In this document: positions 1 to 64,000 of the stretch, one piece after another | How the letters are laid out: every line of letters starts with the position of its first letter | How positions within the stretch are numbered: position 1 is the stretch's first letter | NCBI GenBank assembly: GCA_965223265.1 | Contig: OZ244999.1 | Location: forward strand, 2,016,001-2,080,000 | Origin: Planctomycetota bacterium | Lineage (GTDB): Bacteria > Planctomycetota > UBA8108 > SXIK01 | Direction of reading: 5' to 3' | Length of the DNA stretch: 64,000 nt | Position numbers and translations under genes: made by a program | The notes under the pieces: model-generated | What the model saw: only the letters and a program-made list of their open reading frames with translations | What the model was told of the DNA's origin: nothing | The model's database searches: none

Positions 1-1
1 G

Positions 2-334
2 AGCTTAGTGTCGGGCGGAACTCCGGGAACGAGTCCGGGCGACGAGGGAGGTTGGCAGCTCGCCGGCGACAGCAACCAGGATGCGTCCCTGGACATCTCC
101 GACGTCATCTCGCTCCTGGGACGTCTCTTTCTTGGGGGCGATCCGCTGCCATGCAGTGGCCTATCCGTTGAGTCGCCCGCGCACGTTTCGCTTCTCGAGG
201 TCAATGGCGACGGATCCATCGACATCTCTGACGCTGTATTTTTGCTGAACTATCTCTTTGTTTCCGGCGACCCGCCGCGACAAGGCACAGGGTGCTTTCG
301 CATCATCGGCTGTTCCGACGTTTGCACGCGGTAG
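2..334 (+). CDS. 3' fragment of a protein ending in a dockerin-like (double DxNxDG) domain
   Basis: Frame is open from the window edge. Motifs GDSNQDASLDISD..LGRLFLGG..C and EVNGDGSIDISDAVFLLNYLF, with terminal Cys residues. Confidence 0.8.
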   Translation, partial: SLVSGGTPGTSPGDEGGWQLAGDSNQDASLDISDVISLLGRLFLGGDPLPCSGLSVESPAHVSLLEVNGDGSIDISDAVFLLNYLFVSGDPPRQGTGCFRIIGCSDVCTR

Positions 335-610
335 ATCAGTGTGACGCGCTCCGTGGCGAGCCTGACGTCGCCCCCGAGAACTCGGGTCTGGTGGTGTTTG
401 GCCCGATCGCCTACGCGTCTTCTCTTCTTCTCTCGACTTTCCAGCCACGCGACGCAACGATTTGAGATTCAGCGTCGGGAGGTCCACGCGGAAATCACCC
501 ATCTTGAGACTCGACGCTTTCGTCGGCTCGCACCAAACTGTTGTTCTCCCGAGGCGCCCCGTCCGCGCCTCGCCAACTTGAGCCCCGTGCATTTTCGCAA
601 GGAGACACCC

Positions 611-3052
611 GTGACCCGTTCTCGCCGCGTCGGCTTCAGATCGCCCATGATTTCACGCCTGTTCACTCTTAGCTTTTCAGTGGCAGCTTTGCAGTTTTTG
701 ACCGCGACGCTCGGGGCAGCCGAGAGAGTCGATTTCTCCAAGGCGCAAATCGCTAGCACTCCAGCCGGCGGTCCAGCCGCAGCAAAGGCGGTCATGGTAC
801 TGCGACAAGAGATCGCCTCGCGGACAGGTCTCAAGCTCAAGATCACAACCGAATGGCCCGCGGGTAACGACCCAGTCATCGCCGTCGGTTTACGCGCCGA
901 AGGCGCAAAGCTCGCAGGTCCTCTGGCCGCGAAGGTTGCGGCGCTTCCTGCACCTGGCGCCGAAGGGTTTCATCTGCTCATCAGCGCGCGTCCGCGCCCG
1001 GTGGCCGTGATCGCGGCGAGCGACGACCGAGGAGTCCTCTACGGGGTGGGTGCGCTTCTCCGTAAGCTCGACTGGTCGGAGGGATTTGTAGGTCTTCCTG
1101 CGGCCTTGGTCGTTACGAGTACGCCTGAATATCCTATGCGCGGGCATCAACTCGGCTATCGGCCGAAGACGAATGCCTACGACGCTTGGACGGCGGAGCA
1201 GTTCGATCAATATATCCGTGAGCTCGCTCTCTTCGGATCCAACAGTATCGAGCTCATACCGCCCGTCTCGGACGACGAACGGGTGAACGAGCACATGAAG
1301 CTCCCGGCTATGGAGATGATGGTGCGGATGACCGAGAGCATTCACTCCTACGGGCTCGACGTCTGGCTTTGGTATCCGAACGTCGGCGAAGACTACGAGA
1401 GCGAGAGCGGCATTGCGGCGGAGCTTGCCGAGCGTGAGGAAGTGTTCTCCAAGCTGAAGCGTGTGGACGCGCTCCTTGTCCCGGGTGGCGACCCCGGTGA
1501 GCTTCACCCCGACGTCTTCTTTCCGTTCATGGGCAAAGTCGGCGACATTCTTGAGCGTATCCATCCCGGCGCCAAGATCTGGGTGTCACCGCAGGCGTTT
1601 CAGCCGACGCGGGAGTGGCTCCGGTCGTTCTACGCGCACGCAAATGAAAAGCCGAAGTGGCTCGGAGGTGTTTCCTTCGCGCCGTGGGTGAAAACGTCGT
1701 TGCCCGAGATGCGCGCCGTTCTCGATCCGGAGCTGAAAATTCGGCGCTATCCCGACATCACACACAACCTCGCCTGCCAGTATCCGGTGCGCGACTGGGA
1801 CCTCGCCTTCGCACTGACGCTCCATCGCGAATCGTACAATCCGCGGCCGACGGCGTTGAAAACAGTTCACAACGCACTGCGTGAGTATGCGGCTGGCTCA
1901 ATCACCTACACCGAAGGGATCAGCGACGACGTCAACAAGTTCGTATGGGGCGACCAAGACTGGGACCCGAACCGCCCTGTGATCGAGACGCTGCGTGACT
2001 ATTGCCGCTTCTTCATCAACTCCGAGTACAGCGACCAGCTGGCTCACAGCTTCATGGCGCTTGAGCGCAACTGGGAAGGGCCGGTCGCCGCCAACGATCA
2101 GATCGACATCACCTTGCGCCAGTGGCGCAGCTTGGAGAAGATTCTGCCGATGGTGTCCAAGGAGCGTTACCGCTTTCAGATGGGACTTCTTCGCGCCTAC
2201 TACGACGCTTACATCCGCCGACGCCTGATCTACGAAACCGAGCTCGAGATGCGCGCTCAGGACGCGCTCCGCACGGCCGGTGACATCGGCGCCGCTCGTG
2301 CGGTCTCCAAGGCGCGCGAGGTCCTGGGTCGCGCCAAGTCGGAGCCTGTCGCCCCCGACTACCGCAAACGATGCGAAGAACTCGCCGACTCACTGTTCGA
2401 GAAGATCGGCTCGCAGCTCACGGTGGCACGGCACGGCGCACAGCATCGAACGCGCGGTGCATTCATGGACGGCATCGACGAGCCGTTGAACAACACCGAG
2501 TGGCTTGCGGACCAGTTCGACAAAGTCGACCAGCTCGCCGATGAGACGAGTCGCCTGCAAGCCATTGAACGTATTCTCGACAGAACGAATCCGGGGCCCG
2601 GCGGCTTTTACGACAACATGGGCGCCTACGGCAGCGAACGGCGGATCGTTCGTGCCACAACCTGGGAGAAGGACCCGGGTACTCTGTCGACTCCGCGGAT
2701 TGCCTACGGCTATCGCATCGATGAAGCGCGAGACCGCGGCATTCCACTAGCCTGGAAGAATCAGGCGGGCGTGATCTATGAGACGCCGCTTAAGTTTCAC
2801 TATGAGAACCTCGATCCTGAGGCTACCTACCTGGCTCGAATTGTCTACACCGGGAAGCGTGGCAAGCGCATTCGCCTTGTGGCGGACGAGAAGTTTCCCG
2901 TGCACGACGTCATCGAAACGTGGAACCCTCCAGTACGAGAGTTTCGTATTCCCGGAGGTGCGACCGAAGACGGCCGCCTGACCTTGACGTGGAGCTGCGG
3001 TGAAGGCGAGCGCGGCGCGCAGGTCTCGGAGATTTTCCTGATTCGCGAATGA
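611..3052 (+). CDS. Secreted glycoside-hydrolase-like protein (GH20/GH67-type N-terminal domain)
   Basis: AAGGAG before GTG611 (alternative ATG647). Signal-peptide-like stretch. EGFHL..IAASDDRGVLYGVGALLR and TPEYPMRGHQL are typical of the hexosaminidase/glucuronidase N-domain and the barrel start. Confidence 0.65.
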   Translation: MTRSRRVGFRSPMISRLFTLSFSVAALQFLTATLGAAERVDFSKAQIASTPAGGPAAAKAVMVLRQEIASRTGLKLKITTEWPAGNDPVIAVGLRAEGAKLAGPLAAKVAALPAPGAEGFHLLISARPRPVAVIAASDDRGVLYGVGALLRKLDWSEGFVGLPAALVVTSTPEYPMRGHQLGYRPKTNAYDAWTAEQFDQYIRELALFGSNSIELIPPVSDDERVNEHMKLPAMEMMVRMTESIHSYGLDVWLWYPNVGEDYESESGIAAELAEREEVFSKLKRVDALLVPGGDPGELHPDVFFPFMGKVGDILERIHPGAKIWVSPQAFQPTREWLRSFYAHANEKPKWLGGVSFAPWVKTSLPEMRAVLDPELKIRRYPDITHNLACQYPVRDWDLAFALTLHRESYNPRPTALKTVHNALREYAAGSITYTEGISDDVNKFVWGDQDWDPNRPVIETLRDYCRFFINSEYSDQLAHSFMALERNWEGPVAANDQIDITLRQWRSLEKILPMVSKERYRFQMGLLRAYYDAYIRRRLIYETELEMRAQDALRTAGDIGAARAVSKAREVLGRAKSEPVAPDYRKRCEELADSLFEKIGSQLTVARHGAQHRTRGAFMDGIDEPLNNTEWLADQFDKVDQLADETSRLQAIERILDRTNPGPGGFYDNMGAYGSERRIVRATTWEKDPGTLSTPRIAYGYRIDEARDRGIPLAWKNQAGVIYETPLKFHYENLDPEATYLARIVYTGKRGKRIRLVADEKFPVHDVIETWNPPVREFRIPGGATEDGRLTLTWSCGEGERGAQVSEIFLIRE

Positions 3053-3065
3053 CGGCGCGGACAGA

Positions 3066-3237
3066 GTAGCGGGCACGCGCCGAGGCTGTGAGTGTTTTAG
3101 ACCTGCCGGTCACGGTCCACGGTCATCTCCGGTACGGTACACGGTGTATGCCTGCTACTCTAAACGCGTGCCGCCAGCACGACCGTGCGTTGCGCGTTCA
3201 CGTTTGAAAACTCACAGCCTCGCCGTGTGCTTGCTAC
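3066..3237. repeat. REP/REPIN-like inverted-repeat element between convergent genes
   Basis: GTAGCGGGCACGCGCCGAGGCTGTGAGT (3066) is inverted with AAAACTCACAGCCTCGCCGTGTGCTTGCTAC (3207-3237). An internal copy at 3135-3158 reads GTAGCAGGCATACACCGTGTACCG on the minus strand. Confidence 0.7.
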
Positions 3238-3246
3238 CCTCGGCGC

Positions 3247-3828
3247 TCACCGCTTGATCCGCTCGAGAGGCGGCCACGCCGTGCGGAGTTCCTCGCGCGT
3301 GGAAAGCTCGAGCGGTGTGAAGCGCTGCGGCGGCAAGCGGCGCAGCGCGGCCTCGCGTTCGAGCGCATAGTAGCGGTTGTACTTCTGCTGCGCGGCGTGG
3401 ACCTCGCCGAGGGATACGGTCTCGATGTAGGTCTCCCAGCGTTCGTTGAATGCGTCGACGCGTCTCGAAAGTTCTTTGATAACGCGCCGGGCGTCGGCTC
3501 GACCTGCCGCAGAGCGTTTGAAGAACTTCGGTTCGCGGGTCAGGACCTCGAGCAGGCGCAGCACGGATGCAGGCAGCTGGGTACGTCGCTGCTGGAGCGC
3601 GAACGCGAGCCGCCCGGCGGGGAGCAGGCTCTCGAGACGTTTCGATCTTTCGCGACCGATGGTTGCGTGCAGTTTCGCCAACGCCGCCTCAACGGCTTGG
3701 GCGCGGCGCACGAAGGACGGTACGCCGATGACGGCAGCCCGAGCGAGACGCTCGTCGCGGATAAGCGACGTCACGATGCTCTCAGGTCCGACCTCGTTTG
3801 GCGGATCTGCCGCGCCGGGACTGGTCAC
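3247..3828 (-). CDS. Hypothetical helical protein, 193 aa
   Basis: AAGGAG upstream of a GTG start. Natural-looking C-terminus (QQKYNRYYALEREAALR). Confidence 0.7.
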   Translation of the reverse strand: MTSPGAADPPNEVGPESIVTSLIRDERLARAAVIGVPSFVRRAQAVEAALAKLHATIGRERSKRLESLLPAGRLAFALQQRRTQLPASVLRLLEVLTREPKFFKRSAAGRADARRVIKELSRRVDAFNERWETYIETVSLGEVHAAQQKYNRYYALEREAALRRLPPQRFTPLELSTREELRTAWPPLERIKR

Positions 3829-4065
3829 GTTCTGCGTCTCCTTGTAGATGAATCGAGACGATCGGAAATGCCACGACGGTCCGAAAACCGGTAGTCGACA
3901 CCGCCGTGCGCGATTACACTATTGTCCTTCCATGACGCCGTGTGTGCACGGGTTTCCTCGATCATTGGCACCCACCTGATGGCGCGAAGAGGTCGACCGC
4001 TGCGTCGACGTGCGTGCACACGAGGCTATCCGCAACCTCACCCCGATCGACGAGAAAGGTGTGTT

Positions 4066-5994
4066 ATGACTGCCGTGACTCGCTCAGTTCGTTCCCTCTT
4101 CTTATTCCTCGCGTTCGCTTTCATCGCGGCACCTGCCGCTCGAGGCGAGAGTGAATTCAAGGCGATTTTCGATGGCAAGACACTCGACGGTTGGGCTGGC
4201 CTTGATGGCCTCTGGTCAGTGAAGGACGGCGCCATCGTCGGCAGCACGAAACCGAGCGGCCGCAAGGGGAATACGTTTCTCGTTTACGAGAAGGCTTTGA
4301 CGGACTTCGTCTTGCGGATCGAGTTCAAGCTCCTCGCCGGGAATTCGGGTGTGCAGTTCCGCAGTTCGCGCGTCGGCAATCCGGCCGACTACGTCATCAG
4401 CGGCTACCAAGCCGACATTGGCGAAAACTACTTCGGTTGTCTCTACGACGAAAAGCGTCGCGGCATGCTGCAGGAGACCGATCGAGCTTGGTTGGCGCCG
4501 TTTTTGAAGAAGGGCGAATGGAACAGCTACGAGATCCGTGCCCAAGGCAACAAGATCACTCTCGAAATCAACGGCCTGCAGACCGTCGAGTACATCGAAA
4601 AGGACGATTCGATGGCACGCACCGGATTGATTGCGCTGCAGCTTCACGGTGGCGGTCCGATGGAGGTCCATTTCCGTAATATCCAGTTGCAGGAGATCGC
4701 GAAGCCGAAGCTCCTCTACGTCACGACAGCGGCAGGATACGCGCATCGCTCGCGACCGCACTCGCGGGAGGTTTTGAAGAAACTGGGGATTGACTCCGGT
4801 CTCTTCGAGGCGACCACCACCGATACGACGGATCTGATCTCGCCGCAGGGGCTGAAGGACTTTGACGCCGTCATGTTCTACACCACCGGTGACCTCGCCC
4901 AGTTCCCGCTCAGCAAGGAGAACCGCGAATACTTGATCCAGTGGGTGAAGGATGGGCACGGCTTCATCGGCGTCCACAGCGCCACCGACACCTACAAGGA
5001 TTGGCAGCCGTTTTGGGAGATGATCGGCGGTAGCTTTCAGGCTCACCCGTGGAATGCGAACGACCCCGCCATCACGATCGACGTCGAAGATCCGTCGCAC
5101 CCCGCAGCGCTTGATGTGCCGTACGGCTGGAAGATCCAGGACGAAATCTACGAGTTCAAGAACTATGCCCGTAGCCGCCTGCACATCATTTTGAGCATGA
5201 ACCCGGAGTCGGCTGCAGGCAAAGGCTCACGACCCGATCGCGATTTCCCCATCGCGTGGTGCCGCGAATTCGGCAAGGGCAAGGTGTTCTACACCTCGCT
5301 CGGACACCGCTCGGACGTGTGGGATAACCCCATCTACCAGCGCCACTTGACGGGCGGCATCGGCTGGGCCCTCGGCGCGCCAGGTTATGAAGGCGATGCG
5401 ACGCCAGGGCTGGCGAAACCGTCGAATCAATTCGTGGCGCTGTTCGACGGCTCGTCGCTGAGTGGCTGGACGCCCAACGAGTATGAGAGGAAGGACACGG
5501 CGCGTTGGGTCATCAGTGACGAAGGTGTTGTCGTCGGACTGCCGACCGACGCGAAAAACGGCCACGGCCACCTCTTCAGTCCGCGGCAGTACGAAAACTT
5601 CCACTACAAGGCAGACATCAAGATCATCGACGGCGGCAACAGCGGCATGTACTTTCGCGCTAGCAAGGGTAAGCGCTGGCCGGACGGCTTCGAGGCGCAG
5701 ATCAACAGCACGCACGGCGATCCTGTGCGTTCAGGGAGTCTGTACCACATTCACAAGGTGTTTGAGCAAATGGCGAAGCCGAACGAGTGGTTCACCCAGG
5801 AGGTGATCGCGTACGGTGGTCACATCGTCATCCGCGTCAACGGCAAGCTCGCCACGAAGGTGAAGACACCGGTCGCGGGTCAAGAGGGTCTGGACTATCG
5901 CAAGGGCCACTTCGCCTTCCAGTTCCACGATCCGAAGTGCCACGTCGAGCTCCGCAACGTGATGGTGCGGGAGCTGCCGTCGCTGGAGAGGTAG
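4066..5994 (+). CDS. Secreted DUF1080 - ThuA-like - DUF1080 protein
   Basis: GAAAGG RBS and signal peptide. Two domains begin IFDGKTLDGW and LFDGSSLSGW, with GNSGVQFR / GNSGMYFR and IALQLH / FAFQFH. The central ThuA-like domain has GFIGVHSATDT and GKVFYTSLGH. Confidence 0.9.
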   Translation: MTAVTRSVRSLFLFLAFAFIAAPAARGESEFKAIFDGKTLDGWAGLDGLWSVKDGAIVGSTKPSGRKGNTFLVYEKALTDFVLRIEFKLLAGNSGVQFRSSRVGNPADYVISGYQADIGENYFGCLYDEKRRGMLQETDRAWLAPFLKKGEWNSYEIRAQGNKITLEINGLQTVEYIEKDDSMARTGLIALQLHGGGPMEVHFRNIQLQEIAKPKLLYVTTAAGYAHRSRPHSREVLKKLGIDSGLFEATTTDTTDLISPQGLKDFDAVMFYTTGDLAQFPLSKENREYLIQWVKDGHGFIGVHSATDTYKDWQPFWEMIGGSFQAHPWNANDPAITIDVEDPSHPAALDVPYGWKIQDEIYEFKNYARSRLHIILSMNPESAAGKGSRPDRDFPIAWCREFGKGKVFYTSLGHRSDVWDNPIYQRHLTGGIGWALGAPGYEGDATPGLAKPSNQFVALFDGSSLSGWTPNEYERKDTARWVISDEGVVVGLPTDAKNGHGHLFSPRQYENFHYKADIKIIDGGNSGMYFRASKGKRWPDGFEAQINSTHGDPVRSGSLYHIHKVFEQMAKPNEWFTQEVIAYGGHIVIRVNGKLATKVKTPVAGQEGLDYRKGHFAFQFHDPKCHVELRNVMVRELPSLER

Positions 5995-6091
5995 GAGCGA
6001 GGCCCGCTGACACCGATCGCTTCTCCAAACCATCGCCGTGACTTTGCGATCGCTTGTCCGATGGGCGTGCAAAAAAAAACAGAGCTCGGTG

Positions 6092-6119
6092 TTGACTTCG
6101 CGCCGCGGGACGATATTCT
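6092..6119 (+). promoter_or_regulatory. Putative sigma70 promoter
   Basis: TTGACT-16 nt-TATTCT with an upstream A9 tract (UP-element-like) at 6071-6079. Confidence 0.5.
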
Positions 6120-6201
6120 TGCGGCCTCGATTCGCTGCGCTGATGCAGCGGTCTCCCCGACAATCGTCCACACAGTCGTTCACATACTGGGAGCTCAGCT
6201 C

Positions 6202-6375
6202 GTGAAGTCCAGTAAACCGCAAGTCTTGAATTTGATCTCGCGAATCAGCGCGTATGCCGCTGACGGTGCGCTGCGGCGAGCGGTTTATCGAGTGCTGTGC
6301 GAGTCGCGTCTCTTGCACGACGGCTTCGAACCCACCTCGAATCGCTTTGACGCGAGGGGTCCAACGGGGATGTAA
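6202..6375 (+). CDS. Possible 57-aa leader peptide / small ORF
   Basis: GGGAG before GTG6202. The stop lies 25 nt before a strong terminator. No recognisable domain. Confidence 0.3.
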   Translation: MKSSKPQVLNLISRISAYAADGALRRAVYRVLCESRLLHDGFEPTSNRFDARGPTGM

Positions 6376-6400
6376 CGTTTCACTGAGAAGAAGAAAACGC

Positions 6401-6437
6401 AAAGCCCCGGAGGTCACGCTTCCGGGGCTTTTTCTTT
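6401..6437 (+). terminator. Intrinsic terminator / possible attenuator
   Basis: AAAGCCCCGGA-loop-TCCGGGGCTTT followed by TTCTTT. Confidence 0.8.
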
Positions 6438-6449
6438 GGGCTTCGACGT

Positions 6450-7100
6450 GGCCTCTGGGGGACGGACAGGAGATTTCGTCCCATGAAAAGATAGCGTATC
6501 GCCGTCGTGTTTCGTCCGGTTTCGGATCGCAATGCCGAAACGGGTCGACGTCGAGCTTTTACGAGAGGCACGACGTCGGGTCGTCCGCCGGCGCACCGCG
6601 CTCTGCGCGTCTGCGTCCCGGGAGACGGTATCGCACGCCCGAGAACCAGGCTGAGGCCTGATCTGTAGCTCAGTTGGATAGAGCAGGTGACTGTAACCAC
6701 CGAGTCATGGGTTCAAATCCCATCAGATCCCCTCGACGGATTGGACCTGCAAGGGTCCGCATTTTGGTCGGTCAGAAGCTCGAGGCTGAGTCGTTCAGTC
6801 GTGTTCTTTCGCACTGGGTAGTTGTCGTCGGAGCGCGACACCGTCGGTGGCTGGTTCCTCGGCCGCCACTCGGTCTCGGCTTTGTAGCGGGGCATCCCGA
6901 CGCGATCAAAGAAGCCGCCACCTGAGAGCTGCCAGCCGATGAGCTCGAAAGCTCAGCGATCTGGAAGGCTCCCCGGCCGCGGATCTCCCTGAGAGCGCTC
7001 GCACCTCGTTCCGCCGAAAAATGACCTCGCTTGTGAGGTCGCGACCGCGGGAACGATTTCCGCACGACTTCTGATCGGCTCTTTTGGAGCAGTTGTGAAG
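6450..7100 (+). ncRNA. Candidate large structured ncRNA with an embedded tRNA-like domain
   Basis: Dense nested stems: GGCCTC6450/GAGGCC6653, GTTTCGG/CCGAAAC around GCAA, CGACGTCG pair, CGACGG6734/CCGTCG6841, GGACC-tgcaag-GGTCC, GAGCT-cgaa-AGCTC, GACCTC/GAGGTC. No credible ORF. Confidence 0.55.
6659..6731 (+). tRNA. Aberrant tRNA-like element (GTA triplet, Tyr-like), probably non-canonical or pseudo
   Basis: D-arm TAGCTCAGTTGGATAGAGC, T-arm ATGGGTTCAAATCCCAT and acceptor GATCTG/CAGATC are present. The anticodon arm is one nt short, the variable loop is short, position 1:72 is mismatched and no CCA is encoded. Confidence 0.7.
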
Positions 7101-7172
7101 ATCAAGATCCATAGGAGGGTTCACTGGGAATCTTCCACAACCACCATCCACTCTGACGGAGGAACTGCAGCT

Positions 7173-8297
7173 ATGTTCCGTACTGTTCGAATCCGCGATC
7201 ATGAGCGCGGTCTGTGGTTCCGTAACGGGAACCTCCACCGCGTCCTCGCGAGCGGTCAATATCGTTTCCTGGCTCGCGCCCTATCGCTGCACAGCGACGA
7301 GGTCGAGATCTCCAACACGCTGGACGGTCGCTTCGATCACCCCATGCTCGACGTTCTGGTGAAGAGCGATGAACTGCGGAGTCTACTCGAGGTCGTGGAG
7401 CTGGCGGAGTCGGACCGCGCACTCGTCTGGACGGATGGCCGATTCAGTTCGATCCTCGGTCCGGGCCGGTACGCGTACTGGAAGGTGCACCGTAGCGTCG
7501 AGGTTGAGCGATTCTCGATCGATGATTTCTGGTTCCGGCATCCACAGCTCGATGCCATCCTGGGTCATCGAGAGAGTCTGAAGTATCTGACCTGCGTCGA
7601 CGTGAAGCCAGAAACTCAGACGTTTCTTCTCCGCGATGGCGATGCCTACGAGGAGCTGAGTCCTGGTCGACATGTCTACTGGAATGGTACAGCTCCGACC
7701 TTGGCGGTTAGCTTGGAGCGCCGTGAGCAATCTCTCGATGTCGCCGGCCAGGAGATCATGACGAGTGATAAGGTGACGCTGAGGGTGAACCTCTACGTCA
7801 CTCACCGCATCGTCGACGGTCGCGCGGCGCTACAAAACGTTCAGGACCACTCGGACGCGCTGTATCGTGAGGCGCAGCTAGCTTTGCGGGCGGCCGTGGG
7901 GCGACGTAAGCTCGATGCTCTCCTTGCCGACAAAGAGGTCTTGGTGCCTGAGATCCGAAAGGCTCTCGAGGCTCGAGCTTCCGAGTTCGGGGTGCAGATC
8001 GTGAGTGTCGGTCTCCGGGATGTGATCCTGCCCGGAGACATGAAGACGATCCTGAACCAGGTGATCGAGGCGGAGAAGAAGGCGCAAGCCAACCTCATCC
8101 GTCGTCGAGAGGAGACCGCTGCAGCGCGCAGTCAGGCGAACACCGCCAAGCTGATCGCAGACCACCCGACTCTTTTGCGTCTTCGCGAGCTTGAGATGCT
8201 CGGCGAATTGCTCGCCGGCACCCGTGCCACCTTTGTGCTCGGTTCCGGGGACATCGTCGAGCAGCTGCGTTCGCTCGTCGCTCGGGAAGCCGAGTGA
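7173..8297 (+). CDS. Slipin-family (SPFH/band 7) protein with three N-terminal beta repeats
   Basis: GGAGG RBS. QEIMTSDKVTLRVN, LYREAQLALRAAVG, GLRDVILPGDMK and RREETAAARSQANTAKL..P.LLRLRELE match the family. No TM helix. Confidence 0.9.
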   Translation: MFRTVRIRDHERGLWFRNGNLHRVLASGQYRFLARALSLHSDEVEISNTLDGRFDHPMLDVLVKSDELRSLLEVVELAESDRALVWTDGRFSSILGPGRYAYWKVHRSVEVERFSIDDFWFRHPQLDAILGHRESLKYLTCVDVKPETQTFLLRDGDAYEELSPGRHVYWNGTAPTLAVSLERREQSLDVAGQEIMTSDKVTLRVNLYVTHRIVDGRAALQNVQDHSDALYREAQLALRAAVGRRKLDALLADKEVLVPEIRKALEARASEFGVQIVSVGLRDVILPGDMKTILNQVIEAEKKAQANLIRRREETAAARSQANTAKLIADHPTLLRLRELEMLGELLAGTRATFVLGSGDIVEQLRSLVAREAE

Positions 8298-8326
8298 GGC
8301 ATGTCGTCCGCTGCTCTGGATCGTTT

Positions 8327-8358
8327 GGCCCCCTGCCCTCCTTGGGCGGGGGGCCTTT
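8327..8358 (+). terminator. GC-rich hairpin after the slipin gene
   Basis: GGCCCCCTGCCC..GGGCGGGGGGCC followed by TTT. Confidence 0.55.
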
Positions 8359-8361
8359 AGC

Positions 8362-8545
8362 TTAACAGCCCGCCTGAAAAAGTCATTCGGCCGAGAAACT
8401 AGCCTCTTCACGCCCAACTCGGCCGCGTCAATATCGCCATCAGAGTCAAAAAAGCGGGCCCGAAGATTGCCTCCGTTTGCCGCAGCCGATCTGGACGCGA
8501 AGAGACCAGTTTTCGACTCGAAGCACCTTTTTCAACAGGCTGTTA
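8362..8545. mobile_element. MITE-like element, copy 1
   Basis: Ends TAACAGCCCGCCTGAAAAAG and CTTTTTCAACAGGCTGTTA. Long internal self-complementarity. Homologous to 17984-18167. Confidence 0.8.
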
Positions 8546-8672
8546 GGCGTGGCACGCGCCGCGGCGGAGTTCGCTTGCTTGACCACAGGTTGAAGGAGCG
8601 GGCACTTCTCCAGCACGCCTCTGGGAGGTCGCGCTTTGAGGTGATCGCATCGGGCTCGCGCGTCCACCGTTG

Positions 8673-10526
8673 CTACAACGTTGGAAGCTCTGACTCGAGC
8701 TTAAACCGCCGCATGGCCTCGGGGTAGTCGAACGTTTGCCTCTCTTGTTTCCACCATTGCGTCCAACGATCGCGGAGCTTCTTCCAGTCGTCGTCGGACA
8801 GCTCGGGATGATAGCCAAAGTACTCTTGGGTCAGATGGTGTAGAGGCCGCATCCACATCGAGATCCCTGAACTCCGGTCGGGTTCAGTGTAACCCAAAAG
8901 TTGGATCAGGCCATCCAAACCGCGCCGGTCACCGCGAATAGCGAGTTGTTCGTAGGCCCACCATCGATAGAACTCGCGGAGCGACTCGTCCTCAGCGAAT
9001 CGCGACCATAAGGAAACAATGTCCTCTCTTTCGGAGTGTTCCAGCGCGCCCATTACGTCGTCAGCACAACGAGAAATCTCTGCGAGCTGTGCCAGGTAAT
9101 CGACGGATCGATCTGACTCCGTGATGGACAGCAGCGCGAGAAGCCTTTCGTTCGGGCATTCGGTTTTCGACTGCCTTCTCAGTTCGTCCGTTGCGGGAAG
9201 AGCTCGTAGAAGGGCGTCTGTGACGTTCTCGGGATCGCGCCGTGCCGCCCGGTTCATGGAAGCAGTCAACTGATCTTCGCAATCGTCGGAGTTCGAAAGG
9301 GCAGCAAACGCCTCGAAATCGAACGTTTCGAGTCTCCGTTCAAGCCACCTCGTTCCCAACTGACTGCCAAGCGTACGAGTCCAGCTGTCCCAATCAGCAT
9401 CTTCGCTGTCGCAGGGAGCGTTCCACGTGATGGCGTTGATCGTCTCTCGAGTTACGTCCAAGGGATCGTTTGAACGTTCGGTCCATGTGTCCTCTTCTTC
9501 CTCGTCTTCGCTTTCGTTTTCTGGCTCGTCCCCGTCCCGCTCGTCGTCGTCCTCCTCCTGCTCCTGCTCCTGCTCCTGCTCCGGGAGCGGTTTCGTCGAA
9601 AACGCGTGATGCCACTCGAGTGCGAGTGTCAGCGCCGATCGTGGCGCCGTCGCATCAAAGATCGCGAGCAGTCGAATCGCGACAGCCCGATTGTGGCCCT
9701 CGAGTTGTTCGACGGCCAGCCGCAGCGTTGGTTCCCATTCCGGCGAGCCAAGGCGATAGAAGGCGTGGGCCATCTCCGGCAGATCTTCGGCCGAAATCCT
9801 GTCTCGGAGTCCCACAAGAAGTTCAACGTCCGAGTCCTCACCAATCTCCCCGAGGACTTCGATCAGGAGGTGCACGCAAGGCGATTCCGCGTTTGCCGCC
9901 TGCAAAGCCTGTCGAACGGCATCTCTGAGGAGAGCTCTGTTTTCCTGCAGAGGAAACCGTGAGAACCCAACCGGTGTACGTCCCTCGAGAACGGGGTCGA
10001 TCCGAGACGACAGGCCATCCAGAACGATTGCCCCAAGACTATCACAGCTCCAATTCGGATCGCTCAATCGTCTTGATAGGAAGGGTAACGCGCTATCGCT
10101 TCCAATCTTGCCAAGTGTTGTCAGCACGCCGACGGTGAACAGCTCGGATTCGGGGTCATTTTTCATCATCGAAGACTCGGCGGCCGCGACGAGCGGAGCG
10201 ACTGCAGGCTCTCCGATCAACGCCAGAATTTCCATCGTCTCTGAGTCGAAGCTGTGAAAGACGTCGCGAATTGGCAGATCTTTCCACAGGTGCGCCACGA
10301 GATGAGAGGCGAATCGGTTTCCATCATTGATCAACGCGGCCTTGGCGTATCGATAACTTCGGTAGTTCGGGTCTTCGAGTCCTCCAGTCCGGTGCCTCAA
10401 ACGTTCAGCCAGACGCTCGAACGCACCGTTCTCTGTGGCGTTTGCGGAGACAGAACAAGACAGACCAGCGAGCGTCGAAAGACACATGACGCTCGGGAAT
10501 AGCACTTTCTTCAGTGCGTTGAACAT
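8673..10526 (-). CDS. Exported HEAT-repeat protein
   Basis: AAGGAG RBS and signal/lipobox-like N-terminus. Repeats LALIGEPAVAPLV, TLGKIGSDSALPFL and VLGEIGEDSDVELL. Acidic EQ/D-E tract. Confidence 0.75.
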   Translation of the reverse strand: MFNALKKVLFPSVMCLSTLAGLSCSVSANATENGAFERLAERLRHRTGGLEDPNYRSYRYAKAALINDGNRFASHLVAHLWKDLPIRDVFHSFDSETMEILALIGEPAVAPLVAAAESSMMKNDPESELFTVGVLTTLGKIGSDSALPFLSRRLSDPNWSCDSLGAIVLDGLSSRIDPVLEGRTPVGFSRFPLQENRALLRDAVRQALQAANAESPCVHLLIEVLGEIGEDSDVELLVGLRDRISAEDLPEMAHAFYRLGSPEWEPTLRLAVEQLEGHNRAVAIRLLAIFDATAPRSALTLALEWHHAFSTKPLPEQEQEQEQEEDDDERDGDEPENESEDEEEEDTWTERSNDPLDVTRETINAITWNAPCDSEDADWDSWTRTLGSQLGTRWLERRLETFDFEAFAALSNSDDCEDQLTASMNRAARRDPENVTDALLRALPATDELRRQSKTECPNERLLALLSITESDRSVDYLAQLAEISRCADDVMGALEHSEREDIVSLWSRFAEDESLREFYRWWAYEQLAIRGDRRGLDGLIQLLGYTEPDRSSGISMWMRPLHHLTQEYFGYHPELSDDDWKKLRDRWTQWWKQERQTFDYPEAMRRFKLESELPTL

Positions 10527-10712
10527 TCGCGGTCTCCTTGAGGAGCGCCCGATTTGCCGTCGTGGTGATCGCAGTGCCCGCAGGAAATCTCTTCGTCGCC
10601 GTTGGCGATCCTCTCCTCCGTCCGCCCCTCTTCTACTACAACCGCCGTTACTGAACCTCAACCGCGAGCGTTCGTTTCGGCTGGCGCGTCGCCCAAACGA
10701 ACTGTTTGTGTC

Positions 10713-12044
10713 TCACCGCGGTCTCGGAGCCCCGACCTCGACCACGAGTGGGGCAAGCATGGACTGCGCGCTCGTCGCGGCACTGACATGCGGTGGGAAC
10801 GGCACGAAGTGGAGCCCGTAGTGCAGGCGTTTCTCCTCCGCCTCAGTTGCCGGTGTGCCGCTTCGATACTCCCTCCACATCGCAAGGTCGCCCGCGCTGC
10901 CGGTCCGGATGCGATCGCTCGTGCTGCGGCCGAACTCATGCAGCCCCGCGGCAACACAGATTTCTTGGTCCATCAAGTGCACCCACCCCTCGGGCGTACC
11001 GAGGGTTCCACTGCCCGGCGAGCCGACCACAAACGGCGCGATTCCGTTCTGTGTACTGCGGAGGACTTGCCACTCGCCTTCGCCATCGCTGTTCGCCACG
11101 AGTTCGAATTGCCACCCCGGTCTCAGGGCCGCGTAGACGAGTGTTGTCGCGCCGAAATCCGCCATTGTCGGCTCGCCCTTGGCTTCGTTCCCAAGCGCCA
11201 GCGCTAGCTGCGTGCCGAGCTGCGCCACTCTGCCGCCGGGATCCTCCACCTGCCAGTTGACCTTCACCCAAGATTTCGTTGCCGGAAACTCCAGGGTCAC
11301 CCGCGACCGTACCCCCTCCAGGCGTCCTTCTCGTTCCTCCTTTTCGAACGTGAGTGCGATGGCAAGACGCCCTCGGCGTGCGACCCGTGCTGCGATCGGC
11401 TCTTCCCGATCGCCGTCGCTGAAGCGAAAGACACGCCCGTCACGGCTCATGAATTGCAGCCCGATGGCGCTGGGCTGCAGGTAGTCGTGCGATGGTGTTT
11501 TGAAGCGCCGCACGACGCCGCTGAGATCCTTTGCAACGGTCCACTCGAGATACGGCGCGTTGGTGATCACAAACGCGTCGTCCGTCTCCTCTAGCTCAAG
11601 TCCGCCTGAGCGCTCCGGCCCTGCCTCTACGCCGGCTCCGTACTTTACCGTCAGAGTCCGCTCTTCGTGCGGCCCCAAACTGATCGGGAAGTCCAGCCAC
11701 CACCGATCGGCGTCGCCGCTTTCTCGCTGTGGGCTAAACTGTGCTGCGATCGGACGCCCGTCGGAAAGTAGGCGAAACGGCGTCGTCGGTGTCACGGCGT
11801 GCGGCACCTTCAACTGCACGTGCACCGGATAACTAAAGCGTCGGATGCCGGCGGTCTCCCGCACGCGCAGCTCGATTTCGTCTCCTTGAGCGACTCCCAT
11901 CGAACACAAAAGAAGGAACATCAGGAGCGGGCGGGCACGCTCAATTCGCAGCTGAGCGCAGTGCTGCGGAAAGATCGCCGCGCGCCACGCGGCTCTCTTC
12001 GTGGTCGGCACGATGGCGTGCGGCAGACTTGGTGCGGTGGACAT
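10713..12044 (-). CDS. Secreted hypothetical beta-rich protein
   Basis: Long ORF with hydrophobic signal LLMFLLLCSMGVAQG. Start uncertain. Confidence 0.7.
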   Translation of the reverse strand: MSTAPSLPHAIVPTTKRAAWRAAIFPQHCAQLRIERARPLLMFLLLCSMGVAQGDEIELRVRETAGIRRFSYPVHVQLKVPHAVTPTTPFRLLSDGRPIAAQFSPQRESGDADRWWLDFPISLGPHEERTLTVKYGAGVEAGPERSGGLELEETDDAFVITNAPYLEWTVAKDLSGVVRRFKTPSHDYLQPSAIGLQFMSRDGRVFRFSDGDREEPIAARVARRGRLAIALTFEKEEREGRLEGVRSRVTLEFPATKSWVKVNWQVEDPGGRVAQLGTQLALALGNEAKGEPTMADFGATTLVYAALRPGWQFELVANSDGEGEWQVLRSTQNGIAPFVVGSPGSGTLGTPEGWVHLMDQEICVAAGLHEFGRSTSDRIRTGSAGDLAMWREYRSGTPATEAEEKRLHYGLHFVPFPPHVSAATSAQSMLAPLVVEVGAPRPR

Positions 12045-12195
12045 GACAGCAAGCTGAAATCCTGGTGGTCGTGAAGAATCTTCGGCGCAGGAAGCCGTGC
12101 GGACGCCGATCTAGCGCCGTAACATTTGAAGCCGTCGGCCGACAGACCCGCCGGCGACGCCGTTGCGATCGCATTGTACCCATGCAGACGTTAAG

Positions 12196-15069
12196 ATGCT
12201 CAGCGACATGGAACAGCGACCAAGCCAACCGCCACCGACGCCACCTGAGTCCACGCATTCGGCGCAGCCGGCCGCCGCGCAGCGCCCGAGACGTCGCCGC
12301 CGGGTCTGGCTCAAACTGGTCTTGGCCTTGGTCATCGCACTTGCGATCGCGATCGCGTTTTTGCCGGCGCTCGCATCCAAGTTCGCCAAGGGTCCGATCG
12401 TCTCCAGTCTCAGCGAACGCCTTCAGGCCCCTGTCGCAGTTGAGAGCTTGGAGCTGTCGTGGGGCGGCGAGCAGCGCGTTCAAGCGGCGGTCATCGGAGC
12501 GCCCAGTGGCTTCCCTCAAAATGAGGAGTTTCTCCGGTTCCGCCATGCGACTCTCCGCAGCGGTCTCTTCGGGCTGCTTTTTGGATCGAGTCCGATCACC
12601 TTGGAGGTGGAAGAGCCGCTAGTCAATATCGTCCGGCGCAGCGACGGCAAGTTCAACTTCGAGGCGTTCATCGCTGCGAGCGACGACCAGGATGGGAGGG
12701 AAAAGGAAACGCGACCCGACGGCGACAAAGAGTCGTCAGAGCCTCCACCGCAGCATCCAGATTCGCAGGACGCGGACTCTTTCGCACGTGACGTCGTATT
12801 CTCGCTCAAGGGAGGCACGGTCGACTATCGCGACGATCATCTCGGCACGACGGCTCGACTCGATGCGATGGAGCTCGCCCTGACGAAAACTGCGCATCAG
12901 ATCAACTGCGTCTTCTCTGCGACGTCGCGCGCTCGTGAAGGCGCTCAGCCCGGCACCGTCAAAGCGCAGTTGGCCGTCGACGACATCGAGTCACTTCGTG
13001 CGCGCGGCGCCGCGGATGTCAGTGGGATCGCCGTCGACGCCTCCGTTCGCAACTTCGATCTGCGTCCGTACCGCGGGCTTCTGGAGAAATTTGCGAGTGT
13101 GAATTCGCCACCGGAGCCGGTAGACCTCACGATCGATGCGTCCAGCGGCCGTGATTTCCTTCGGCTCACCGCCAAGGCGGACGTCGGCTTCGCTACACTC
13201 AACGAACTATCCATACGCCTGCCAACGGGAGTGGGCGACCACTCCGAAGCCGGCGCTGGAGTCGAGCAGACACCTGAAGGCGAGCTGCAGGAACTTGCGA
13301 TCAGCGCCGATTACTCACTTTCCCTGGCGCCGCTGCTCGACTTTCTACGACCCATGCACGCAAGTCTGGCGTCCGCCGAGCTCAGCGGTAGCGCCGCAGG
13401 AAACCTGAAGCTCTCGGCGCCCTATTCTCTGCAGCAGCTTCTGCGCGGTGACAAGCCGGCACTGCGATCAACACTACACTTCGAGGCGCAAGACATCGAG
13501 GCCAGTTGGTCGCCACAAGAGATGTCGGCGCGCGCCGCCGACGCTGCCTCCGAGTCCGAATCTGACTCCGACTCCGTATCCGTGTCTGACTCCGTCTCCG
13601 CCTCTGTATCCGACTCCGCCTCTGTATCCGACTCCGACTCTGTCTCTGCCTCCGCCTCTGTATCCGTATCTGACTCTGCACCTGTATCCGCCACTGCCAC
13701 TGCCTCCGCCTCCACCCCCGAGCCTCCGAAACCAGCGTCGTCATCACCACTGCACGCGCCTCTCCGCTTCGTCGAAAAAAAGATCGTCTGCGATCTCGAA
13801 GCCGACCTCAGCGCCGCGTTCGACAGCATCCACATCTCCAAGCTGAACCTCAGCAGCGACGTCGTCAACCTGAGCGCCAATGGATCGATCCAGCCCGCCG
13901 GCGGTGCGCGAGCGGTCGACCTCCAGGCGGCGGGCTCGCTCCAGCTGGCGACTCTGGCGGCTTCGTTTGCGGAGCGACTTCCCGCCGGATTCAAGATTTC
14001 GCCGGCCACGCGGCTTGCGGTCGATGGTGCTCGGCTCTCTGGAGTGTTGGACCCGGAGAAATGGCGAGAGACCCTCGCAGCGCAGCTCCAGTTGACCCTC
14101 GGCGGCGACGTCAGCTACTACGCTAACAAGGTGAGCGCGCTCAAGAGCGACGTTCAGCTCGAGCGCGGCGCGCTGCATCTGACGGAGACGTCGATCGCCG
14201 CCAACGGCGGCGCGATCACTCTCGAACAGTTCATTCTCGACACCGCGTCGAAGCCGGCGACCTACAAAGCCGCCTTCAGTGCCCGCGATGTCGGGCTGAC
14301 CTATGACATGACTGCGCTTTTGGCCTATGCGTTGCCGTTTCTCTCCCTCGAAAGCCGGGAGAACTCGAACGTCGCCGGGCGCGTGGCCGCGAAGTTGTCG
14401 ATCTCTGGCCGCGGCTTCAGTCTTGAGGACCTGCAGGAGCACCTCACGGGTAGCGGCGAGATCAGTGTCGCGGACGCCACGCTGGCGGGCTCGAAGTTTT
14501 TCGCCGAACTTGGCCGTGCCATCGGTGGGCTGTCCGAGATCTCTGTGTTCAAGGAGTTCGGGTCAAAGTTCGATCTTGCCGGCGGCAAGCTGTCCGCGTC
14601 GCGCGTTGCACTGACTCCGGCGGCTGGCAGCAAGGTGCGCAACCTCGGCCTTACCGGAACCACGTGGTTCGACGGCCGCCTCGACTACGGCGTCGATCTT
14701 GCCGCGCTGCACGAGACCATCGGCGATAAGAAAATACGCCGCATTCTCGAGGATGCGCAGAGCATTCTCGGCGGCAATCTCGCCCCGCTTAAGCTGCGCG
14801 GCACGCTGCAGAAGCCGCAGCTCACCCTTGACGTCGGTGGCAGCACGCGCGGCGGTGGGCTGCTCGATCAACTGCCGGGCATTCTCGGCGATCGAAATGG
14901 TCGCCGGAAGCCGAAGGCCCAGGACACCCAGGACGCCGACAGAGCGCGAACGCCTGAGGGTGAACGTCAAGGCGATGACGCCCTCATCGACGACGTGCGC
15001 GGGCTGATCGATCTCTTCAAGAAGAGGAAGAAGAGGCGCCGAGAGTCGCCGTCGGAGCCCGAGAAGTAG
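12196..15069 (+). CDS. AsmA-like protein with an in-frame Ser-X repeat insertion
   Basis: N-terminal TM anchor, VEEPLVNIVRRSDGKFNFE motif, C-terminal GRLDY and PLKLRGTLQKPQL motifs. Confidence 0.75.
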   Translation: MLSDMEQRPSQPPPTPPESTHSAQPAAAQRPRRRRRVWLKLVLALVIALAIAIAFLPALASKFAKGPIVSSLSERLQAPVAVESLELSWGGEQRVQAAVIGAPSGFPQNEEFLRFRHATLRSGLFGLLFGSSPITLEVEEPLVNIVRRSDGKFNFEAFIAASDDQDGREKETRPDGDKESSEPPPQHPDSQDADSFARDVVFSLKGGTVDYRDDHLGTTARLDAMELALTKTAHQINCVFSATSRAREGAQPGTVKAQLAVDDIESLRARGAADVSGIAVDASVRNFDLRPYRGLLEKFASVNSPPEPVDLTIDASSGRDFLRLTAKADVGFATLNELSIRLPTGVGDHSEAGAGVEQTPEGELQELAISADYSLSLAPLLDFLRPMHASLASAELSGSAAGNLKLSAPYSLQQLLRGDKPALRSTLHFEAQDIEASWSPQEMSARAADAASESESDSDSVSVSDSVSASVSDSASVSDSDSVSASASVSVSDSAPVSATATASASTPEPPKPASSSPLHAPLRFVEKKIVCDLEADLSAAFDSIHISKLNLSSDVVNLSANGSIQPAGGARAVDLQAAGSLQLATLAASFAERLPAGFKISPATRLAVDGARLSGVLDPEKWRETLAAQLQLTLGGDVSYYANKVSALKSDVQLERGALHLTETSIAANGGAITLEQFILDTASKPATYKAAFSARDVGLTYDMTALLAYALPFLSLESRENSNVAGRVAAKLSISGRGFSLEDLQEHLTGSGEISVADATLAGSKFFAELGRAIGGLSEISVFKEFGSKFDLAGGKLSASRVALTPAAGSKVRNLGLTGTTWFDGRLDYGVDLAALHETIGDKKIRRILEDAQSILGGNLAPLKLRGTLQKPQLTLDVGGSTRGGGLLDQLPGILGDRNGRRKPKAQDTQDADRARTPEGERQGDDALIDDVRGLIDLFKKRKKRRRESPSEPEK
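13549..13714 (+). repeat. (TCYGNN)n hexamer tract inside the AsmA-like CDS
   Basis: tccgag tccgaa tctgac tccgac tccgta tccgtg... encoding SESESDSDSVSVSDSVSASVSD... Confidence 0.9.
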
Positions 15070-15227
15070 TTCTTCACTCCGATAGCCCACGACTGCCGAT
15101 TGTGGTAAGTTGAAATCTGCGGGCCTGGTCCGCAACGACCGAGCAGCAGATCGAGGAGTTTGCGTGTCGACGGCCGATGCCTCGCCGTGTTCTCGCTCTG
15201 AGGTCAAAGGGCGCGCGGAGAGAACGA

Positions 15228-17969
15228 GTGAAGCCCGATTCCTTTCGTCGCATGAGCGAGTTGTTCGAGGCGGCTCGACGTCTCGAACCAGAAGCCCGCG
15301 CCGCGTTTCTTGCCGAGGCTTGCGGCGACGACGCCGCGCTGCGCGACGAGGTGGAAAACCTCCTGGCGCGACACTCGTCGTCCGGACTCTTGGGTGAGAC
15401 CGACGTGGAGCAGCGCGGAGCGGATTTGCGCTTCGCGGCGGCCGCAGAACTCGGAGCCGATGCACCTGAGCGCCTCGGACCCTACCGCATCTTGGAGGTC
15501 TTGGGCGAGGGGGGGATGGGGATTGTCTACTACGCCGAGCAGACGTCGCCCGTCCGTCGTCGCGTCGCGGTCAAAGCGATCAAGCTTGGCATGGACACCA
15601 AGGAAGTGTTGGCGCGCTTCGAGGCCGAGCGCCAGGCGCTGGCTCTCATGAACCACCCGAGCATCGCTCAAGTGTACGACGCCGGGCATTCCGGCGATGG
15701 ACGTCCCTACTTCGTCATGGAGTATGTCGCCGGGACTCCGCTGAACACTTACTGCGACCGAAATCGACTCGGTGTTCGCGAGCGGATTGAGCTGATCATT
15801 CAAGTCTGTCATGGCGTCCAGCACGCCCATCACCGCGGCATCCTGCACCGCGACCTTAAGCCGTCCAACGTTCTCGTCGCCGCGCCAGACGATCGTCCCG
15901 TCGCTAAGATCATCGATTTTGGCGTCGCGAAGGCGACCAACCAGCAGTTGACCGAGCGGACGCTCTACACCGAGTTCGGCCGCGCTGTCGGGACGCCGGC
16001 CTACATGAGTCCTGAGATGACCGAGCTCTCCGCCGAGCAGGTGGACCACCGTGCCGACGTCTACTCGATGGGGGTCATACTCTACGAGCTGCTCGTTGGA
16101 CAGTTGCCACACGACTGGGAAACACTGCAAAAGGTCTCCTACGACGAGATGTTGCGACATGTGCGCGACGAGGAACCCGCGACCCCAAGCACGCGGTGGA
16201 CACAGTTCGATCGCAGGCAGACCGAAGAGCTCGCCGCAGCCCGTCAGGCGGACTCGACACAAATCACAAAGCAGCTGCGGGGCGACCTCGACTGGATCAC
16301 AATGCGTGCACTCGAGAAGGACCGTCGGAGGCGTTATCAGACCGCCGCTGAGATGGCTGCAGACCTCACACGCTTCCTTCACGGTGAGCCGGTCGAGGCT
16401 CGTCCTCCGAGTGCTGCGTATCGAGTACGAAAGTTCGTGCGGAGGCATCGGGCGCTAGTCGTTGGAACCGCGGCGGTCTTCATCGCGCTTCTTGCCGGGC
16501 TGATCGTCAGTCTCGTGTTTTTCGTTCGCGCGCATCGGAGCGCCGAAGAGGCGCGGCAGCGCACAGCCCAAGTTCTCCAGCTTTCGGACATTCAGCGATT
16601 GGCTGACTATCGGCGCGAAATGGCAGACCTTTGGCCTGCGCATGCGCGTATGGTGGGAGCGATGGAAAAGTGGCTGGCGAACTCCCGCGCACTGTCCTCG
16701 CGTCTTGCGGACCATCGCCAGCAAGTCGACGAGCTCCGACGTTTGGCCGCGAGCGAGGGCGATCGTTGGCAGTTCGATTCCACGGAGAACCAGTGGTGGC
16801 ACGACAATCTCGCTACGCTAGTCGACGATTTGAGCCAATTCGCAGATCCTGTTCACGGCGCCATCACCGAGGTCGAACGCAGACTCGAATTTGCACGCAC
16901 GATCGAGCAGCGATCGATTTCGGACTACCGGGCCGAGTGGAGCGAAGCGAGGAAGTCGATTGCGGCGGAAGGATCGCCGTATGCGAGGCTCGATCTCGCC
17001 CCGCAGCTCGGGCTCGTGCCGTTGGGACAAGATCCCGTCACGGGGTTTTGGGAGTTTGGGCACCTGCAGACTGGGGCGGTGCCGCGCCGTGGCGACCAAG
17101 GTGAGCTACTGTTGACGCCAGAGACGGGGCTTGTGTTCGTGCTGATCCCTGGCGGTCGCTTTCGCATGGGCGCGGTGGCGGCGGCCGAGCCAAAGCCTGA
17201 GACGAATTCGACCACCGCGAATGGCGCGGACAACATCGATCCCGATGCCGAGATGAAGGAAGGGCCGGTGCATGAAGTGGAGCTGGCTCCGTTCTTTATG
17301 TCGAAATATGAGATGACTCAAGCTCAATGGTTGCGCGTGGCTGGCGGCAACCCGAGCGTCTATGACCTCGAGAAGACCATCGGCTCCAAGAAACACAGCC
17401 CTCTCCATCCGGTCGAGAATGTGAGCTGGAATGAATGCGAGACAATCTTCCACCGGCTCGAATTGCAGCTGCCTACTGAGGCGCAGTGGGAGTACGCCGC
17501 GCGTGCAGGCACCAGCACGGTGTGGTGGACGGGAGACGATCCAGCATCACTTGCTGGCGCGGCCAACCTCGCAGACGCGTACGCACGCGATCACAACGGT
17601 CCACGTAGCTGGATCTACGAGGCTTGGAGCGACGGTTACTTGGCGCACGCGCCTGCGAACAAGTCGAAACCAAATCCCTTCGGTCTTCACGGTATGCTCG
17701 GAAATGTTAAAGAGTGGTGCCGCGATCAACATGGCGATTACGCTCAACCGGTGGCGCCACGAACCGGCGAACGCCAGGCGGAGTCGGACACGCGCATCCT
17801 GCGTGGCGGCAGTTATGACATGAACGCACGTCGAGCTCGCGTGGCTTTCCGAGGGCGTGGCCGACCAGAGCTCCGCAGTCCGAACCTTGGAGTGCGGCCT
17901 GTGCGCGTGATGTTTGTTCCCGGCGACTCGATCGAAACGGAAGCAAGCGCAAACGACATGGAAAACTGA
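15228..17969 (+). CDS. Ser/Thr protein kinase with TM helix and C-terminal FGE-sulfatase (C-type-lectin-fold) domain
   Basis: Kinase motifs LGEGGMGIVY, VAVKAIK, HRDLKPSN, DFG and GTPAYMSPE. FGE motifs LPTEAQWEYAARAG, PNPFGLHGMLGNVKEWC and RILRGGS. Confidence 0.93.
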   Translation: MKPDSFRRMSELFEAARRLEPEARAAFLAEACGDDAALRDEVENLLARHSSSGLLGETDVEQRGADLRFAAAAELGADAPERLGPYRILEVLGEGGMGIVYYAEQTSPVRRRVAVKAIKLGMDTKEVLARFEAERQALALMNHPSIAQVYDAGHSGDGRPYFVMEYVAGTPLNTYCDRNRLGVRERIELIIQVCHGVQHAHHRGILHRDLKPSNVLVAAPDDRPVAKIIDFGVAKATNQQLTERTLYTEFGRAVGTPAYMSPEMTELSAEQVDHRADVYSMGVILYELLVGQLPHDWETLQKVSYDEMLRHVRDEEPATPSTRWTQFDRRQTEELAAARQADSTQITKQLRGDLDWITMRALEKDRRRRYQTAAEMAADLTRFLHGEPVEARPPSAAYRVRKFVRRHRALVVGTAAVFIALLAGLIVSLVFFVRAHRSAEEARQRTAQVLQLSDIQRLADYRREMADLWPAHARMVGAMEKWLANSRALSSRLADHRQQVDELRRLAASEGDRWQFDSTENQWWHDNLATLVDDLSQFADPVHGAITEVERRLEFARTIEQRSISDYRAEWSEARKSIAAEGSPYARLDLAPQLGLVPLGQDPVTGFWEFGHLQTGAVPRRGDQGELLLTPETGLVFVLIPGGRFRMGAVAAAEPKPETNSTTANGADNIDPDAEMKEGPVHEVELAPFFMSKYEMTQAQWLRVAGGNPSVYDLEKTIGSKKHSPLHPVENVSWNECETIFHRLELQLPTEAQWEYAARAGTSTVWWTGDDPASLAGAANLADAYARDHNGPRSWIYEAWSDGYLAHAPANKSKPNPFGLHGMLGNVKEWCRDQHGDYAQPVAPRTGERQAESDTRILRGGSYDMNARRARVAFRGRGRPELRSPNLGVRPVRVMFVPGDSIETEASANDMEN

Positions 17970-17983
17970 GGCTCGGAGTTAAC

Positions 17984-18167
17984 TTAACAGCCCGTTGAAA
18001 AAGTCATTCGGCCGAGAAACCGGCCTCTTCACGCCCAGACGGGCCGCGTCAATACTCGCCGTATACCTTATAGAAGAGGGCTCGGAGATTACCTGCGTTT
18101 GCCGCGGCCGATCTGGACGCGAAGAGACCAGTTTTCGGCTCGAAGCACTTTTTCAACAGGCTGTTAA
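17984..18167. mobile_element. MITE-like element, copy 2
   Basis: TTAACAGCCCGTTGAAAAAG ... CTTTTTCAACAGGCTGTTAA, flanked by stacked TTAA motifs. Confidence 0.85.
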
Positions 18168-18338
18168 GTTAAGTTAAAGGATCTCCACGCGATGCGGATT
18201 TTTCCAATCGGAAGGACTTTTTGGGCGAGCCGTTGAACACGCTGTTGGCTCAGCAGTACCATCGTTGTGGGTGTCGTCCTTCGACGGGCGTTCACCCTAC
18301 TTTCTTTTATCCGAGTGCGTGAAGATCGAGGTACTCCC

Positions 18339-19370
18339 ATGAAGTTCTTGCTGCCGGCATTCGTCCTGGGCGTCGGTTTCGTCTTCCCAGGGAAAATCGT
18401 CGCCGCACCGATCAACTGCGGTGAACCGGTGCCGGTCAGTCTGTTCGGCACAGAGACCACGGAGTTCACGTTCTCCGGCAACGCCGGTGATCGCATCTTA
18501 TTCAATCTACTGCCGGAGGACGGCAGCGCCTCGATCGAAACGCCCGCTGTCGATCTCCTGGCGAGCGTCTCCGGGGACCCAGTCGTTCTCGGCGGACAAG
18601 GACTGTCCGTCGCCGAATTGCCCACCACAGGGGAGTATAAGTTCGTCGCTCGAAACCCATTCCCGGAAGCTGAGTGCTGCGTCGATTCGGAGCTCAATCT
18701 CGACTGGCTAGGTCCGAGTGAGTCGCAGTGCGCGGACGCTGCTCTCACCTTCGGGGAAAATCTTGTCGCCGAAGTAGGGGCGGTCGAGGAGGATCTCTAC
18801 AATTTCGTCGGCAGCGCAGGCGATACGTTTTCGCTCACCGTGACGCGCGAGCCTGAGTCGACGTTTGGCACCACGGTTCAGTACGAGCTCTACGGACCCG
18901 ATGTTGCCGGATCACTCATTCAGGGGACCGTCCCTGTTTCCAACTCGCAATCGACGAGCGTCATGGACGATCTCGACCTTCCGGTGAGCGGGACTTACAC
19001 GCTTCGGATCCGCGTCGCCGAGCCGTTCGAGACGCCTCAGAACGTCGCGTACGTACTTTTCACTCAGCTCACCGCGCCGACCACACTCTTTCAGCGTGGA
19101 GACATCGATTTCAGTGGTGATCACGATATCAGTGACGCGATCAACAGTTTGAACTTTCAGTTCCTCGGCACGTTCGAGCCGCTCTGTCGCGACGCGCTCG
19201 ATCTCAACGACAGCGGCGACATCGACATCTCCGATCCGGTGCTGAGTCTCCTCTTTCTCTTTGTCGGCGGCGTCACGGTCGCGGAGCCTTTTTCTGAGTG
19301 CGGACCGGATACGACGCCAGACGCGCCTGTCGAACTGACGTGCGACTCCTTCCCAATTTGTAACTCGTAG
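18339..19370 (+). CDS. Secreted protein with PPC-like beta domains and a C-terminal dockerin-like domain
   Basis: Signal peptide. Two F.G.AGD...LP..G.Y domains. FQRGDIDFSGDHDISD..C.DALDLNDSGDIDISDP..CGPD..LTC. Confidence 0.85.
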   Translation: MKFLLPAFVLGVGFVFPGKIVAAPINCGEPVPVSLFGTETTEFTFSGNAGDRILFNLLPEDGSASIETPAVDLLASVSGDPVVLGGQGLSVAELPTTGEYKFVARNPFPEAECCVDSELNLDWLGPSESQCADAALTFGENLVAEVGAVEEDLYNFVGSAGDTFSLTVTREPESTFGTTVQYELYGPDVAGSLIQGTVPVSNSQSTSVMDDLDLPVSGTYTLRIRVAEPFETPQNVAYVLFTQLTAPTTLFQRGDIDFSGDHDISDAINSLNFQFLGTFEPLCRDALDLNDSGDIDISDPVLSLLFLFVGGVTVAEPFSECGPDTTPDAPVELTCDSFPICNS

Positions 19371-19426
19371 CAGTCGACCCGTGCGGATCGCGCTGAGCGT
19401 GGAGCGGGCACTTCGGCTCGTCGACT

Positions 19427-20812
19427 TCAGCCACGGCGCAACTTGCCTCTCCATGAAAGCCAGCCGCGTCGCTTCATCATGTCGAGGTGGACTGCCGCCA
19501 GGATCACCAGACCGAAAACGACTTTTTGCGAGTGGCTCTCGATGCCCACGAGGTTCATGCCGTTTCGTATCACCGCAATGATGAAAGCTCCGATCAGCGT
19601 CCCGAGGACCCGCCCTTCGCCGCCCATGAGGCTCGTGCCACCGACGACCACGGCGGCGATGACGTAGAGCTCATACATGAGTCCGTAGGTCGGTGAGCCA
19701 CTCTCGAGCTGAGACGCGGTCACTACGCCGCCGAGGCCGGCCAGAAGTCCGGAGACGGTGTAGACGAGGAGGAGGACTTTCTTGACGGGTACGCCTGAAA
19801 GCCGTGCGGCTTCGCGATTTCCGCCGACAGCATAGATGTGTCGCCCGACGACTGTACGTGTCATGACAACGTGGGCCGCAGCGTAAAGTAGAAGCATCAG
19901 CAAGACTGAGTTTGGAATCCGGATCGCGTCGGAGCTGCGGCTGAGCCAGCCGAATGAACTCGGAATCTCGTGCACCGATTGGCTCTGTGTCAGCCAGTAG
20001 GCGGTCCCGCTCGCTACAAGCATCATGGCGAGTGTGACGATGAAGGGAGGAATGCCGACGATGATGTTGAATCCTGAGAAGCCACCGACGAGACCGCAGA
20101 TGCCGACAGCGCCAAGGCAAGAGAGCGTCATCCCGAGAGGAGTCGCGGCCTCTGCACCAGCGAACTCGCGCATGAACAGCGTCGCGAGCACCGCCGACAG
20201 AGCGATCAAGCTGCCAACGGAGAGGTCGATTCCCCCGGTGATAATCACCGCGGTCATGCCGATCGCGATCATGGCGATCACTGCGATTTGGTCCGCAACG
20301 TTTCTGAGGTTGGAGACGGTCAAGAAGTCAGGCCACACGTAGGTCGGAGGCGTTTTCACAGCAACGGACTTGAGTTTGGGGAAGCTCGAGCCAAGTCGCT
20401 CAACGAACGGCAGATTGGCCGTCTGGTGCGTGCACGCCAGTATGTCGGGCGGCGTGTCAGCGGAAGCCAGGCGCGAGAACGCGTCGCGTAGATCGCTCGG
20501 GTCCCCTTGGACAACTGCGAGCAGAGTGACGTCTGTCTCTTCGAGCTGCGTCGTGAGCGCTGCCAAAAACTCAGCCTCTTCACTACCGGGGCGCCCGACG
20601 GCAAGAACGCGCGCTTGTGGCGTCTCCTTGACGATGGCGGCTGTTAGCTCCGTACCGGCCGCAGTTCCGGTGGGGTGCTGTTCCTTGACGGTAGCGAAAC
20701 AGAAGAGCGCGCACAAAAAAACGAGCACGCCCGCCATACTGTAGTCAGAAAAGAAGCGGGCGAAGAGAGTGCGCATACCTACTTTCGAGACGGTTTCGTG
20801 TGAGCGTTTCAT
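19427..20812 (-). CDS. rbsC: Monosaccharide (ribose-type) ABC permease with an extra N-terminal soluble domain
   Basis: GGIDLSVGS, GRHIYAVGGNREAARLSG and YELYVIAAVVVGGTSLMGGEG. ATGA overlap with the ATPase gene. Substrate uncertain. Confidence 0.85.
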   Translation of the reverse strand: MKRSHETVSKVGMRTLFARFFSDYSMAGVLVFLCALFCFATVKEQHPTGTAAGTELTAAIVKETPQARVLAVGRPGSEEAEFLAALTTQLEETDVTLLAVVQGDPSDLRDAFSRLASADTPPDILACTHQTANLPFVERLGSSFPKLKSVAVKTPPTYVWPDFLTVSNLRNVADQIAVIAMIAIGMTAVIITGGIDLSVGSLIALSAVLATLFMREFAGAEAATPLGMTLSCLGAVGICGLVGGFSGFNIIVGIPPFIVTLAMMLVASGTAYWLTQSQSVHEIPSSFGWLSRSSDAIRIPNSVLLMLLLYAAAHVVMTRTVVGRHIYAVGGNREAARLSGVPVKKVLLLVYTVSGLLAGLGGVVTASQLESGSPTYGLMYELYVIAAVVVGGTSLMGGEGRVLGTLIGAFIIAVIRNGMNLVGIESHSQKVVFGLVILAAVHLDMMKRRGWLSWRGKLRRG

Positions 20813-22326
20813 TGCACCGCGAGTCGCATGATGTCTTCTTGAGTTGCATGCTCGACGTCGGAGATTTCGCCGCAAACGCGTCCATCATGCATGACGATGA
20901 TCCGGTCTGCCATGCCGAGGACTTCCGGCAGTTCCGAACTCACCATCACGATCGCTTTCCCCTGCGCTGCAAGCTCATTGATGAGCAAGTAGATCTCGTA
21001 CTTCGCTCCGATGTCGATGCCGCGAGTCGGTTCATCGAAGAGGAGCACCTCACAGTTTCTCTCCAGCCACTTCGCCAGGACGACCTTCTGCTGATTTCCT
21101 CCCGACAAGTCTCGCGCGTATTGGTCGACGTGCGAGACACGAAGTTGAAGGCTATCGATGAAACGGTTGAGACGGTTTCTCTCCTGTCGTTCCGAAACGA
21201 AGCCGAGGTGCGAGAGCTGTTTAAGATTCGGTAGACCAAAATTCTCACGCACTGACTGCGTCAGCACCAATCCGCTGGCTTTGCGATCCTCGGTGAGCAG
21301 GCAGATACCGCTACGGATTGCGTCGCGCGGATTCGAAATCGACAGACGCCTCCCGTCAAGCTCCACGCTGCCACCGCGGCGGCGATCTGCTCCAAAGATT
21401 AGGCGCAGGGTCTCCGTGCGACCTGATCCGACGAGACCTGTGAGCGCCACGACTTCACCTCGTCGTACGGAAAAAGAGACACCGTACACCTGATCGCCTT
21501 CAAGATCTGAGACGACGAACCGGCGTTCGCCGATAGGGCACGATTCCTTCGGAAACTCGTTTTCGAGCCGACGCCCGACCATGGCTTCGATCAAGCCGTC
21601 GCGCGTCACATCTTCGATCGCCTCCGTGCTGACATGCGCGCCATCGCGAAGCACCATGACACGGTCGGCCACGGCAAAAATCTCATCGAGGCGATGGCTG
21701 ATATAGATGATTCCGATTCCTTGAGACCGCAGCTCACGCATCATTTCGAAGAGATGTTCCACTTCCTGTGACGTGAGCGTCGCACTCGGCTCATCCATCA
21801 CCAGTATGCGAGCGTCAAGGGCGAGCGCTTTCGCAATCTCGACGATTTGTTGCTGCGCAACGGTCAACTCTCCGCAACGAGCATCTGGATCAATGGCAAC
21901 GCCAATACGATCGAAGAGTTTGCACGCGCGGCGGTGCTGCTCTCGTCGCCGCACGAATCCGACGGTGGCGTCTTCGTGGCCGAGAAAGATGTTGTCGGTA
22001 ACGGTGAGTGACGGAACCAGGTTGAACTCCTGGTAGATCACGGCGACGCCTGCTCGTAGCGCGTCGGCGGGAGTCGAGACTCCCGGGTCTTTTCCATCGA
22101 TGCGGATGCAGCCACCGTCAGGTCGGTGGGCACCGGCGAGCACTTTGATCAGTGTGCTCTTGCCAGCGCCGTTTTCTCCGAGCAACGCAAGAATTTCTCC
22201 CGGCCGTAGCTCCAGATCGACGCCCCTGAGAGCCTTCACTCCCGGAAATGCCTTCTCGATGCGCCTCATGCTGAGGAGCGGAGGTGCTGGGGCTTCATGC
22301 GGGTTGGTTGCCGCGGCGCTGGTCAT
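20809..22326 (-). CDS. rbsA: Monosaccharide ABC ATPase with two NBDs
   Basis: GENGAGKST, MDEP, LSGGNQQK and DEPTRGIDIGAK. Confidence 0.92.
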   Translation of the reverse strand: MTSAAATNPHEAPAPPLLSMRRIEKAFPGVKALRGVDLELRPGEILALLGENGAGKSTLIKVLAGAHRPDGGCIRIDGKDPGVSTPADALRAGVAVIYQEFNLVPSLTVTDNIFLGHEDATVGFVRRREQHRRACKLFDRIGVAIDPDARCGELTVAQQQIVEIAKALALDARILVMDEPSATLTSQEVEHLFEMMRELRSQGIGIIYISHRLDEIFAVADRVMVLRDGAHVSTEAIEDVTRDGLIEAMVGRRLENEFPKESCPIGERRFVVSDLEGDQVYGVSFSVRRGEVVALTGLVGSGRTETLRLIFGADRRRGGSVELDGRRLSISNPRDAIRSGICLLTEDRKASGLVLTQSVRENFGLPNLKQLSHLGFVSERQERNRLNRFIDSLQLRVSHVDQYARDLSGGNQQKVVLAKWLERNCEVLLFDEPTRGIDIGAKYEIYLLINELAAQGKAIVMVSSELPEVLGMADRIIVMHDGRVCGEISDVEHATQEDIMRLAVQ

Positions 22327-22383
22327 CCCTACGGATTGTCGTCGTGGTTCACGAGGCTCGATCCTCCACCAGAATGCTTGCAG

Positions 22384-23361
22384 TTACTGCAGCGACGGGT
22401 CTTTGTCGGCGTCGGACTTGCGGTAGAGAGTCGTTGGGATGTCGTATTCGGACTCGACGGGTTGGCCGTCCAGATACCGTAGAATGGCCGTCGCGGTGCG
22501 CTGCCCCATCTCGTCAGGATGTTGGATGGGGTCAGCGTAGATTCGACCGTCTTTGATCGCTTGTTTACCCTCGGGCTGGCCGTCGAAACCGACGACCACG
22601 ATCTGCTCGGACTTGCCGGCACTTTCGATCGCGCGACACGCGCCGATCGCAGCGGGGTCGTTGATCGCGAAGAGTCCAGTGAGATCAGGAAACTTCTGTA
22701 CCGCGTCTTGTGCAGCGCTGAAGCCTTGTTCGGGGGTGCCGCCGCACGGCAGTTCAACCACGATCTCGATTTTGCCGCCGCGTTCGCTCGTGTTGTGAGC
22801 TTCGATAACTTCCTTAAAGCCACGCTCGCGCTCGATGCAGGACTCGACCACGTCGTAGTCGAGAAGGGCCACTTTGCCCCCCGTCTCGCCGAGCGCTTCG
22901 ACCATCGCGTCGCCCGCTAGTTTGCCGCCGCCGTAGTTGTCGCTGCCGACGTGAGCGACGACCTTCGCTTCTGGGTCGAGACAGCGGATGTCGACAGTGA
23001 AAACAGGTATCCCTGCCTTGTTGGCGTCTACGATAGCTGGACCGATGGCAGCTGAGTCGCGCGGGTTGACGACGATGGCAACGACGTTCTTGACGATGAA
23101 GTCTTTGAACTGATCACGCTGCTTGGCGACGTCTTCTTCGCCGCTTTGTAGGTCAATCGTGTACCCGTGCTGCCTCAACTCCTGTTCGAGATTTTCGGCG
23201 ATCACCATAAAAAATGGGTTCGTCAGGTTTTGGAGTGTGACACCGACGACCCCTTTGTTCTTCGTTTCCGTTGCCTGCCCTCCATTGCCCTCGTCAGAAC
23301 CGCAACCTACACAACACATCACGAGCAGCGAACATGAGAAAATCGCGCGGTGCAACACCAC
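22384..23361 (-). CDS. rbsB: Sugar-binding lipoprotein
   Basis: Lipobox VGC. NPFF, GIPVFTVD, VGSDNYGGG and VVVGFDG motifs. Confidence 0.88.
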   Translation of the reverse strand: MVLHRAIFSCSLLVMCCVGCGSDEGNGGQATETKNKGVVGVTLQNLTNPFFMVIAENLEQELRQHGYTIDLQSGEEDVAKQRDQFKDFIVKNVVAIVVNPRDSAAIGPAIVDANKAGIPVFTVDIRCLDPEAKVVAHVGSDNYGGGKLAGDAMVEALGETGGKVALLDYDVVESCIERERGFKEVIEAHNTSERGGKIEIVVELPCGGTPEQGFSAAQDAVQKFPDLTGLFAINDPAAIGACRAIESAGKSEQIVVVGFDGQPEGKQAIKDGRIYADPIQHPDEMGQRTATAILRYLDGQPVESEYDIPTTLYRKSDADKDPSLQ

Positions 23362-23521
23362 CGTTATTCCTCCGACAAGGGGCTATCACGATACCAGCTA
23401 TGGTGCTCACTCTATCAAAACCTGCGCGTCGCTGTCCATCGACGCCTGTCGCGGCTGGCGATCTCCGTATCCGCCGGGAGCGGGCTTGACTCGCAACACC
23501 CTCTGAGCAAGACTTCGAGGC

Positions 23522-26011
23522 ATGAATTTCGAGGAATCTAGAGTGCCGACTGACCGGCTGCGACAGACGTGTGACCCGGCTTTGTTCAGCGCTCACTCTA
23601 CTGCCGACATGGAGCCACTCGCTGGTGTGCTTGGGCAAGAGCGCGCTGTCCGTTCGATCGAGTTCGGACTCGATATCTCGAGTTCTGGATTCAATCTCTT
23701 CATCGCCGGGGAGCCTGGCACCGGGCGCACGACGATCCTTATGGACATTCTTAGACGGCGAGCTCAGACGCTACCGACGCCTGACGATGTCGTTTTTGTC
23801 CACAACTTTGAGAATCCCGACACGCCTCGTGTCATGCGTTTGCCACCGAAACAGGGTGCGAGATTCGTTCGACGCATGTCTGAGACAGTCGACGAGTTAC
23901 AAAAGCAGATTGCGCGTGCCTTAGAAAGTAAGGAGTATCGCGAACAGGCGCGGGTCTCGTCGGAGCGCAATCAAGAGCTGAAGAAGCAGCGTCTCGACGC
24001 GCTGACGCAAGCTGCGGCGACAGATTCCGTCGACATCAAGGCGACTCCCGAAGGGTTTCAGCCAATCCCCCTCGATCGCAGCGGGAAACCTTTCACCGAA
24101 GTTGCGTACAAGCAGTTGGATGACGCCGGGCGCAAGGCTTTGCAAGAACGCCTGGAAAAGGTACAGGGGCTCATTCGCGAGTTTGTCGCGGAGGTGAAAC
24201 AGATCGATCGGAGCCACAAGGCGGAGTTGAAGGCGCTCGATCGTCGCGTCGTGACGGCTGTTCTCGAGGATGTGCTGCTTGACCTTCGCCAAGAGTTTGC
24301 GGCGCACTCGGACGTCTTGCGCTATCTCGACGCGGTCGAGTCAGACGTGCTCGATCACCTCGACGATTTTCGACAAACGGAGCCGCCGGTCGCTGTGGTG
24401 CCGGGTTTGACGTTGCCTACACGTGAACCCGATCTGACGCGCTATTCGGTGAATCTTGTCGTCGACAACTCGAGCGTCGAAGGCGCTCCGGTCGTGCTCG
24501 AGACGAATCCCACCTATGGAAACCTCGTCGGACGCATCGAGCGCCGCGCTCAGTTGGGGACGCTTGTGACCGACTTCACGATGATCCGTGCCGGCGCGCT
24601 TGCCAAGGCGAACGGCGGGTTTCTTGTCGTTGACGTCGAAGATCTCCTTGGGGCGCCTCATTCCTACCAAGCCCTCAAGCACGTTCTGAAAGACCGGGTT
24701 CTCGCAATCGAAGACCTTGGTGAGCGACTCGGGCTGCTGGCGACGCAGTCACTCCGTCCGCAGCCGATCCACCTCGACCTCAAGATTTGCCTGACGGGGA
24801 AGCCACTCTACTACCACGCGCTCTTCGCCCAGGACGCCGACTTTCGCGCTAGCTTCAAGGTGAAGGCGGACTTTGACTCTGACACCGAACGTTCAGACGA
24901 AGCGATCCGAGGCTTTGGTTCACTGGTCGCTCGGTTGGTGAACGAAGAGGGCTTGCTACCCTTCGATCGTACGGCCCTTGCAGCCCTTGTCGACGAGAGC
25001 TCGCGGCTCGTCGAAGATCAGAACAAGCTGTCTCTCGCCTTTGGTCAGATCAACGATCTCGTTCGAGAGGTGGGATACTGGGCCAAGAAGGATGGCGGCG
25101 ATCACGCCGCGGCAGCCGACGTCGAACGCGCTGTGAAGGAGCGGGACTTTCGCTCCAGTCTTGCCAGCGAACGCGTGCAAGAGCTGATCGAGCGGGATGT
25201 CCTCATGGTCGACACCAGCACCGCGACGGTGGGTCAGATCAACGGCCTAGCCGTGCATCAGTTGGGCGACTATCGTTTTGGGCGTCCGAGTCGCATTACG
25301 GCGAGTGTGCGCGTGGGAACCGAAGGCGTCATCAACATCGAGCGGCGCGTGAGTCTGTCCCATAGCTCGCACGACAAGGGTGTCCTGATCCTCGTCGGAT
25401 TCGTTGGTGCACGTTTCGCCATGGAGCGCCCGTTGGCCTTGTCCGCGTCGATCACATTCGAGCAATCCTACGGCGAGATTGCAGGCGATTCGGCTTCGAC
25501 GACCGAGCTTTATGTACTCCTTTCGGCGCTTTCTGGACTGCCGATTCGACAAGGCGTCGCCGTGACCGGATCCGTCAATCAGCGTGGGGAGGTGCAGGCA
25601 ATTGGCGGCGTGAACCACAAGATCGAGGGGTTTTTCGACCTGTGCGCCGCGCGCGGCTTGACCGGAGACCAGGGTGTTCTTATTCCGGTGCAAAACGTCC
25701 AACACTTGATGTTGCGACGTGACGTCGTCGACGCGGTGAAAGCCGGCCAGTTCAGTGTCTGGGCGATCGATCATGTCGACCGCGGCATGGAAGTACTCAC
25801 AGGGGTCGAAGCCGGAGTCCAGGACGATGGAGGGAACTGGACGCCAGGTTCGGTCAACGATCTCGTGGCGCGCCGTTTCCGAGATCTGAGCGACCGACTG
25901 CTGGGGGCGAGCGGCGCCGAGTCACACTCGGGCCCGGATATCATCCTGCCGAGCGACGTCGGTTGGGTGGACGCTCCGCCGCCGACGCCGCCAGGGCCGC
26001 CCCCGGCGTAA
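23522..26011 (+). CDS. Lon-like (S16, LonC/LonB type) protease
   Basis: GQERA, degenerate Walker A GEPGTGRTT, NPTYGNLVGRIE, catalytic GDSAS and GGVNHKIEGF. Confidence 0.92.
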   Translation: MNFEESRVPTDRLRQTCDPALFSAHSTADMEPLAGVLGQERAVRSIEFGLDISSSGFNLFIAGEPGTGRTTILMDILRRRAQTLPTPDDVVFVHNFENPDTPRVMRLPPKQGARFVRRMSETVDELQKQIARALESKEYREQARVSSERNQELKKQRLDALTQAAATDSVDIKATPEGFQPIPLDRSGKPFTEVAYKQLDDAGRKALQERLEKVQGLIREFVAEVKQIDRSHKAELKALDRRVVTAVLEDVLLDLRQEFAAHSDVLRYLDAVESDVLDHLDDFRQTEPPVAVVPGLTLPTREPDLTRYSVNLVVDNSSVEGAPVVLETNPTYGNLVGRIERRAQLGTLVTDFTMIRAGALAKANGGFLVVDVEDLLGAPHSYQALKHVLKDRVLAIEDLGERLGLLATQSLRPQPIHLDLKICLTGKPLYYHALFAQDADFRASFKVKADFDSDTERSDEAIRGFGSLVARLVNEEGLLPFDRTALAALVDESSRLVEDQNKLSLAFGQINDLVREVGYWAKKDGGDHAAAADVERAVKERDFRSSLASERVQELIERDVLMVDTSTATVGQINGLAVHQLGDYRFGRPSRITASVRVGTEGVINIERRVSLSHSSHDKGVLILVGFVGARFAMERPLALSASITFEQSYGEIAGDSASTTELYVLLSALSGLPIRQGVAVTGSVNQRGEVQAIGGVNHKIEGFFDLCAARGLTGDQGVLIPVQNVQHLMLRRDVVDAVKAGQFSVWAIDHVDRGMEVLTGVEAGVQDDGGNWTPGSVNDLVARRFRDLSDRLLGASGAESHSGPDIILPSDVGWVDAPPPTPPGPPPA

Positions 26012-26017
26012 CGTCGA

Positions 26018-26188
26018 CAGAGGCAGAGGCGGAGGCAGATGCAGAGTGCTGGTACGCCCACACCCACGCACACGCCCACGCCCACGCAAACGCAAACGCA
26101 AACGCAAACGCAAACGCACACGCACACGCTCACACCCACGCCCACGCCCACGCCCATGCCCACGCCCACGCCCACGCTCACGCCCACC
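26018..26188. repeat. Bipartite hexamer microsatellite (CAGAGG)n then (CACGCN/AACGCA)n
   Basis: Directly visible immediately after the protease stop codon. Confidence 0.9.
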
Positions 26189-26274
26189 GGTGCGGCCGCG
26201 GCGATCGAGCCTAACGTAGAGGAGAGCTCTTCTGCCCCGTGCGTGCGGCGGCGGTTTTGTCGATCGTAACCAAA

Positions 26275-26339
26275 CGAGAGACGGCCTCAAGGGTACCCTC
26301 GCTGCGCTCGGCGCTTCGCGCCCTTGACCCCGTCTCTCG
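26275..26339 (+). promoter_or_regulatory. Conserved branched hairpin upstream of the four-helix-bundle gene, copy 1
   Basis: Stems CGAGAGACGG/CCGTCTCTCG and TCAAGGG/CCCTTGA. Core 26287-26328 is 41/42 identical to the reverse complement of 57424-57465. Confidence 0.85.
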
Positions 26340-26413
26340 GTCGGTTGTCGGTAGTGAAACGCCGCCGCGTCGGGCGTCGGCGACAGTTCACTCAACCGTT
26401 ACCGGAGTCACTC

Positions 26414-26737
26414 ATGGGCTTTCTCGCTTTGGATCACACTTTTGTCATCGTTCGTCAGCTGCGCCCGCTTGTCTCGAGCGTTCGTCGTCACGACTCGAAG
26501 CTGGCCGCTCAGCTGCGCGACGCAGGCTCTTCTCTGGCGCTCAGTTTGGGCGAAGGCAATCGACGCGAGGGGCGTGACCGCGGGCATCTTTGGCGCATCG
26601 CTTCGGGCAGCGCTGAAGAGGTGTGCACGGCACTTCGGGTTGCTGAAGCTCGGGGCTACATCGATGCATCGCACACCGCTGCGGTACTCGCGGACATCGA
26701 TGCGCTGCAGGCGATGCTCTGGAAGCTGACGCACTGA
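26414..26737 (+). CDS. Four-helix-bundle protein (23S rRNA IVP / Avd-like), 107 aa
   Basis: GGAG RBS. LAAQLRDAGSSLALSLGEG and RIASGSAEEV match the QLRRA.SI..NIAEG..IARGS..E family signature. Confidence 0.9.
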   Translation: MGFLALDHTFVIVRQLRPLVSSVRRHDSKLAAQLRDAGSSLALSLGEGNRREGRDRGHLWRIASGSAEEVCTALRVAEARGYIDASHTAAVLADIDALQAMLWKLTH

Positions 26738-26776
26738 CGCAGGAGCCTCGGGCCCGCCGTGCACGTGGCGGGCTTG

Positions 26777-26840
26777 AGACAGAGGCGCGCGCCCACGGTC
26801 ACCGTCACCCAGGCCCACGCCCACGCCCACGCAAACGCCT
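26777..26840. repeat. Short AGAGGC + (CACGCC)n tract downstream of the four-helix-bundle gene
   Basis: gagacagaggc ... cacggt caccgt ... cacgcc cacgcc cacgca aacgcc. Confidence 0.7.
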
Positions 26841-26966
26841 CGTCTCGCCGGCGCCCTCGGTCCAAGCCCAATCCGGCCGAACGGACGGTCCGAGCCCAAG
26901 CGCGCAGCTCCCACTCCGTCCGCTCGTTCCTGCGCGAACGCGAATGACCTTGCCCTCGATCTCCCC

Positions 26967-29939
26967 TTAGTCTGACGTCAGACGCTCCTCGAAGAGCACG
27001 TTCCCGTCCACCGAGTGATGTCGGAATGTGAGCGATGCGGCGGTGTCGTCTTCTTCCACGGTGGCCGAGAGGAAGCCGCCGACGACGTTCAGGTAGCGGT
27101 GGTACTCTTTAACGAAGTTCTCTTGCTTCCAGCCGCCGGCGTGCGCGTCGCTGGCCGGGCCGCAGGAGAATTCGAGGAGGCCATTGGCGGGATCTCGAGA
27201 CACGTACTGCCAGTGACGGTCGCCGCAGACGACCACCGTGTTTCGCTGCTGGGCGAGGAACGCGCGGATCTCATCCCCCTCGTGCTGGAAGGCCGCGTTG
27301 GAGTGGTTGTCGCGTTTGGCCGAGCGGTCAGGACCGACGATAGGGGTGGCGCTGATCAGGACGCGGAACGTCGCGTTTGAGGCAGCGAGAGATCGCTTCA
27401 ACCACTCTTTTTGCTCGGCTCCCCAAATGGTCTTTTGAGGGCCGTCTGGGTCGCCGTTCGGACTGCGAAAGTCTCGTCCTTCGACCAACCACACCTGCAG
27501 ATGCTTTCCCCAGCGCCGTGTGCGGAACGTGGACTCTCCCATCGGTACCTGTTCGCGAAACAGCGCCAGTCCTTGCTCGAAGGTGAACTCGAACATGTTG
27601 TCACGCTGCATACCGGGCCAGCAGTCGTTTTGCCAGGTGTCGTGGTCGTCCTTGATGAAGTAGCTGGCGACTTGTCGATGGAAGTTGACATTCGACGGCA
27701 GCCCGTACGTCCGCTGCCAATGATACCGCGCCAGTGGCAGCGACTTCGCGAGACGGTCGTAGTAGACGATATCACCGGTGTGTACGAAAAAGCTTGGGTC
27801 GAGCTGCAGGATACTGTTGTAGATTTTGAAGCCGTCAGCGCAGTCTCGGTCTTTGTATGCTTGGCCGGTCGACACAGCGAAGACCACCCTGGTGGGAGCA
27901 TCGGCTGCCGGCGCTGTGCAGAATCTCCCAGACAGCGATTGGCCCGGTTGACCGCTGTCTGCGTCGCGCGCCTCGACACGCACCAGGTACTTCGTTCCCG
28001 GGGTTAGACCGTCCAACTCGAACTGGTGGGTGAAGTCACGACGTGGGTCGACGGGCTGCCAGGACGTGGTCTGCCAGCTGGGATTGGCACTGTTGGCCGC
28101 GTATTGGACGCGGACTTCTCCTGGCATCCCAGGCGCGGCGTTGCGGAGGTCACGGGCGTCAGTTCCAACGCGGTACTGAATACGCTCGACCCGCCGGCGC
28201 TTTTCGTTGCGATTCGGGTCGTCCGCCGCAAACACAATGTCGACGGCCGGGGCGGTCGCGGGGTTGCGCTTAGCGCGCTGTGTCAGGCGTGTCCAGATGA
28301 TCGCGGAGTTTGATCCGACTTCGCCGACCTTGAAGCCAGTGGCTTGAAACGGAGCGGGTCCAAAGAGTTCGGTGTCGAAGTTCAACTCGCTTCGGTCCGC
28401 CCACTCGAACCAAAGCTTCTTGAGCTTCTCAACGCGCTCCGGGAAACGAGCCGCGAGGTCGTTCGTCTCTGTGGCGTCGGACTCGAGGTTGTAGAGTTCC
28501 CATCGACGCACCAGTTTGTCCCAGACAATCTTCCACGCGCCGCGCCGCAGCGCTCGGTTTCCACCCCATGCCCAGGCGAGGAAGTCGGGCGCAGGTCTTG
28601 AACCGCCGACTAGAATCGGCGCCAGGCTTCGGCCTTCGAACGGCAATATGGCTTCGCCATCTACCTCTGTCGGCAATTCGACCGCCGCTAGCTCCGTGAG
28701 CGTCGGTCCGATGTCGATGATGTGCCCAACTTCACGCGTCATGCTCCCCGCTTTGATGCGAGCCGGCCAGCGAACGATGAACGGGGTGCGCACGCCGCCC
28801 TCGTTCACCCAACTCTTGTAGCGGCGAAACGGTGTGTTCTGCGCCCAGCCCCACGCTGGGCCGACGGCTACGTAGTCGTCGACCGGCCCTGGGTTGCGCT
28901 CGGCAGGGTCTCGTCCGCCAGGTTCCTCGGCGCAGCCTCCATTGTCGGATAGAAACATGACGATCGTGTTATCGCGCAGGCCTGTTTCGTCGAGCGCCGC
29001 GAGCAGTCGCCCGATGTTTTGGTCCATGGAGTCGATCATCGCAGCGTACACCGCCATGCGCAGGTCCTCAAAGTCCTGCTCCGCACTCTCCCACGGATAG
29101 GATCGTGAGTCTGTTTCCGAGAGTGGGTGCGTTTCTTGATCGATCAGCCCCATGGCGAGCTGTCGTTCGTATCGCTGTCGCCGCAGCTCGTTCCAACCGC
29201 CCCGGTACTTGCCTCTGTATTTGGCGATATCAGCGGGGCGTGCGTGGAGTGGGTAGTGCGGCGCGGTGTAGCAGAGATGCAGAAAAAACGGTCGCTTCTG
29301 ACGCGCGAAGCGACGCAGAGATGTGATCGCCGCGTCTGTGAACGCGTCGGTCGTGTAGTAGTCGGCTGGGAAACTGAAGATGCGTCGATCATTCTCTGCG
29401 AAGTAACGAACACGACCGCCCTTGTAGTGTGGATCCGGCCGACCCGGATCAAAGAAATTGCAGCCGCCATCGAGCAGGCCGTAGTAGGAGTCGAAGCCGC
29501 GATAAAACGGATGCGCGACGTGGGTGCGTCCGAGGTGCCACTTGCCACTGAGCGCTGTTTGATAGTCACGTGGTTTCAGCATTTCGCCCAGCGTCAGCAT
29601 GTTCTTTCTCAGCAGCCCTCCTTTGCCGCGACGTGGGTAGAGGCCGGTGACGAGGGAGGCACGCGTCGTCGTGCACTTGGCATTGTTGTAAAACTGCGTG
29701 AAACGCAGACCGTCCCGGGCAAGTGAGTCGATGTGTGGTGTCGCGATCTCGCTTCCGTAGCAGCCGATGTCCGACCAGCCCATGTCGTCACAGAGGATCA
29801 GGATGACGTTTGGTGGTTGCTCTTGCGCGCCGCCCGTGGGCTGCGGCGTCGCGGAAAAAACGTCTAGTGTGGCGGCGATCCAGATCAACGATAGGACCGC
29901 TATGAAAAGAACGACAGGAGGCATCGACGCCAATCGCAT
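26967..29939 (-). CDS. Arylsulfatase - alkaline phosphatase D (PhoD) fusion
   Basis: Sulfatase motifs PNVILILCDDMG, CTTTRASLVTG, GKWHLG and SDNG. PhoD motifs GEVGSNSAIIWTR, GDIVYYD, DDHD and GDRH. Confidence 0.9.
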   Translation of the reverse strand: MRLASMPPVVLFIAVLSLIWIAATLDVFSATPQPTGGAQEQPPNVILILCDDMGWSDIGCYGSEIATPHIDSLARDGLRFTQFYNNAKCTTTRASLVTGLYPRRGKGGLLRKNMLTLGEMLKPRDYQTALSGKWHLGRTHVAHPFYRGFDSYYGLLDGGCNFFDPGRPDPHYKGGRVRYFAENDRRIFSFPADYYTTDAFTDAAITSLRRFARQKRPFFLHLCYTAPHYPLHARPADIAKYRGKYRGGWNELRRQRYERQLAMGLIDQETHPLSETDSRSYPWESAEQDFEDLRMAVYAAMIDSMDQNIGRLLAALDETGLRDNTIVMFLSDNGGCAEEPGGRDPAERNPGPVDDYVAVGPAWGWAQNTPFRRYKSWVNEGGVRTPFIVRWPARIKAGSMTREVGHIIDIGPTLTELAAVELPTEVDGEAILPFEGRSLAPILVGGSRPAPDFLAWAWGGNRALRRGAWKIVWDKLVRRWELYNLESDATETNDLAARFPERVEKLKKLWFEWADRSELNFDTELFGPAPFQATGFKVGEVGSNSAIIWTRLTQRAKRNPATAPAVDIVFAADDPNRNEKRRRVERIQYRVGTDARDLRNAAPGMPGEVRVQYAANSANPSWQTTSWQPVDPRRDFTHQFELDGLTPGTKYLVRVEARDADSGQPGQSLSGRFCTAPAADAPTRVVFAVSTGQAYKDRDCADGFKIYNSILQLDPSFFVHTGDIVYYDRLAKSLPLARYHWQRTYGLPSNVNFHRQVASYFIKDDHDTWQNDCWPGMQRDNMFEFTFEQGLALFREQVPMGESTFRTRRWGKHLQVWLVEGRDFRSPNGDPDGPQKTIWGAEQKEWLKRSLAASNATFRVLISATPIVGPDRSAKRDNHSNAAFQHEGDEIRAFLAQQRNTVVVCGDRHWQYVSRDPANGLLEFSCGPASDAHAGGWKQENFVKEYHRYLNVVGGFLSATVEEDDTAASLTFRHHSVDGNVLFEERLTSD

Positions 29940-30354
29940 AGTGGCTCCTTGCTGAGCAATCGATGGAAGGATGAGATATTGACTCCGATGCCTCGCGACA
30001 AGAGTTTCTTTGTCGGCGTTGGATTCGAGGCAGCGTGGATACAGGAACGAGACGTGCCGCGCAGCCGCGCGACCTGGTTGGCGTTCGAAGTCGGCTCGGG
30101 TGGGTCTCCAACGCGAGCTCCTCAGAGGATCGGAGCGACCGCACCGATCACGATAGTCAGGGTTTCACCTTGCGTCAACACGACGCGGGCTTCCCAGGCG
30201 CATGATGATGATGCCCGGCGATCCGTGTCCTGCCATCGTGCGCGTCTCTCCAGGCTCTTCGCCCCTGGTCAGTCGCGAGGCGAATGCAGGCGCGCACACG
30301 TTGCCGTGTTCGCCTGCCGATTTCCTATCGCAGAGATAGGTCACTCAGCAGGGG

Positions 30355-30882
30355 CTAGCCCCAGGTCACGACGTGAACTGCGAACGTGCCTTCAATCTCA
30401 CGCTCGTCGATGACGTCTCGGACGCGGAGGCGCACTCGTCCGGAGAGCGTCAAGTCGCCATCCCTACCAGCGTACTTTCCTGTAAGGCGTTCAGGACGCA
30501 GTTCGCCGCCGATGACTTCGAGAACCCGTTCCGATCCGGGAAGGCGGAGGGCCCCCAGCTTCGGCTCGTGCGGATCGCCGCCTTGCGGCCGCAACTCCAT
30601 AGCGTGTCCGATGACCTTCTTCCACTCGGCGCCATATCCGACCCGGACGGAAGGCAGCTCGCCGACGAGTGTGACCCCTTCACCGACAACCTCAAAGTCT
30701 TCGACGGTCGTCTCGTCGTCGTAGAGAAACAGATTGAGCACTTCGAGCTTGAACTCGACTTCTGTGCCGTCGACATCGAGCTTCAAGATCCATGGTGGCG
30801 GCGCGGAGCTCGCGACGCCACCGCAACCCGCAGCCGACAACAGCCAGACGGCGAGAAGAATCCTCTGCGTCGATCCGTTCAT
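30355..30882 (-). CDS. Hypothetical lipoprotein
   Basis: GGAGG upstream. Lipobox AAGC after a hydrophobic stretch. Confidence 0.7.
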   Translation of the reverse strand: MNGSTQRILLAVWLLSAAGCGGVASSAPPPWILKLDVDGTEVEFKLEVLNLFLYDDETTVEDFEVVGEGVTLVGELPSVRVGYGAEWKKVIGHAMELRPQGGDPHEPKLGALRLPGSERVLEVIGGELRPERLTGKYAGRDGDLTLSGRVRLRVRDVIDEREIEGTFAVHVVTWG

Positions 30883-32159
30883 ACCCACGTCTCAATTCCT
30901 CCGCTAACAGTTCTATCCTCTCCGTTCGGCTTTCGAAGGCGTCAAACATTTGTGGGCAGGGATGGGCATGATTACCGGAGCGCGGCCTCTGGCAACCGTA
31001 CCGAACGCTTCCGTCGATGCCGCGCGCCGGCGCTGTGTCGACGCCTTGTGCCGTTGCGCCCTACCGCTGCGCCCTACCACTGCGCCGTGCCGCTGTCTCG
31101 AGGCGGACCTTCGTGACGGCTCCTCGCGTCACGGCTCCAAGCGCGAACGTGACCCGACGCACAGAGGTCGCCACGGCAGGCTCGCCGTCCGCGGCTGCGT
31201 TTCCTTCAAGGTTGACGGCGTCATCGGGCGATTTTACAATGTGCAGCGCGGATCTTAGGGTTTAGCGAAAGCCCGCCGCGCTCCAAGTTTGGCCAGGTTG
31301 ACGTTCATTCTGGCCATTTCAAGTGTTGTTGATTAAAGACCTTAAGAGAATGTCTTTCGGCGTGCGCAAGAGGATTTGTCGTTCCCGTTCGAGCCGGCTG
31401 GTAGGCGTCGTTTTCGGCGTCATCGCGGTGAGTTCGCAGATCGACTTTGGCACTTTTTCGCGCACGGTTTGCGAGACCTCAACGTTTTCGAAGAGGGCGG
31501 TGTCTGAGAAGGCGGCTTCCGAAGTAGCTCCAGCGAGCGCTTGCGGGGTGTCGTCGTCGGGGCATCGCGACGGCGGTCAGGTCGGTCCGTGGGTTTTGCG
31601 TTCGGCGACCGTGCGCCTGGAGGCTCAGACTCCGGGGGCACGTAGCGTACGCAACGGCGCGCGGGTCGCGACGGCGGCCACGGAAGAGAGAGTGTGGAAG
31701 TGTTTTACACAGAAAGAACTTTGTTCACTAGGTTCACTATTCGTCTCTAGGATTTTACAGATCGCGAACAGCGAGGAACGCAGTGCGCTCGAGATCCTAC
31801 AAGGTCCGGGCCGCTTTCCCCGCAGGTTCCGCGGGCGTTACGGGCGACCAGGCCCGTTGGCGTCGCGCGGCACCGATTTCGTCTATGAACGTCAATTAAC
31901 GGAACCTCTCCATCGCCGACTGAATCGAGGCGATCGTCGCCGGTTCCACTCCCGCCGTGACTTGCTCCCTGCGACGCGCCGCGAGGGCGCGTCTGATTTG
32001 GTGCCGTGCCGCGACGTTTTGCGCGGCGTACAGCATGCGGCGGTTTCCGCGCAGCCCTGTCCGTGTGGGCCTGCTGCCCCTGACGTCTGCCGACGAATTC
32101 GGGTTGTCGCCGCGCTGCCGATGGTGACTTAGGTCTCTTCTGAGACCTCGTTCGCCCTC

Positions 32160-32345
32160 GTCGCCCGTGAGAACCAGCTGTCTGTGCTCAAGGAAAGGAG
32201 AGCGCCGATGCTGCCGGTTCGAGGTGAACAGACGCCTCCCGCTGCGTTGAGGAGCGCCGGATTGGCCGAGCAAGGAGGCCTTCCGTCCGCTCAACCCGCT
32301 CCTCCCATCTCGTGTTGCGCCGCCGAGCTGGTGGCGCCACGTTCG
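32160..32345 (+). ncRNA. ssrS: Putative 6S RNA
   Basis: Rod-like pairing ACCAGCT(32173)/AGCTGGT(32326) and GGAGAGCG/CGCTCCTCC around an unpaired bubble. ~185 nt, upstream of rny-ymdB, a known 6S context. Confidence 0.5.
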
Positions 32346-32439
32346 TGGTTACGGTCGAGTCATCGAGCCGCGAGCAAAGAGCGAGTCGAGCCCGGCGCAG
32401 CTGCGTTCCTACCCGACGTCAGCGAAAAGGGAGTCAGCG

Positions 32440-33975
32440 ATGGATCCTCTCAGTATTGCGACCGGCGTTCTCGCCGGTCTCGTGGTCTTTCTTGTCTATT
32501 GGTTGCGGGTGCGCTCGGCGAAGAAGACGGCCGATGAGATTCTCGCAGCGGCGAAGGTTGAAAGCGAGCGCCTGAGTGAAGAGTCTCGCAATCGCCTTGA
32601 GAGCGAGCTGCGTGAAAAACGTTCGAGCGTCGACCAAGAGCTCAAAGAGAAGCGAGAAGAGCAGAACGCCTTAGAGAGGCGTGTCGAGAAGAAGGAAGAC
32701 AACCTCGATCGAAAGTTCGATTTGCTCAACAAGAAAGAGAGCTATCTCGACAGCAAGGAGAAGAGCCTCGAACAGCGGTCGCGCATGATCGAAAAACGTG
32801 AGCAGGAAGTCGAGCAGACGATCGAAGAGGAGAAGCAATCACTCTACAAAATCACGGAGCTCAGCAAAGACGAGGCCGAAAAACTGCTGCTTCAAAAGCT
32901 TGAGCGTGAGTTCGAGCATGAGAAAGAAACCTTGATTGCGCGCACCGTCGACCGAGTGAAGGAGACTGCGGAGACCCGCGCGCGCGAAATCCTCGGGACG
33001 TGCATGCAGCGGATAGCGTCGAGCTACTGTCAGGAGATCACAACAGCGACGATCGAAATTCCGAATGACGAGATGAAGGGGCGCGTTATCGGTCGCGAGG
33101 GACGCAACATTCGCGCTTTCGAGCAGGCGACCGGTGTCGACGTCATCGTCGATGACACACCTGGGGTGATCATCCTTTCGTGTTTCGACAGCATTCGGCG
33201 TGAGATGGCTCGCCGCGCCATGCAGAAGCTCATTGCGGATGGGCGCATCCATCCGGCGCGGATCGAAGAAGTTGTCGAGGAAACAAAGAAGGAGATGAAC
33301 GAGCTGATCCAGCAGGAAGGGAAGAAGGTCGTCTACGATCTCAATCTTCCGGGTGTTCACCCGAAGATGATCACGCTGTTGGGGCGCCTGAAGTTCCGCA
33401 CTAGCTATGGTCAAAACGTTTTGACCCATTCGCGCGAATGCGCCAACCTGGCCGGGATGATCGCTTCGGAGCTCGGACTCGACATGACGTTGGCGCGCCG
33501 CTGCGCGATCATGCATGACGTCGGCAAGGCCGTAGATCACGAGATCGAAGGTGGGCACCCCGAGATCGGGGCGAACATCGCGGGGCGTTACGATGAACCG
33601 CCCGAAGTGATCAACTCGATCGCCTCGCACCACAACGACGTCCCGCAGGAGAGCATTTACGCCGTGATCACACAGATCGCGGACTCGATTTCGGGCTCAC
33701 GACCTGGCGCCCGCGGTGAAACCCTCGAACGCTACATCAAGAGGCTCGAGAAGCTTGAGTCGGTAGTTCTCAGTTTCGCCGGTGTGAAATCCGCGAATGC
33801 GATTCAGGCCGGGCGTGAAGTTCGTGTCTTCGTCAACTCCCAGAAGGTGAGCGACAAGAAGGCGCTGAAGTTGTGTCGTGATATAGCCGCTGAAATCGAA
33901 AATCAATTGACCTATCCAGGTGAAATCAAAGTCACGCTTCTGAGGGAGACGCGTGTCGTTGAGTATGCCAGATAG
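32440..33975 (+). CDS. rny: Ribonuclease Y
   Basis: N-terminal TM, coiled coil, KH motif KGRVIGREGRNIR, HD motif MHDVGK, RTSYGQN and AIQAGREVRV. Confidence 0.97.
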   Translation: MDPLSIATGVLAGLVVFLVYWLRVRSAKKTADEILAAAKVESERLSEESRNRLESELREKRSSVDQELKEKREEQNALERRVEKKEDNLDRKFDLLNKKESYLDSKEKSLEQRSRMIEKREQEVEQTIEEEKQSLYKITELSKDEAEKLLLQKLEREFEHEKETLIARTVDRVKETAETRAREILGTCMQRIASSYCQEITTATIEIPNDEMKGRVIGREGRNIRAFEQATGVDVIVDDTPGVIILSCFDSIRREMARRAMQKLIADGRIHPARIEEVVEETKKEMNELIQQEGKKVVYDLNLPGVHPKMITLLGRLKFRTSYGQNVLTHSRECANLAGMIASELGLDMTLARRCAIMHDVGKAVDHEIEGGHPEIGANIAGRYDEPPEVINSIASHHNDVPQESIYAVITQIADSISGSRPGARGETLERYIKRLEKLESVVLSFAGVKSANAIQAGREVRVFVNSQKVSDKKALKLCRDIAAEIENQLTYPGEIKVTLLRETRVVEYAR

Positions 33976-34049
33976 TTCGAACGAGTGGCGATGCGAAGGT
34001 TTTGTCTCGGCGCGAACACGCTTCGCGCGTCGTGATTTAGAAAGGATTT

Positions 34050-34850
34050 GTGTTGGAAGTCCGCATACTTGCGATCGGCGACATTGTCGGCAAGCCGGGG
34101 CGCGGTGTTCTCAAGGATCGATTGCCTCAGTTCGTCGAGGAGCGCGACATCGACTTCGTGATCGCCAACGGTGAGAATGCGGCACAAGGCAGCGGCATCA
34201 CGCGCAATCTGTTCAATGAGATTCGTCGCGCCGGTGTTGATTGTGTCACCTGCGGCGACCACGTCTGGAAGCGTATGGAGATCACGCAGGTGCTGGATTC
34301 CGACTCCCGACTGCTTCGGCCGCTGAACTATCCCAGCCAGGCTGCGGGGCGAGGCATTACTGTACTCGAGTCCCGAAAAGGCGTGCGCATCGGAGTGGCG
34401 ACGATCATCGGGCGAATCTTCATGGGGCCGGCAGATTGCCCTTTCGCAGCTGCCGACCATGCGCTCGAGCGTATGAAGGCCGAGACAAATATCTGTGTGG
34501 TCGAGATTCATGCCGAGGCGACCAGCGAGAAGGTGGCGTTGTCGTGGAAACTCGATGGTCGCGCGTCACTCGTATTCGGCACTCACACCCACATTCCGAC
34601 GGCCGACGCCCGAATCCTGCCGCGGGGCACAGCCTACATCACCGACATTGGGATGACGGGACCATACGATTCTGTCATTGGCCGCGACGTCAAGAACGTC
34701 CTACACAAATTCGAGACCAGTATGCACGCGCAGTTCAACGTGGCCTCTGGCAACACCCGCTTGTGTGGCGTGCTCGTCTCGGTCGACGATCAGACTGGCA
34801 AAGCGCTCAGTATCGAGCGTGTCGATTTGCCTCAAAGAGCGCGCGCCTGA
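34050..34850 (+). CDS. ymdB: YmdB-family metallophosphoesterase
   Basis: GDIVGKPG, NGEN, RPLNYP, HAEATSEK, GTHTH and TDIGMTG. Follows rny. Confidence 0.95.
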   Translation: MLEVRILAIGDIVGKPGRGVLKDRLPQFVEERDIDFVIANGENAAQGSGITRNLFNEIRRAGVDCVTCGDHVWKRMEITQVLDSDSRLLRPLNYPSQAAGRGITVLESRKGVRIGVATIIGRIFMGPADCPFAAADHALERMKAETNICVVEIHAEATSEKVALSWKLDGRASLVFGTHTHIPTADARILPRGTAYITDIGMTGPYDSVIGRDVKNVLHKFETSMHAQFNVASGNTRLCGVLVSVDDQTGKALSIERVDLPQRARA

Positions 34851-34948
34851 AGGAACGTGAAACGGTCAGCCGCAGTACTGTAGCCGGCTGCAGCAGAGCT
34901 CGGGCGTTGGCCACGAACGGAGGTCGATGTGACAGGGCTAGCTCGAGG

Positions 34949-37900
34949 CTAGGGAGCGCACGTCAACGCATCTTCTGTCGGATCGCGCCCGGGAACGACG
35001 CCGCCTGGAAGCGGGATGGCGCGATCGCCGGCGAACAAGGCCCGCAGGAGATAAACGGGGTCACTGAGGTCGGCGGTTCCGTCGTCGTTGACATCGAGGC
35101 GGTCCATGCACTCGGGAGCACTTTGGCCGCGGAAAAGGATGGCGATCAGAGCCAAGGCGTCCGTGAGGTCGATCACTCGATCGTCGTTGACTTCACCGCG
35201 CCGGAACTGTTCCGAGCCCTCACCGACGCGTAGCTGTGCAGCGATCAGGCTTGAGGTGCCTGCGGCGGTGGTGACGCGAACGACACCGCTCGCAGCCTGG
35301 CGTGGGGCTTCAAGGACGAGCCGAGTCGGTGTCCATCTGATGACACGCGAGGGTTCAACCCCTATGGTGACGCGCGCATCCGCATCGAAGCCTTCGCCCG
35401 CGAGTGACCAAGTCTCACCGAACGCGAGTTCCTCGCGCGGCCACGCATCCCACACCAAGAGGCCGGTTTCGGGCTTGCTCACGGCATTGCCGAGCGCCTG
35501 CTGCGGCTCGAAGATCGTCGATTCCGAATCGAGCAGCCGAGATCCTAACGTGCTCAGGGCTGAGGCGCTTCCCACCGCGATATAGTGGACGAGGACTTTG
35601 TGTTCACCCGGGGCGAAAGATAGCGAAAACTCTTCGCGCAGACGATCGACTGCCGGGCGCGACGTTCGGGGGGGAGGCGATGTCCGGGGGTAAACGTGTA
35701 GGAGCGCAGCGTCTCCTCGGCCCAATAGAGCCCATGAGCCCTGCCGGGACTCTGTGTTGTCGTCACTTGAAGTGTCGAATCGAGAGGTGAACGAGTCGAG
35801 GGCGACGTCGAAGTGCAGTTCCACGAGAACGTCCTGGGCACTTGCGGTGGAGTTGATGAGTTCGTCTTCGATGCGTATGAGCGGCTGCGGCCCGAGTTGG
35901 GAAGCGACGTAGCGACGTAGCGTCAGCGGGCCGACTGCGGTAGGACCGACGATGACGCCCCGATCGCCGGGTAGCGCCTTGGCGATCGCGACAGCTCCGG
36001 CGAAGTCGCCGTCAACACTGAGCACCGCGGCGTTGTCGACAACCACGGGAGTTGCAGTGGGCTCCGAAAGCGCCGTCGACGGCAGGACAAGCCATGACGC
36101 CTCGCCGGCGTTCACCACGTGCGGTAGGGTCGTCTCGACGACATCGTCCGCCGCGATCACCGGGTTGAACTGTGGCAGCTCATCGCCGTCATGAAGACCG
36201 CCTCCATCGGAATCGCCCAGCCACGGAAACGTGCCGATCTCGACCGCAGTACGGAAGGCGTAGCTCGCCGTTTCAAACCGATCACCGATGCCGTCTCCAT
36301 CGGTGTCCGAGTTGTCCGGATCCGTGCCCCAGGTGACCTCAAAGCGATTCGGAAGTCCGTCGCCATCGGCGTCGATATCTGGCGTTAGGACGCGCACATG
36401 TGACTGCCCGTCGGTCTGCACGACAGAGGAGCTGACGCGGAGCGTTGCCAACGCTGGGCGATCGGAGCCGACGCTGACGACTATCCAACCACCTCGAGGT
36501 CGTACCGTTACGGACTGAGCCGTCGGTGGCGTCACGGCATCACCGTGGAGGATGCCGGCGAAACGCGCGTCGTCGGAGAGCTCGAACACAAGCCGGACGT
36601 CCGCATCAGCGATCGTCTGATCGGAGAGCGGCGTGCCGTGGGCGTCGCGAACCGCGACGCGGTAAACGATCGGTTCGTCCACGATTCCGACGATCTCCTC
36701 GCGGTGGTGGAGAACGATATGTGTGTTCGGGAGCGTGTCGTCTGCGTCACCGATGCCGTCGCCGTCGGTGTCGGCGTTGGTTGGCGAGGTGCCGCGGTTC
36801 GCTTCTTCGCCGTCCGAAACTCCGTCGCCGTCGGTGTCGGCGCGTAGAGGCGAGGCTCCTATTGCAAACTCCTCAGCGTTTGTTAGTCCGTCGCTGTCAG
36901 GGTCAGCCGCCGCGTCGTCCGGATCGCTTGGGTCAAGTCCAGCTGCGGTCTCGAAACGGTCCGGTAGACCATCGCTATCGCTGTCGATCTGAAAGTTGAC
37001 GACGTTGGAACGATCGGCTGCATCGAGTCCCTGCAGATACGCTCCCGTCGGCGACCTGACGTCGCGCAAGATGGCCTCGACGACTCCTAAATCTTCTGAG
37101 ACAACGACGTACGACAGGAGCGATGCGAGACTCTCCGGAGACTCCGGTCCGATGCCATACTCGATCGACGCGCTCCCGATGGCGTCAACACCGATAAAGA
37201 ATGGCCGCAGGATCGCGCCAGCGCCGACGAACGCGTGGCCGAGGAACAAGTCGTTTCCCAGACGACGGAGCCGGACGACATAAGCGTCGTCATTGGCATC
37301 GAGAAGTTCATCGCCGCTCGATGTCGAAACGATCTCGACTCCGTCGAGAGACATCAGGAAGCTTTCGAACGCGACGTTGGCAACGCGCGAATCGCCTGAA
37401 AAGCTATCGTGCCACCGCAGCCATGGGGCTTCGGGATGGACGAACACCTGCCGGATCACGCCCTGCGGTGAAAAGAAATCTGCAGAAAAGAGTCTCAGCA
37501 GTTGTCCCTCCTCCGCCAGAATTCCGGTTTCGGAGACAAACAACTCGTCGTCGACTGTGAGAAGGCCGAGATCCACAAGAATCGACTCGTCGTCCATGAT
37601 GGCAGCACCTAGGGAGAGGATTTGCCACGTCCGCTCGTCCGCACCCGTGACGACTACAGGGTCGAACACGTCGACAGACACGGTGTCATCGCTGGAAACA
37701 TTCGGATCGTTACCTCTTCGGACTTCGTCACCGTCTCCTTGCCCACCGCCATCCGTATCGGCGGAGGTTGGCGATGATCCAGTGTCGTTCTCGTCGACGA
37801 AGATTCCGGTCGCCGTCTCCACCTGGTCGCCGAGTCCGTCTCCGTCGGTGTCAGCGTCGTCCGGGTCTGTCCCTCGGGCGATCTCGTCGCGATTGCTCAA

Positions 37901-40900
37901 GCCGTCGTTATCGTCATCGAGTCCTGGATCGAACGCGCGAACTGTTGTTTTGGTCTGCAATCCTTCGACGAGAAAGTCGTCGATCTGCCAGCCACCGAAC
38001 TCGATGGAGAAGTCAGATAGGAGAACGAGCACAAGGCGTCCGCGTCGACCGCGGAGAGACGACGCAGACACCCGCACGAGCTCGTAGCCTAACCGTGTGT
38101 TCGTCGACAAATCTGTGATGATCTCGATGTCTGACTGACCATCGTCGAATGCTATGATTGCGATGTCGACTCCCTCTTCCAGCTCTAGGATGTGCTGGAA
38201 GCTGATCACGGGCGAAGAGTCGACGGCGAACGCAAAGACCGGGGTGACAAGTCGGGCTTCGACGTTGGGCGGATAGTCGCCATCGATGACGGTCGCCCAA
38301 ACGTTTTGTCCTGAATGAGCTGCGGACAACTTGGGAGCTCCCCATTGCCAGACGTCAGACGTGACGCGCTCTTCGAAACCAGCAGCGTCACGCTCGAAGT
38401 CGTGCGAGAAAGACTCTTGCGGCGCGATCCCGGCGCCATCGGTGTCGACGATTGAAACCGTCAACTCGCCGGCGCTCGCGGCGCGCACGCCGACGACGAG
38501 TTCTCCTGACGCCATCTCGGCACGGAGGAGCGCCGTCCCCAGACCGCTGAGCGCACGACCGCCTTCGATGGGGTCAGTGAACACCGCCTCGACTCCTTCG
38601 AGCGCCAGTCCGAGCCGCAGCGGCTCGGTGAACGCCTCGCCGTCGACCTCCGCTCTGACGCGCACCGTAGCAGGCTCGCCGACGAGTGCAGAGACTGTCG
38701 GCGGTAACAACACCGCGATCTTCGCCGCCGGAAACGGATCGACACCATCGGGAACGCCATCATGATCCGAATCCGACAGCAGAGGATTGGATCGACCGTC
38801 CGTGGCTTCAGCGAAATCGGACAGCCCGTCGCCGTCGGTGTCCGCGTCGGTCGCTGACGTACCCAGTGCCGCCTCTTGCGCGTTCGACAGCCCATCGGCG
38901 TCGGCGTCGGCGTCAGCGTCGAGTGGATCCGTCGGGTCGAGTCCGTGAGTTACCTCGTAGAGCCCTGACATGCCGTCGCCGTCCAGGTCGAGTGCGAAGT
39001 TGACGACTTCGAGCTCGTCTCGTGGACGGAGCCCCGTGAGCGCGGCTTGCGGCTGCATGGTCAACCAATCGGCCTGGGCGCGGCTGGCGTCCAGGTGCGG
39101 ACTGAGAGAGCCGAAGTGAAGGAGTGCGCGCGTCTCTCCGGGCGCCAACTGCAGCCGGAAGCTCACTGCTGCAGCTGTACCTCCAGCGGCGAGACGCTCG
39201 GATGTCGCGCTCAGAAGGGTGGCGTCCTCGGGGGTTACCTCCGCGCCGTCGTCGCCGTAGAACCAGAGGAAGGACGGCATCCCATCGTCTGGGTCACGAT
39301 CGTTGAAGTGTGCGTACCGATCGCTCGCCAGCCAATTCACCGGTGAAGGTGACGAAGTGCTGGACTTCGTCGCCTCGACATCGATCCAGCCGTCGTGGAA
39401 AAACTCATGGCGCAGCTGCACCACGATCTCCGCGGACTCGGCAGTCACATTCGTGAACCGCTCAACGTATCGAACCAGTCCATGCGTCGGGGAAACCCAG
39501 ACGCGGCGGATCGTCTGGACTGAGTCGACGCGTGCGTCCGTGGCGAGCAATTCGCCTGCCTCGCCACTTTCATGGAGGCTCGCCGTACTCCTGAATCGTC
39601 TGCCGTCAACGTCCAGTTGGAAGCCTCCGCCGTCGGCGAATGCTTCAAGCAGTGGATCGCCGCCGAGCGTGCTTGCTGTCGCAGAGCTGAGAAGCACCCA
39701 CGCCTGGCCGCTGCCATCGATGCGCCGCGCTGGAGTCGTCACGGCTCGCGGGTCATCGGCGGAGTCGTTGGGGTCGCTGCCGACGGCAACTTCGAATCCG
39801 TCAGAGCTCCCGCCTGAGTCCGTATCGGGCGCGCGGGGATCGGTTCCAGTGCTGGAGTTATCGACGAAACGTCCCGAGCGATCCTCCACCTGATCGGAGA
39901 GGCCATCGCCGTCGGTGTCGGAGCGGCGCGGGTTCGTCTCCTGTGCGATTTCTTCTGCGTTGGTCAGCTCGTCGCCGTCTGCATCTTCGTCGGCCGCAAG
40001 CATCTCAACGCTGAGATCGGTCGACTCAAGGGAGAGGTCGTCTAAGTACCAGCCGCCACCCGGAGCGCAAGCGCTACAGCGACTCGCGGCGCGAAAACGA
40101 ATTCGTACGGCGTCGCCGGCGTCGGAAGCGTCTAGCTGGATCAACATCTCCTCAAACCCGCCGCCGTTGTCGCGGCCGAGCACGGGCTGGGGGGCTGCCG
40201 GCCCGTCGTCGGGGGCACACACGTCGGCGAGAAGGTATGGATAGCCGTCGATGGGCTCGATCGTTTCCCACGGACGATGTGGTCGAAGGATTTCGATCCA
40301 GCCGCCTCGGTGGACGCTGTTCTCGACGGCTCCGCACGACGCCGGCTCGAATTCATAGCGTGTGACCAACCGAAGCCGGGCGTCGCCTCTTGCTGGAACC
40401 TGTATCGGTACTGAGACGATCGTTGATTCACCGTCGCCGAACAGCTCGCCGCTCCACCACGCCGCGGAACCTTCTCGCACGTCGGCGTCGTCCGGCTCGG
40501 TGGCCAACGCCGTGATCATCCACCCCATGCCATCCGAGTCTCTCTCTGTCTGCCATCGCCGCACCGCATCGACGCCATCGACGCTATCGAGCGCGACACG
40601 GTGGCGGACGGCGTCGATCGACAGGCCGCCTCCAGTTTGCGACAGGAGGAATCGCAGTGGGCCTGGCGCTACTCCCCGAAGAGCGATAGCGAACTCACCG
40701 GCGATCGTCTCGCAGCCAACCACAGGTCCCCCAGCTCCGGACGTCAAAATGCCCAGTGCGGCGTTCTCGCCGAACACGGCGTTGCCCGAGACGGTCAAAA
40801 GAAAGCGGATAGGTTCGTCGATGCGTTCACCCCGATCGTCGCGAAACACGAGGTGTACGAGAGGTTCACTTGTGTCGACGAAGAAACTCGGGGCGAACAG

Positions 40901-40978
40901 AGTAGCAGTCGCCTGACCGTACGCTGGAAGACTTTGCGTCAGCAGGGCCGAGGCGATCGTGAACCACGTAACCGCCAT
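34949..40978 (-). CDS. ~2000-aa exported multidomain protein: DxDxDG (TSP3-like) repeats, jelly-roll domains, IPT/TIG, C-terminal dockerin-like domain
   Basis: Many DTDGDGLSD..E motifs. GWYLDD and GWQIDD domain ends. FRRGEVNDD..C..DVNDDG..GRDPTEDALTC. Start uncertain (ORF is open to 41134). Confidence 0.85.
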   Translation of the reverse strand: MAVTWFTIASALLTQSLPAYGQATATLFAPSFFVDTSEPLVHLVFRDDRGERIDEPIRFLLTVSGNAVFGENAALGILTSGAGGPVVGCETIAGEFAIALRGVAPGPLRFLLSQTGGGLSIDAVRHRVALDSVDGVDAVRRWQTERDSDGMGWMITALATEPDDADVREGSAAWWSGELFGDGESTIVSVPIQVPARGDARLRLVTRYEFEPASCGAVENSVHRGGWIEILRPHRPWETIEPIDGYPYLLADVCAPDDGPAAPQPVLGRDNGGGFEEMLIQLDASDAGDAVRIRFRAASRCSACAPGGGWYLDDLSLESTDLSVEMLAADEDADGDELTNAEEIAQETNPRRSDTDGDGLSDQVEDRSGRFVDNSSTGTDPRAPDTDSGGSSDGFEVAVGSDPNDSADDPRAVTTPARRIDGSGQAWVLLSSATASTLGGDPLLEAFADGGGFQLDVDGRRFRSTASLHESGEAGELLATDARVDSVQTIRRVWVSPTHGLVRYVERFTNVTAESAEIVVQLRHEFFHDGWIDVEATKSSTSSPSPVNWLASDRYAHFNDRDPDDGMPSFLWFYGDDGAEVTPEDATLLSATSERLAAGGTAAAVSFRLQLAPGETRALLHFGSLSPHLDASRAQADWLTMQPQAALTGLRPRDELEVVNFALDLDGDGMSGLYEVTHGLDPTDPLDADADADADGLSNAQEAALGTSATDADTDGDGLSDFAEATDGRSNPLLSDSDHDGVPDGVDPFPAAKIAVLLPPTVSALVGEPATVRVRAEVDGEAFTEPLRLGLALEGVEAVFTDPIEGGRALSGLGTALLRAEMASGELVVGVRAASAGELTVSIVDTDGAGIAPQESFSHDFERDAAGFEERVTSDVWQWGAPKLSAAHSGQNVWATVIDGDYPPNVEARLVTPVFAFAVDSSPVISFQHILELEEGVDIAIIAFDDGQSDIEIITDLSTNTRLGYELVRVSASSLRGRRGRLVLVLLSDFSIEFGGWQIDDFLVEGLQTKTTVRAFDPGLDDDNDGLSNRDEIARGTDPDDADTDGDGLGDQVETATGIFVDENDTGSSPTSADTDGGGQGDGDEVRRGNDPNVSSDDTVSVDVFDPVVVTGADERTWQILSLGAAIMDDESILVDLGLLTVDDELFVSETGILAEEGQLLRLFSADFFSPQGVIRQVFVHPEAPWLRWHDSFSGDSRVANVAFESFLMSLDGVEIVSTSSGDELLDANDDAYVVRLRRLGNDLFLGHAFVGAGAILRPFFIGVDAIGSASIEYGIGPESPESLASLLSYVVVSEDLGVVEAILRDVRSPTGAYLQGLDAADRSNVVNFQIDSDSDGLPDRFETAAGLDPSDPDDAAADPDSDGLTNAEEFAIGASPLRADTDGDGVSDGEEANRGTSPTNADTDGDGIGDADDTLPNTHIVLHHREEIVGIVDEPIVYRVAVRDAHGTPLSDQTIADADVRLVFELSDDARFAGILHGDAVTPPTAQSVTVRPRGGWIVVSVGSDRPALATLRVSSSVVQTDGQSHVRVLTPDIDADGDGLPNRFEVTWGTDPDNSDTDGDGIGDRFETASYAFRTAVEIGTFPWLGDSDGGGLHDGDELPQFNPVIAADDVVETTLPHVVNAGEASWLVLPSTALSEPTATPVVVDNAAVLSVDGDFAGAVAIAKALPGDRGVIVGPTAVGPLTLRRYVASQLGPQPLIRIEDELINSTASAQDVLVELHFDVALDSFTSRFDTSSDDNTESRQGSWALLGRGDAALLHVYPRTSPPPRTSRPAVDRLREEFSLSFAPGEHKVLVHYIAVGSASALSTLGSRLLDSESTIFEPQQALGNAVSKPETGLLVWDAWPREELAFGETWSLAGEGFDADARVTIGVEPSRVIRWTPTRLVLEAPRQAASGVVRVTTAAGTSSLIAAQLRVGEGSEQFRRGEVNDDRVIDLTDALALIAILFRGQSAPECMDRLDVNDDGTADLSDPVYLLRALFAGDRAIPLPGGVVPGRDPTEDALTCAP

Positions 40979-41087
40979 CCGATGGACGAGTCGAAGGCAG
41001 CGGCACGTGCAAAGCGTTTTGCGCCATGGGTCGCACGGCGGGCGAGATGGCGCGCGATGCGGCTTGGTGGGAAAAACGTATGGTTTT

Positions 41088-43490
41088 TCAGGCGTCACAA
41101 GTGAGCTCATCCGGGGTCGGATCGTCACCGGCACTGGGATAGGGTGCCGCGGGCGGTTCTTGACCGCCGAACAGAAAAAGAAGAAGAGCGATCGGATCTG
41201 ACACGTTCAGCTGTCCATCGTCGTTGACGTCGGCTGCTTTTTGGCACTGCATGGGACCGGAAACGAAGAGATGCCGCAGTGTTCTCACCGCGTCGTTGAG
41301 ACTGAGGGTTCCGTCGAGGTCGGCGTCGCCACGAATGAATCCGCCGAAGCGAAGGCCCCATGAAGAGACGGTGGCTGGATCCAAGAAGTCACCATTGCTG
41401 ATTTCCAGGCTCCAGACCCCGGCGATCGGTTCACCTGCAAGGGACTGCAAACGACGCGACGAGGCGTCGTCGGCGCCGAAAATAAATGGAGGCGACGATG
41501 CGCCGAAACTGCTCTGTTGTAGCTGTACTCGAGTGCCAGTAGGCGACTGAAGTGTCATCTCTAAGCCGAAGGGAAAGTTGTGGACGACGTCGACGTAGAC
41601 TTGGATTGGCCGACTCGGGTGCGCAGCTGTCTGGATGTTGCCGGTGCGATCCAGCAGCACCTTGAGGGTTCGCGTTGTCCCAGCTGTAATCACGACATTC
41701 GGCGCGAAGCGCACCGAGTGAAACCACGACAGGCTGAGACGTGAGTTCAGAAATCCTCGTCGCCCGAAAACTCGCTGAAGTAGTTCGGCGTTCGAGCCCG
41801 CGTTCAGAGCCTGGTCGGCTTGAATGACTGCATCAGCGGCGTCGCGAAATGACGCGTTGTTGGACAGAAAGAAGTGGCTTTGAAAGACAAGACGAAGAGT
41901 CTCGTTCCGACCCAGCTCGGTGAATATCTGCCAAAGGGACGCCGACCACATTTCTCCATCGGCGTGTGGCTCGCCAACGAGTGCTTCGGGATACTCCTTC
42001 TCTGAGTCGAGGCGACGGATGCACGGTACGTCGAGGAAATCCTCCAAACCGCGGCTCACCCAATCGGCTAGGCAGAGGTCGCCGAATCCATCGCTGAACT
42101 CGGCCAAGTACGCGGCGGCAAAAAAGTCGGACCATCCTTCGCCAATGGCGAACGTCTCGAAGGATTCGAAGGTCGCTCCGAAGTTCGGAATCTGATTCTC
42201 CTGGGTCGCATGGCCGTACTCGTGGATGATGACTTCGGCATCTTCGGCGAAGTCGACCCCACCCGAGCCAAATGCCATCGCGCCGCGTCCGGGTGTGTCA
42301 AAACTCGGTTCGAAGAAAGCCTGGGGGTCCTCGTATGGGATCCCGGGGGGCTGTGAGTTGGCGAAAGCCGCGATTGGCCAGTTGGCGATGTCGCCGAACC
42401 CGAGCGACTGAATGAAGCGCTGCACGGAATCGATGTGATAGTAAATCATCACTTCTTCGAAGCCATCGTGGTCGCGGCGGAACGGAAAGTCGAGGCGCAC
42501 GCGCCGTACCGCGTTGGGAGTTGATGTGGTGTCAACGAATTCGCCGGCGCAGCCGCCGCTGCCGTCGAGGCCGCGAAGCGCGACGTCTGCATACGCTTCA
42601 TCGGGCACGGCGGACGCGTCGTCGTCGTTATCCTCGAGACTCGGATTCTTCAGCGCCACGACTGGGTTGACGAGAAATACGCGTCCCGTTCCGTCACGTG
42701 CTTCGCCGGGGCCGTATCGCAGTCGGTCAGTCGTCGAGAGCAGCGCCCCGGAATGGGCATCGATGCGAAGTACGAACATGCCGCTAGGTTTCGATGTCCA
42801 GACCGTCACGGCCCAGGTCAAACGCAGCGGAAGTGGTAGTGCGTGGAGCTCGAGTCTGGCCCTCGGTGGGCGGCGCTGCGCTGCTGCAAGGTTGCGAACC
42901 GCCGCGTCGATCGCTTCCGCTGCGGTCAACGTCGGGGTGACCAGCTGAAGCAAGTCCTGGGGCGGCTCTCCTAAGAAAGGAAGAGTGCTCGTGACACCGA
43001 TCAGGTCGACCGTTCCGTTTGCAGACGAACGATCGACATGGACAACGATCTCTCCGCTCGACAGCGGGACGGCTTCGACGAATGGCTGGAAGCGGACGTG
43101 GGTCGTTCCGATCCCCTGCTGCTCGCTCGTCGCTATCAGAGTCACCCCGTCGTCGGCTCCGCCGACAAGCGGTTGGACCGCTGCGAGGAACGCTTGGCAA
43201 GTCTCGGCGATCGAGCCTGTGAGCTGCAAAGGAATGCGGGCAGTCAAGGCGCGGATTCTCCCGGTGGACTCGTCCCAACGTGTCGACAGCGGTTCGGTTG
43301 AGAGTGGCCGCAGGTTTTCGAGCACACGCTGAGCTGTGCGGGTCGGCGGGCGCAAGAGTACCGGCCGATCTTGCGAAAATGCCCCTTCGGCAAGGATTGC
43401 GATCAAGAGGGTGAGCGGCGCACAGGCTCGTGTGACGCCGGAAACATCCCAACGAGCTGGTCCAGTACGAGCCTTCCCGACAACACTCAT
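41088..43490 (-). CDS. Secreted M36/M4-type zinc metallopeptidase with propeptide, P-domain and dockerin-like tail
   Basis: VIIHEYGH, IGEGWSD and EPHADGEMW. P-domain LQSPTGT..GEPIAGVWSL. FIRGDADLDG..KAADVNDDG..DPTPDELTC. Confidence 0.9.
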   Translation of the reverse strand: MSVVGKARTGPARWDVSGVTRACAPLTLLIAILAEGAFSQDRPVLLRPPTRTAQRVLENLRPLSTEPLSTRWDESTGRIRALTARIPLQLTGSIAETCQAFLAAVQPLVGGADDGVTLIATSEQQGIGTTHVRFQPFVEAVPLSSGEIVVHVDRSSANGTVDLIGVTSTLPFLGEPPQDLLQLVTPTLTAAEAIDAAVRNLAAAQRRPPRARLELHALPLPLRLTWAVTVWTSKPSGMFVLRIDAHSGALLSTTDRLRYGPGEARDGTGRVFLVNPVVALKNPSLEDNDDDASAVPDEAYADVALRGLDGSGGCAGEFVDTTSTPNAVRRVRLDFPFRRDHDGFEEVMIYYHIDSVQRFIQSLGFGDIANWPIAAFANSQPPGIPYEDPQAFFEPSFDTPGRGAMAFGSGGVDFAEDAEVIIHEYGHATQENQIPNFGATFESFETFAIGEGWSDFFAAAYLAEFSDGFGDLCLADWVSRGLEDFLDVPCIRRLDSEKEYPEALVGEPHADGEMWSASLWQIFTELGRNETLRLVFQSHFFLSNNASFRDAADAVIQADQALNAGSNAELLQRVFGRRGFLNSRLSLSWFHSVRFAPNVVITAGTTRTLKVLLDRTGNIQTAAHPSRPIQVYVDVVHNFPFGLEMTLQSPTGTRVQLQQSSFGASSPPFIFGADDASSRRLQSLAGEPIAGVWSLEISNGDFLDPATVSSWGLRFGGFIRGDADLDGTLSLNDAVRTLRHLFVSGPMQCQKAADVNDDGQLNVSDPIALLLFLFGGQEPPAAPYPSAGDDPTPDELTCDA

Positions 43491-43502
43491 GCGTCCGTCG
43501 CG

Positions 43503-43566
43503 CAACTGCTTTGCCTCAACTGCTTTGCCTCAACTGCTTTGCCTCAACTGCTTTGCCTCAACTGCT
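43503..43566. repeat. 14-bp tandem repeat (CAACTGCTTTGCCT) x4.6
   Basis: Perfect copies at 43503, 43517, 43531 and 43545, plus a partial fifth. Confidence 0.95.
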
Positions 43567-43849
43567 ACAGCAATCACGCAACGCGGCAGTGACTGCATCG
43601 CTTCTTTGTCCGCATTGTAACCGAAGCGTGAAGCGCAGCATCACGTATTCCTTTGCGGCTGCACGGGGAACATGTCAAGGCGCGGTGACAAGATCAAACG
43701 GACGACGAACCTGTTTTTCGTATCGATGGTCAGGATGTTTCGCGTCCGTGGTGTTGGTGAGCGTCAGTCTTGTGGTTGCGTGGGCGTGCGGGTGGGGTCC
43801 TCGAGCGCCTGCCGCTTCTCTGTCTGATCTTCGTAGAAGGCCACAAGTC

Positions 43850-44280
43850 AACCGAGGAAACCTTGGTTTCCGTCCGAGCGTAGCGAGGTCCTCAGCGCAG
43901 GTCGATCTTTGGACATCGCTGTTCGACCTGCGCCTAGCGAGGCGGCACCGGAGGTCGGTCGCAAAGGGGGCAGGATGGGCGGCCCAGCGGCCGCGGAGCG
44001 TCTGTTGGTGGTATTGCGAACGACTTTCGGTGCTAGAGCAAAGCGCGCCATGCTTCCATTCGCACTCGGGGTGCAGGGTGGGGTCCGAACCAGTGCGGGC
44101 GCTGCATTCTTCGTGACGACGTCGAAGGAAATAGGAGTTCCTTGCAATCAGGAAACGAACCGCAGTCACCCAGACTGGGCATCTGTCACTGTGCTCTATT
44201 TGTCTTGGGGTTGTTTTAGCTTAGCGAGTCACCTCCGAGTTGCGTTTGCTTCGTGTTTCGTAACGGAGAGTGCGAAGAGA
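43850..44280 (-). ncRNA. Candidate bridge/seek RNA region of the IS110 element
   Basis: Non-coding 3' end of the IS. Contains ACGAAGAATG (minus strand, 44105-44114), identical to the predicted circle-junction sequence. Confidence 0.55.
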
Positions 44281-45420
44281 TCAGTTCGCTCCTGCCAACT
44301 GCGACGAGCTTTTCATCTTCCCTGGCGGACGGCGCCCGTGACCAGGAAGTGACTGCTTCTGAGGCGTTCCGTTGGGAAAGGGTTGGTAGTCCTTGTCGTT
44401 ATTCCACAAGTGATGGAGCAGAGCCGCCAGCTTGCGGGCGACCGCGACGACGGCTCGTTTCTTTGCGCCTCGGTTTTTCGAACCTGGAGGGCAAATTCGC
44501 TGCCCGAAACGGCGCAGCTCACTGTCCAGAGCGTGGGGGCCGAGGATGCAATGTGCCGCTGTGACTAAGAGCTTGCGCATGTAGGGGTCACCACACTTGC
44601 TGATTCTCAGTTGCGGATCGCGCCCCGAGGACCGATCGACTATGGGAGTAAGCCCAATGTAGGATCCCACCAGACGACTTTGCTCGAAACGACGGTGATC
44701 ATGCACAGTCAAGACGAACGCTAACGCCGTGAGGGCACCCACGCCGTGTACGGTTCGCAGCCTGTCAGTCGGCGGGTAACTCTTGCACAAACCTTCGATC
44801 TGCTTGTCGAAGTCCGCGATCTGTGCACTGAGGTTCGCGATCTGCTTCAGGATCGCAAGGAGCGCGGGCGCCAGCTCTTGCGGGATCTTGTCTTTGACTT
44901 TGCGCTCGAAGTAGTGACCGTCGCACGCAGGTAGGCAGCAGCCAAAACTCAAGCAGCGCGAGCGCACGTGATTGATCATTTCCGTGCGCTGTTTGACGAA
45001 CAGCATGCGGCTGCGGATCACTGCAATCTCGGCTTGCTGCTTGAGACTGCGCAGGTGCACCAGAGGTAACTCAGCTCGGTCGCGCCATGCTGCTCGTGCC
45101 AGCTTCTTGGCGTCGATGCGATCGGTCTTCTTCTTTGTCTTGTAGATCTCCGGCATCTCGCGCGGATTCACCACCAGCACGGTGTGACCGAGCTTCTGCA
45201 GTAACGCGTTGACCCAGACGGCCTGCGGTCCAGCCTCGATCACGACTTCAGCGTGCTCCCATTGACCGAAGAACTTCTCGAACGTCTCCGCCGAGGAGCT
45301 GATCAATTGATCCTCCAGGAGTTCGCCTTGGGGCGATACGGCAAAAACATGGCTCTTTCTCTTCCCGAGATCGACACCCACGGTAATTTCCCGACGACGA
45401 TTCGTGCTAAACTGACGCAT
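44281..45420 (-). CDS. IS110-family DEDD transposase/recombinase
   Basis: VGVDLGK, VVIEAG, KTDRIDA, VHGVGALTA, YIGLTP..SSG..ISKCGD and AVARKLA. Confidence 0.96.
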   Translation of the reverse strand: MRQFSTNRRREITVGVDLGKRKSHVFAVSPQGELLEDQLISSSAETFEKFFGQWEHAEVVIEAGPQAVWVNALLQKLGHTVLVVNPREMPEIYKTKKKTDRIDAKKLARAAWRDRAELPLVHLRSLKQQAEIAVIRSRMLFVKQRTEMINHVRSRCLSFGCCLPACDGHYFERKVKDKIPQELAPALLAILKQIANLSAQIADFDKQIEGLCKSYPPTDRLRTVHGVGALTALAFVLTVHDHRRFEQSRLVGSYIGLTPIVDRSSGRDPQLRISKCGDPYMRKLLVTAAHCILGPHALDSELRRFGQRICPPGSKNRGAKKRAVVAVARKLAALLHHLWNNDKDYQPFPNGTPQKQSLPGHGRRPPGKMKSSSQLAGAN

Positions 45421-45524
45421 GGCCAATCCTCCTCTGAGTTTGGGCTCGCCACGAGCGAAGCCCGTGATTTTAACTGCAGGCTTTATAGCACTGCGTGGGG
45501 ATGGATTGGCCTTCTCATCCCATT

Positions 45525-45605
45525 CTTCGTTTGCTTCGTTTGCATCTGTTCAAGATTCAAGAGATCAGAAGAAGAGTTGAACAAAAGGAAACAAAGTCAA
45601 CGAAG
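45525..45605. repeat. Imperfect inverted repeat abutting the IS end
   Basis: CTTCGTTTGCTTCGTTTGCATCTGTTCAA versus TTGAACAAAAGGAAACAAAGTCAACGAAG. Confidence 0.6.
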
Positions 45606-45707
45606 GAAGACCGTCCAAAGGAGCAAGCAACGTCGTGTGTCGTCCGGTCTGGCACACCCCGACCCCGATGTTGCAAAAGAAAAGCGCTTCAAGGCGATGC
45701 GCGATTG

Positions 45708-46595
45708 CGTGTGCGTGTGCGTGTGCGTGGGAGTGGGAGTGGGAGTGGGAGTGGGAGTGTGCGTGGGAGTGGGAGTGTGCGTGGGAGTGGGAGTGGGAGT
45801 GGGAGTGGGCGTGTGCGTGTGCGTGTGCTGAAAGTAGCAGGCACACTCCCGTGTGCCGTCCGGTCTTGTGTGAGCGTGAGCGTGTGCTGAAAGTAGCAGG
45901 CACACTCCCGTGTGCCGTCCGGTCTTGTGTGTGAGCGTGGGCGTGAGCGTGAGCGTGTGCGTGTGCGTGTGCGTGTGCGAGGGCGTGTGCGTGTGCGTGT
46001 GCGTGTGCGTGTGCGTGTGCGTGTGCGTGTGCGTGTGCGTGTGCGTGTGCGTGTGCGTGTGCGTGGGCGTGTGCGTGTGCGTGGGCTGAAAGTAGCAGGC
46101 ACACTCCCGTGTGCCGTCCGGTCTTGTGCGTGTGCGTGTGCGTGTGCGTGTGCGTGTGCGTGTGCGTGTGCGTGTGCGTGTGCGTGTGCGTGTGCGTGTG
46201 CGTGTGCGTGTGCGTGTGCGTGTGCGTGTGCGTGGGCTGAAAGTAGCAGGCACACTCCCGTGTGCCGTCCGGTCTTGTGTGTGAGCGTGGGCGTGAGCGT
46301 GAGCGTGAGCGTGTGCGAGGGCGTGGGCGAGGGCGTGTGCGTGTGCGTGGGCGTGGGCGTGTGCGTGGGCGTGGGCGTGGGAGTGTGCGTGGGAGTGTGC
46401 GTGGGAGTGTGCGTGGGAGTGTGCGTGGGAGTGTGCGTGGGAGTGTGCGTGGGCGATCGAAGACCGGTTCTCTGCGTCTGGCTCCGTATCTGTATCTGTA
46501 TCTGCCTCCGTATCTGCATCTGACTCTGATTCTGACTATTCTGCCTCTGCCTCTGCCTCTGCCTCTGCCTCTGACGCCGTATCTGCATCTGTCTG
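45708..46595 (+). repeat. Composite array: (GTGTGC/GTGGGA/GTGGGC)n with four identical 43-bp REP units, then a (TCTGNN)n tract
   Basis: CTGAAAGTAGCAGGCACACTCCCGTGTGCCGTCCGGTCTTGTG at 45828, 45887, 46086 and 46237. Confidence 0.95.
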
Positions 46596-46729
46596 GGTAC
46601 GTCCGAACTACGTCCGTGTCCGCCGCCCTTTCCGAAGGACCAAGACCTCGGCGATCAACCGCGATCGGAACCGATCGCACCTCGCCTTTGTGATACACAC
46701 GTCGTGTCATCCGTGGCATCATGCCGCGC

Positions 46730-48010
46730 ATGAAGAGCTTCTCTTTCGAGCCCGGACTTCTGCAGGAGCCGCCCGTTTTCACCGTGACACAAGTGACGGG
46801 CGCGCTGCGTGAGACGCTCGAAGAGGCGTTTCCGTACGTGCGCGTCCAAGGTGAGATCTCGAATTTTTCGCGGCCGCAGTCTGGGCATCTTTACTTTTCC
46901 CTTGTGGACGACGCCGCCAGCGCCGGGACGTCGCGGATGGCGTCCGCGCAGCTGCCATGCGTGATGTGGCGTTCGTCGGCGTCGCGGTTGAAGTTTCGTC
47001 CGGAGAATGGTGTTCGGGTCGTCGTTGCCGGTCGGCTAACGGTCTATGAGCCTCGCGGCACGTATCAGCTCGTGGCAGATCGTCTGCAACCGGTCGGCCT
47101 CGGCGAGCTGCAGCGTCGATTCGACGCGTTGAAGGAAGACCTCTATCGCGAAGGTCTCTTTGCCGCCGAACGCAAACGGCCCCTGCCGCGCTGGCCGGCG
47201 TGCATCGGGCTGGTAACCTCTCCCACTGGAGCCGCGATACGAGATTTTCTCCGCATCCTGTTCCAGCGCCATCCACGTGCCTGGGTGCGTGTTGTTCCCG
47301 TACGCGTTCAGGGCGATGGCTCGGCCTCGGAGATTGTCGCTGCGCTCGACGTGCTCAACCGTTCGGGATCGCCGGTTGACGTGATCGTTGTGACGCGCGG
47401 CGGTGGCAGCCTGGAAGATCTCTGGTCGTTCAATGAAGAGCCGGTCGCGCGTGCGATCGCGGCAAGCGCCGTACCCGTCGTTTCAGCGATAGGACACGAG
47501 GTCGACTATACGATCGCGGACTTCGTCGCCGACGCCCGCGCGCAAACTCCGACCCATGCGAGCGAGTTGGTCGTGCCAGACGTTAGTGAGGTGACCGAAA
47601 GGCTTGGGGCGACGCTACGCCGGCTTCACCTTGCCGCCGGTGGTATCGTCGCGCGCCGCCGCGAGCGGGTCGACGAGAGGCTCCAGTCACGTACATTCGC
47701 GCGACCCGTCGAGATGTTGGCGAGGCGGGCGGAGTACGTGGACCAACTTTTCGACAAACTCGACAGTGGCCTTCAACGGTGGCTCGTTCGCCAAGAGCAT
47801 GAAATTCAAGCACTTGCTGGTCGACTGGGGGCATTGGATCCACGAAGAGTCTTGGCGCGAGGTTATGCGAAAGTGACCAATGCGGATGGAGAGATAGTCC
47901 TGAACGCTCGACAAGTGAAGATCGGCGAGCTTGTCGCCGTCGAACTGGCCTCTGGTCGAATCGAGGCGCGTGTCGAGTCGAACGGCGACGCATCGGAGTT
48001 TGCTGAATGA
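46730..48010 (+). CDS. xseA: Exodeoxyribonuclease VII large subunit
   Basis: [42 protein letters not shown] and SAIGHEVD. Confidence 0.97.
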
Positions 48011-48360
48011 GTGAGCCGGAACAAAGTCCCTACACATCGTTTGAAGAAGCGTTTGAGGCGGCAGAGAACGCAAGCGATCGACTCGAGCGCGGCGACCTAA
48101 CTCTCGAGGCGAGCTTGAAAGAATACGAACGCGGCGCACGTGCTCTGCGTGAGTGTTATCGGATGCTCGAGACGGCGCAATCACGGCTGGAAGTGCTGCG
48201 CTCGGAGACGCGAAGTGACGGAAACGATTCAGACAGCGCAGCATGGGTTGTCGCCAAACCATCTGGGCCGTTGGAAGAGGTGCTTCGGCATTTGGGGCAG
48301 GAGGGGGAAACGCCTCAGAGCGACGGTGCTTCAGAGGCAGGAAGGATCGTCAAAGAATGA
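48007..48360 (+). CDS. xseB: Exodeoxyribonuclease VII small subunit
   Basis: SFEEAF..LERGDLTLEASLKEYERG. ATGA overlap with xseA. Confidence 0.92.
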   Translation: MSEPEQSPYTSFEEAFEAAENASDRLERGDLTLEASLKEYERGARALRECYRMLETAQSRLEVLRSETRSDGNDSDSAAWVVAKPSGPLEEVLRHLGQEGETPQSDGASEAGRIVKE

Positions 48361-48489
48361 CGAGATTTCCTTGTCTTCTGGCAGATGCGAACTATTATTC
48401 TTCGTTTGAACTTGCAGCGACGGCCCGGCGGCCGCAACGGCCGGCCAGTGAGCTTGTCGATTGAGCTGAGTTCGAAGAGGAGCCCGCTC

Positions 48490-50514
48490 ATGCCTGATGT
48501 CCTGTCTCGTGTCGATCATCCTCATGATCTGCGCGGACTCTCGATCGCGGAGCTTGAACAGCTCGCTACAGAGATTCGCCAGCGGATTATGGAGGTCGTC
48601 AACGTCAACGGGGGGCACCTGGCGTCCAATCTCGGCATGGTCGAACTGACGCTGGCGCTTCATCGCGTCTTCGATCTGCCTCACGATCGTCTCGTTTGGG
48701 ACGTGAGTCATCAGACGTACCCCCACAAATTGCTCACGGGGCGTAAGGATCGATTTCATCTTCTCCGCAAATACAACGGGATTAGTGGGTTCTGCAACAA
48801 ACGCGAGAGCGTCTTCGATCTCTTCGACGCTGGTCACGCGGGTACGGCGGTGTCGCTCGGACTCGGCGTCGCCGTTGCCGACCACCTTCTCGGTCGGCGA
48901 AGTAAGACGATTGCGGTAGTTGGCGATGCAGCGATTGCCGCCGGCATGGCATTTGAAGCGCTGAACCATGCCGGCGAGCTGAAACGCGACTTCATGGTCG
49001 TGCTCAACGACAATCGAATGTCGATCGACGTCTCGGTGGGGGCGCTGTCGAAGTACCTGAACAAGCTGCGCACAAAGCCCAAGTACCAAGATCTCAAGAA
49101 GGATATGCACGACGTCTTGTCGCGCATTCCGGTGGTCGGCAAACGGATGGAAGGGACGCTCGACCACGTTCGGGAGTCGATCAAGCATTCGTTTGTGCCT
49201 GGACTGATTTTTCAGGAGCTTGGTTTCAACTACTACGGGCCGGTCGACGGACACGATCTTTCGGGACTGCTGCAAGTTTTCGAGGATTTGAAACAGCAGA
49301 GCGCTCCGATTCTCCTGCACCTTCACTCGGTGAAGGGGTGCGGCTACGATCCCGCGACGAACGATCCGGTCAAGTACCATGCTCTGAAGGGCTTTCTCAA
49401 GAAAGACACCGTCGGCGACAAGAGCGACGAGACGGACAAGACCGACAAGACCGTCAAGCCGGAGACAGCGGCGCCGCCGAAGCCGCGTCAGGTGATGTAC
49501 TCCGACGTCTTCGCGGAAACGCTGATCGAAGCCGCGCGCAAGGATCGGCGCTTGGTGGCGATCACGGCCGGCATGCCTGGCGGGACAGGGTTGACGGCGT
49601 TCGCCAAAGAGTTTCCAGAACGTTACTTCGACGTCGGCATCGCGGAGCAGCATGGCGCCGCAGTCAGCTCTGGGATGGCGTACGGCGGCTTGAAGGCCGT
49701 GTTCGCCGTCTACTCAACGTTTTGCCAGCGTGCGTACGACCAGTTCGTGCATGACGTTTGCATTCAAGAGAATCCGGTCATCCTCTGCCTGGATAGGGCT
49801 GGTCTGGTCGAGGATGGATGGACGCACCATGGCGTGTTCGACATCGCCTACATGCGCTGCATTCCGAACTGTATTTTGATGGCGCCCAGAGACGCCGAAG
49901 AGTACGTGCGAATGTTCCAGCTGGCTCTTGAGCAGACCGACAAGTGCGTCGCGATACGATACCCCAAGGCCGCGGTGCCGAAACTGCCCTCGAGTCGTGA
50001 GCCGCAGCTCGTCCTTGGCAAAGCCGAAACCCTTCGACAGGGCGAAGGCGTGGCGATCCTCGCCTACGGTGCGATGGTCGAGTTGGCCTACCAAGCTGCT
50101 TCTGAGCTCGAGCAAGGCGGTGTTGATGTTACCGTCGTCAATGCTCGATTTGCTAAGCCCTTCGACACGGACCTTCTGTGTCGACTCGCGCCGCGGCACC
50201 ACAGCTTGATCACGATCGAGGAGCATGCGCTCGCCGGTGGTTTTGGCAGCGCCGTCCTCGAGCACATTGCCGATCTCAACTTGTCGTTCTCGCGCGTGGT
50301 CCGTATGGGCGTGCCGGATCACTTTCAGAACATCGGCGCGCGTGAGCACTTGCTTCAGGACTGCGGGCTGACGGTCGAGAACATCGTGAGCTCCGCTCGC
50401 GAGCTTCACAGTGGCAGCGAGTCGACCCTGCCAACGGCGCAGAGACCGGTTCGAACCAGCGGCGCTGAGGCTTCAGGGCGGAGTCGGTCGGACCTTTCAT
50501 CGCCGGTTCGGTGA
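48490..50514 (+). CDS. dxs: 1-deoxy-D-xylulose-5-phosphate synthase
   Basis: [42 protein letters not shown] and DVGIAEQH. Confidence 0.98.
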
Positions 50515-50564
50515 GGCTCACCCCACGGATCTTCGCGCGAACCATCTTTCTGGAGCAGCACCGC

Positions 50565-51020
50565 ATGCGCGCCGTCGTCCAGCGGGTGAATCACGCCGAA
50601 GTGACAGTTGGCGGTGCGTGCACCGGAAAGATCGAGCGTGGTCTTCTTGTCTTTCTTGGTATCGGCCGGAACGACACCGATGACGACGTCCGCTACTTGG
50701 CTGAAAAAGTAGTCGACTTGCGCATCTTTCCCGGCGCGGACGGCAAGTCGATGCAGCGGTCGCTTCGAGACTTGTCCGGCGGCGAGGTGCTGCTTGTCTC
50801 TCAGTTCACGCTCTATGGTGATTGCCGCAAGGGCCGGAGGCCAAGTTTTGACGCTGCCGCGCAACCCGAGACTGCCAAGACTCTTTACAGGGGATTCGCG
50901 GCGGCTTTGACCGCGAGAGGATTTCCGCCGCAGGAAGGAGTCTTCGCTGCGCAGATGTTAGTGTCGCTGGAAAACGACGGGCCAGTGACCATTCTTCTCG
51001 ACAGCGAACGGACTTTCTGA
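50565..51020 (+). CDS. dtd: D-aminoacyl-tRNA deacylase
   Basis: [20 protein letters not shown] and NDGPVT. Confidence 0.97.
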
Positions 51021-51088
51021 AACCGAACCACCGCCGCAGTAGAATCTCGTGCGAAATCCCGGCTGAGATAGTCTAATAGTCATAGCCT

Positions 51089-51919
51089 ATGCCCACCGCC
51101 ACCGCCTCTCCACGCAACTACTATGAGGTCTTGAACGTCTCGCCGCATGCGAGCCTTGACGATATCCGTCGCGCGTTCAAGCGGCAGGTCATCGAGGCTC
51201 ATCCGGACAAGAATCCTGAGCGGCGCGACTGGTCGGAGCGGCGCGTTCGAGAGCTCATTCAGGCGTACGAGATCATCGGCAAGGCGGACTCTCGTGAGCG
51301 TTTCGACCGTGAGTATCGAGCCTACAGCCGCATCCGTCGTAAGCGAGGATTGCAGCGACCGTTCTTTTTCGACCGCACTGATCCGGGGTCGCGCGCACTG
51401 TTGATCCTCCACCATCTCGGCCGCCAGGAATCGGACCGTGCGGTGGATCTCGTCTGGGAGATGGAAACGCGGCTTGGTGGCCGATTCCTTGAGGACTACC
51501 TCGATCGCAGTGACTATCTCGACTGTCTCTTTTTGCTCGCCGAGCATCACGTGCTGCGGCGGCAGTTCCGAGAAGCTTTCAACCGTCTGCGAGAGTTCTA
51601 CCTCGAAGACCGCGATGCGGTCAATCGACGCCATTACTTTGACCAAGTGGTTGATCGACTCAAGGATCTCTACCTCCGAAAACTCCCGCCCGTTGTCGCC
51701 TCGCAGGAGATACCGCGACTGATGCGTGAAGTCGAAGGCCTTGGTCTGACGAAAGCAGAAGAGAAGCTTCGCTTGCGGCGCCTCGCGGAAGCGCATGTCG
51801 ATAGTGGAAATCTGCAGGCTGCCCGCTCGGTGATCGGGGTTCTGCGTAGCACGTTTCCCAAGGCGAAGGAAATCGAAAAGATCGAGAGTCTGCTCTCGCG
51901 TCGCGAGCGTTCCGCTTGA
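51089..51919 (+). CDS. J-domain protein with a helical (TPR-like) C-terminus
   Basis: NYYEVLNV..HPDKNP..AYEII. Confidence 0.88.
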   Translation: MPTATASPRNYYEVLNVSPHASLDDIRRAFKRQVIEAHPDKNPERRDWSERRVRELIQAYEIIGKADSRERFDREYRAYSRIRRKRGLQRPFFFDRTDPGSRALLILHHLGRQESDRAVDLVWEMETRLGGRFLEDYLDRSDYLDCLFLLAEHHVLRRQFREAFNRLREFYLEDRDAVNRRHYFDQVVDRLKDLYLRKLPPVVASQEIPRLMREVEGLGLTKAEEKLRLRRLAEAHVDSGNLQAARSVIGVLRSTFPKAKEIEKIESLLSRRERSA

Positions 51920-51948
51920 CGTGACGTGCACTCGTTTGGAGTGGAGAA

Positions 51949-53058
51949 ATGAACGACACCCTGCACATGCATGCGGTGATCATGGCCGGGGGGTCGGGAA
52001 CTCGTTTCTGGCCGCTGAGCCGTAAGAATCTTCCGAAGCAGTTTCTTGCGCTCACCAGCGAGAAGAGTCTCTTGCGCGAGACGTATCTGCGTCTTCGGGA
52101 AGTCGTCAGCGCCGACCGCATCTGGGTCATCGCCAACGCGCATCACGTCGACCTCGCGCGTTCGGAGCTGCCGGAGGTGCCACCGGAGAACATCATCGGC
52201 GAGCCGGTGGGCCGCAACACGGCTCCGTGCATCGGTCTGGCCGCGGCGTGCGTCGCGGCGAAGGATCCCCAGGCACGACTGCTCGTTTGCCCTGCTGATC
52301 ACAGCATTCGGCCAGTGCCTGAGTTTGCCAGCAGTGTCGCCACGGCGCTCGCGGCCTTGGATCAGCTTGAGACAGAAGATGAGCCCTTCACCGTCACCTT
52401 TGGGATCAAGCCGCACTATCCTGCAACTGGATTCGGCTACATCGAACGAGGCGAAGGGATTCGCGTTGCCGGTGAAGACGCCGGCGTCTTTTCAGTCTCC
52501 AAGTTCAAGGAAAAACCGAGCTCGGACGTGGCGCGCGAGTATATCGACAGTGGCAGCTTCTACTGGAACTCGGGGATCTTTCTCTGGCGTGCTGGCGGCA
52601 TTCTTCAGCTGATCGAGACGCACCTGCCCGAGCTGTCTGCCGGGATCGACCTGCTCTCTCAATCGGGTCTCGAGCCGGCCGATTTGCAGACCACGCTCGA
52701 CGAGCATTTCGCTCGTTTGCCCTCGATTTCGATCGACTACGGGGTTCTAGAGAAGACACCGAGCGTTGCCGTTGTCGAGGCGACGTTCGAATGGGATGAT
52801 GTTGGATCCTGGAAGGCTGTTGAGCGCTATGCCACCGACGACGGCGCCGGTAACCATGTCATCGGTCGCCACGTTGGTATCGACACCGGGCGCTCCATCG
52901 TCGTCGCTGGGAAGCGACTTGTTGCCACGATCGGGCTCAGCGATGTCGTCGTCGTCGAAACGGATGATGCAGTGCTGGTCTGTCACCGCGACCACACTGA
53001 ACGGGTGCGCGAGGTTGTCGACTTGCTGCCGGAGTGCGGCGAGGAACAGCTGCAGTGA
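51949..53058 (+). CDS. manC: Mannose-1-phosphate guanylyltransferase
   Basis: IMAGGSGTRFWPLSR..PKQFL, EPVGRNTAP, FKEKP, WNSGIF, SIDYGVLE and WDDVGSW. Confidence 0.95.
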   Translation: MNDTLHMHAVIMAGGSGTRFWPLSRKNLPKQFLALTSEKSLLRETYLRLREVVSADRIWVIANAHHVDLARSELPEVPPENIIGEPVGRNTAPCIGLAAACVAAKDPQARLLVCPADHSIRPVPEFASSVATALAALDQLETEDEPFTVTFGIKPHYPATGFGYIERGEGIRVAGEDAGVFSVSKFKEKPSSDVAREYIDSGSFYWNSGIFLWRAGGILQLIETHLPELSAGIDLLSQSGLEPADLQTTLDEHFARLPSISIDYGVLEKTPSVAVVEATFEWDDVGSWKAVERYATDDGAGNHVIGRHVGIDTGRSIVVAGKRLVATIGLSDVVVVETDDAVLVCHRDHTERVREVVDLLPECGEEQLQ

Positions 53059-53077
53059 GTGAAGCGGCGGGCGACGC

Positions 53078-53542
53078 ATGACGCGTCTTCTCGGCATTGA
53101 CCACGGTGACAAACGGATCGGGCTGGCGCTCAGCGATGAACTGCAGCGGATCGCTACGCCGCATGGAGTCGCGCACGGCGAGGCGGAGTTGGGGCGCGAA
53201 ATAGAGCGACTCATTCGTGACGAGTCGCTCGTCGGTTTAGTCGTTGGACTACCGCTCAATATGGATGGTAGCGCGGGTCCCAAGGCGCGTCAGGTGCTCG
53301 AGTTTGTCGAGCGACTGAAGCAGCGATTCGACTTGCCCGTTGAGACCATCGACGAGCGACTGACGAGCGTCCAGGCCGAGTCCATGCTCCGCGACATGGG
53401 GGTGCCGCCAAAGAAGCGAGCCGCCCGGATCGATCAGGTTGCGGCGCAGATCATCCTGCAGGATTTCCTCGACGCGCAGGCCCGGCGGCGACAAGGCGGC
53501 GACGGACCCACGGACGCTTCCGGACTCGCGGATTGCCCTTAG
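53078..53542 (+). CDS. ruvX: YqgF/RuvX pre-16S rRNA nuclease
   Basis: LGIDHGDKRIGLALSD, VVGLPLNMDG, DERLTS and IDQVAAQIILQ. Confidence 0.95.
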   Translation: MTRLLGIDHGDKRIGLALSDELQRIATPHGVAHGEAELGREIERLIRDESLVGLVVGLPLNMDGSAGPKARQVLEFVERLKQRFDLPVETIDERLTSVQAESMLRDMGVPPKKRAARIDQVAAQIILQDFLDAQARRRQGGDGPTDASGLADCP

Positions 53543-53792
53543 ACGTTTACACCCTGAGCTTTACGTTGTTCCCCGAGCTTCGAGATGTCACTACAAAGGG
53601 TGGAAAAAGAGTGGTTTTCACCGCTCCGCGGTGGTGTTAGGATATGGGGCTTGTTCGATCACCGGGATAAAGAGGACGCGCGAGCCTGGCTATCTCGCTG
53701 GTTGTAGGTGTGACCGCGGGCGTCCGTGAGCGGGGGCTCAACGTCCAGGCCTCGAAATCCTAAGCACAGGAATTTTAATCAAACTGGTCTCA

Positions 53793-54062
53793 ATGAGCTT
53801 GACCAAAGAGGAATCAGCACGCATTCGCGGCGAGTACGCCCGCAAGCAGAACGACAGCGGATCGCCCGAAGTTCAAGTCGCACTCTTGAGCGCCCGCATC
53901 AAGAGCATCACCGAGCACCTCAAGAGCCACAAAAAGGACCATGCGTCCCGTCGTGGACTTCGCATGCTCGTCGGTCGGCGATCGAAACTTTTGCGCTATC
54001 TGTCACGCAAGAATTTCGATCGTTACCGTAACCTGATCGAGTCGCTTGGCCTGCGCCGGTAG
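53793..54062 (+). CDS. rpsO: 30S ribosomal protein S15
   Basis: [24 protein letters not shown] and LGLRR. 89 aa. Confidence 0.98.
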
Positions 54063-54655
54063 AGCCAACGAAGCTGCGCGTCCTCGGCACAAGCGCGCGC
54101 TCAGGCGACAATGCCCGACTCTGTGTCTCTCCACAGAGACGGCGTCCGGCGTTCTGGGTGACGGGCTGCGGCTGCCTCGCAGATTCGCGTCGCGTCACGA
54201 ACTCCCTTATCGGGCGTTCGTACGCCGTCGCTGCGGGTGGCAGAAGCCGACTGGCAGAGTGAGCCGGCCAGCCTTGATCGGAGACTCGCTGCGCATCCGA
54301 GTGAGAAATCTGTTGAGCCTGCGGCTGAGGCCCAAAATGTGCCGAAGATAAGGCGATGAGATGTGACGTTATAGGCAACAGATGCCGCCAACGGAGTTCA
54401 TCGCAAGGAGGTGAAACGGACGAAAATCCCTGACCGGCTGGGCGGTCTGCTGAAGAATAAGAATCAAAGATGCGGCCTTAAGGAACTGTCACGAGGCCAA
54501 GATGTTTCCCGCCGTCTGCGGGCGTGTCCGCCGTTTGCTGCGACGTCTCTCAGCTTTGGAGTCGCTGCGCCGTTCGGACCATGAGGCGACCTGTGCGTTG
54601 AGTCGGGTGGATCCGACTCCTCAGGTCGAAGAGGTTGAAAGCAGGTTAGATCAAG

Positions 54656-56770
54656 ATGATTCACAAAGTTGAGAAGGTGATTGGCGGCCGGACCCTGAGT
54701 ATCGAGACTGGACGCATTGCTCGACAGGCCGCCGGGGCGGTGCTCGTCGCTTACGGCGAGACGTCAGTTTTTTGCGCCGTGACCTTGGCCGAACCACGAG
54801 AAGGTTTGGATTTTTTTCCACTCACCGTCGACTACCGGGAAAAGACGTTCGCGGCAGGAAAGTTCCCAGGCGGATTCTTTAAGCGAGAAGGCCGTCCGAC
54901 GACCAAGGAGATCCTTACCTGCCGGCTCATGGATCGTCCCATTCGTCCGCTTTTTCCATCCGAGTTCAAGATGGATACGGCGGTTCAGTCGATGGTCCTG
55001 TCGGCTGATGGTGAAAACGATCCGGATATCCTGGCAATGGTCGCTTCGTCGGCGGCGCTGGCGATTTCCGAGGCGCCGTTCGGAGGCCCAACCGGGTCGG
55101 TGCGCATTGGGCAAGTCGACGGCGAGCTCGTCGTCAACCCAACGATCTCAGAGCTGGACGCCAGCGAAATCGATCTGGTGGTTTCAGGGACGCGTGATGC
55201 GGTGACGATGGTCGAGGCTGGCGCCAAAGAAATCTCTGAGGAGCGTATGCTCGAAGCGATCGTCTTTGGTCACGGCGTGATCAAAGAGATCATCGAGCTT
55301 CAGGAAGAGCTCGTGCGACGATGCGGCAAGCCGAAGCTTGAGCTCGAACCGCTCGAGGATCATTCGGCGCTGACCACCGATCTGAGAAATCGCTATTTCG
55401 ATCAGATTCCAGGTGTTCTGCGCACTGAAGGCAAGCTCGCGCGCAAGGAAGCGACGAAGAAGTTCGTCGAAGCGTGCCTCGACGAAGTCGCTCCCGAGCC
55501 TGAGGAAGGCGCGGAACCTCCCGCGGGACAACCCGATCGCAAACTCGTCAAGGCACTCTTGAACGAGCTCGCGGAGGAAGCTGAGCGCGAAATGATCCTT
55601 GGCGGCACCCGCACCGACGGGAGGAGTCAAACGGATATCCGCGACCTGTCGATGGAGGTCGGGTTCCTGCCGCGCGTGCATGGCACGGCGCTGTTCACCC
55701 GCGGCGAGACTCAGTCGATCTCGACGGTGACGCTCGGAACGCGGGAGGATCAGCAGATCGTCGATGGCCTCGGCGACGAGGTCAAAGAGAAGTTCATGCT
55801 GCACTACAACTTTCCGTCCTATTGTGTCGGAGAGACGTGGCCGAATCGTGGCCCCAAGCGACGAGAGATCGGCCACGGCGCGTTGGCATCGCGCGCCATC
55901 AAGGCTGTGCTGCCTGACGTCGACAAGTTCCCCTACACCATCCGCGTCGTCTCGGACATCACGGAGTCGAACGGCTCGTCGTCGATGGCGACGGTTTGCG
56001 GCGGTACGCTGGCGCTCATGGACGCCGGTGTGCCCATTCAGCAGCCGGTCGCCGGCATCGCCATGGGCCTTGTCAAGCAGGACGACCGCGTCGCGATTCT
56101 GAGTGACATTCTCGGCAGCGAAGATCACAACGGGGACATGGACTTCAAGGTCGCCGGGACACAGCGCGGCATTACGGCGCTGCAGATGGATATCAAGGTC
56201 ACCGGAATCTCGCAAGAGATCATGTCGCGTGCGCTCGCGCAGGCGAAAGAGGGGCGGATTCATCTGCTCAGGCAGATGCTGAAGGTGCTGCCACGACCAC
56301 GCGACGAGGTGTCTCCGTATGCTCCGAAGTTCTGCACCATGCGCATCGATCCGGAGAAGATCGGCATCGTGATTGGGCCGAGTGGCAAGGTGATCAAGGG
56401 CATTCAGGAAGAGACCGGTGCCAAGATCGACATCGAAGACGACGGCCGCGTCAACATCTGGGGCACGTCATTCGCGAGTGCACGTGCGGCGCAGGTGCGT
56501 ATCGAGTCCTTGACTGAGGAAGTGCGGCCAGGACGCACCTATGAAGGCAAGGTCGTCTCGATCAAGGATTTCGGCTGTTTCGTCGAGGTGCTACCGGGAC
56601 AGGAAGGCCTTGTGCACGTCTCCGAACTTGGAGATGGCTTCGTTCAGAAGGTCAGCGACGTCGTCAAGATCGGTGACATCATTTCGGTGAAGTGCATCGG
56701 AGTCGACAACCAAGGTCGCATCAAACTGTCGAAGAAGGCCGCGGAAGAAGGCGCGCACAACCCCGGTTGA
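54656..56770 (+). CDS. pnp: Polyribonucleotide nucleotidyltransferase
   Basis: FFPLTVDY, RLMDRPIRPLF, RREIGHG, SNGSSSMA and GDMDFKVAGT. KH and S1 domains. Confidence 0.98.
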   Translation: MIHKVEKVIGGRTLSIETGRIARQAAGAVLVAYGETSVFCAVTLAEPREGLDFFPLTVDYREKTFAAGKFPGGFFKREGRPTTKEILTCRLMDRPIRPLFPSEFKMDTAVQSMVLSADGENDPDILAMVASSAALAISEAPFGGPTGSVRIGQVDGELVVNPTISELDASEIDLVVSGTRDAVTMVEAGAKEISEERMLEAIVFGHGVIKEIIELQEELVRRCGKPKLELEPLEDHSALTTDLRNRYFDQIPGVLRTEGKLARKEATKKFVEACLDEVAPEPEEGAEPPAGQPDRKLVKALLNELAEEAEREMILGGTRTDGRSQTDIRDLSMEVGFLPRVHGTALFTRGETQSISTVTLGTREDQQIVDGLGDEVKEKFMLHYNFPSYCVGETWPNRGPKRREIGHGALASRAIKAVLPDVDKFPYTIRVVSDITESNGSSSMATVCGGTLALMDAGVPIQQPVAGIAMGLVKQDDRVAILSDILGSEDHNGDMDFKVAGTQRGITALQMDIKVTGISQEIMSRALAQAKEGRIHLLRQMLKVLPRPRDEVSPYAPKFCTMRIDPEKIGIVIGPSGKVIKGIQEETGAKIDIEDDGRVNIWGTSFASARAAQVRIESLTEEVRPGRTYEGKVVSIKDFGCFVEVLPGQEGLVHVSELGDGFVQKVSDVVKIGDIISVKCIGVDNQGRIKLSKKAAEEGAHNPG

Positions 56771-56784
56771 TACTTTTTCGACAG

Positions 56785-56831
56785 CCGGAGGGGGCGGTGG
56801 CGCCTTTGGGCCACCGCCCCCTCCGGTTTTT
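56785..56831 (+). terminator. Intrinsic terminator of pnp
   Basis: CCGGAGGGGGCGGTGGC / GCCACCGCCCCCTCCGG followed by TTTTT. Confidence 0.92.
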
Positions 56832-57014
56832 CCGTGTCCTTGAGGCGGAGAAGGAGACGGAGCTTGCCACGTTCAGAGACCCACGAGAGCGTGCCTGCTG
56901 TTTGAGCGATTACGCCGACGCAATCGCAATCGTTCACGCCCACTGGCGCAGCCTCATCGGAAACGCAAGGGATTGCGCCCGCCGCGAGCGCAGCGGGCGC
57001 ATGGGCTCGCACGC

Positions 57015-57338
57015 TCAGCGAGTCAGCCCGCGAAGAAGTGCGAGCAGACGATCAAGCGTCTCGAGAGACGTCGTGACGTCGTCGCCTCTCAGATCGCCCC
57101 AGGCCAGAGCCAGTCGTAGCGCGGTCTCGACCTCGCGCGCACTGCCGCGCGCGACGCGAAAGAGGTGCTGGCGATCTTTCCCAGCGCGCTCGGCGCCTTC
57201 CGAGAGGTTGAGCGCCACCGAAGAAGCAGCGCGCCGAAGCTGCCGATGCAGATCGGGATCGAGCCGCCGAAGCCGCGCCAAAGGAACTCGCAAATCGCCA
57301 ATCAAAGCGAGACTGACATCGAGAGCGATGAAACGCAT
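57015..57338 (-). CDS. Four-helix-bundle protein (23S rRNA IVP / Avd-like), 107 aa, second paralog
   Basis: GGAGG RBS. QLRRAASSVALNLSEG and RVARGSAREV. Ungapped alignment to 26414-26737 (49/107 identical by hand). Confidence 0.9.
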   Translation of the reverse strand: MRFIALDVSLALIGDLRVPLARLRRLDPDLHRQLRRAASSVALNLSEGAERAGKDRQHLFRVARGSAREVETALRLALAWGDLRGDDVTTSLETLDRLLALLRGLTR

Positions 57339-57417
57339 GTGAAGCCTCCGCAGAAAAAGTGAGTCGAAAGCCCGCCACGTCCGAGCGGCGGTACTGCACC
57401 CCCCAACGCGGAGCGGA

Positions 57418-57472
57418 GGGGCAGTCAAGGGCGCGAAGCGCCGAGCGCAGCGAGGGCACCCTTGACTGCCCC
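57418..57472 (-). promoter_or_regulatory. Conserved branched hairpin upstream of the four-helix-bundle gene, copy 2
   Basis: Perfect 14-bp stem GGGGCAGTCAAGGG/CCCTTGACTGCCCC enclosing the shared core. Confidence 0.85.
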
Positions 57473-57519
57473 GAGCACCGCGTACACTCGACAATGACCG
57501 CCGCCGTACGGTGACCCCT

Positions 57520-57708
57520 GCTACAGAAGCAGAGGCGGAGACAGAGGCAGAAGCAGCGTCAGAAGCAGATACGGATCCAGAGACGGAGACGGGCCGCCCA
57601 CGCCTACGCCCACCCACACGCCCACGCACTCGCCCACGCACTCGCCCACGCACTCGCCCACGCACTCGCCCACGGCCTTGAAGCGCTTCTTGTTCGCGAC
57701 AATGGGGG
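57520..57708 (-). repeat. Leader + (GTGGGC/GAGTGC)n + (TCYGNN)n bipartite array
   Basis: (CACGCACTCGCC)x4 and a CAGAGG/CAGAAG tract. The leader is homologous to 45663-45711. Confidence 0.88.
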
Positions 57709-57760
57709 GCGGAGGCGGATCGCGGCATTGCATCACGCGTGGGCGCTGGTCTCGGCTCCC

Positions 57761-58597
57761 TCAGCTTCGCGTGATCCGCCGCAAGATCGTCGTTGATTCG
57801 AGAAGGCGTGCCTGGGCGCTCACGAGCGCTTTGAGGTTTGGGTGAACCGGTGGTCGAAACAGGCGCCGGAGTCGACGAACGACCTTGTCGTCGGTCTCGA
57901 GTCCTTCGTAGGCCAAGGTGGCGAGGACGCGCTCTTCGCCGACCTGGATGATGCTTTGTTCGGCCTCCGCTGCGCGGAGCTCATTGTCGCGCGATAGCGC
58001 TCTTGCGTCGACGAGGAACGGTTCGAGCAGGCGATATGCGCCGCGCAGGTCGCCTGCCGTCGCCAGGGCGAATGCCGACTCGATCGCTTCTGCGTCGCGC
58101 TGGTTGCGCGCACGTCGGTCGCGCGCGAGACGTCGAATGCGTAGCCATACGTCGGGCGGTAGCTGTTTCTCCCAGCGTGCGAGCTCGAGCTCATTCGTGT
58201 CGAAGACGAGGACGGCGGGGAGCTCCTTGATCTCAAGCGCCGCCAGTACCTCTGCGACTTCTCCTGCCCCAACGAGAACACCGCAGAGCAGATCGCCCAG
58301 GTCTCGGATGCGCTGCGAGGCCGCAACAACGCGGTCCTCGCCCAACTCCGTGGGCGGGAGATAGACGACGAGGAGTTGATCGTTCTGCTGCGCTTGGTCG
58401 AGACCGCGCTCGTAGGCGTCGAACCAAGTAACTGGCGTGCGCGGCGAAGAAGACTCTGCCGCAGGCTGCGTGTTGAGCGGCAGTGTCGCGGCAACGGCCA
58501 CAAGCATCGCCACCACACGGCACACGTTTCTCCGCACCGCTTGCTTCTGCGTTGCCCGTGACCGCGGCTTGAGTTGGAACGGAAGTTTTCTAAGCAT
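57761..58597 (-). CDS. Exported thioredoxin-fold-like hypothetical protein without CxxC
   Basis: VTWFDAYERGLDQAQQNDQLLVVY and IKELPAVLVFD resemble a thioredoxin-like fold. Start uncertain. Confidence 0.6.
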   Translation of the reverse strand: MLRKLPFQLKPRSRATQKQAVRRNVCRVVAMLVAVAATLPLNTQPAAESSSPRTPVTWFDAYERGLDQAQQNDQLLVVYLPPTELGEDRVVAASQRIRDLGDLLCGVLVGAGEVAEVLAALEIKELPAVLVFDTNELELARWEKQLPPDVWLRIRRLARDRRARNQRDAEAIESAFALATAGDLRGAYRLLEPFLVDARALSRDNELRAAEAEQSIIQVGEERVLATLAYEGLETDDKVVRRLRRLFRPPVHPNLKALVSAQARLLESTTILRRITRS

Positions 58598-58628
58598 CCG
58601 CCGAGAACCAGTGCGCGTCCGCAAACTT

Positions 58629-60293
58629 TCAGCCAGCAGGACGGACCTGTTCCTGCTTCCAGCGCAGGACCATCCAGGCACCGATGAATCCGACGAGAAC
58701 ACCAATGAAGACGCCAACGATGCCGCCGACTCCCGCGTCACTGTCCGGAGCGTGGGCAGCCGCTTCTCCGTTGCCATCGCCCTGGCCCGGCGCTTTGTCG
58801 GGACTTTCGCTGGCCGCGCTGCGCGCCTGCGAGGCGTTGGCGTCGGGGGCACCGGCGGTGTCGTTCCCGCTGGGGCGGCGCCGTTCTGTGTTTCCGGGCT
58901 GTTTGCGTTCGCTAGCGGCACTGCGCGTCGTGTGACCGGTGGGATCTCCCGGCGTGCTCACGACGGTCGCCTTGTCGGTCTCTTTCCTGTCTTCGGCGTC
59001 GTCAGGCTCCTCGAGGGTCGTCGCGATCGCTAGATCTGCGATCCGCCGTTGGGTGCTCGTCTCCAGTTCCTTCCACAGCTGTTTGATTTCCACAGCATCC
59101 GTCGTCAAAGTCTCCGGCGCCAGCTTCGCGAGGGCCTGGCCATGCGACAGTGTGATTTTCGTCACCGTACTGATGTTGCGTTCGAGCTCGCGCCGCCGGC
59201 GGCGAAGGGCGCCACCTGCGAGTTCGTGTTCCACTTCACGCCACGACTCCCACAGGCGACTCACCTGACGGAAGCTCTTGTGTTCCTTCAAAAAGATCGG
59301 GTGCAGTCGTTCCCAACGCTGCTCGAATTCGCGCACGCGACGCCGGATCTCGAGCATCTCACCCGTCTCGGCGAGCGTCGACGGGGAAACGGCCGCGTCT
59401 TCCGCCGCATCGTAAAGCTTCTTTTCCGCGATCTTCAGATCTTCGAGCACGTACTCAAGGTCAATTCGTAAGTCGTCCGAGAAGATGTCCAGGTGCTCGT
59501 CATATGTCTGCGTGACGCGTCGGTAGTCTGCTTCGAGCTCGGCATCCGAAGGCGTCGCCGGCTTTTTCTTGGTCGCTTGCGTCTCGCCCTCAGCGCCTGA
59601 CGACGCGTTGGCGTTGGCCGCATTCTTGGCGCTTCCGTCAGTGCTCGTTTCGTCGCCACTCTTGCCTTGATTCACACCGCGCTGCGTAGACTTTAGCTCG
59701 GTAAGACGGGCCGTTAGTCGATCTGATGTGAGCCATTTTTTTCCATCGCACACGCGACACGTGACTTTGCCAACGAAGCGGCACGTGGGGCAGATGCGAT
59801 CGAAGATGAGTTTCGGGCATTTGCGTTCGCTTCTGCCGAGACAAGCGCTGCAGAGAAACGAGCCGGCACCGCGGCAAGTAGGGCACTCGCGGTCGTCGCT
59901 CACCTTGCCGTCGCCATCGCATTGGCTGCAGATCAGGCGTCCCGTTGACTCTTTGCCGTCCTGGTCACAGGCCGTGCAGGCACGGCGTCCGGTGCCCTCG
60001 CAGCGCCGACACTTTCGACCGATCTGCCCCTTCCCTTCGCACTGCGTGCACTCCTCTTTGCCGCGTTTGTCGCACCTTGGGCAGCGTTCCTTGCCGTCGG
60101 TCTCGCTCTCGGTCGGCACCGGGCTGGAATCTTCGCGGGCGACTGCCTTGGGGGCGTCTTTTGTCGGGGTGATTTCGCCCGCCGCGCTGCTGGGGGAGAT
60201 CACCGCGAAACCGAGGACGCATACGGAGAGCCAGCGCCACCCCAAAGACCTGAACGACAACGGCTTCGAGAGGACCCGCCCCGTGCTGATCAT
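58629..60293 (-). CDS. Protein with a signal peptide, DnaJ-type CxxCxGxG cluster, coiled coil and C-terminal TM
   Basis: CPRCDKRG, CTQCEGKG, CRRCEGTG, CSQCDGDG, CPTCRGAG and CRVCDGK. TM GIVGVFIGVLVGFIGAWMVL. Confidence 0.8.
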   Translation of the reverse strand: MISTGRVLSKPLSFRSLGWRWLSVCVLGFAVISPSSAAGEITPTKDAPKAVAREDSSPVPTESETDGKERCPRCDKRGKEECTQCEGKGQIGRKCRRCEGTGRRACTACDQDGKESTGRLICSQCDGDGKVSDDRECPTCRGAGSFLCSACLGRSERKCPKLIFDRICPTCRFVGKVTCRVCDGKKWLTSDRLTARLTELKSTQRGVNQGKSGDETSTDGSAKNAANANASSGAEGETQATKKKPATPSDAELEADYRRVTQTYDEHLDIFSDDLRIDLEYVLEDLKIAEKKLYDAAEDAAVSPSTLAETGEMLEIRRRVREFEQRWERLHPIFLKEHKSFRQVSRLWESWREVEHELAGGALRRRRRELERNISTVTKITLSHGQALAKLAPETLTTDAVEIKQLWKELETSTQRRIADLAIATTLEEPDDAEDRKETDKATVVSTPGDPTGHTTRSAASERKQPGNTERRRPSGNDTAGAPDANASQARSAASESPDKAPGQGDGNGEAAAHAPDSDAGVGGIVGVFIGVLVGFIGAWMVLRWKQEQVRPAG

Positions 60294-60547
60294 TCGCGAG
60301 TGAGTCGCGCCTGCCGTGGTCGCGACGAGGCCAAAACCTTGCCTCCAATTCAAAGGCTCGCTCCTTCCTCCAATGCGAGCGGACGTCGGAAATCGGAAAC
60401 CGTATTCTACAGGGCGTTTCCTGAGGCCACAACGCTCGTTCAGCGACCGAAAACTCTTTCTGCTCCGGGGAGAGAACGCAGGCATCGCCGCCAGGCATTC
60501 TGGCTCGCCGTCGCGCGTCTCCCCCTCAGGCGAACAGACGGTTGCGA

Positions 60548-62980
60548 CTACTGGCAGGGCGCGAACGCGCGACAGGTGAGGTCGTCGGCCGTCGGGTCAG
60601 TGCCGCACGTATCGGTCGGTTCGTTGAGGAGGTCGCCGGCGGCGAAAAGGCGGTTGAGGAGGAAGATGGGGTCGGCGACGTCGAGTCCGCCGTCGTCATT
60701 CGCGTCGGCGGTCTTCTCGCACGTCGGTTGCTCCTTGCCTGCAAAGAGCGCGTTGAGGATGAACACGGCGTCGGCGAGGTCGAGGACGTCGTCGGCGTTG
60801 GCGTCACCGCGGCGGTACGGCGAGCTGGCCTGGTTGCGACCGAAGATCACCGTGAGCGTCTCGGATGAGCGATTCGACGTCAGGACATCTTGGTTGCCGT
60901 CGCCGTTCAGATCTCGCACCTCCACCGTGCGTGCGTCGCCGGTGCGAAGGATGTCGATGACCTCGTACGAGCTGCCATCAACGCGGCTGACGACCGAGAT
61001 GTTCCGGTCGTCCGAGCTTGCCGCGAAAACTTCCACCGCGCCGTCGCCTGTGACGTCGCGTGCGCTGAGGGACGAAACGAGTGGGAAAAGATTGACCGGG
61101 ACTGGGTCGCCAAAGTTGCCATCGCCAAGACTCGCAAAGAGCTGCAGACCTCGGTCGTCGGCAAAGATCAGATCGCCACTGCTCACACCATCGAGAGAGC
61201 CGACAGTGACCGCGAGCAGCCCGGGGACTTGGTCGACGGTCTTTTGCGTCGGGAAGCCGCCTTGTCCGTCACCGAAGAACGCGGTGAAGCCGCCGTCGCC
61301 GGCGACGATGATGTCAACGGCACCGTCGCCACTAACGTCTGCCGCCACGAGATCGTTTGGCCCCGCCAGTGTCAGCGTCAGCGTGCCGCCGCTCGCGAGT
61401 GCACCGTCGCCACCACCGCGAAGAAGCGTGATGTCGTTCGAGCCAGAGTTGAGCACGGCGCCATCGAGTCCCGCGGCGTCAAATGTAGCGAGAACGATCT
61501 GGTTTGGCAAAACGCCGACATTGACGGTGCCGCCCGGCGCCGGAAGCGCGCCGTCGCGGCCGTGGAACACACGCGCCTGCCCAGCGGTGAAGTCGACGGC
61601 GACGATGTCGCCGAACGGATCGCCGTTCAAGTCGCCAATGGCGACGTCTTCGAAGAAGGCACCGCCGGCGCTGATCGTTTCCGACTCGGAGTAGCCGCTG
61701 GAACCGGAGAACACTGTGAGGCCGCCGGTCAGCGACGCGACTGCCTCGTCCTGGCCGTCGCCGTCGAGGTCGCCTGCCGCGGCGCTCGTCGGGCGGTCAG
61801 CGAGCGGTAGAGCCAGACCGCTGCGAAAGGTCCCATCACCGCGGCTGCGAAAAACTGTCACCAGCGTGTCGTCGGTTGTACCGACCACGAGGTCGCCGCC
61901 GTCACCATCGCCCTCGAAGTCGGCGATTTCGGCGGTGAGCGTCCCGCGCTGAAAGAACTGCAGAAGCAAATCGTCGAAGCTGCCGTCACCAACGCCGCGG
62001 AAGACATCGACGCGGTTGCTGCTGACCTCGTTGTCGTTGACGATCACCGCGATGTCGAGGTTCGAGTCGCCGCTCAGCTCGCCGGCGATGATGAAGAGAA
62101 CGGGGTCCTCGAGCTGCAGCGTCTTCGTTGTTGGAAAGTTGCCTTCCCCATCGCCGAGGAGAACGTCGACTCTGCCCGAATTCTGACTGGCAAGAGCAAC
62201 GTCGGTGATCGTGTCTCCATCGAAATCACCCGTGGTCAGCCAGCGCGGGACCAACCCTGCCGGGATGCTCGTGCTGACGAAGGAACCGTCGGCCGCTCCC
62301 GTGAGCAGATTCATGCGCTGCTCGTCGCCGATCGCGACCACCAGGTCGCCGCGACCGTCGCGGTTGAAGTCGCCGGCAACGATGGAGTGCGGACTGGACC
62401 CGACGTTGATGTCTTCCTTCTCGGCGAAGGTTCGCGGCCCGGTGGCACGAAGGATCGAGATACTGGAGCTACCCGTATTCACCGCCGCGATATCGAGCCG
62501 TGTGTCGCCGCTGAGTTCTGCGATCACCGCCTGGCGCGGACTGAAGCCGACTCCGTGCGGCTGCGGGGCATCGAACGTTCCGTCGCCACGACCATATAGA
62601 ACGATGACAGACTCGGCTGACGAATCCGTGACCACAAGGTCCATGTTCTGGTCGCCGTCGACGTCGCCGGCGGCGAGATCGATCAGAGTGCCGTTCAGAA
62701 AGAGCGGCTCACCCGCCGACGTGAGGAATCCCTCGTTGTTGGTGAAGACGCTGAGATCCCCCGATCCACCCGCCGCCAGATCGACCAAGCCATCGCCGTT
62801 GAGGTCGGGCGCGGCGAGGGACAGGGCCGGTGGCAGGAATAGGGTTTCTTCGGAGTCGAAGAGGCCGCTTGTTTGAGCGACCAGGCTGACGGGGAGGGCC
62901 ACCATGAACACGATCAAGACACGAGGTCCGAACGTGCTGACGAGGTCGCGGTAGGCGGGGGATTTGCGGTGAAGGGACAT
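60548..62980 (-). CDS. Secreted FG-GAP/VCBS beta-propeller protein with a C-terminal dockerin-like domain
   Basis: Many GD(L/F)NGDG..DL repeats. YRRGDANADD..CEKTADANDDG..CGTDPTADDLTC. Start uncertain. Confidence 0.9.
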   Translation of the reverse strand: MSLHRKSPAYRDLVSTFGPRVLIVFMVALPVSLVAQTSGLFDSEETLFLPPALSLAAPDLNGDGLVDLAAGGSGDLSVFTNNEGFLTSAGEPLFLNGTLIDLAAGDVDGDQNMDLVVTDSSAESVIVLYGRGDGTFDAPQPHGVGFSPRQAVIAELSGDTRLDIAAVNTGSSSISILRATGPRTFAEKEDINVGSSPHSIVAGDFNRDGRGDLVVAIGDEQRMNLLTGAADGSFVSTSIPAGLVPRWLTTGDFDGDTITDVALASQNSGRVDVLLGDGEGNFPTTKTLQLEDPVLFIIAGELSGDSNLDIAVIVNDNEVSSNRVDVFRGVGDGSFDDLLLQFFQRGTLTAEIADFEGDGDGGDLVVGTTDDTLVTVFRSRGDGTFRSGLALPLADRPTSAAAGDLDGDGQDEAVASLTGGLTVFSGSSGYSESETISAGGAFFEDVAIGDLNGDPFGDIVAVDFTAGQARVFHGRDGALPAPGGTVNVGVLPNQIVLATFDAAGLDGAVLNSGSNDITLLRGGGDGALASGGTLTLTLAGPNDLVAADVSGDGAVDIIVAGDGGFTAFFGDGQGGFPTQKTVDQVPGLLAVTVGSLDGVSSGDLIFADDRGLQLFASLGDGNFGDPVPVNLFPLVSSLSARDVTGDGAVEVFAASSDDRNISVVSRVDGSSYEVIDILRTGDARTVEVRDLNGDGNQDVLTSNRSSETLTVIFGRNQASSPYRRGDANADDVLDLADAVFILNALFAGKEQPTCEKTADANDDGGLDVADPIFLLNRLFAAGDLLNEPTDTCGTDPTADDLTCRAFAPCQ

Positions 62981-63495
62981 GACGGGCGGCACTCTTTTTC
63001 GTGTTTTTCTCGCTTCTCTCGCCCCACCGACGGCTGGACGAGAGCGGACTTCGTTTCGTTAGTGGTGGGAGGGGAATCCCTTCGTTTTCAGCACGAAAAC
63101 AGCGCTGAGTCAAAGAGAATCGAACGAGAAATCGACGCCAAGCGAACGGCCCTAAAGTCGGGCAAACTTCGAATCGCTCCGAAAAGTTCGTTGGGAGTGC
63201 CGAGCTCATCTTGTAAGATCAGCAACATTAGAATTCGAGAGGGAAGCGGTCCGGGAATAGAGCATTTGCTAGTCGACCGGAGTCGCTTCAGGGAGAGACG
63301 GACCTCTCGCCCGTGGCCCCAAGCACGTCAGCGAGCGGAATGTCGATCGAAGGGTTTTTTCGCGGGAGATGACAACGTCTACCGGGCTGGTGCGCGGCCG
63401 CTTGGTTGTTTTTCATAGCGTTCGCGTAGCAGCGAGTTGTTTCGGTAGCGGTGCCATCGCTTCGCAAAATGGTGTTTTCCCTTAAGGAGGGGCCC

Positions 63496-64000
63496 ATGCG
63501 GTATGTGTGTTCTTTCGCCTTGGGTGCAGTTTTGTTGGTCGGACTCCAGGCGCAGCTGTTTGCGCAAGGACCGGCGATGTTCGACAAGTATTGCGGTCAT
63601 CTGTCGATTCCGTACGCCATGAACGATTCCGGCGCAGATGATCCGGCTCAAATCGCGCTCAACCCGAATCCCGAGCTCGATTGTACGAACGGTGTCGACG
63701 ACGATGGCGATGGCCCCGTCGACTTCGACGACACGGACTGCCAAGGTGACCTGCAGGTCCAAAACGTGAAGACGAAGCTCAACTGGCGCGTCATCACGTC
63801 CATTAGCGGTACAGACGCTCGTTTCAACGGTCGCGACCGTAGCGGCGACTCCGCATCCGAGCTGGTGCTGAACACGACCGGCCCGGGTGGAGTGAAGCAA
63901 ACCTACCTGCACGGTGAAGACAGCTACACCGCAGTGGGTGTCCGCAGCGTCTATCTGCCCGGTCTTGCGGGCAACGGCAGCAGCCCCGCAGCTGTGCGCA
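63496..64000 (+). CDS. 5' part of a secreted protein, running off the window (not in the ORF track)
   Basis: AAGGAGG RBS. Signal MRYVCSFALGAVLLVGLQAQLFA. Cys/Asp motif ELDCTNGVDDDGDGPVDFDDTDC. No stop before the window end. Confidence 0.85.
   Translation, partial: MRYVCSFALGAVLLVGLQAQLFAQGPAMFDKYCGHLSIPYAMNDSGADDPAQIALNPNPELDCTNGVDDDGDGPVDFDDTDCQGDLQVQNVKTKLNWRVITSISGTDARFNGRDRSGDSASELVLNTTGPGGVKQTYLHGEDSYTAVGVRSVYLPGLAGNGSSPAAVR

What the first reader, a model, noticed from the sequence alone, without database searches (positions are those of the whole stretch)
45663..57708. Distant microsatellite arrays share a unique leader and a fixed polarity
Seen: 45663-45711 and the reverse complement of ~57659-57707 match at 38/49 positions (core AAGCGCTTCAAGGC) and both run straight into the GTG-rich tract. 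At 45.7, 57.6 and 26.1 kb the order on the G-rich strand is always (GTGNGC)n, short linker, (TCYGNN)n. Several leader differences are synonymous in one frame ([14 protein letters not shown] versus VANKKRFKAVGECV). Inference: these are copies of one dispersed element with a defined start, not independent slippage products, and may encode or derive from a peptide.
Basis: partly seen in the sequence, partly recalled or inferred. Interest (0 to 1): 0.72.

Follow-up and report, generated by a model that had tools for sequence, protein, structure and literature searches.

The report
Ordered hexamer-repeat mosaic with REP hairpins
The two distant repeat tracts are copies of a non-coding, genome-wide family of ordered six-base repeat arrays that are woven together with known REP hairpin repeats and that flank every small four-helix-bundle gene in this bacterium.

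Summary
45663-45711 and the reverse complement of 57659-57707 match at 38 of 49 positions, and both run into a (GTGNGC)n tract followed by (TCYGNN)n.

This is a genome-wide pattern, not a local one. The 9.18 Mb genome has 237 hexamer-array loci. There are 57 simple A-then-B composites, against 5 in reversed order and 4 on opposite strands. The roughly 40-nt leader has 69 copies, and 51 of them run straight into at least 2 A units. Only 33 of 157 A-bearing loci carry a leader.

Shared junction motifs, shared unit order and length differences in multiples of 6 nt point to common descent plus slippage.

The peptide idea is not supported. Leader variation shows no codon periodicity, every frame has stops in some copies, and orientation does not track the flanking genes. 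Orientation does track replication direction (166 versus 64 loci).

The 59-nt unit inside the window's array is a GTAG-tagged REP hairpin with 335 copies, and a single RAYT-like gene is flanked by such REPs.

All 38 four-helix-bundle (PF05635) matches lie within 333 nt of an array.

Verdict: a lineage-specific, REP-cluster-like non-coding mosaic, which I rate a new variant of a known kind. The link to four-helix-bundle genes is unexplained.

The parts
45524..45660 (+). Module M: AT-richer, hairpin-like dispersed repeat just upstream of the leader
   Evidence: blastn finds 28 genomic copies of at least 50 nt. Only weak miRNA-like hairpin hits in Rfam, E 0.28-0.79.
45663..45702 (+). Leader copy 1 (CCCCGATGTTGCAAAAGAAAAGCGCTTCAAGGCGATGCGC), ending where the first GATTGC unit starts
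   Evidence: nhmmer E=1.2e-14.
45703..46460 (+). A array, (GATTGC/GTGTGC/GTGGGA/GTGAGC/GTGGGC)n, in four blocks (45703-45828, 45931-46086, 46130-46237, 46281-46460) separated by REP units
45826..45877 (+). REP unit 1 (GTAG + GGCACAC/GTGTGCC hairpin); further copies at 45885-45936, 46086-46134 and 46237-46286
   Evidence: nhmmer E about 2e-15 each. Fold energy -17.6 kcal/mol.
46461..46470 (+). A-to-B junction (AGACCGGTTC)
46471..46592 (+). B array (TCYGNN)n
57668..57707 (-). Leader copy 2
   Evidence: nhmmer E=1.9e-11.
57595..57673 (-). A array (GTGGGC GAGTGC)n on the minus strand
57522..57587 (-). B array. Its start GGCCCGTC|TCCGTCTCTGGATCCGTATCTG... recurs at the junction in 4 other loci
57380..57490 (-). 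Long stable hairpin module upstream of the four-helix-bundle gene
   Evidence: MFE -71.6 kcal/mol over 111 nt. Contig depth in public runs is 10-25 times that of the flanks, so it is multi-copy.
57015..57338 (-). Four-helix-bundle gene, 107 aa, TIGR02436/PF05635, 'type 2'
56920..56931 (-). Two GATTGC units downstream of the four-helix-bundle gene; in paralogous copies this spot holds long A arrays
   Evidence: upstream contexts of 749352, 6975406 and 9046403.
26016..26187 (-). Third composite: A array 26054-26187, then B array 26016-26046, starting right after the stop of the + strand gene 23582-26011
26414..26737 (+). Four-helix-bundle gene 'type 1', with a hairpin module at about 26268-26330 upstream and a short A array at 26808-26839 (-) downstream
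13549..13680 (+). B-type array inside a long gene (12322-15069), read in frame as an SD/SV/SA linker

Best explanation
The arrays are non-coding building blocks of a lineage-specific mosaic repeat family, of the REP-cluster or BIME kind. An ancestral stretch with six-base periodicity was copied to many intergenic sites. Its parts, in order, were:
- the leader, which ends in GATTGC GATTGC;
- a series of variants each one substitution from the next: GATTGC, GTTTGC or GAGTGC, GTGTGC, GTGGGC, GTGGGA;
- a short junction;
- TCYGNN units.

At each site the individual units then expanded or contracted by replication slippage. That keeps the order, and so the polarity, while lengths differ. GTAG-tagged REP hairpins, the likely substrates of the genome's single RAYT-like transposase, sit inside the A arrays in the same orientation and are co-amplified with a few hexamers.

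Shown: the family, its order, the junctions, the REP and RAYT association, intergenic location, and orientation bias relative to replication.

Inferred: spread by copying, by single-strand transposition or by recombination; slippage as the length-changing process; orientation-dependent stability as the cause of the replication bias.

I found no sign of a cellular role beyond a tolerated or selfish repeat. The tie to four-helix-bundle genes may hide one.
For: Family size and order: 221 A and 188 B arrays in 237 loci, with A-then-B in 57 simple loci against 5 reversed and 4 on opposite strands.

Internal order: T-type units lie upstream of G-type units in 56 of 61 loci, p=6e-12. Median relative positions are GATTGC 0.12, GTTTGC 0.30, GTGGGC 0.64 and GTGGGA 0.81.

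Common descent: recurrent junctions GTRCCRGNAC|TCTGC and GGCCCGTC|TCCGTCTCTGGATCC among 66 junctions. Paralogous B arrays share their unit order, with lengths 146, 146, 123 and 158 nt.

Leader: 69 copies, of which 51 are followed at once by at least 2 A units, against 1.5% at random positions.

Non-coding: 204 of 221 A arrays and 152 of 188 B arrays are intergenic by my own rough gene caller. There is no codon periodicity, there are stops in all frames, and there is no consensus fold. No Rfam family, sigma-70 promoter or intrinsic terminator was found.

Location: 86 of 230 loci lie between convergent genes (37%, against a 16.7% background). Tandem contexts split 57 to 53.

Replication: the G-rich/TCYG strand lies on the lagging-strand side in 166 of 230 loci, p=1.3e-11. 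Away from four-helix-bundle genes it is 115 versus 54. The origin assignment is backed by a DnaA-family gene at the skew minimum.

REP and RAYT: 335 REP hits, and 92 of the 93 that touch an A array are on its strand. Eleven REP hits flank a 215-aa ORF with an HVH motif and YIRDNP, which scores 26.4 bits on PF01797 (cut-off 23) and has NF047646 as its best NCBIfam hit. REPs end in GTAG, and REP clusters co-amplify flanking DNA (PMC3733652, passages read).

Other modules: 149 of 237 array loci have another mosaic module within 400 nt.
Against: - Only 33 of 157 A-bearing loci carry the leader, and 88 of 237 loci have no other recognised module within 400 nt. Part of the family may therefore be free-standing microsatellites.
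- No element ends, target-site duplications or empty sites were found. No congeneric genome was available to look for them, so mobility is inferred and not shown.
- Leaders themselves show no replication bias, 31 versus 38.
- REP hits inside A arrays count 63 leading to 30 lagging, the opposite of the per-locus array bias, because a few multi-REP loci dominate the count.
- The 38 of 38 association with four-helix-bundle genes, kept in order-level relatives that use other hexamers, is hard to square with purely neutral repeats.
- The gene calls are my own crude ones and miss small genes.
Confidence: 0.62

Rival explanations
1. The arrays are cis-acting partners of the lineage-specific four-helix-bundle (Avd-like) genes. 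They could be a binding platform, a processing signal or a propagation signal for a cassette made of a four-helix-bundle gene, its hairpin and its arrays. The free-standing arrays would then be remnants or satellites of such cassettes.
For: - 38 of 38 PF05635 matches lie within 333 nt of an array. Random placement gives a mean of 1.2 and a maximum of 5 within 500 nt.
- The two gene types keep fixed and different orientations to the arrays, and convergent pairs enclose a B, leader, A, 200-nt element, B stretch.
- In order-level relatives, 9 of 15 four-helix-bundle loci have a hexamer array of at least 7 copies within about 350 nt, built from other hexamers. Several contigs end there.
- In a phylum-level control, 1 of 30 loci has such an array.
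- PF05635 resembles the nucleic-acid-binding DGR protein Avd (PMC10053308, passages read).
Against: - Only 60 of 237 array loci are within 1 kb of a four-helix-bundle gene, and only 8 of 69 leaders.
- No binding, transcript or mobility data exist.
- The relatives are kin and not independent, and their genome-wide array density was not used as a control.
- The four reverse-transcriptase matches in the genome were not listed near arrays. I compared their coordinates with the array table only by eye.
Confidence: 0.17
2. The leader and arrays encode small repetitive peptides, for example VAKEKRFKA...(CV/GV)n on the G-rich strand or (TE)n(TP)n on the C-rich strand.
For: - Hexamer periodicity keeps frames open; an ORF of 71 aa covers 57521-57736.
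- The same repeats are translated inside long genes as TE/TP or SD/SV linkers.
Against: - Leader variation shows no three-base periodicity.
- Leader-to-array spacing differs by 1 nt between copies, so the array frame is not kept.
- In the largest leader subfamily, GATTGCGATTGAG gives a stop in that frame right after the leader.
- There is no orientation preference relative to neighbouring genes, 57 versus 53, while orientation follows replication.
- The common junction type puts TE and TP readings in different frames. I inferred this from the junction sequences.
Confidence: 0.04
3. The arrays are independent microsatellites that arose many times by slippage from a favoured hexamer, and the order and leader are coincidental.
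For: - 84 A-only and 77 B-only loci exist.
- 88 loci lack other recognised modules within 400 nt.
- Hexanucleotide repeats are enriched in most prokaryotic phyla (PMC12699852, passages read).
Against: - Order is 57 versus 5 versus 4.
- Internal order holds in 56 of 61 loci.
- Non-repetitive junction strings and leaders are shared between loci.
- A-type arrays are almost confined to this genome among 31 searched.
Confidence: 0.07
4. The arrays are contingency (phase-variation) loci, or structural DNA signals such as G-quadruplex or Z-DNA, that tune expression of the adjacent genes.
For: - (GTGGGC)n fits the G3N3 quadruplex pattern and (GTGTGC)n alternates purine and pyrimidine; both follow from the sequence itself.
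- 34 loci lie between divergent genes.
- The window's large array sits between an IS110-family transposase gene and xseA.
Against: - Most loci lie at gene 3' ends: 37% convergent and 15% divergent, against 16.7% each in the background.
- A six-base unit cannot shift a reading frame.
- The neighbours seen are not a coherent gene class (and the contexts).
Confidence: 0.07

Closest known systems
REP sequences and their clusters (BIMEs, head-to-tail REP clusters) with RAYT / TnpA-REP transposases
   Same: - A short GC-rich hairpin tagged by GTAG.
- Hundreds of extragenic copies, enriched at gene 3' ends.
- Tandem clusters that carry flanking DNA along.
- One HUH/Tyr transposase-like gene flanked by the repeats.
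Sources: and PMC3733652 passages read.
   Different: - The spacers are long, ordered compound hexanucleotide microsatellites with a fixed A-then-B polarity and a separate 40-nt leader.
- The REPs lie head-to-tail on one strand and do not alternate.
- Four-helix-bundle genes are part of the mosaic.
I found none of this described in searches.
Modular intergenic repeats such as the BOX elements of Streptococcus pneumoniae (boxA-(boxB)n-boxC). I recalled this comparison and did not check it in any call.
   Same: A defined start module, a variable number of internal units and an end part, dispersed in intergenic DNA.
   Different: The internal units here are 6 nt rather than about 45 nt. There are two successive unit classes with a variant gradient. 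No conserved end module was found: the candidate end module turned out to be the terminator of the type-1 four-helix-bundle gene.
Coding serine-aspartate or TP/TE low-complexity linkers (SD-repeat type). The name is recalled; the translations are.
   Same: The same hexamers, (TCN GAY)n or (ACN GAG)n(ACG CCC)n, are read in frame inside at least 10 long genes, including window gene 12322-15069.
   Different: About 87% of arrays are intergenic (356 of 409 by my gene calls), and they show no frame or strand relation to genes.
23S rRNA intervening-sequence / Avd-like four-helix-bundle proteins (PF05635, TIGR02436)
   Same: The window's two small genes match the family at 44-48 bits on PF05635 and 46-49 bits on TIGR02436. 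Each has a long stable hairpin upstream.
   Different: - They are not in rRNA and no DGR-type context was seen.
- They match only positions 26-105 of the Pfam model, at 44-56 bits against 100-146 bits for typical members of the phylum.
- They are always next to hexamer arrays.

Membership tests
REP (repetitive extragenic palindrome), for the 59-nt unit in the array | Short imperfect palindrome able to form a stem-loop | tested here: met
   GGCACAC-TCCC-GTGTGCC folds at -17.6 kcal/mol. Variant copies keep the stem through paired changes, e.g. GGCACTC..GAGTGCC, GGCACGC..GCGTGCC and GGCACAT..ATGTGCC.
REP | Conserved GTAG tetranucleotide at one end | tested here: met
   AAAGTAGCAGGCACAC... is seen in the window and in 161 pattern matches. 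The defining feature is taken from PMC3733652.
REP | High copy number, extragenic | tested here: met
   335 nhmmer hits at E<=1e-3; reversed-pattern control 0. I did not tabulate extragenic location for all copies.
REP/RAYT system | A Y1 (HUH) transposase gene flanked by the REPs | tested here: met
   The only PF01797 match in the genome has 8 REP hits within about 560 nt downstream and 3 upstream.
RAYT (REP-associated tyrosine transposase) | Sequence membership above the curated threshold, with HUH and catalytic Tyr motifs | tested here: inconclusive
   PF01797 scores 26.4 bits, above its cut-off of 23. NF047646 is the best NCBIfam hit at 56.1 bits but is below its cut-off of 80. HVH and YIRDNP are present in the ORF; assigning them as the motifs rests on recall.
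BIME (classical E. coli type) | REPs in alternating orientation separated by set linkers | tested here: not met
   REPs within arrays are head-to-tail on one strand: 92 of 93 are on the array's strand, and there are four direct copies in the window.
Protein-coding repeat or peptide gene | Conserved open frame with codon-position-dependent variation | tested here: not met
   Variability is 0.158, 0.159 and 0.137 by phase, and 4-46 of 56 copies have stops in each frame.
Structured non-coding RNA | Conserved secondary structure or a match to a known family | tested here: not met
   RNAalifold returns an empty structure on 68 distinct leader copies, on both strands. No Rfam match beyond chance.
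MITE or transposon with defined ends | Terminal inverted repeats and target-site duplication | not tested
   No empty sites were available, since there is no congeneric genome. I did not search for ends systematically.
Phase-variable contingency locus | A repeat in a promoter or 5' coding region whose unit number changes frame or promoter spacing | tested here: not met
   The unit is 6 nt. 37% of loci lie between convergent genes and only 15% between divergent ones.

The most novel reading that the evidence does not exclude
The hexamer arrays and the divergent Avd-like four-helix-bundle genes form one system. It would be a self-propagating cassette, in which the small basic bundle protein acts on six-base-periodic DNA or RNA next to its own gene. 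Possible actions are loading, protecting or priming copying. The genome-wide arrays would be that system's footprints. This would give a first function to a large orphan protein family.
Probability: 0.15. Interest if true: 0.8.

Novelty: new variant of a known kind. Interest (0 to 1): 0.55.

Why it matters
REP/RAYT systems are known, but their clusters have been described as hairpins with plain linkers. Here the linkers are long compound microsatellites with a conserved internal order and a strong bias relative to replication direction. This is a natural set of about 240 loci for studying orientation-dependent repeat instability in a bacterium.

The complete co-location of 38 orphan four-helix-bundle genes with such arrays is kept in order-level relatives that use different hexamers, and is not seen in 29 of 30 phylum-level controls. 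That gives a testable lead on what this widespread Avd-like family does.

On the practical side, these loci break short-read assemblies and create spurious ORFs.

Tried and rejected
- **Leader outside this genome.** Not found in 30 relatives. Not found by a degenerate exact pattern in genome contigs or metagenome contigs. The genome's own records may be left out of those scans, and diverged copies would be missed.
- **Expression.** No RNA holder was listed among the sequencing runs. The four runs that hold the stretch (one study, kind not on record) are contigs that break between 57000 and 57645, so no array-length or expression information came from them.
- **Known RNA families.** Rfam at gathering and at E<=1 gave nothing relevant.
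- **Promoters and terminators.** The sigma-70 and terminator scans found nothing in either locus. I looked by eye for sigma-54 and ECF spacing in the leader and saw no fit (reasoning only).
- **Conserved 3' end module.** The candidate after B arrays turned out to be the terminator of the type-1 four-helix-bundle gene (14 regex matches, 8 of them beside a B array).
- **IS110 end as leader.** The IS110-family gene next to the 45.7 kb leader is single-copy, and module M is independent of it, so the leader is not simply that element's end.
- **Reverse-transcriptase origin of the arrays.** There are four identical RVT_1 copies. I did not follow them up, and none was near an array by eye.
- **Palindrome in the leader.** GAAGCGCTTC is not kept in the subfamilies, so a conserved dyad site is doubtful.
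Full report
**1. The observation**

I read the three places named in the finding.
- 45663-45711 and the reverse complement of 57659-57707 agree at 38 of 49 positions in register. Shifting by 1-3 nt gives 10-19.
- The core AAGCGCTTCAAGGC occurs at 45682-45695 (+) and 57675-57688 (-).
- Inside the window this alone could be chance: 20 of 100 shuffles give two matches at up to 2 mismatches.
- Both copies run into GNNNGC-type hexamers and then TCYGNN hexamers. The 26.1 kb locus has the same order on the minus strand.

**2. It is a genome-wide family**

The window is positions 2,016,001-2,080,000 of a single 9,179,496-bp contig with 60.8% G+C.

*Leader*
- The 14-mer occurs 9 times, each followed by hexamer units.
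- A profile built from those copies finds 69 copies at E<=1e-3.
- A 24-mer with up to 3 mismatches finds 45 copies, against 0 for the reversed control.
- The consensus is about CCCCAWYGTTGCAAAAGAGAAGCGCTTCAAGRCCRTGCGC followed by GATTGC units.

*Arrays*

My scanner finds 221 A arrays (G[TA][GT]NG[CA])n and 188 B arrays (TCYGNN)n, about 27 kb in all, grouped into 237 loci.

| Architecture | Loci |
|---|---|
| A only | 84 |
| B only | 77 |
| A then B | 57 |
| Complex, keeping the order | 7 |
| B then A | 5 |
| A and B on opposite strands | 4 |
| B on both strands | 3 |

So the polarity is not random.

*Leader and array together*
- 51 of 69 leaders are followed at once by at least 2 A units (random positions: 1.5%).
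- 38 are followed by at least 3 units, 28 by at least 4 and 11 by at least 6.
- Only 33 of 157 A-bearing loci have a leader.
- The leader is therefore one of several possible starts. Two other recurrent upstream contexts are the flanks of four-helix-bundle genes.

**3. Common descent plus slippage**

- Among 66 A-to-B junctions, non-repetitive motifs recur: GTRCCRGNAC|TCTGC and GGCCCGTC|TCCGTCTCTGGATCCGTATCTG. The window's 57.5 kb locus shares the second with four other loci.
- Inside A arrays the unit variants are ordered. Median relative positions are GATTGC 0.12, GTTTGC 0.30, GAGTGC 0.35, GTGTGC 0.56, GTGGGC 0.64 and GTGGGA 0.81.
- T-type units precede G-type units in 56 of 61 loci that have both. 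Neighbouring variants differ by one substitution.
- In four paralogous copies of a larger unit, the B array keeps the same succession of variant units while its length is 146, 146, 123 and 158 nt.

This fits an ancestral hexamer-periodic sequence that was copied around the genome and whose units expand and contract locally.

**4. Not a peptide**

- Variability of the 45-nt leader core is 0.158, 0.159 and 0.137 at the three phases.
- Each of the six frames has stops in 4 to 46 of the 56 gap-free copies.
- By my own rough gene caller, 204 of 221 A arrays and 152 of 188 B arrays are intergenic.
- Relative to flanking genes, 86 of 230 single-strand loci lie between convergent genes, 34 between divergent genes and 110 between tandem genes. 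The tandem ones split 57 to 53 by orientation. The background is 16.7%, 16.7% and 66.6%.
- No consensus fold, no Rfam family, and no sigma-70 promoter or intrinsic terminator was found.

When such arrays do lie inside long, well-scoring genes they are in frame. They read as (TE/SE/AE)n(TP/TQ/TH)n on the C-rich strand or (SD/SV/SA)n on the other. Window gene 12322-15069 is one example.

**5. Orientation follows replication**

- Cumulative GC skew puts the origin near 7.95 Mb and the terminus near 3.52 Mb. A DnaA-family gene lies at 7,963,028-7,963,483.
- The G-rich/TCYG strand is on the lagging-strand side in 166 of 230 loci (p=1.3e-11).
- The bias holds away from four-helix-bundle genes, 115 versus 54.
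- Leaders show no such bias, 38 versus 31.

I read this as orientation-dependent repeat stability, or strand-specific insertion. That is inference.

**6. The embedded 59-nt unit is a REP**

- TRF's period-59 unit is AAAGTAGCA-GGCACAC-TCCC-GTGTGCC-GTCCGGTCTTGT.
- It has 335 nhmmer hits, and 161 pattern matches against 0 in the reversed control. Some stems carry compensating changes. There are 13 matches in one order-level relative, G005.
- Of 93 REPs that touch an A array, 92 are on the array's strand. The window's large array holds four.
- The genome's only PF01797 match is a 215-aa ORF with HVH and YIRDNP. Eight REP hits lie just downstream of it and three upstream.
- Pfam scores it above the cut-off (26.4 against 23). 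NCBIfam's best hit is 'REP-associated tyrosine transposase', but below that model's cut-off (56 against 80).
- GTAG tagging and tandem REP clusters that carry flanking DNA are described in PMC3733652 (passages read).

The classical alternating BIME arrangement is not met here.

**7. Other modules and neighbours in the window**

- 45524-45660 is a hairpin-like module with 28 copies.
- 44281-45420 (-) is a single-copy IS110-family transposase gene.
- 46721-48010 (+) is xseA.
- 149 of 237 array loci have a leader, a REP, module M, a roughly 200-nt element or a four-helix-bundle gene within 400 nt.

**8. Four-helix-bundle genes**

- The genome has 38 PF05635 matches, 36 of them above the cut-off. 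All 38 lie within 333 nt of an array. Random placement gives a mean of 1.2 within 500 nt.
- The nearest array lies downstream of the gene in 32 of the 38 cases, 62-175 nt away.
- Two gene types keep fixed, different orientations to the arrays. Convergent pairs enclose a B, leader, A, 200-nt element, B stretch.
- The window holds one of each type, at 57015-57338 (-) and 26414-26737 (+). Each has a very stable hairpin upstream (-71.6 and -41.7 kcal/mol).
- In four order-level relatives, 9 of 15 four-helix-bundle loci examined have a hexamer array of at least 7 copies within about 350 nt, built from other hexamers. Many contigs end there.
- In 30 loci from 30 other genomes of the phylum, only 1 has such an array.
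- The same-family relatives G001 and G002 have no PF05635 match, and neither array pattern was found in them.
- The closest four-helix-bundle relatives found elsewhere are 48-51% identical, in two MAG records labelled Myxococcota and Deltaproteobacteria.

I cannot explain this association. It is the main reason not to call the family purely neutral.

**9. Distribution**

- The leader was not found in 30 relatives, nor by a degenerate exact pattern in the genome or metagenome collections.
- A-type arrays are almost confined to this genome among the 31 searched.
- B-like (TCCGAY)n arrays are common in G007, G014, G017 and G005.

**10. Verdict**

The 'dispersed element, not independent slippage' reading is supported. 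The 'unique leader as defined start' holds for about a fifth of the A loci. The peptide reading is not supported.

The thing is best filed as a new variant of the REP-cluster kind of mosaic repeat, with an unexplained and complete link to a divergent subfamily of Avd-like four-helix-bundle genes.

My literature searches turned up no description of such arrays. They are not exhaustive, and supplementary files could not be read.

Noticed in passing
window 44281-45420 (-) and 43503-43566: A single-copy IS110-family transposase gene (DEDD_Tnp_IS110 + Transposase_20) abuts the mosaic at 45.5 kb. A perfect 14-nt tandem repeat (CAACTGCTTTGCCT, 4.6 copies) lies about 700 nt beyond its 3' end. Whether this element targeted the REP or leader mosaic was not examined.
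   Followed up: partly
L011 76-2184 (-) = G000:C1:7186575-7188683, and five further copies: A 2.7-3.5 kb unit encodes a 702-aa large serine recombinase (best NCBIfam hits XisF/Ccr-like, all below cut-off). It occurs in 6 copies at 97-99.8% identity, each abutting the upstream module of a type-2 four-helix-bundle gene. This looks like site-specific insertion into that module.
   Followed up: partly
G000:C1 1895554, 3424405, 3516453, 5913461: Four RVT_1 matches with near-identical scores in open frames of 449-455 aa. They are probably one retroelement in four copies and were not examined.
   Followed up: no
G000:C1:5353690-5354199 versus 7963028-7963483: Two DnaA-family matches. The stronger one (146.7 bits) lies 2.6 Mb from the GC-skew minimum, and the weaker one (90.1 bits) sits at it.
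   Followed up: no
G000:C1 5694908-5698543, 5866723-5868897, 467404-469866, 3454013-3456919, 6392902-6395304: Long genes carry in-frame A+B or B arrays, read as (TE/SE)n(TP/TQ)n or (DT)n linkers. Whether these are insertions relative to homologues was not tested.
   Followed up: partly
relatives G007, G014, G017, G005: Hundreds of matches to a (TCYGNN)6 pattern, mostly (TCCGAY)n, in order-level relatives. Many lie at contig ends, and these are the same genomes that hold four-helix-bundle genes.
   Followed up: partly
window 57428-57511 and 57596-57679: In contigs of four public runs from one study, summed depth over the hairpin module and over the A array plus leader is 10-25 times that of the flanks, and contigs break there. 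This is as expected for multi-copy repeats.
   Followed up: yes
window 6659-6731 (+): A tRNA gene, the only Rfam gathering-level hit in the window.
   Followed up: no
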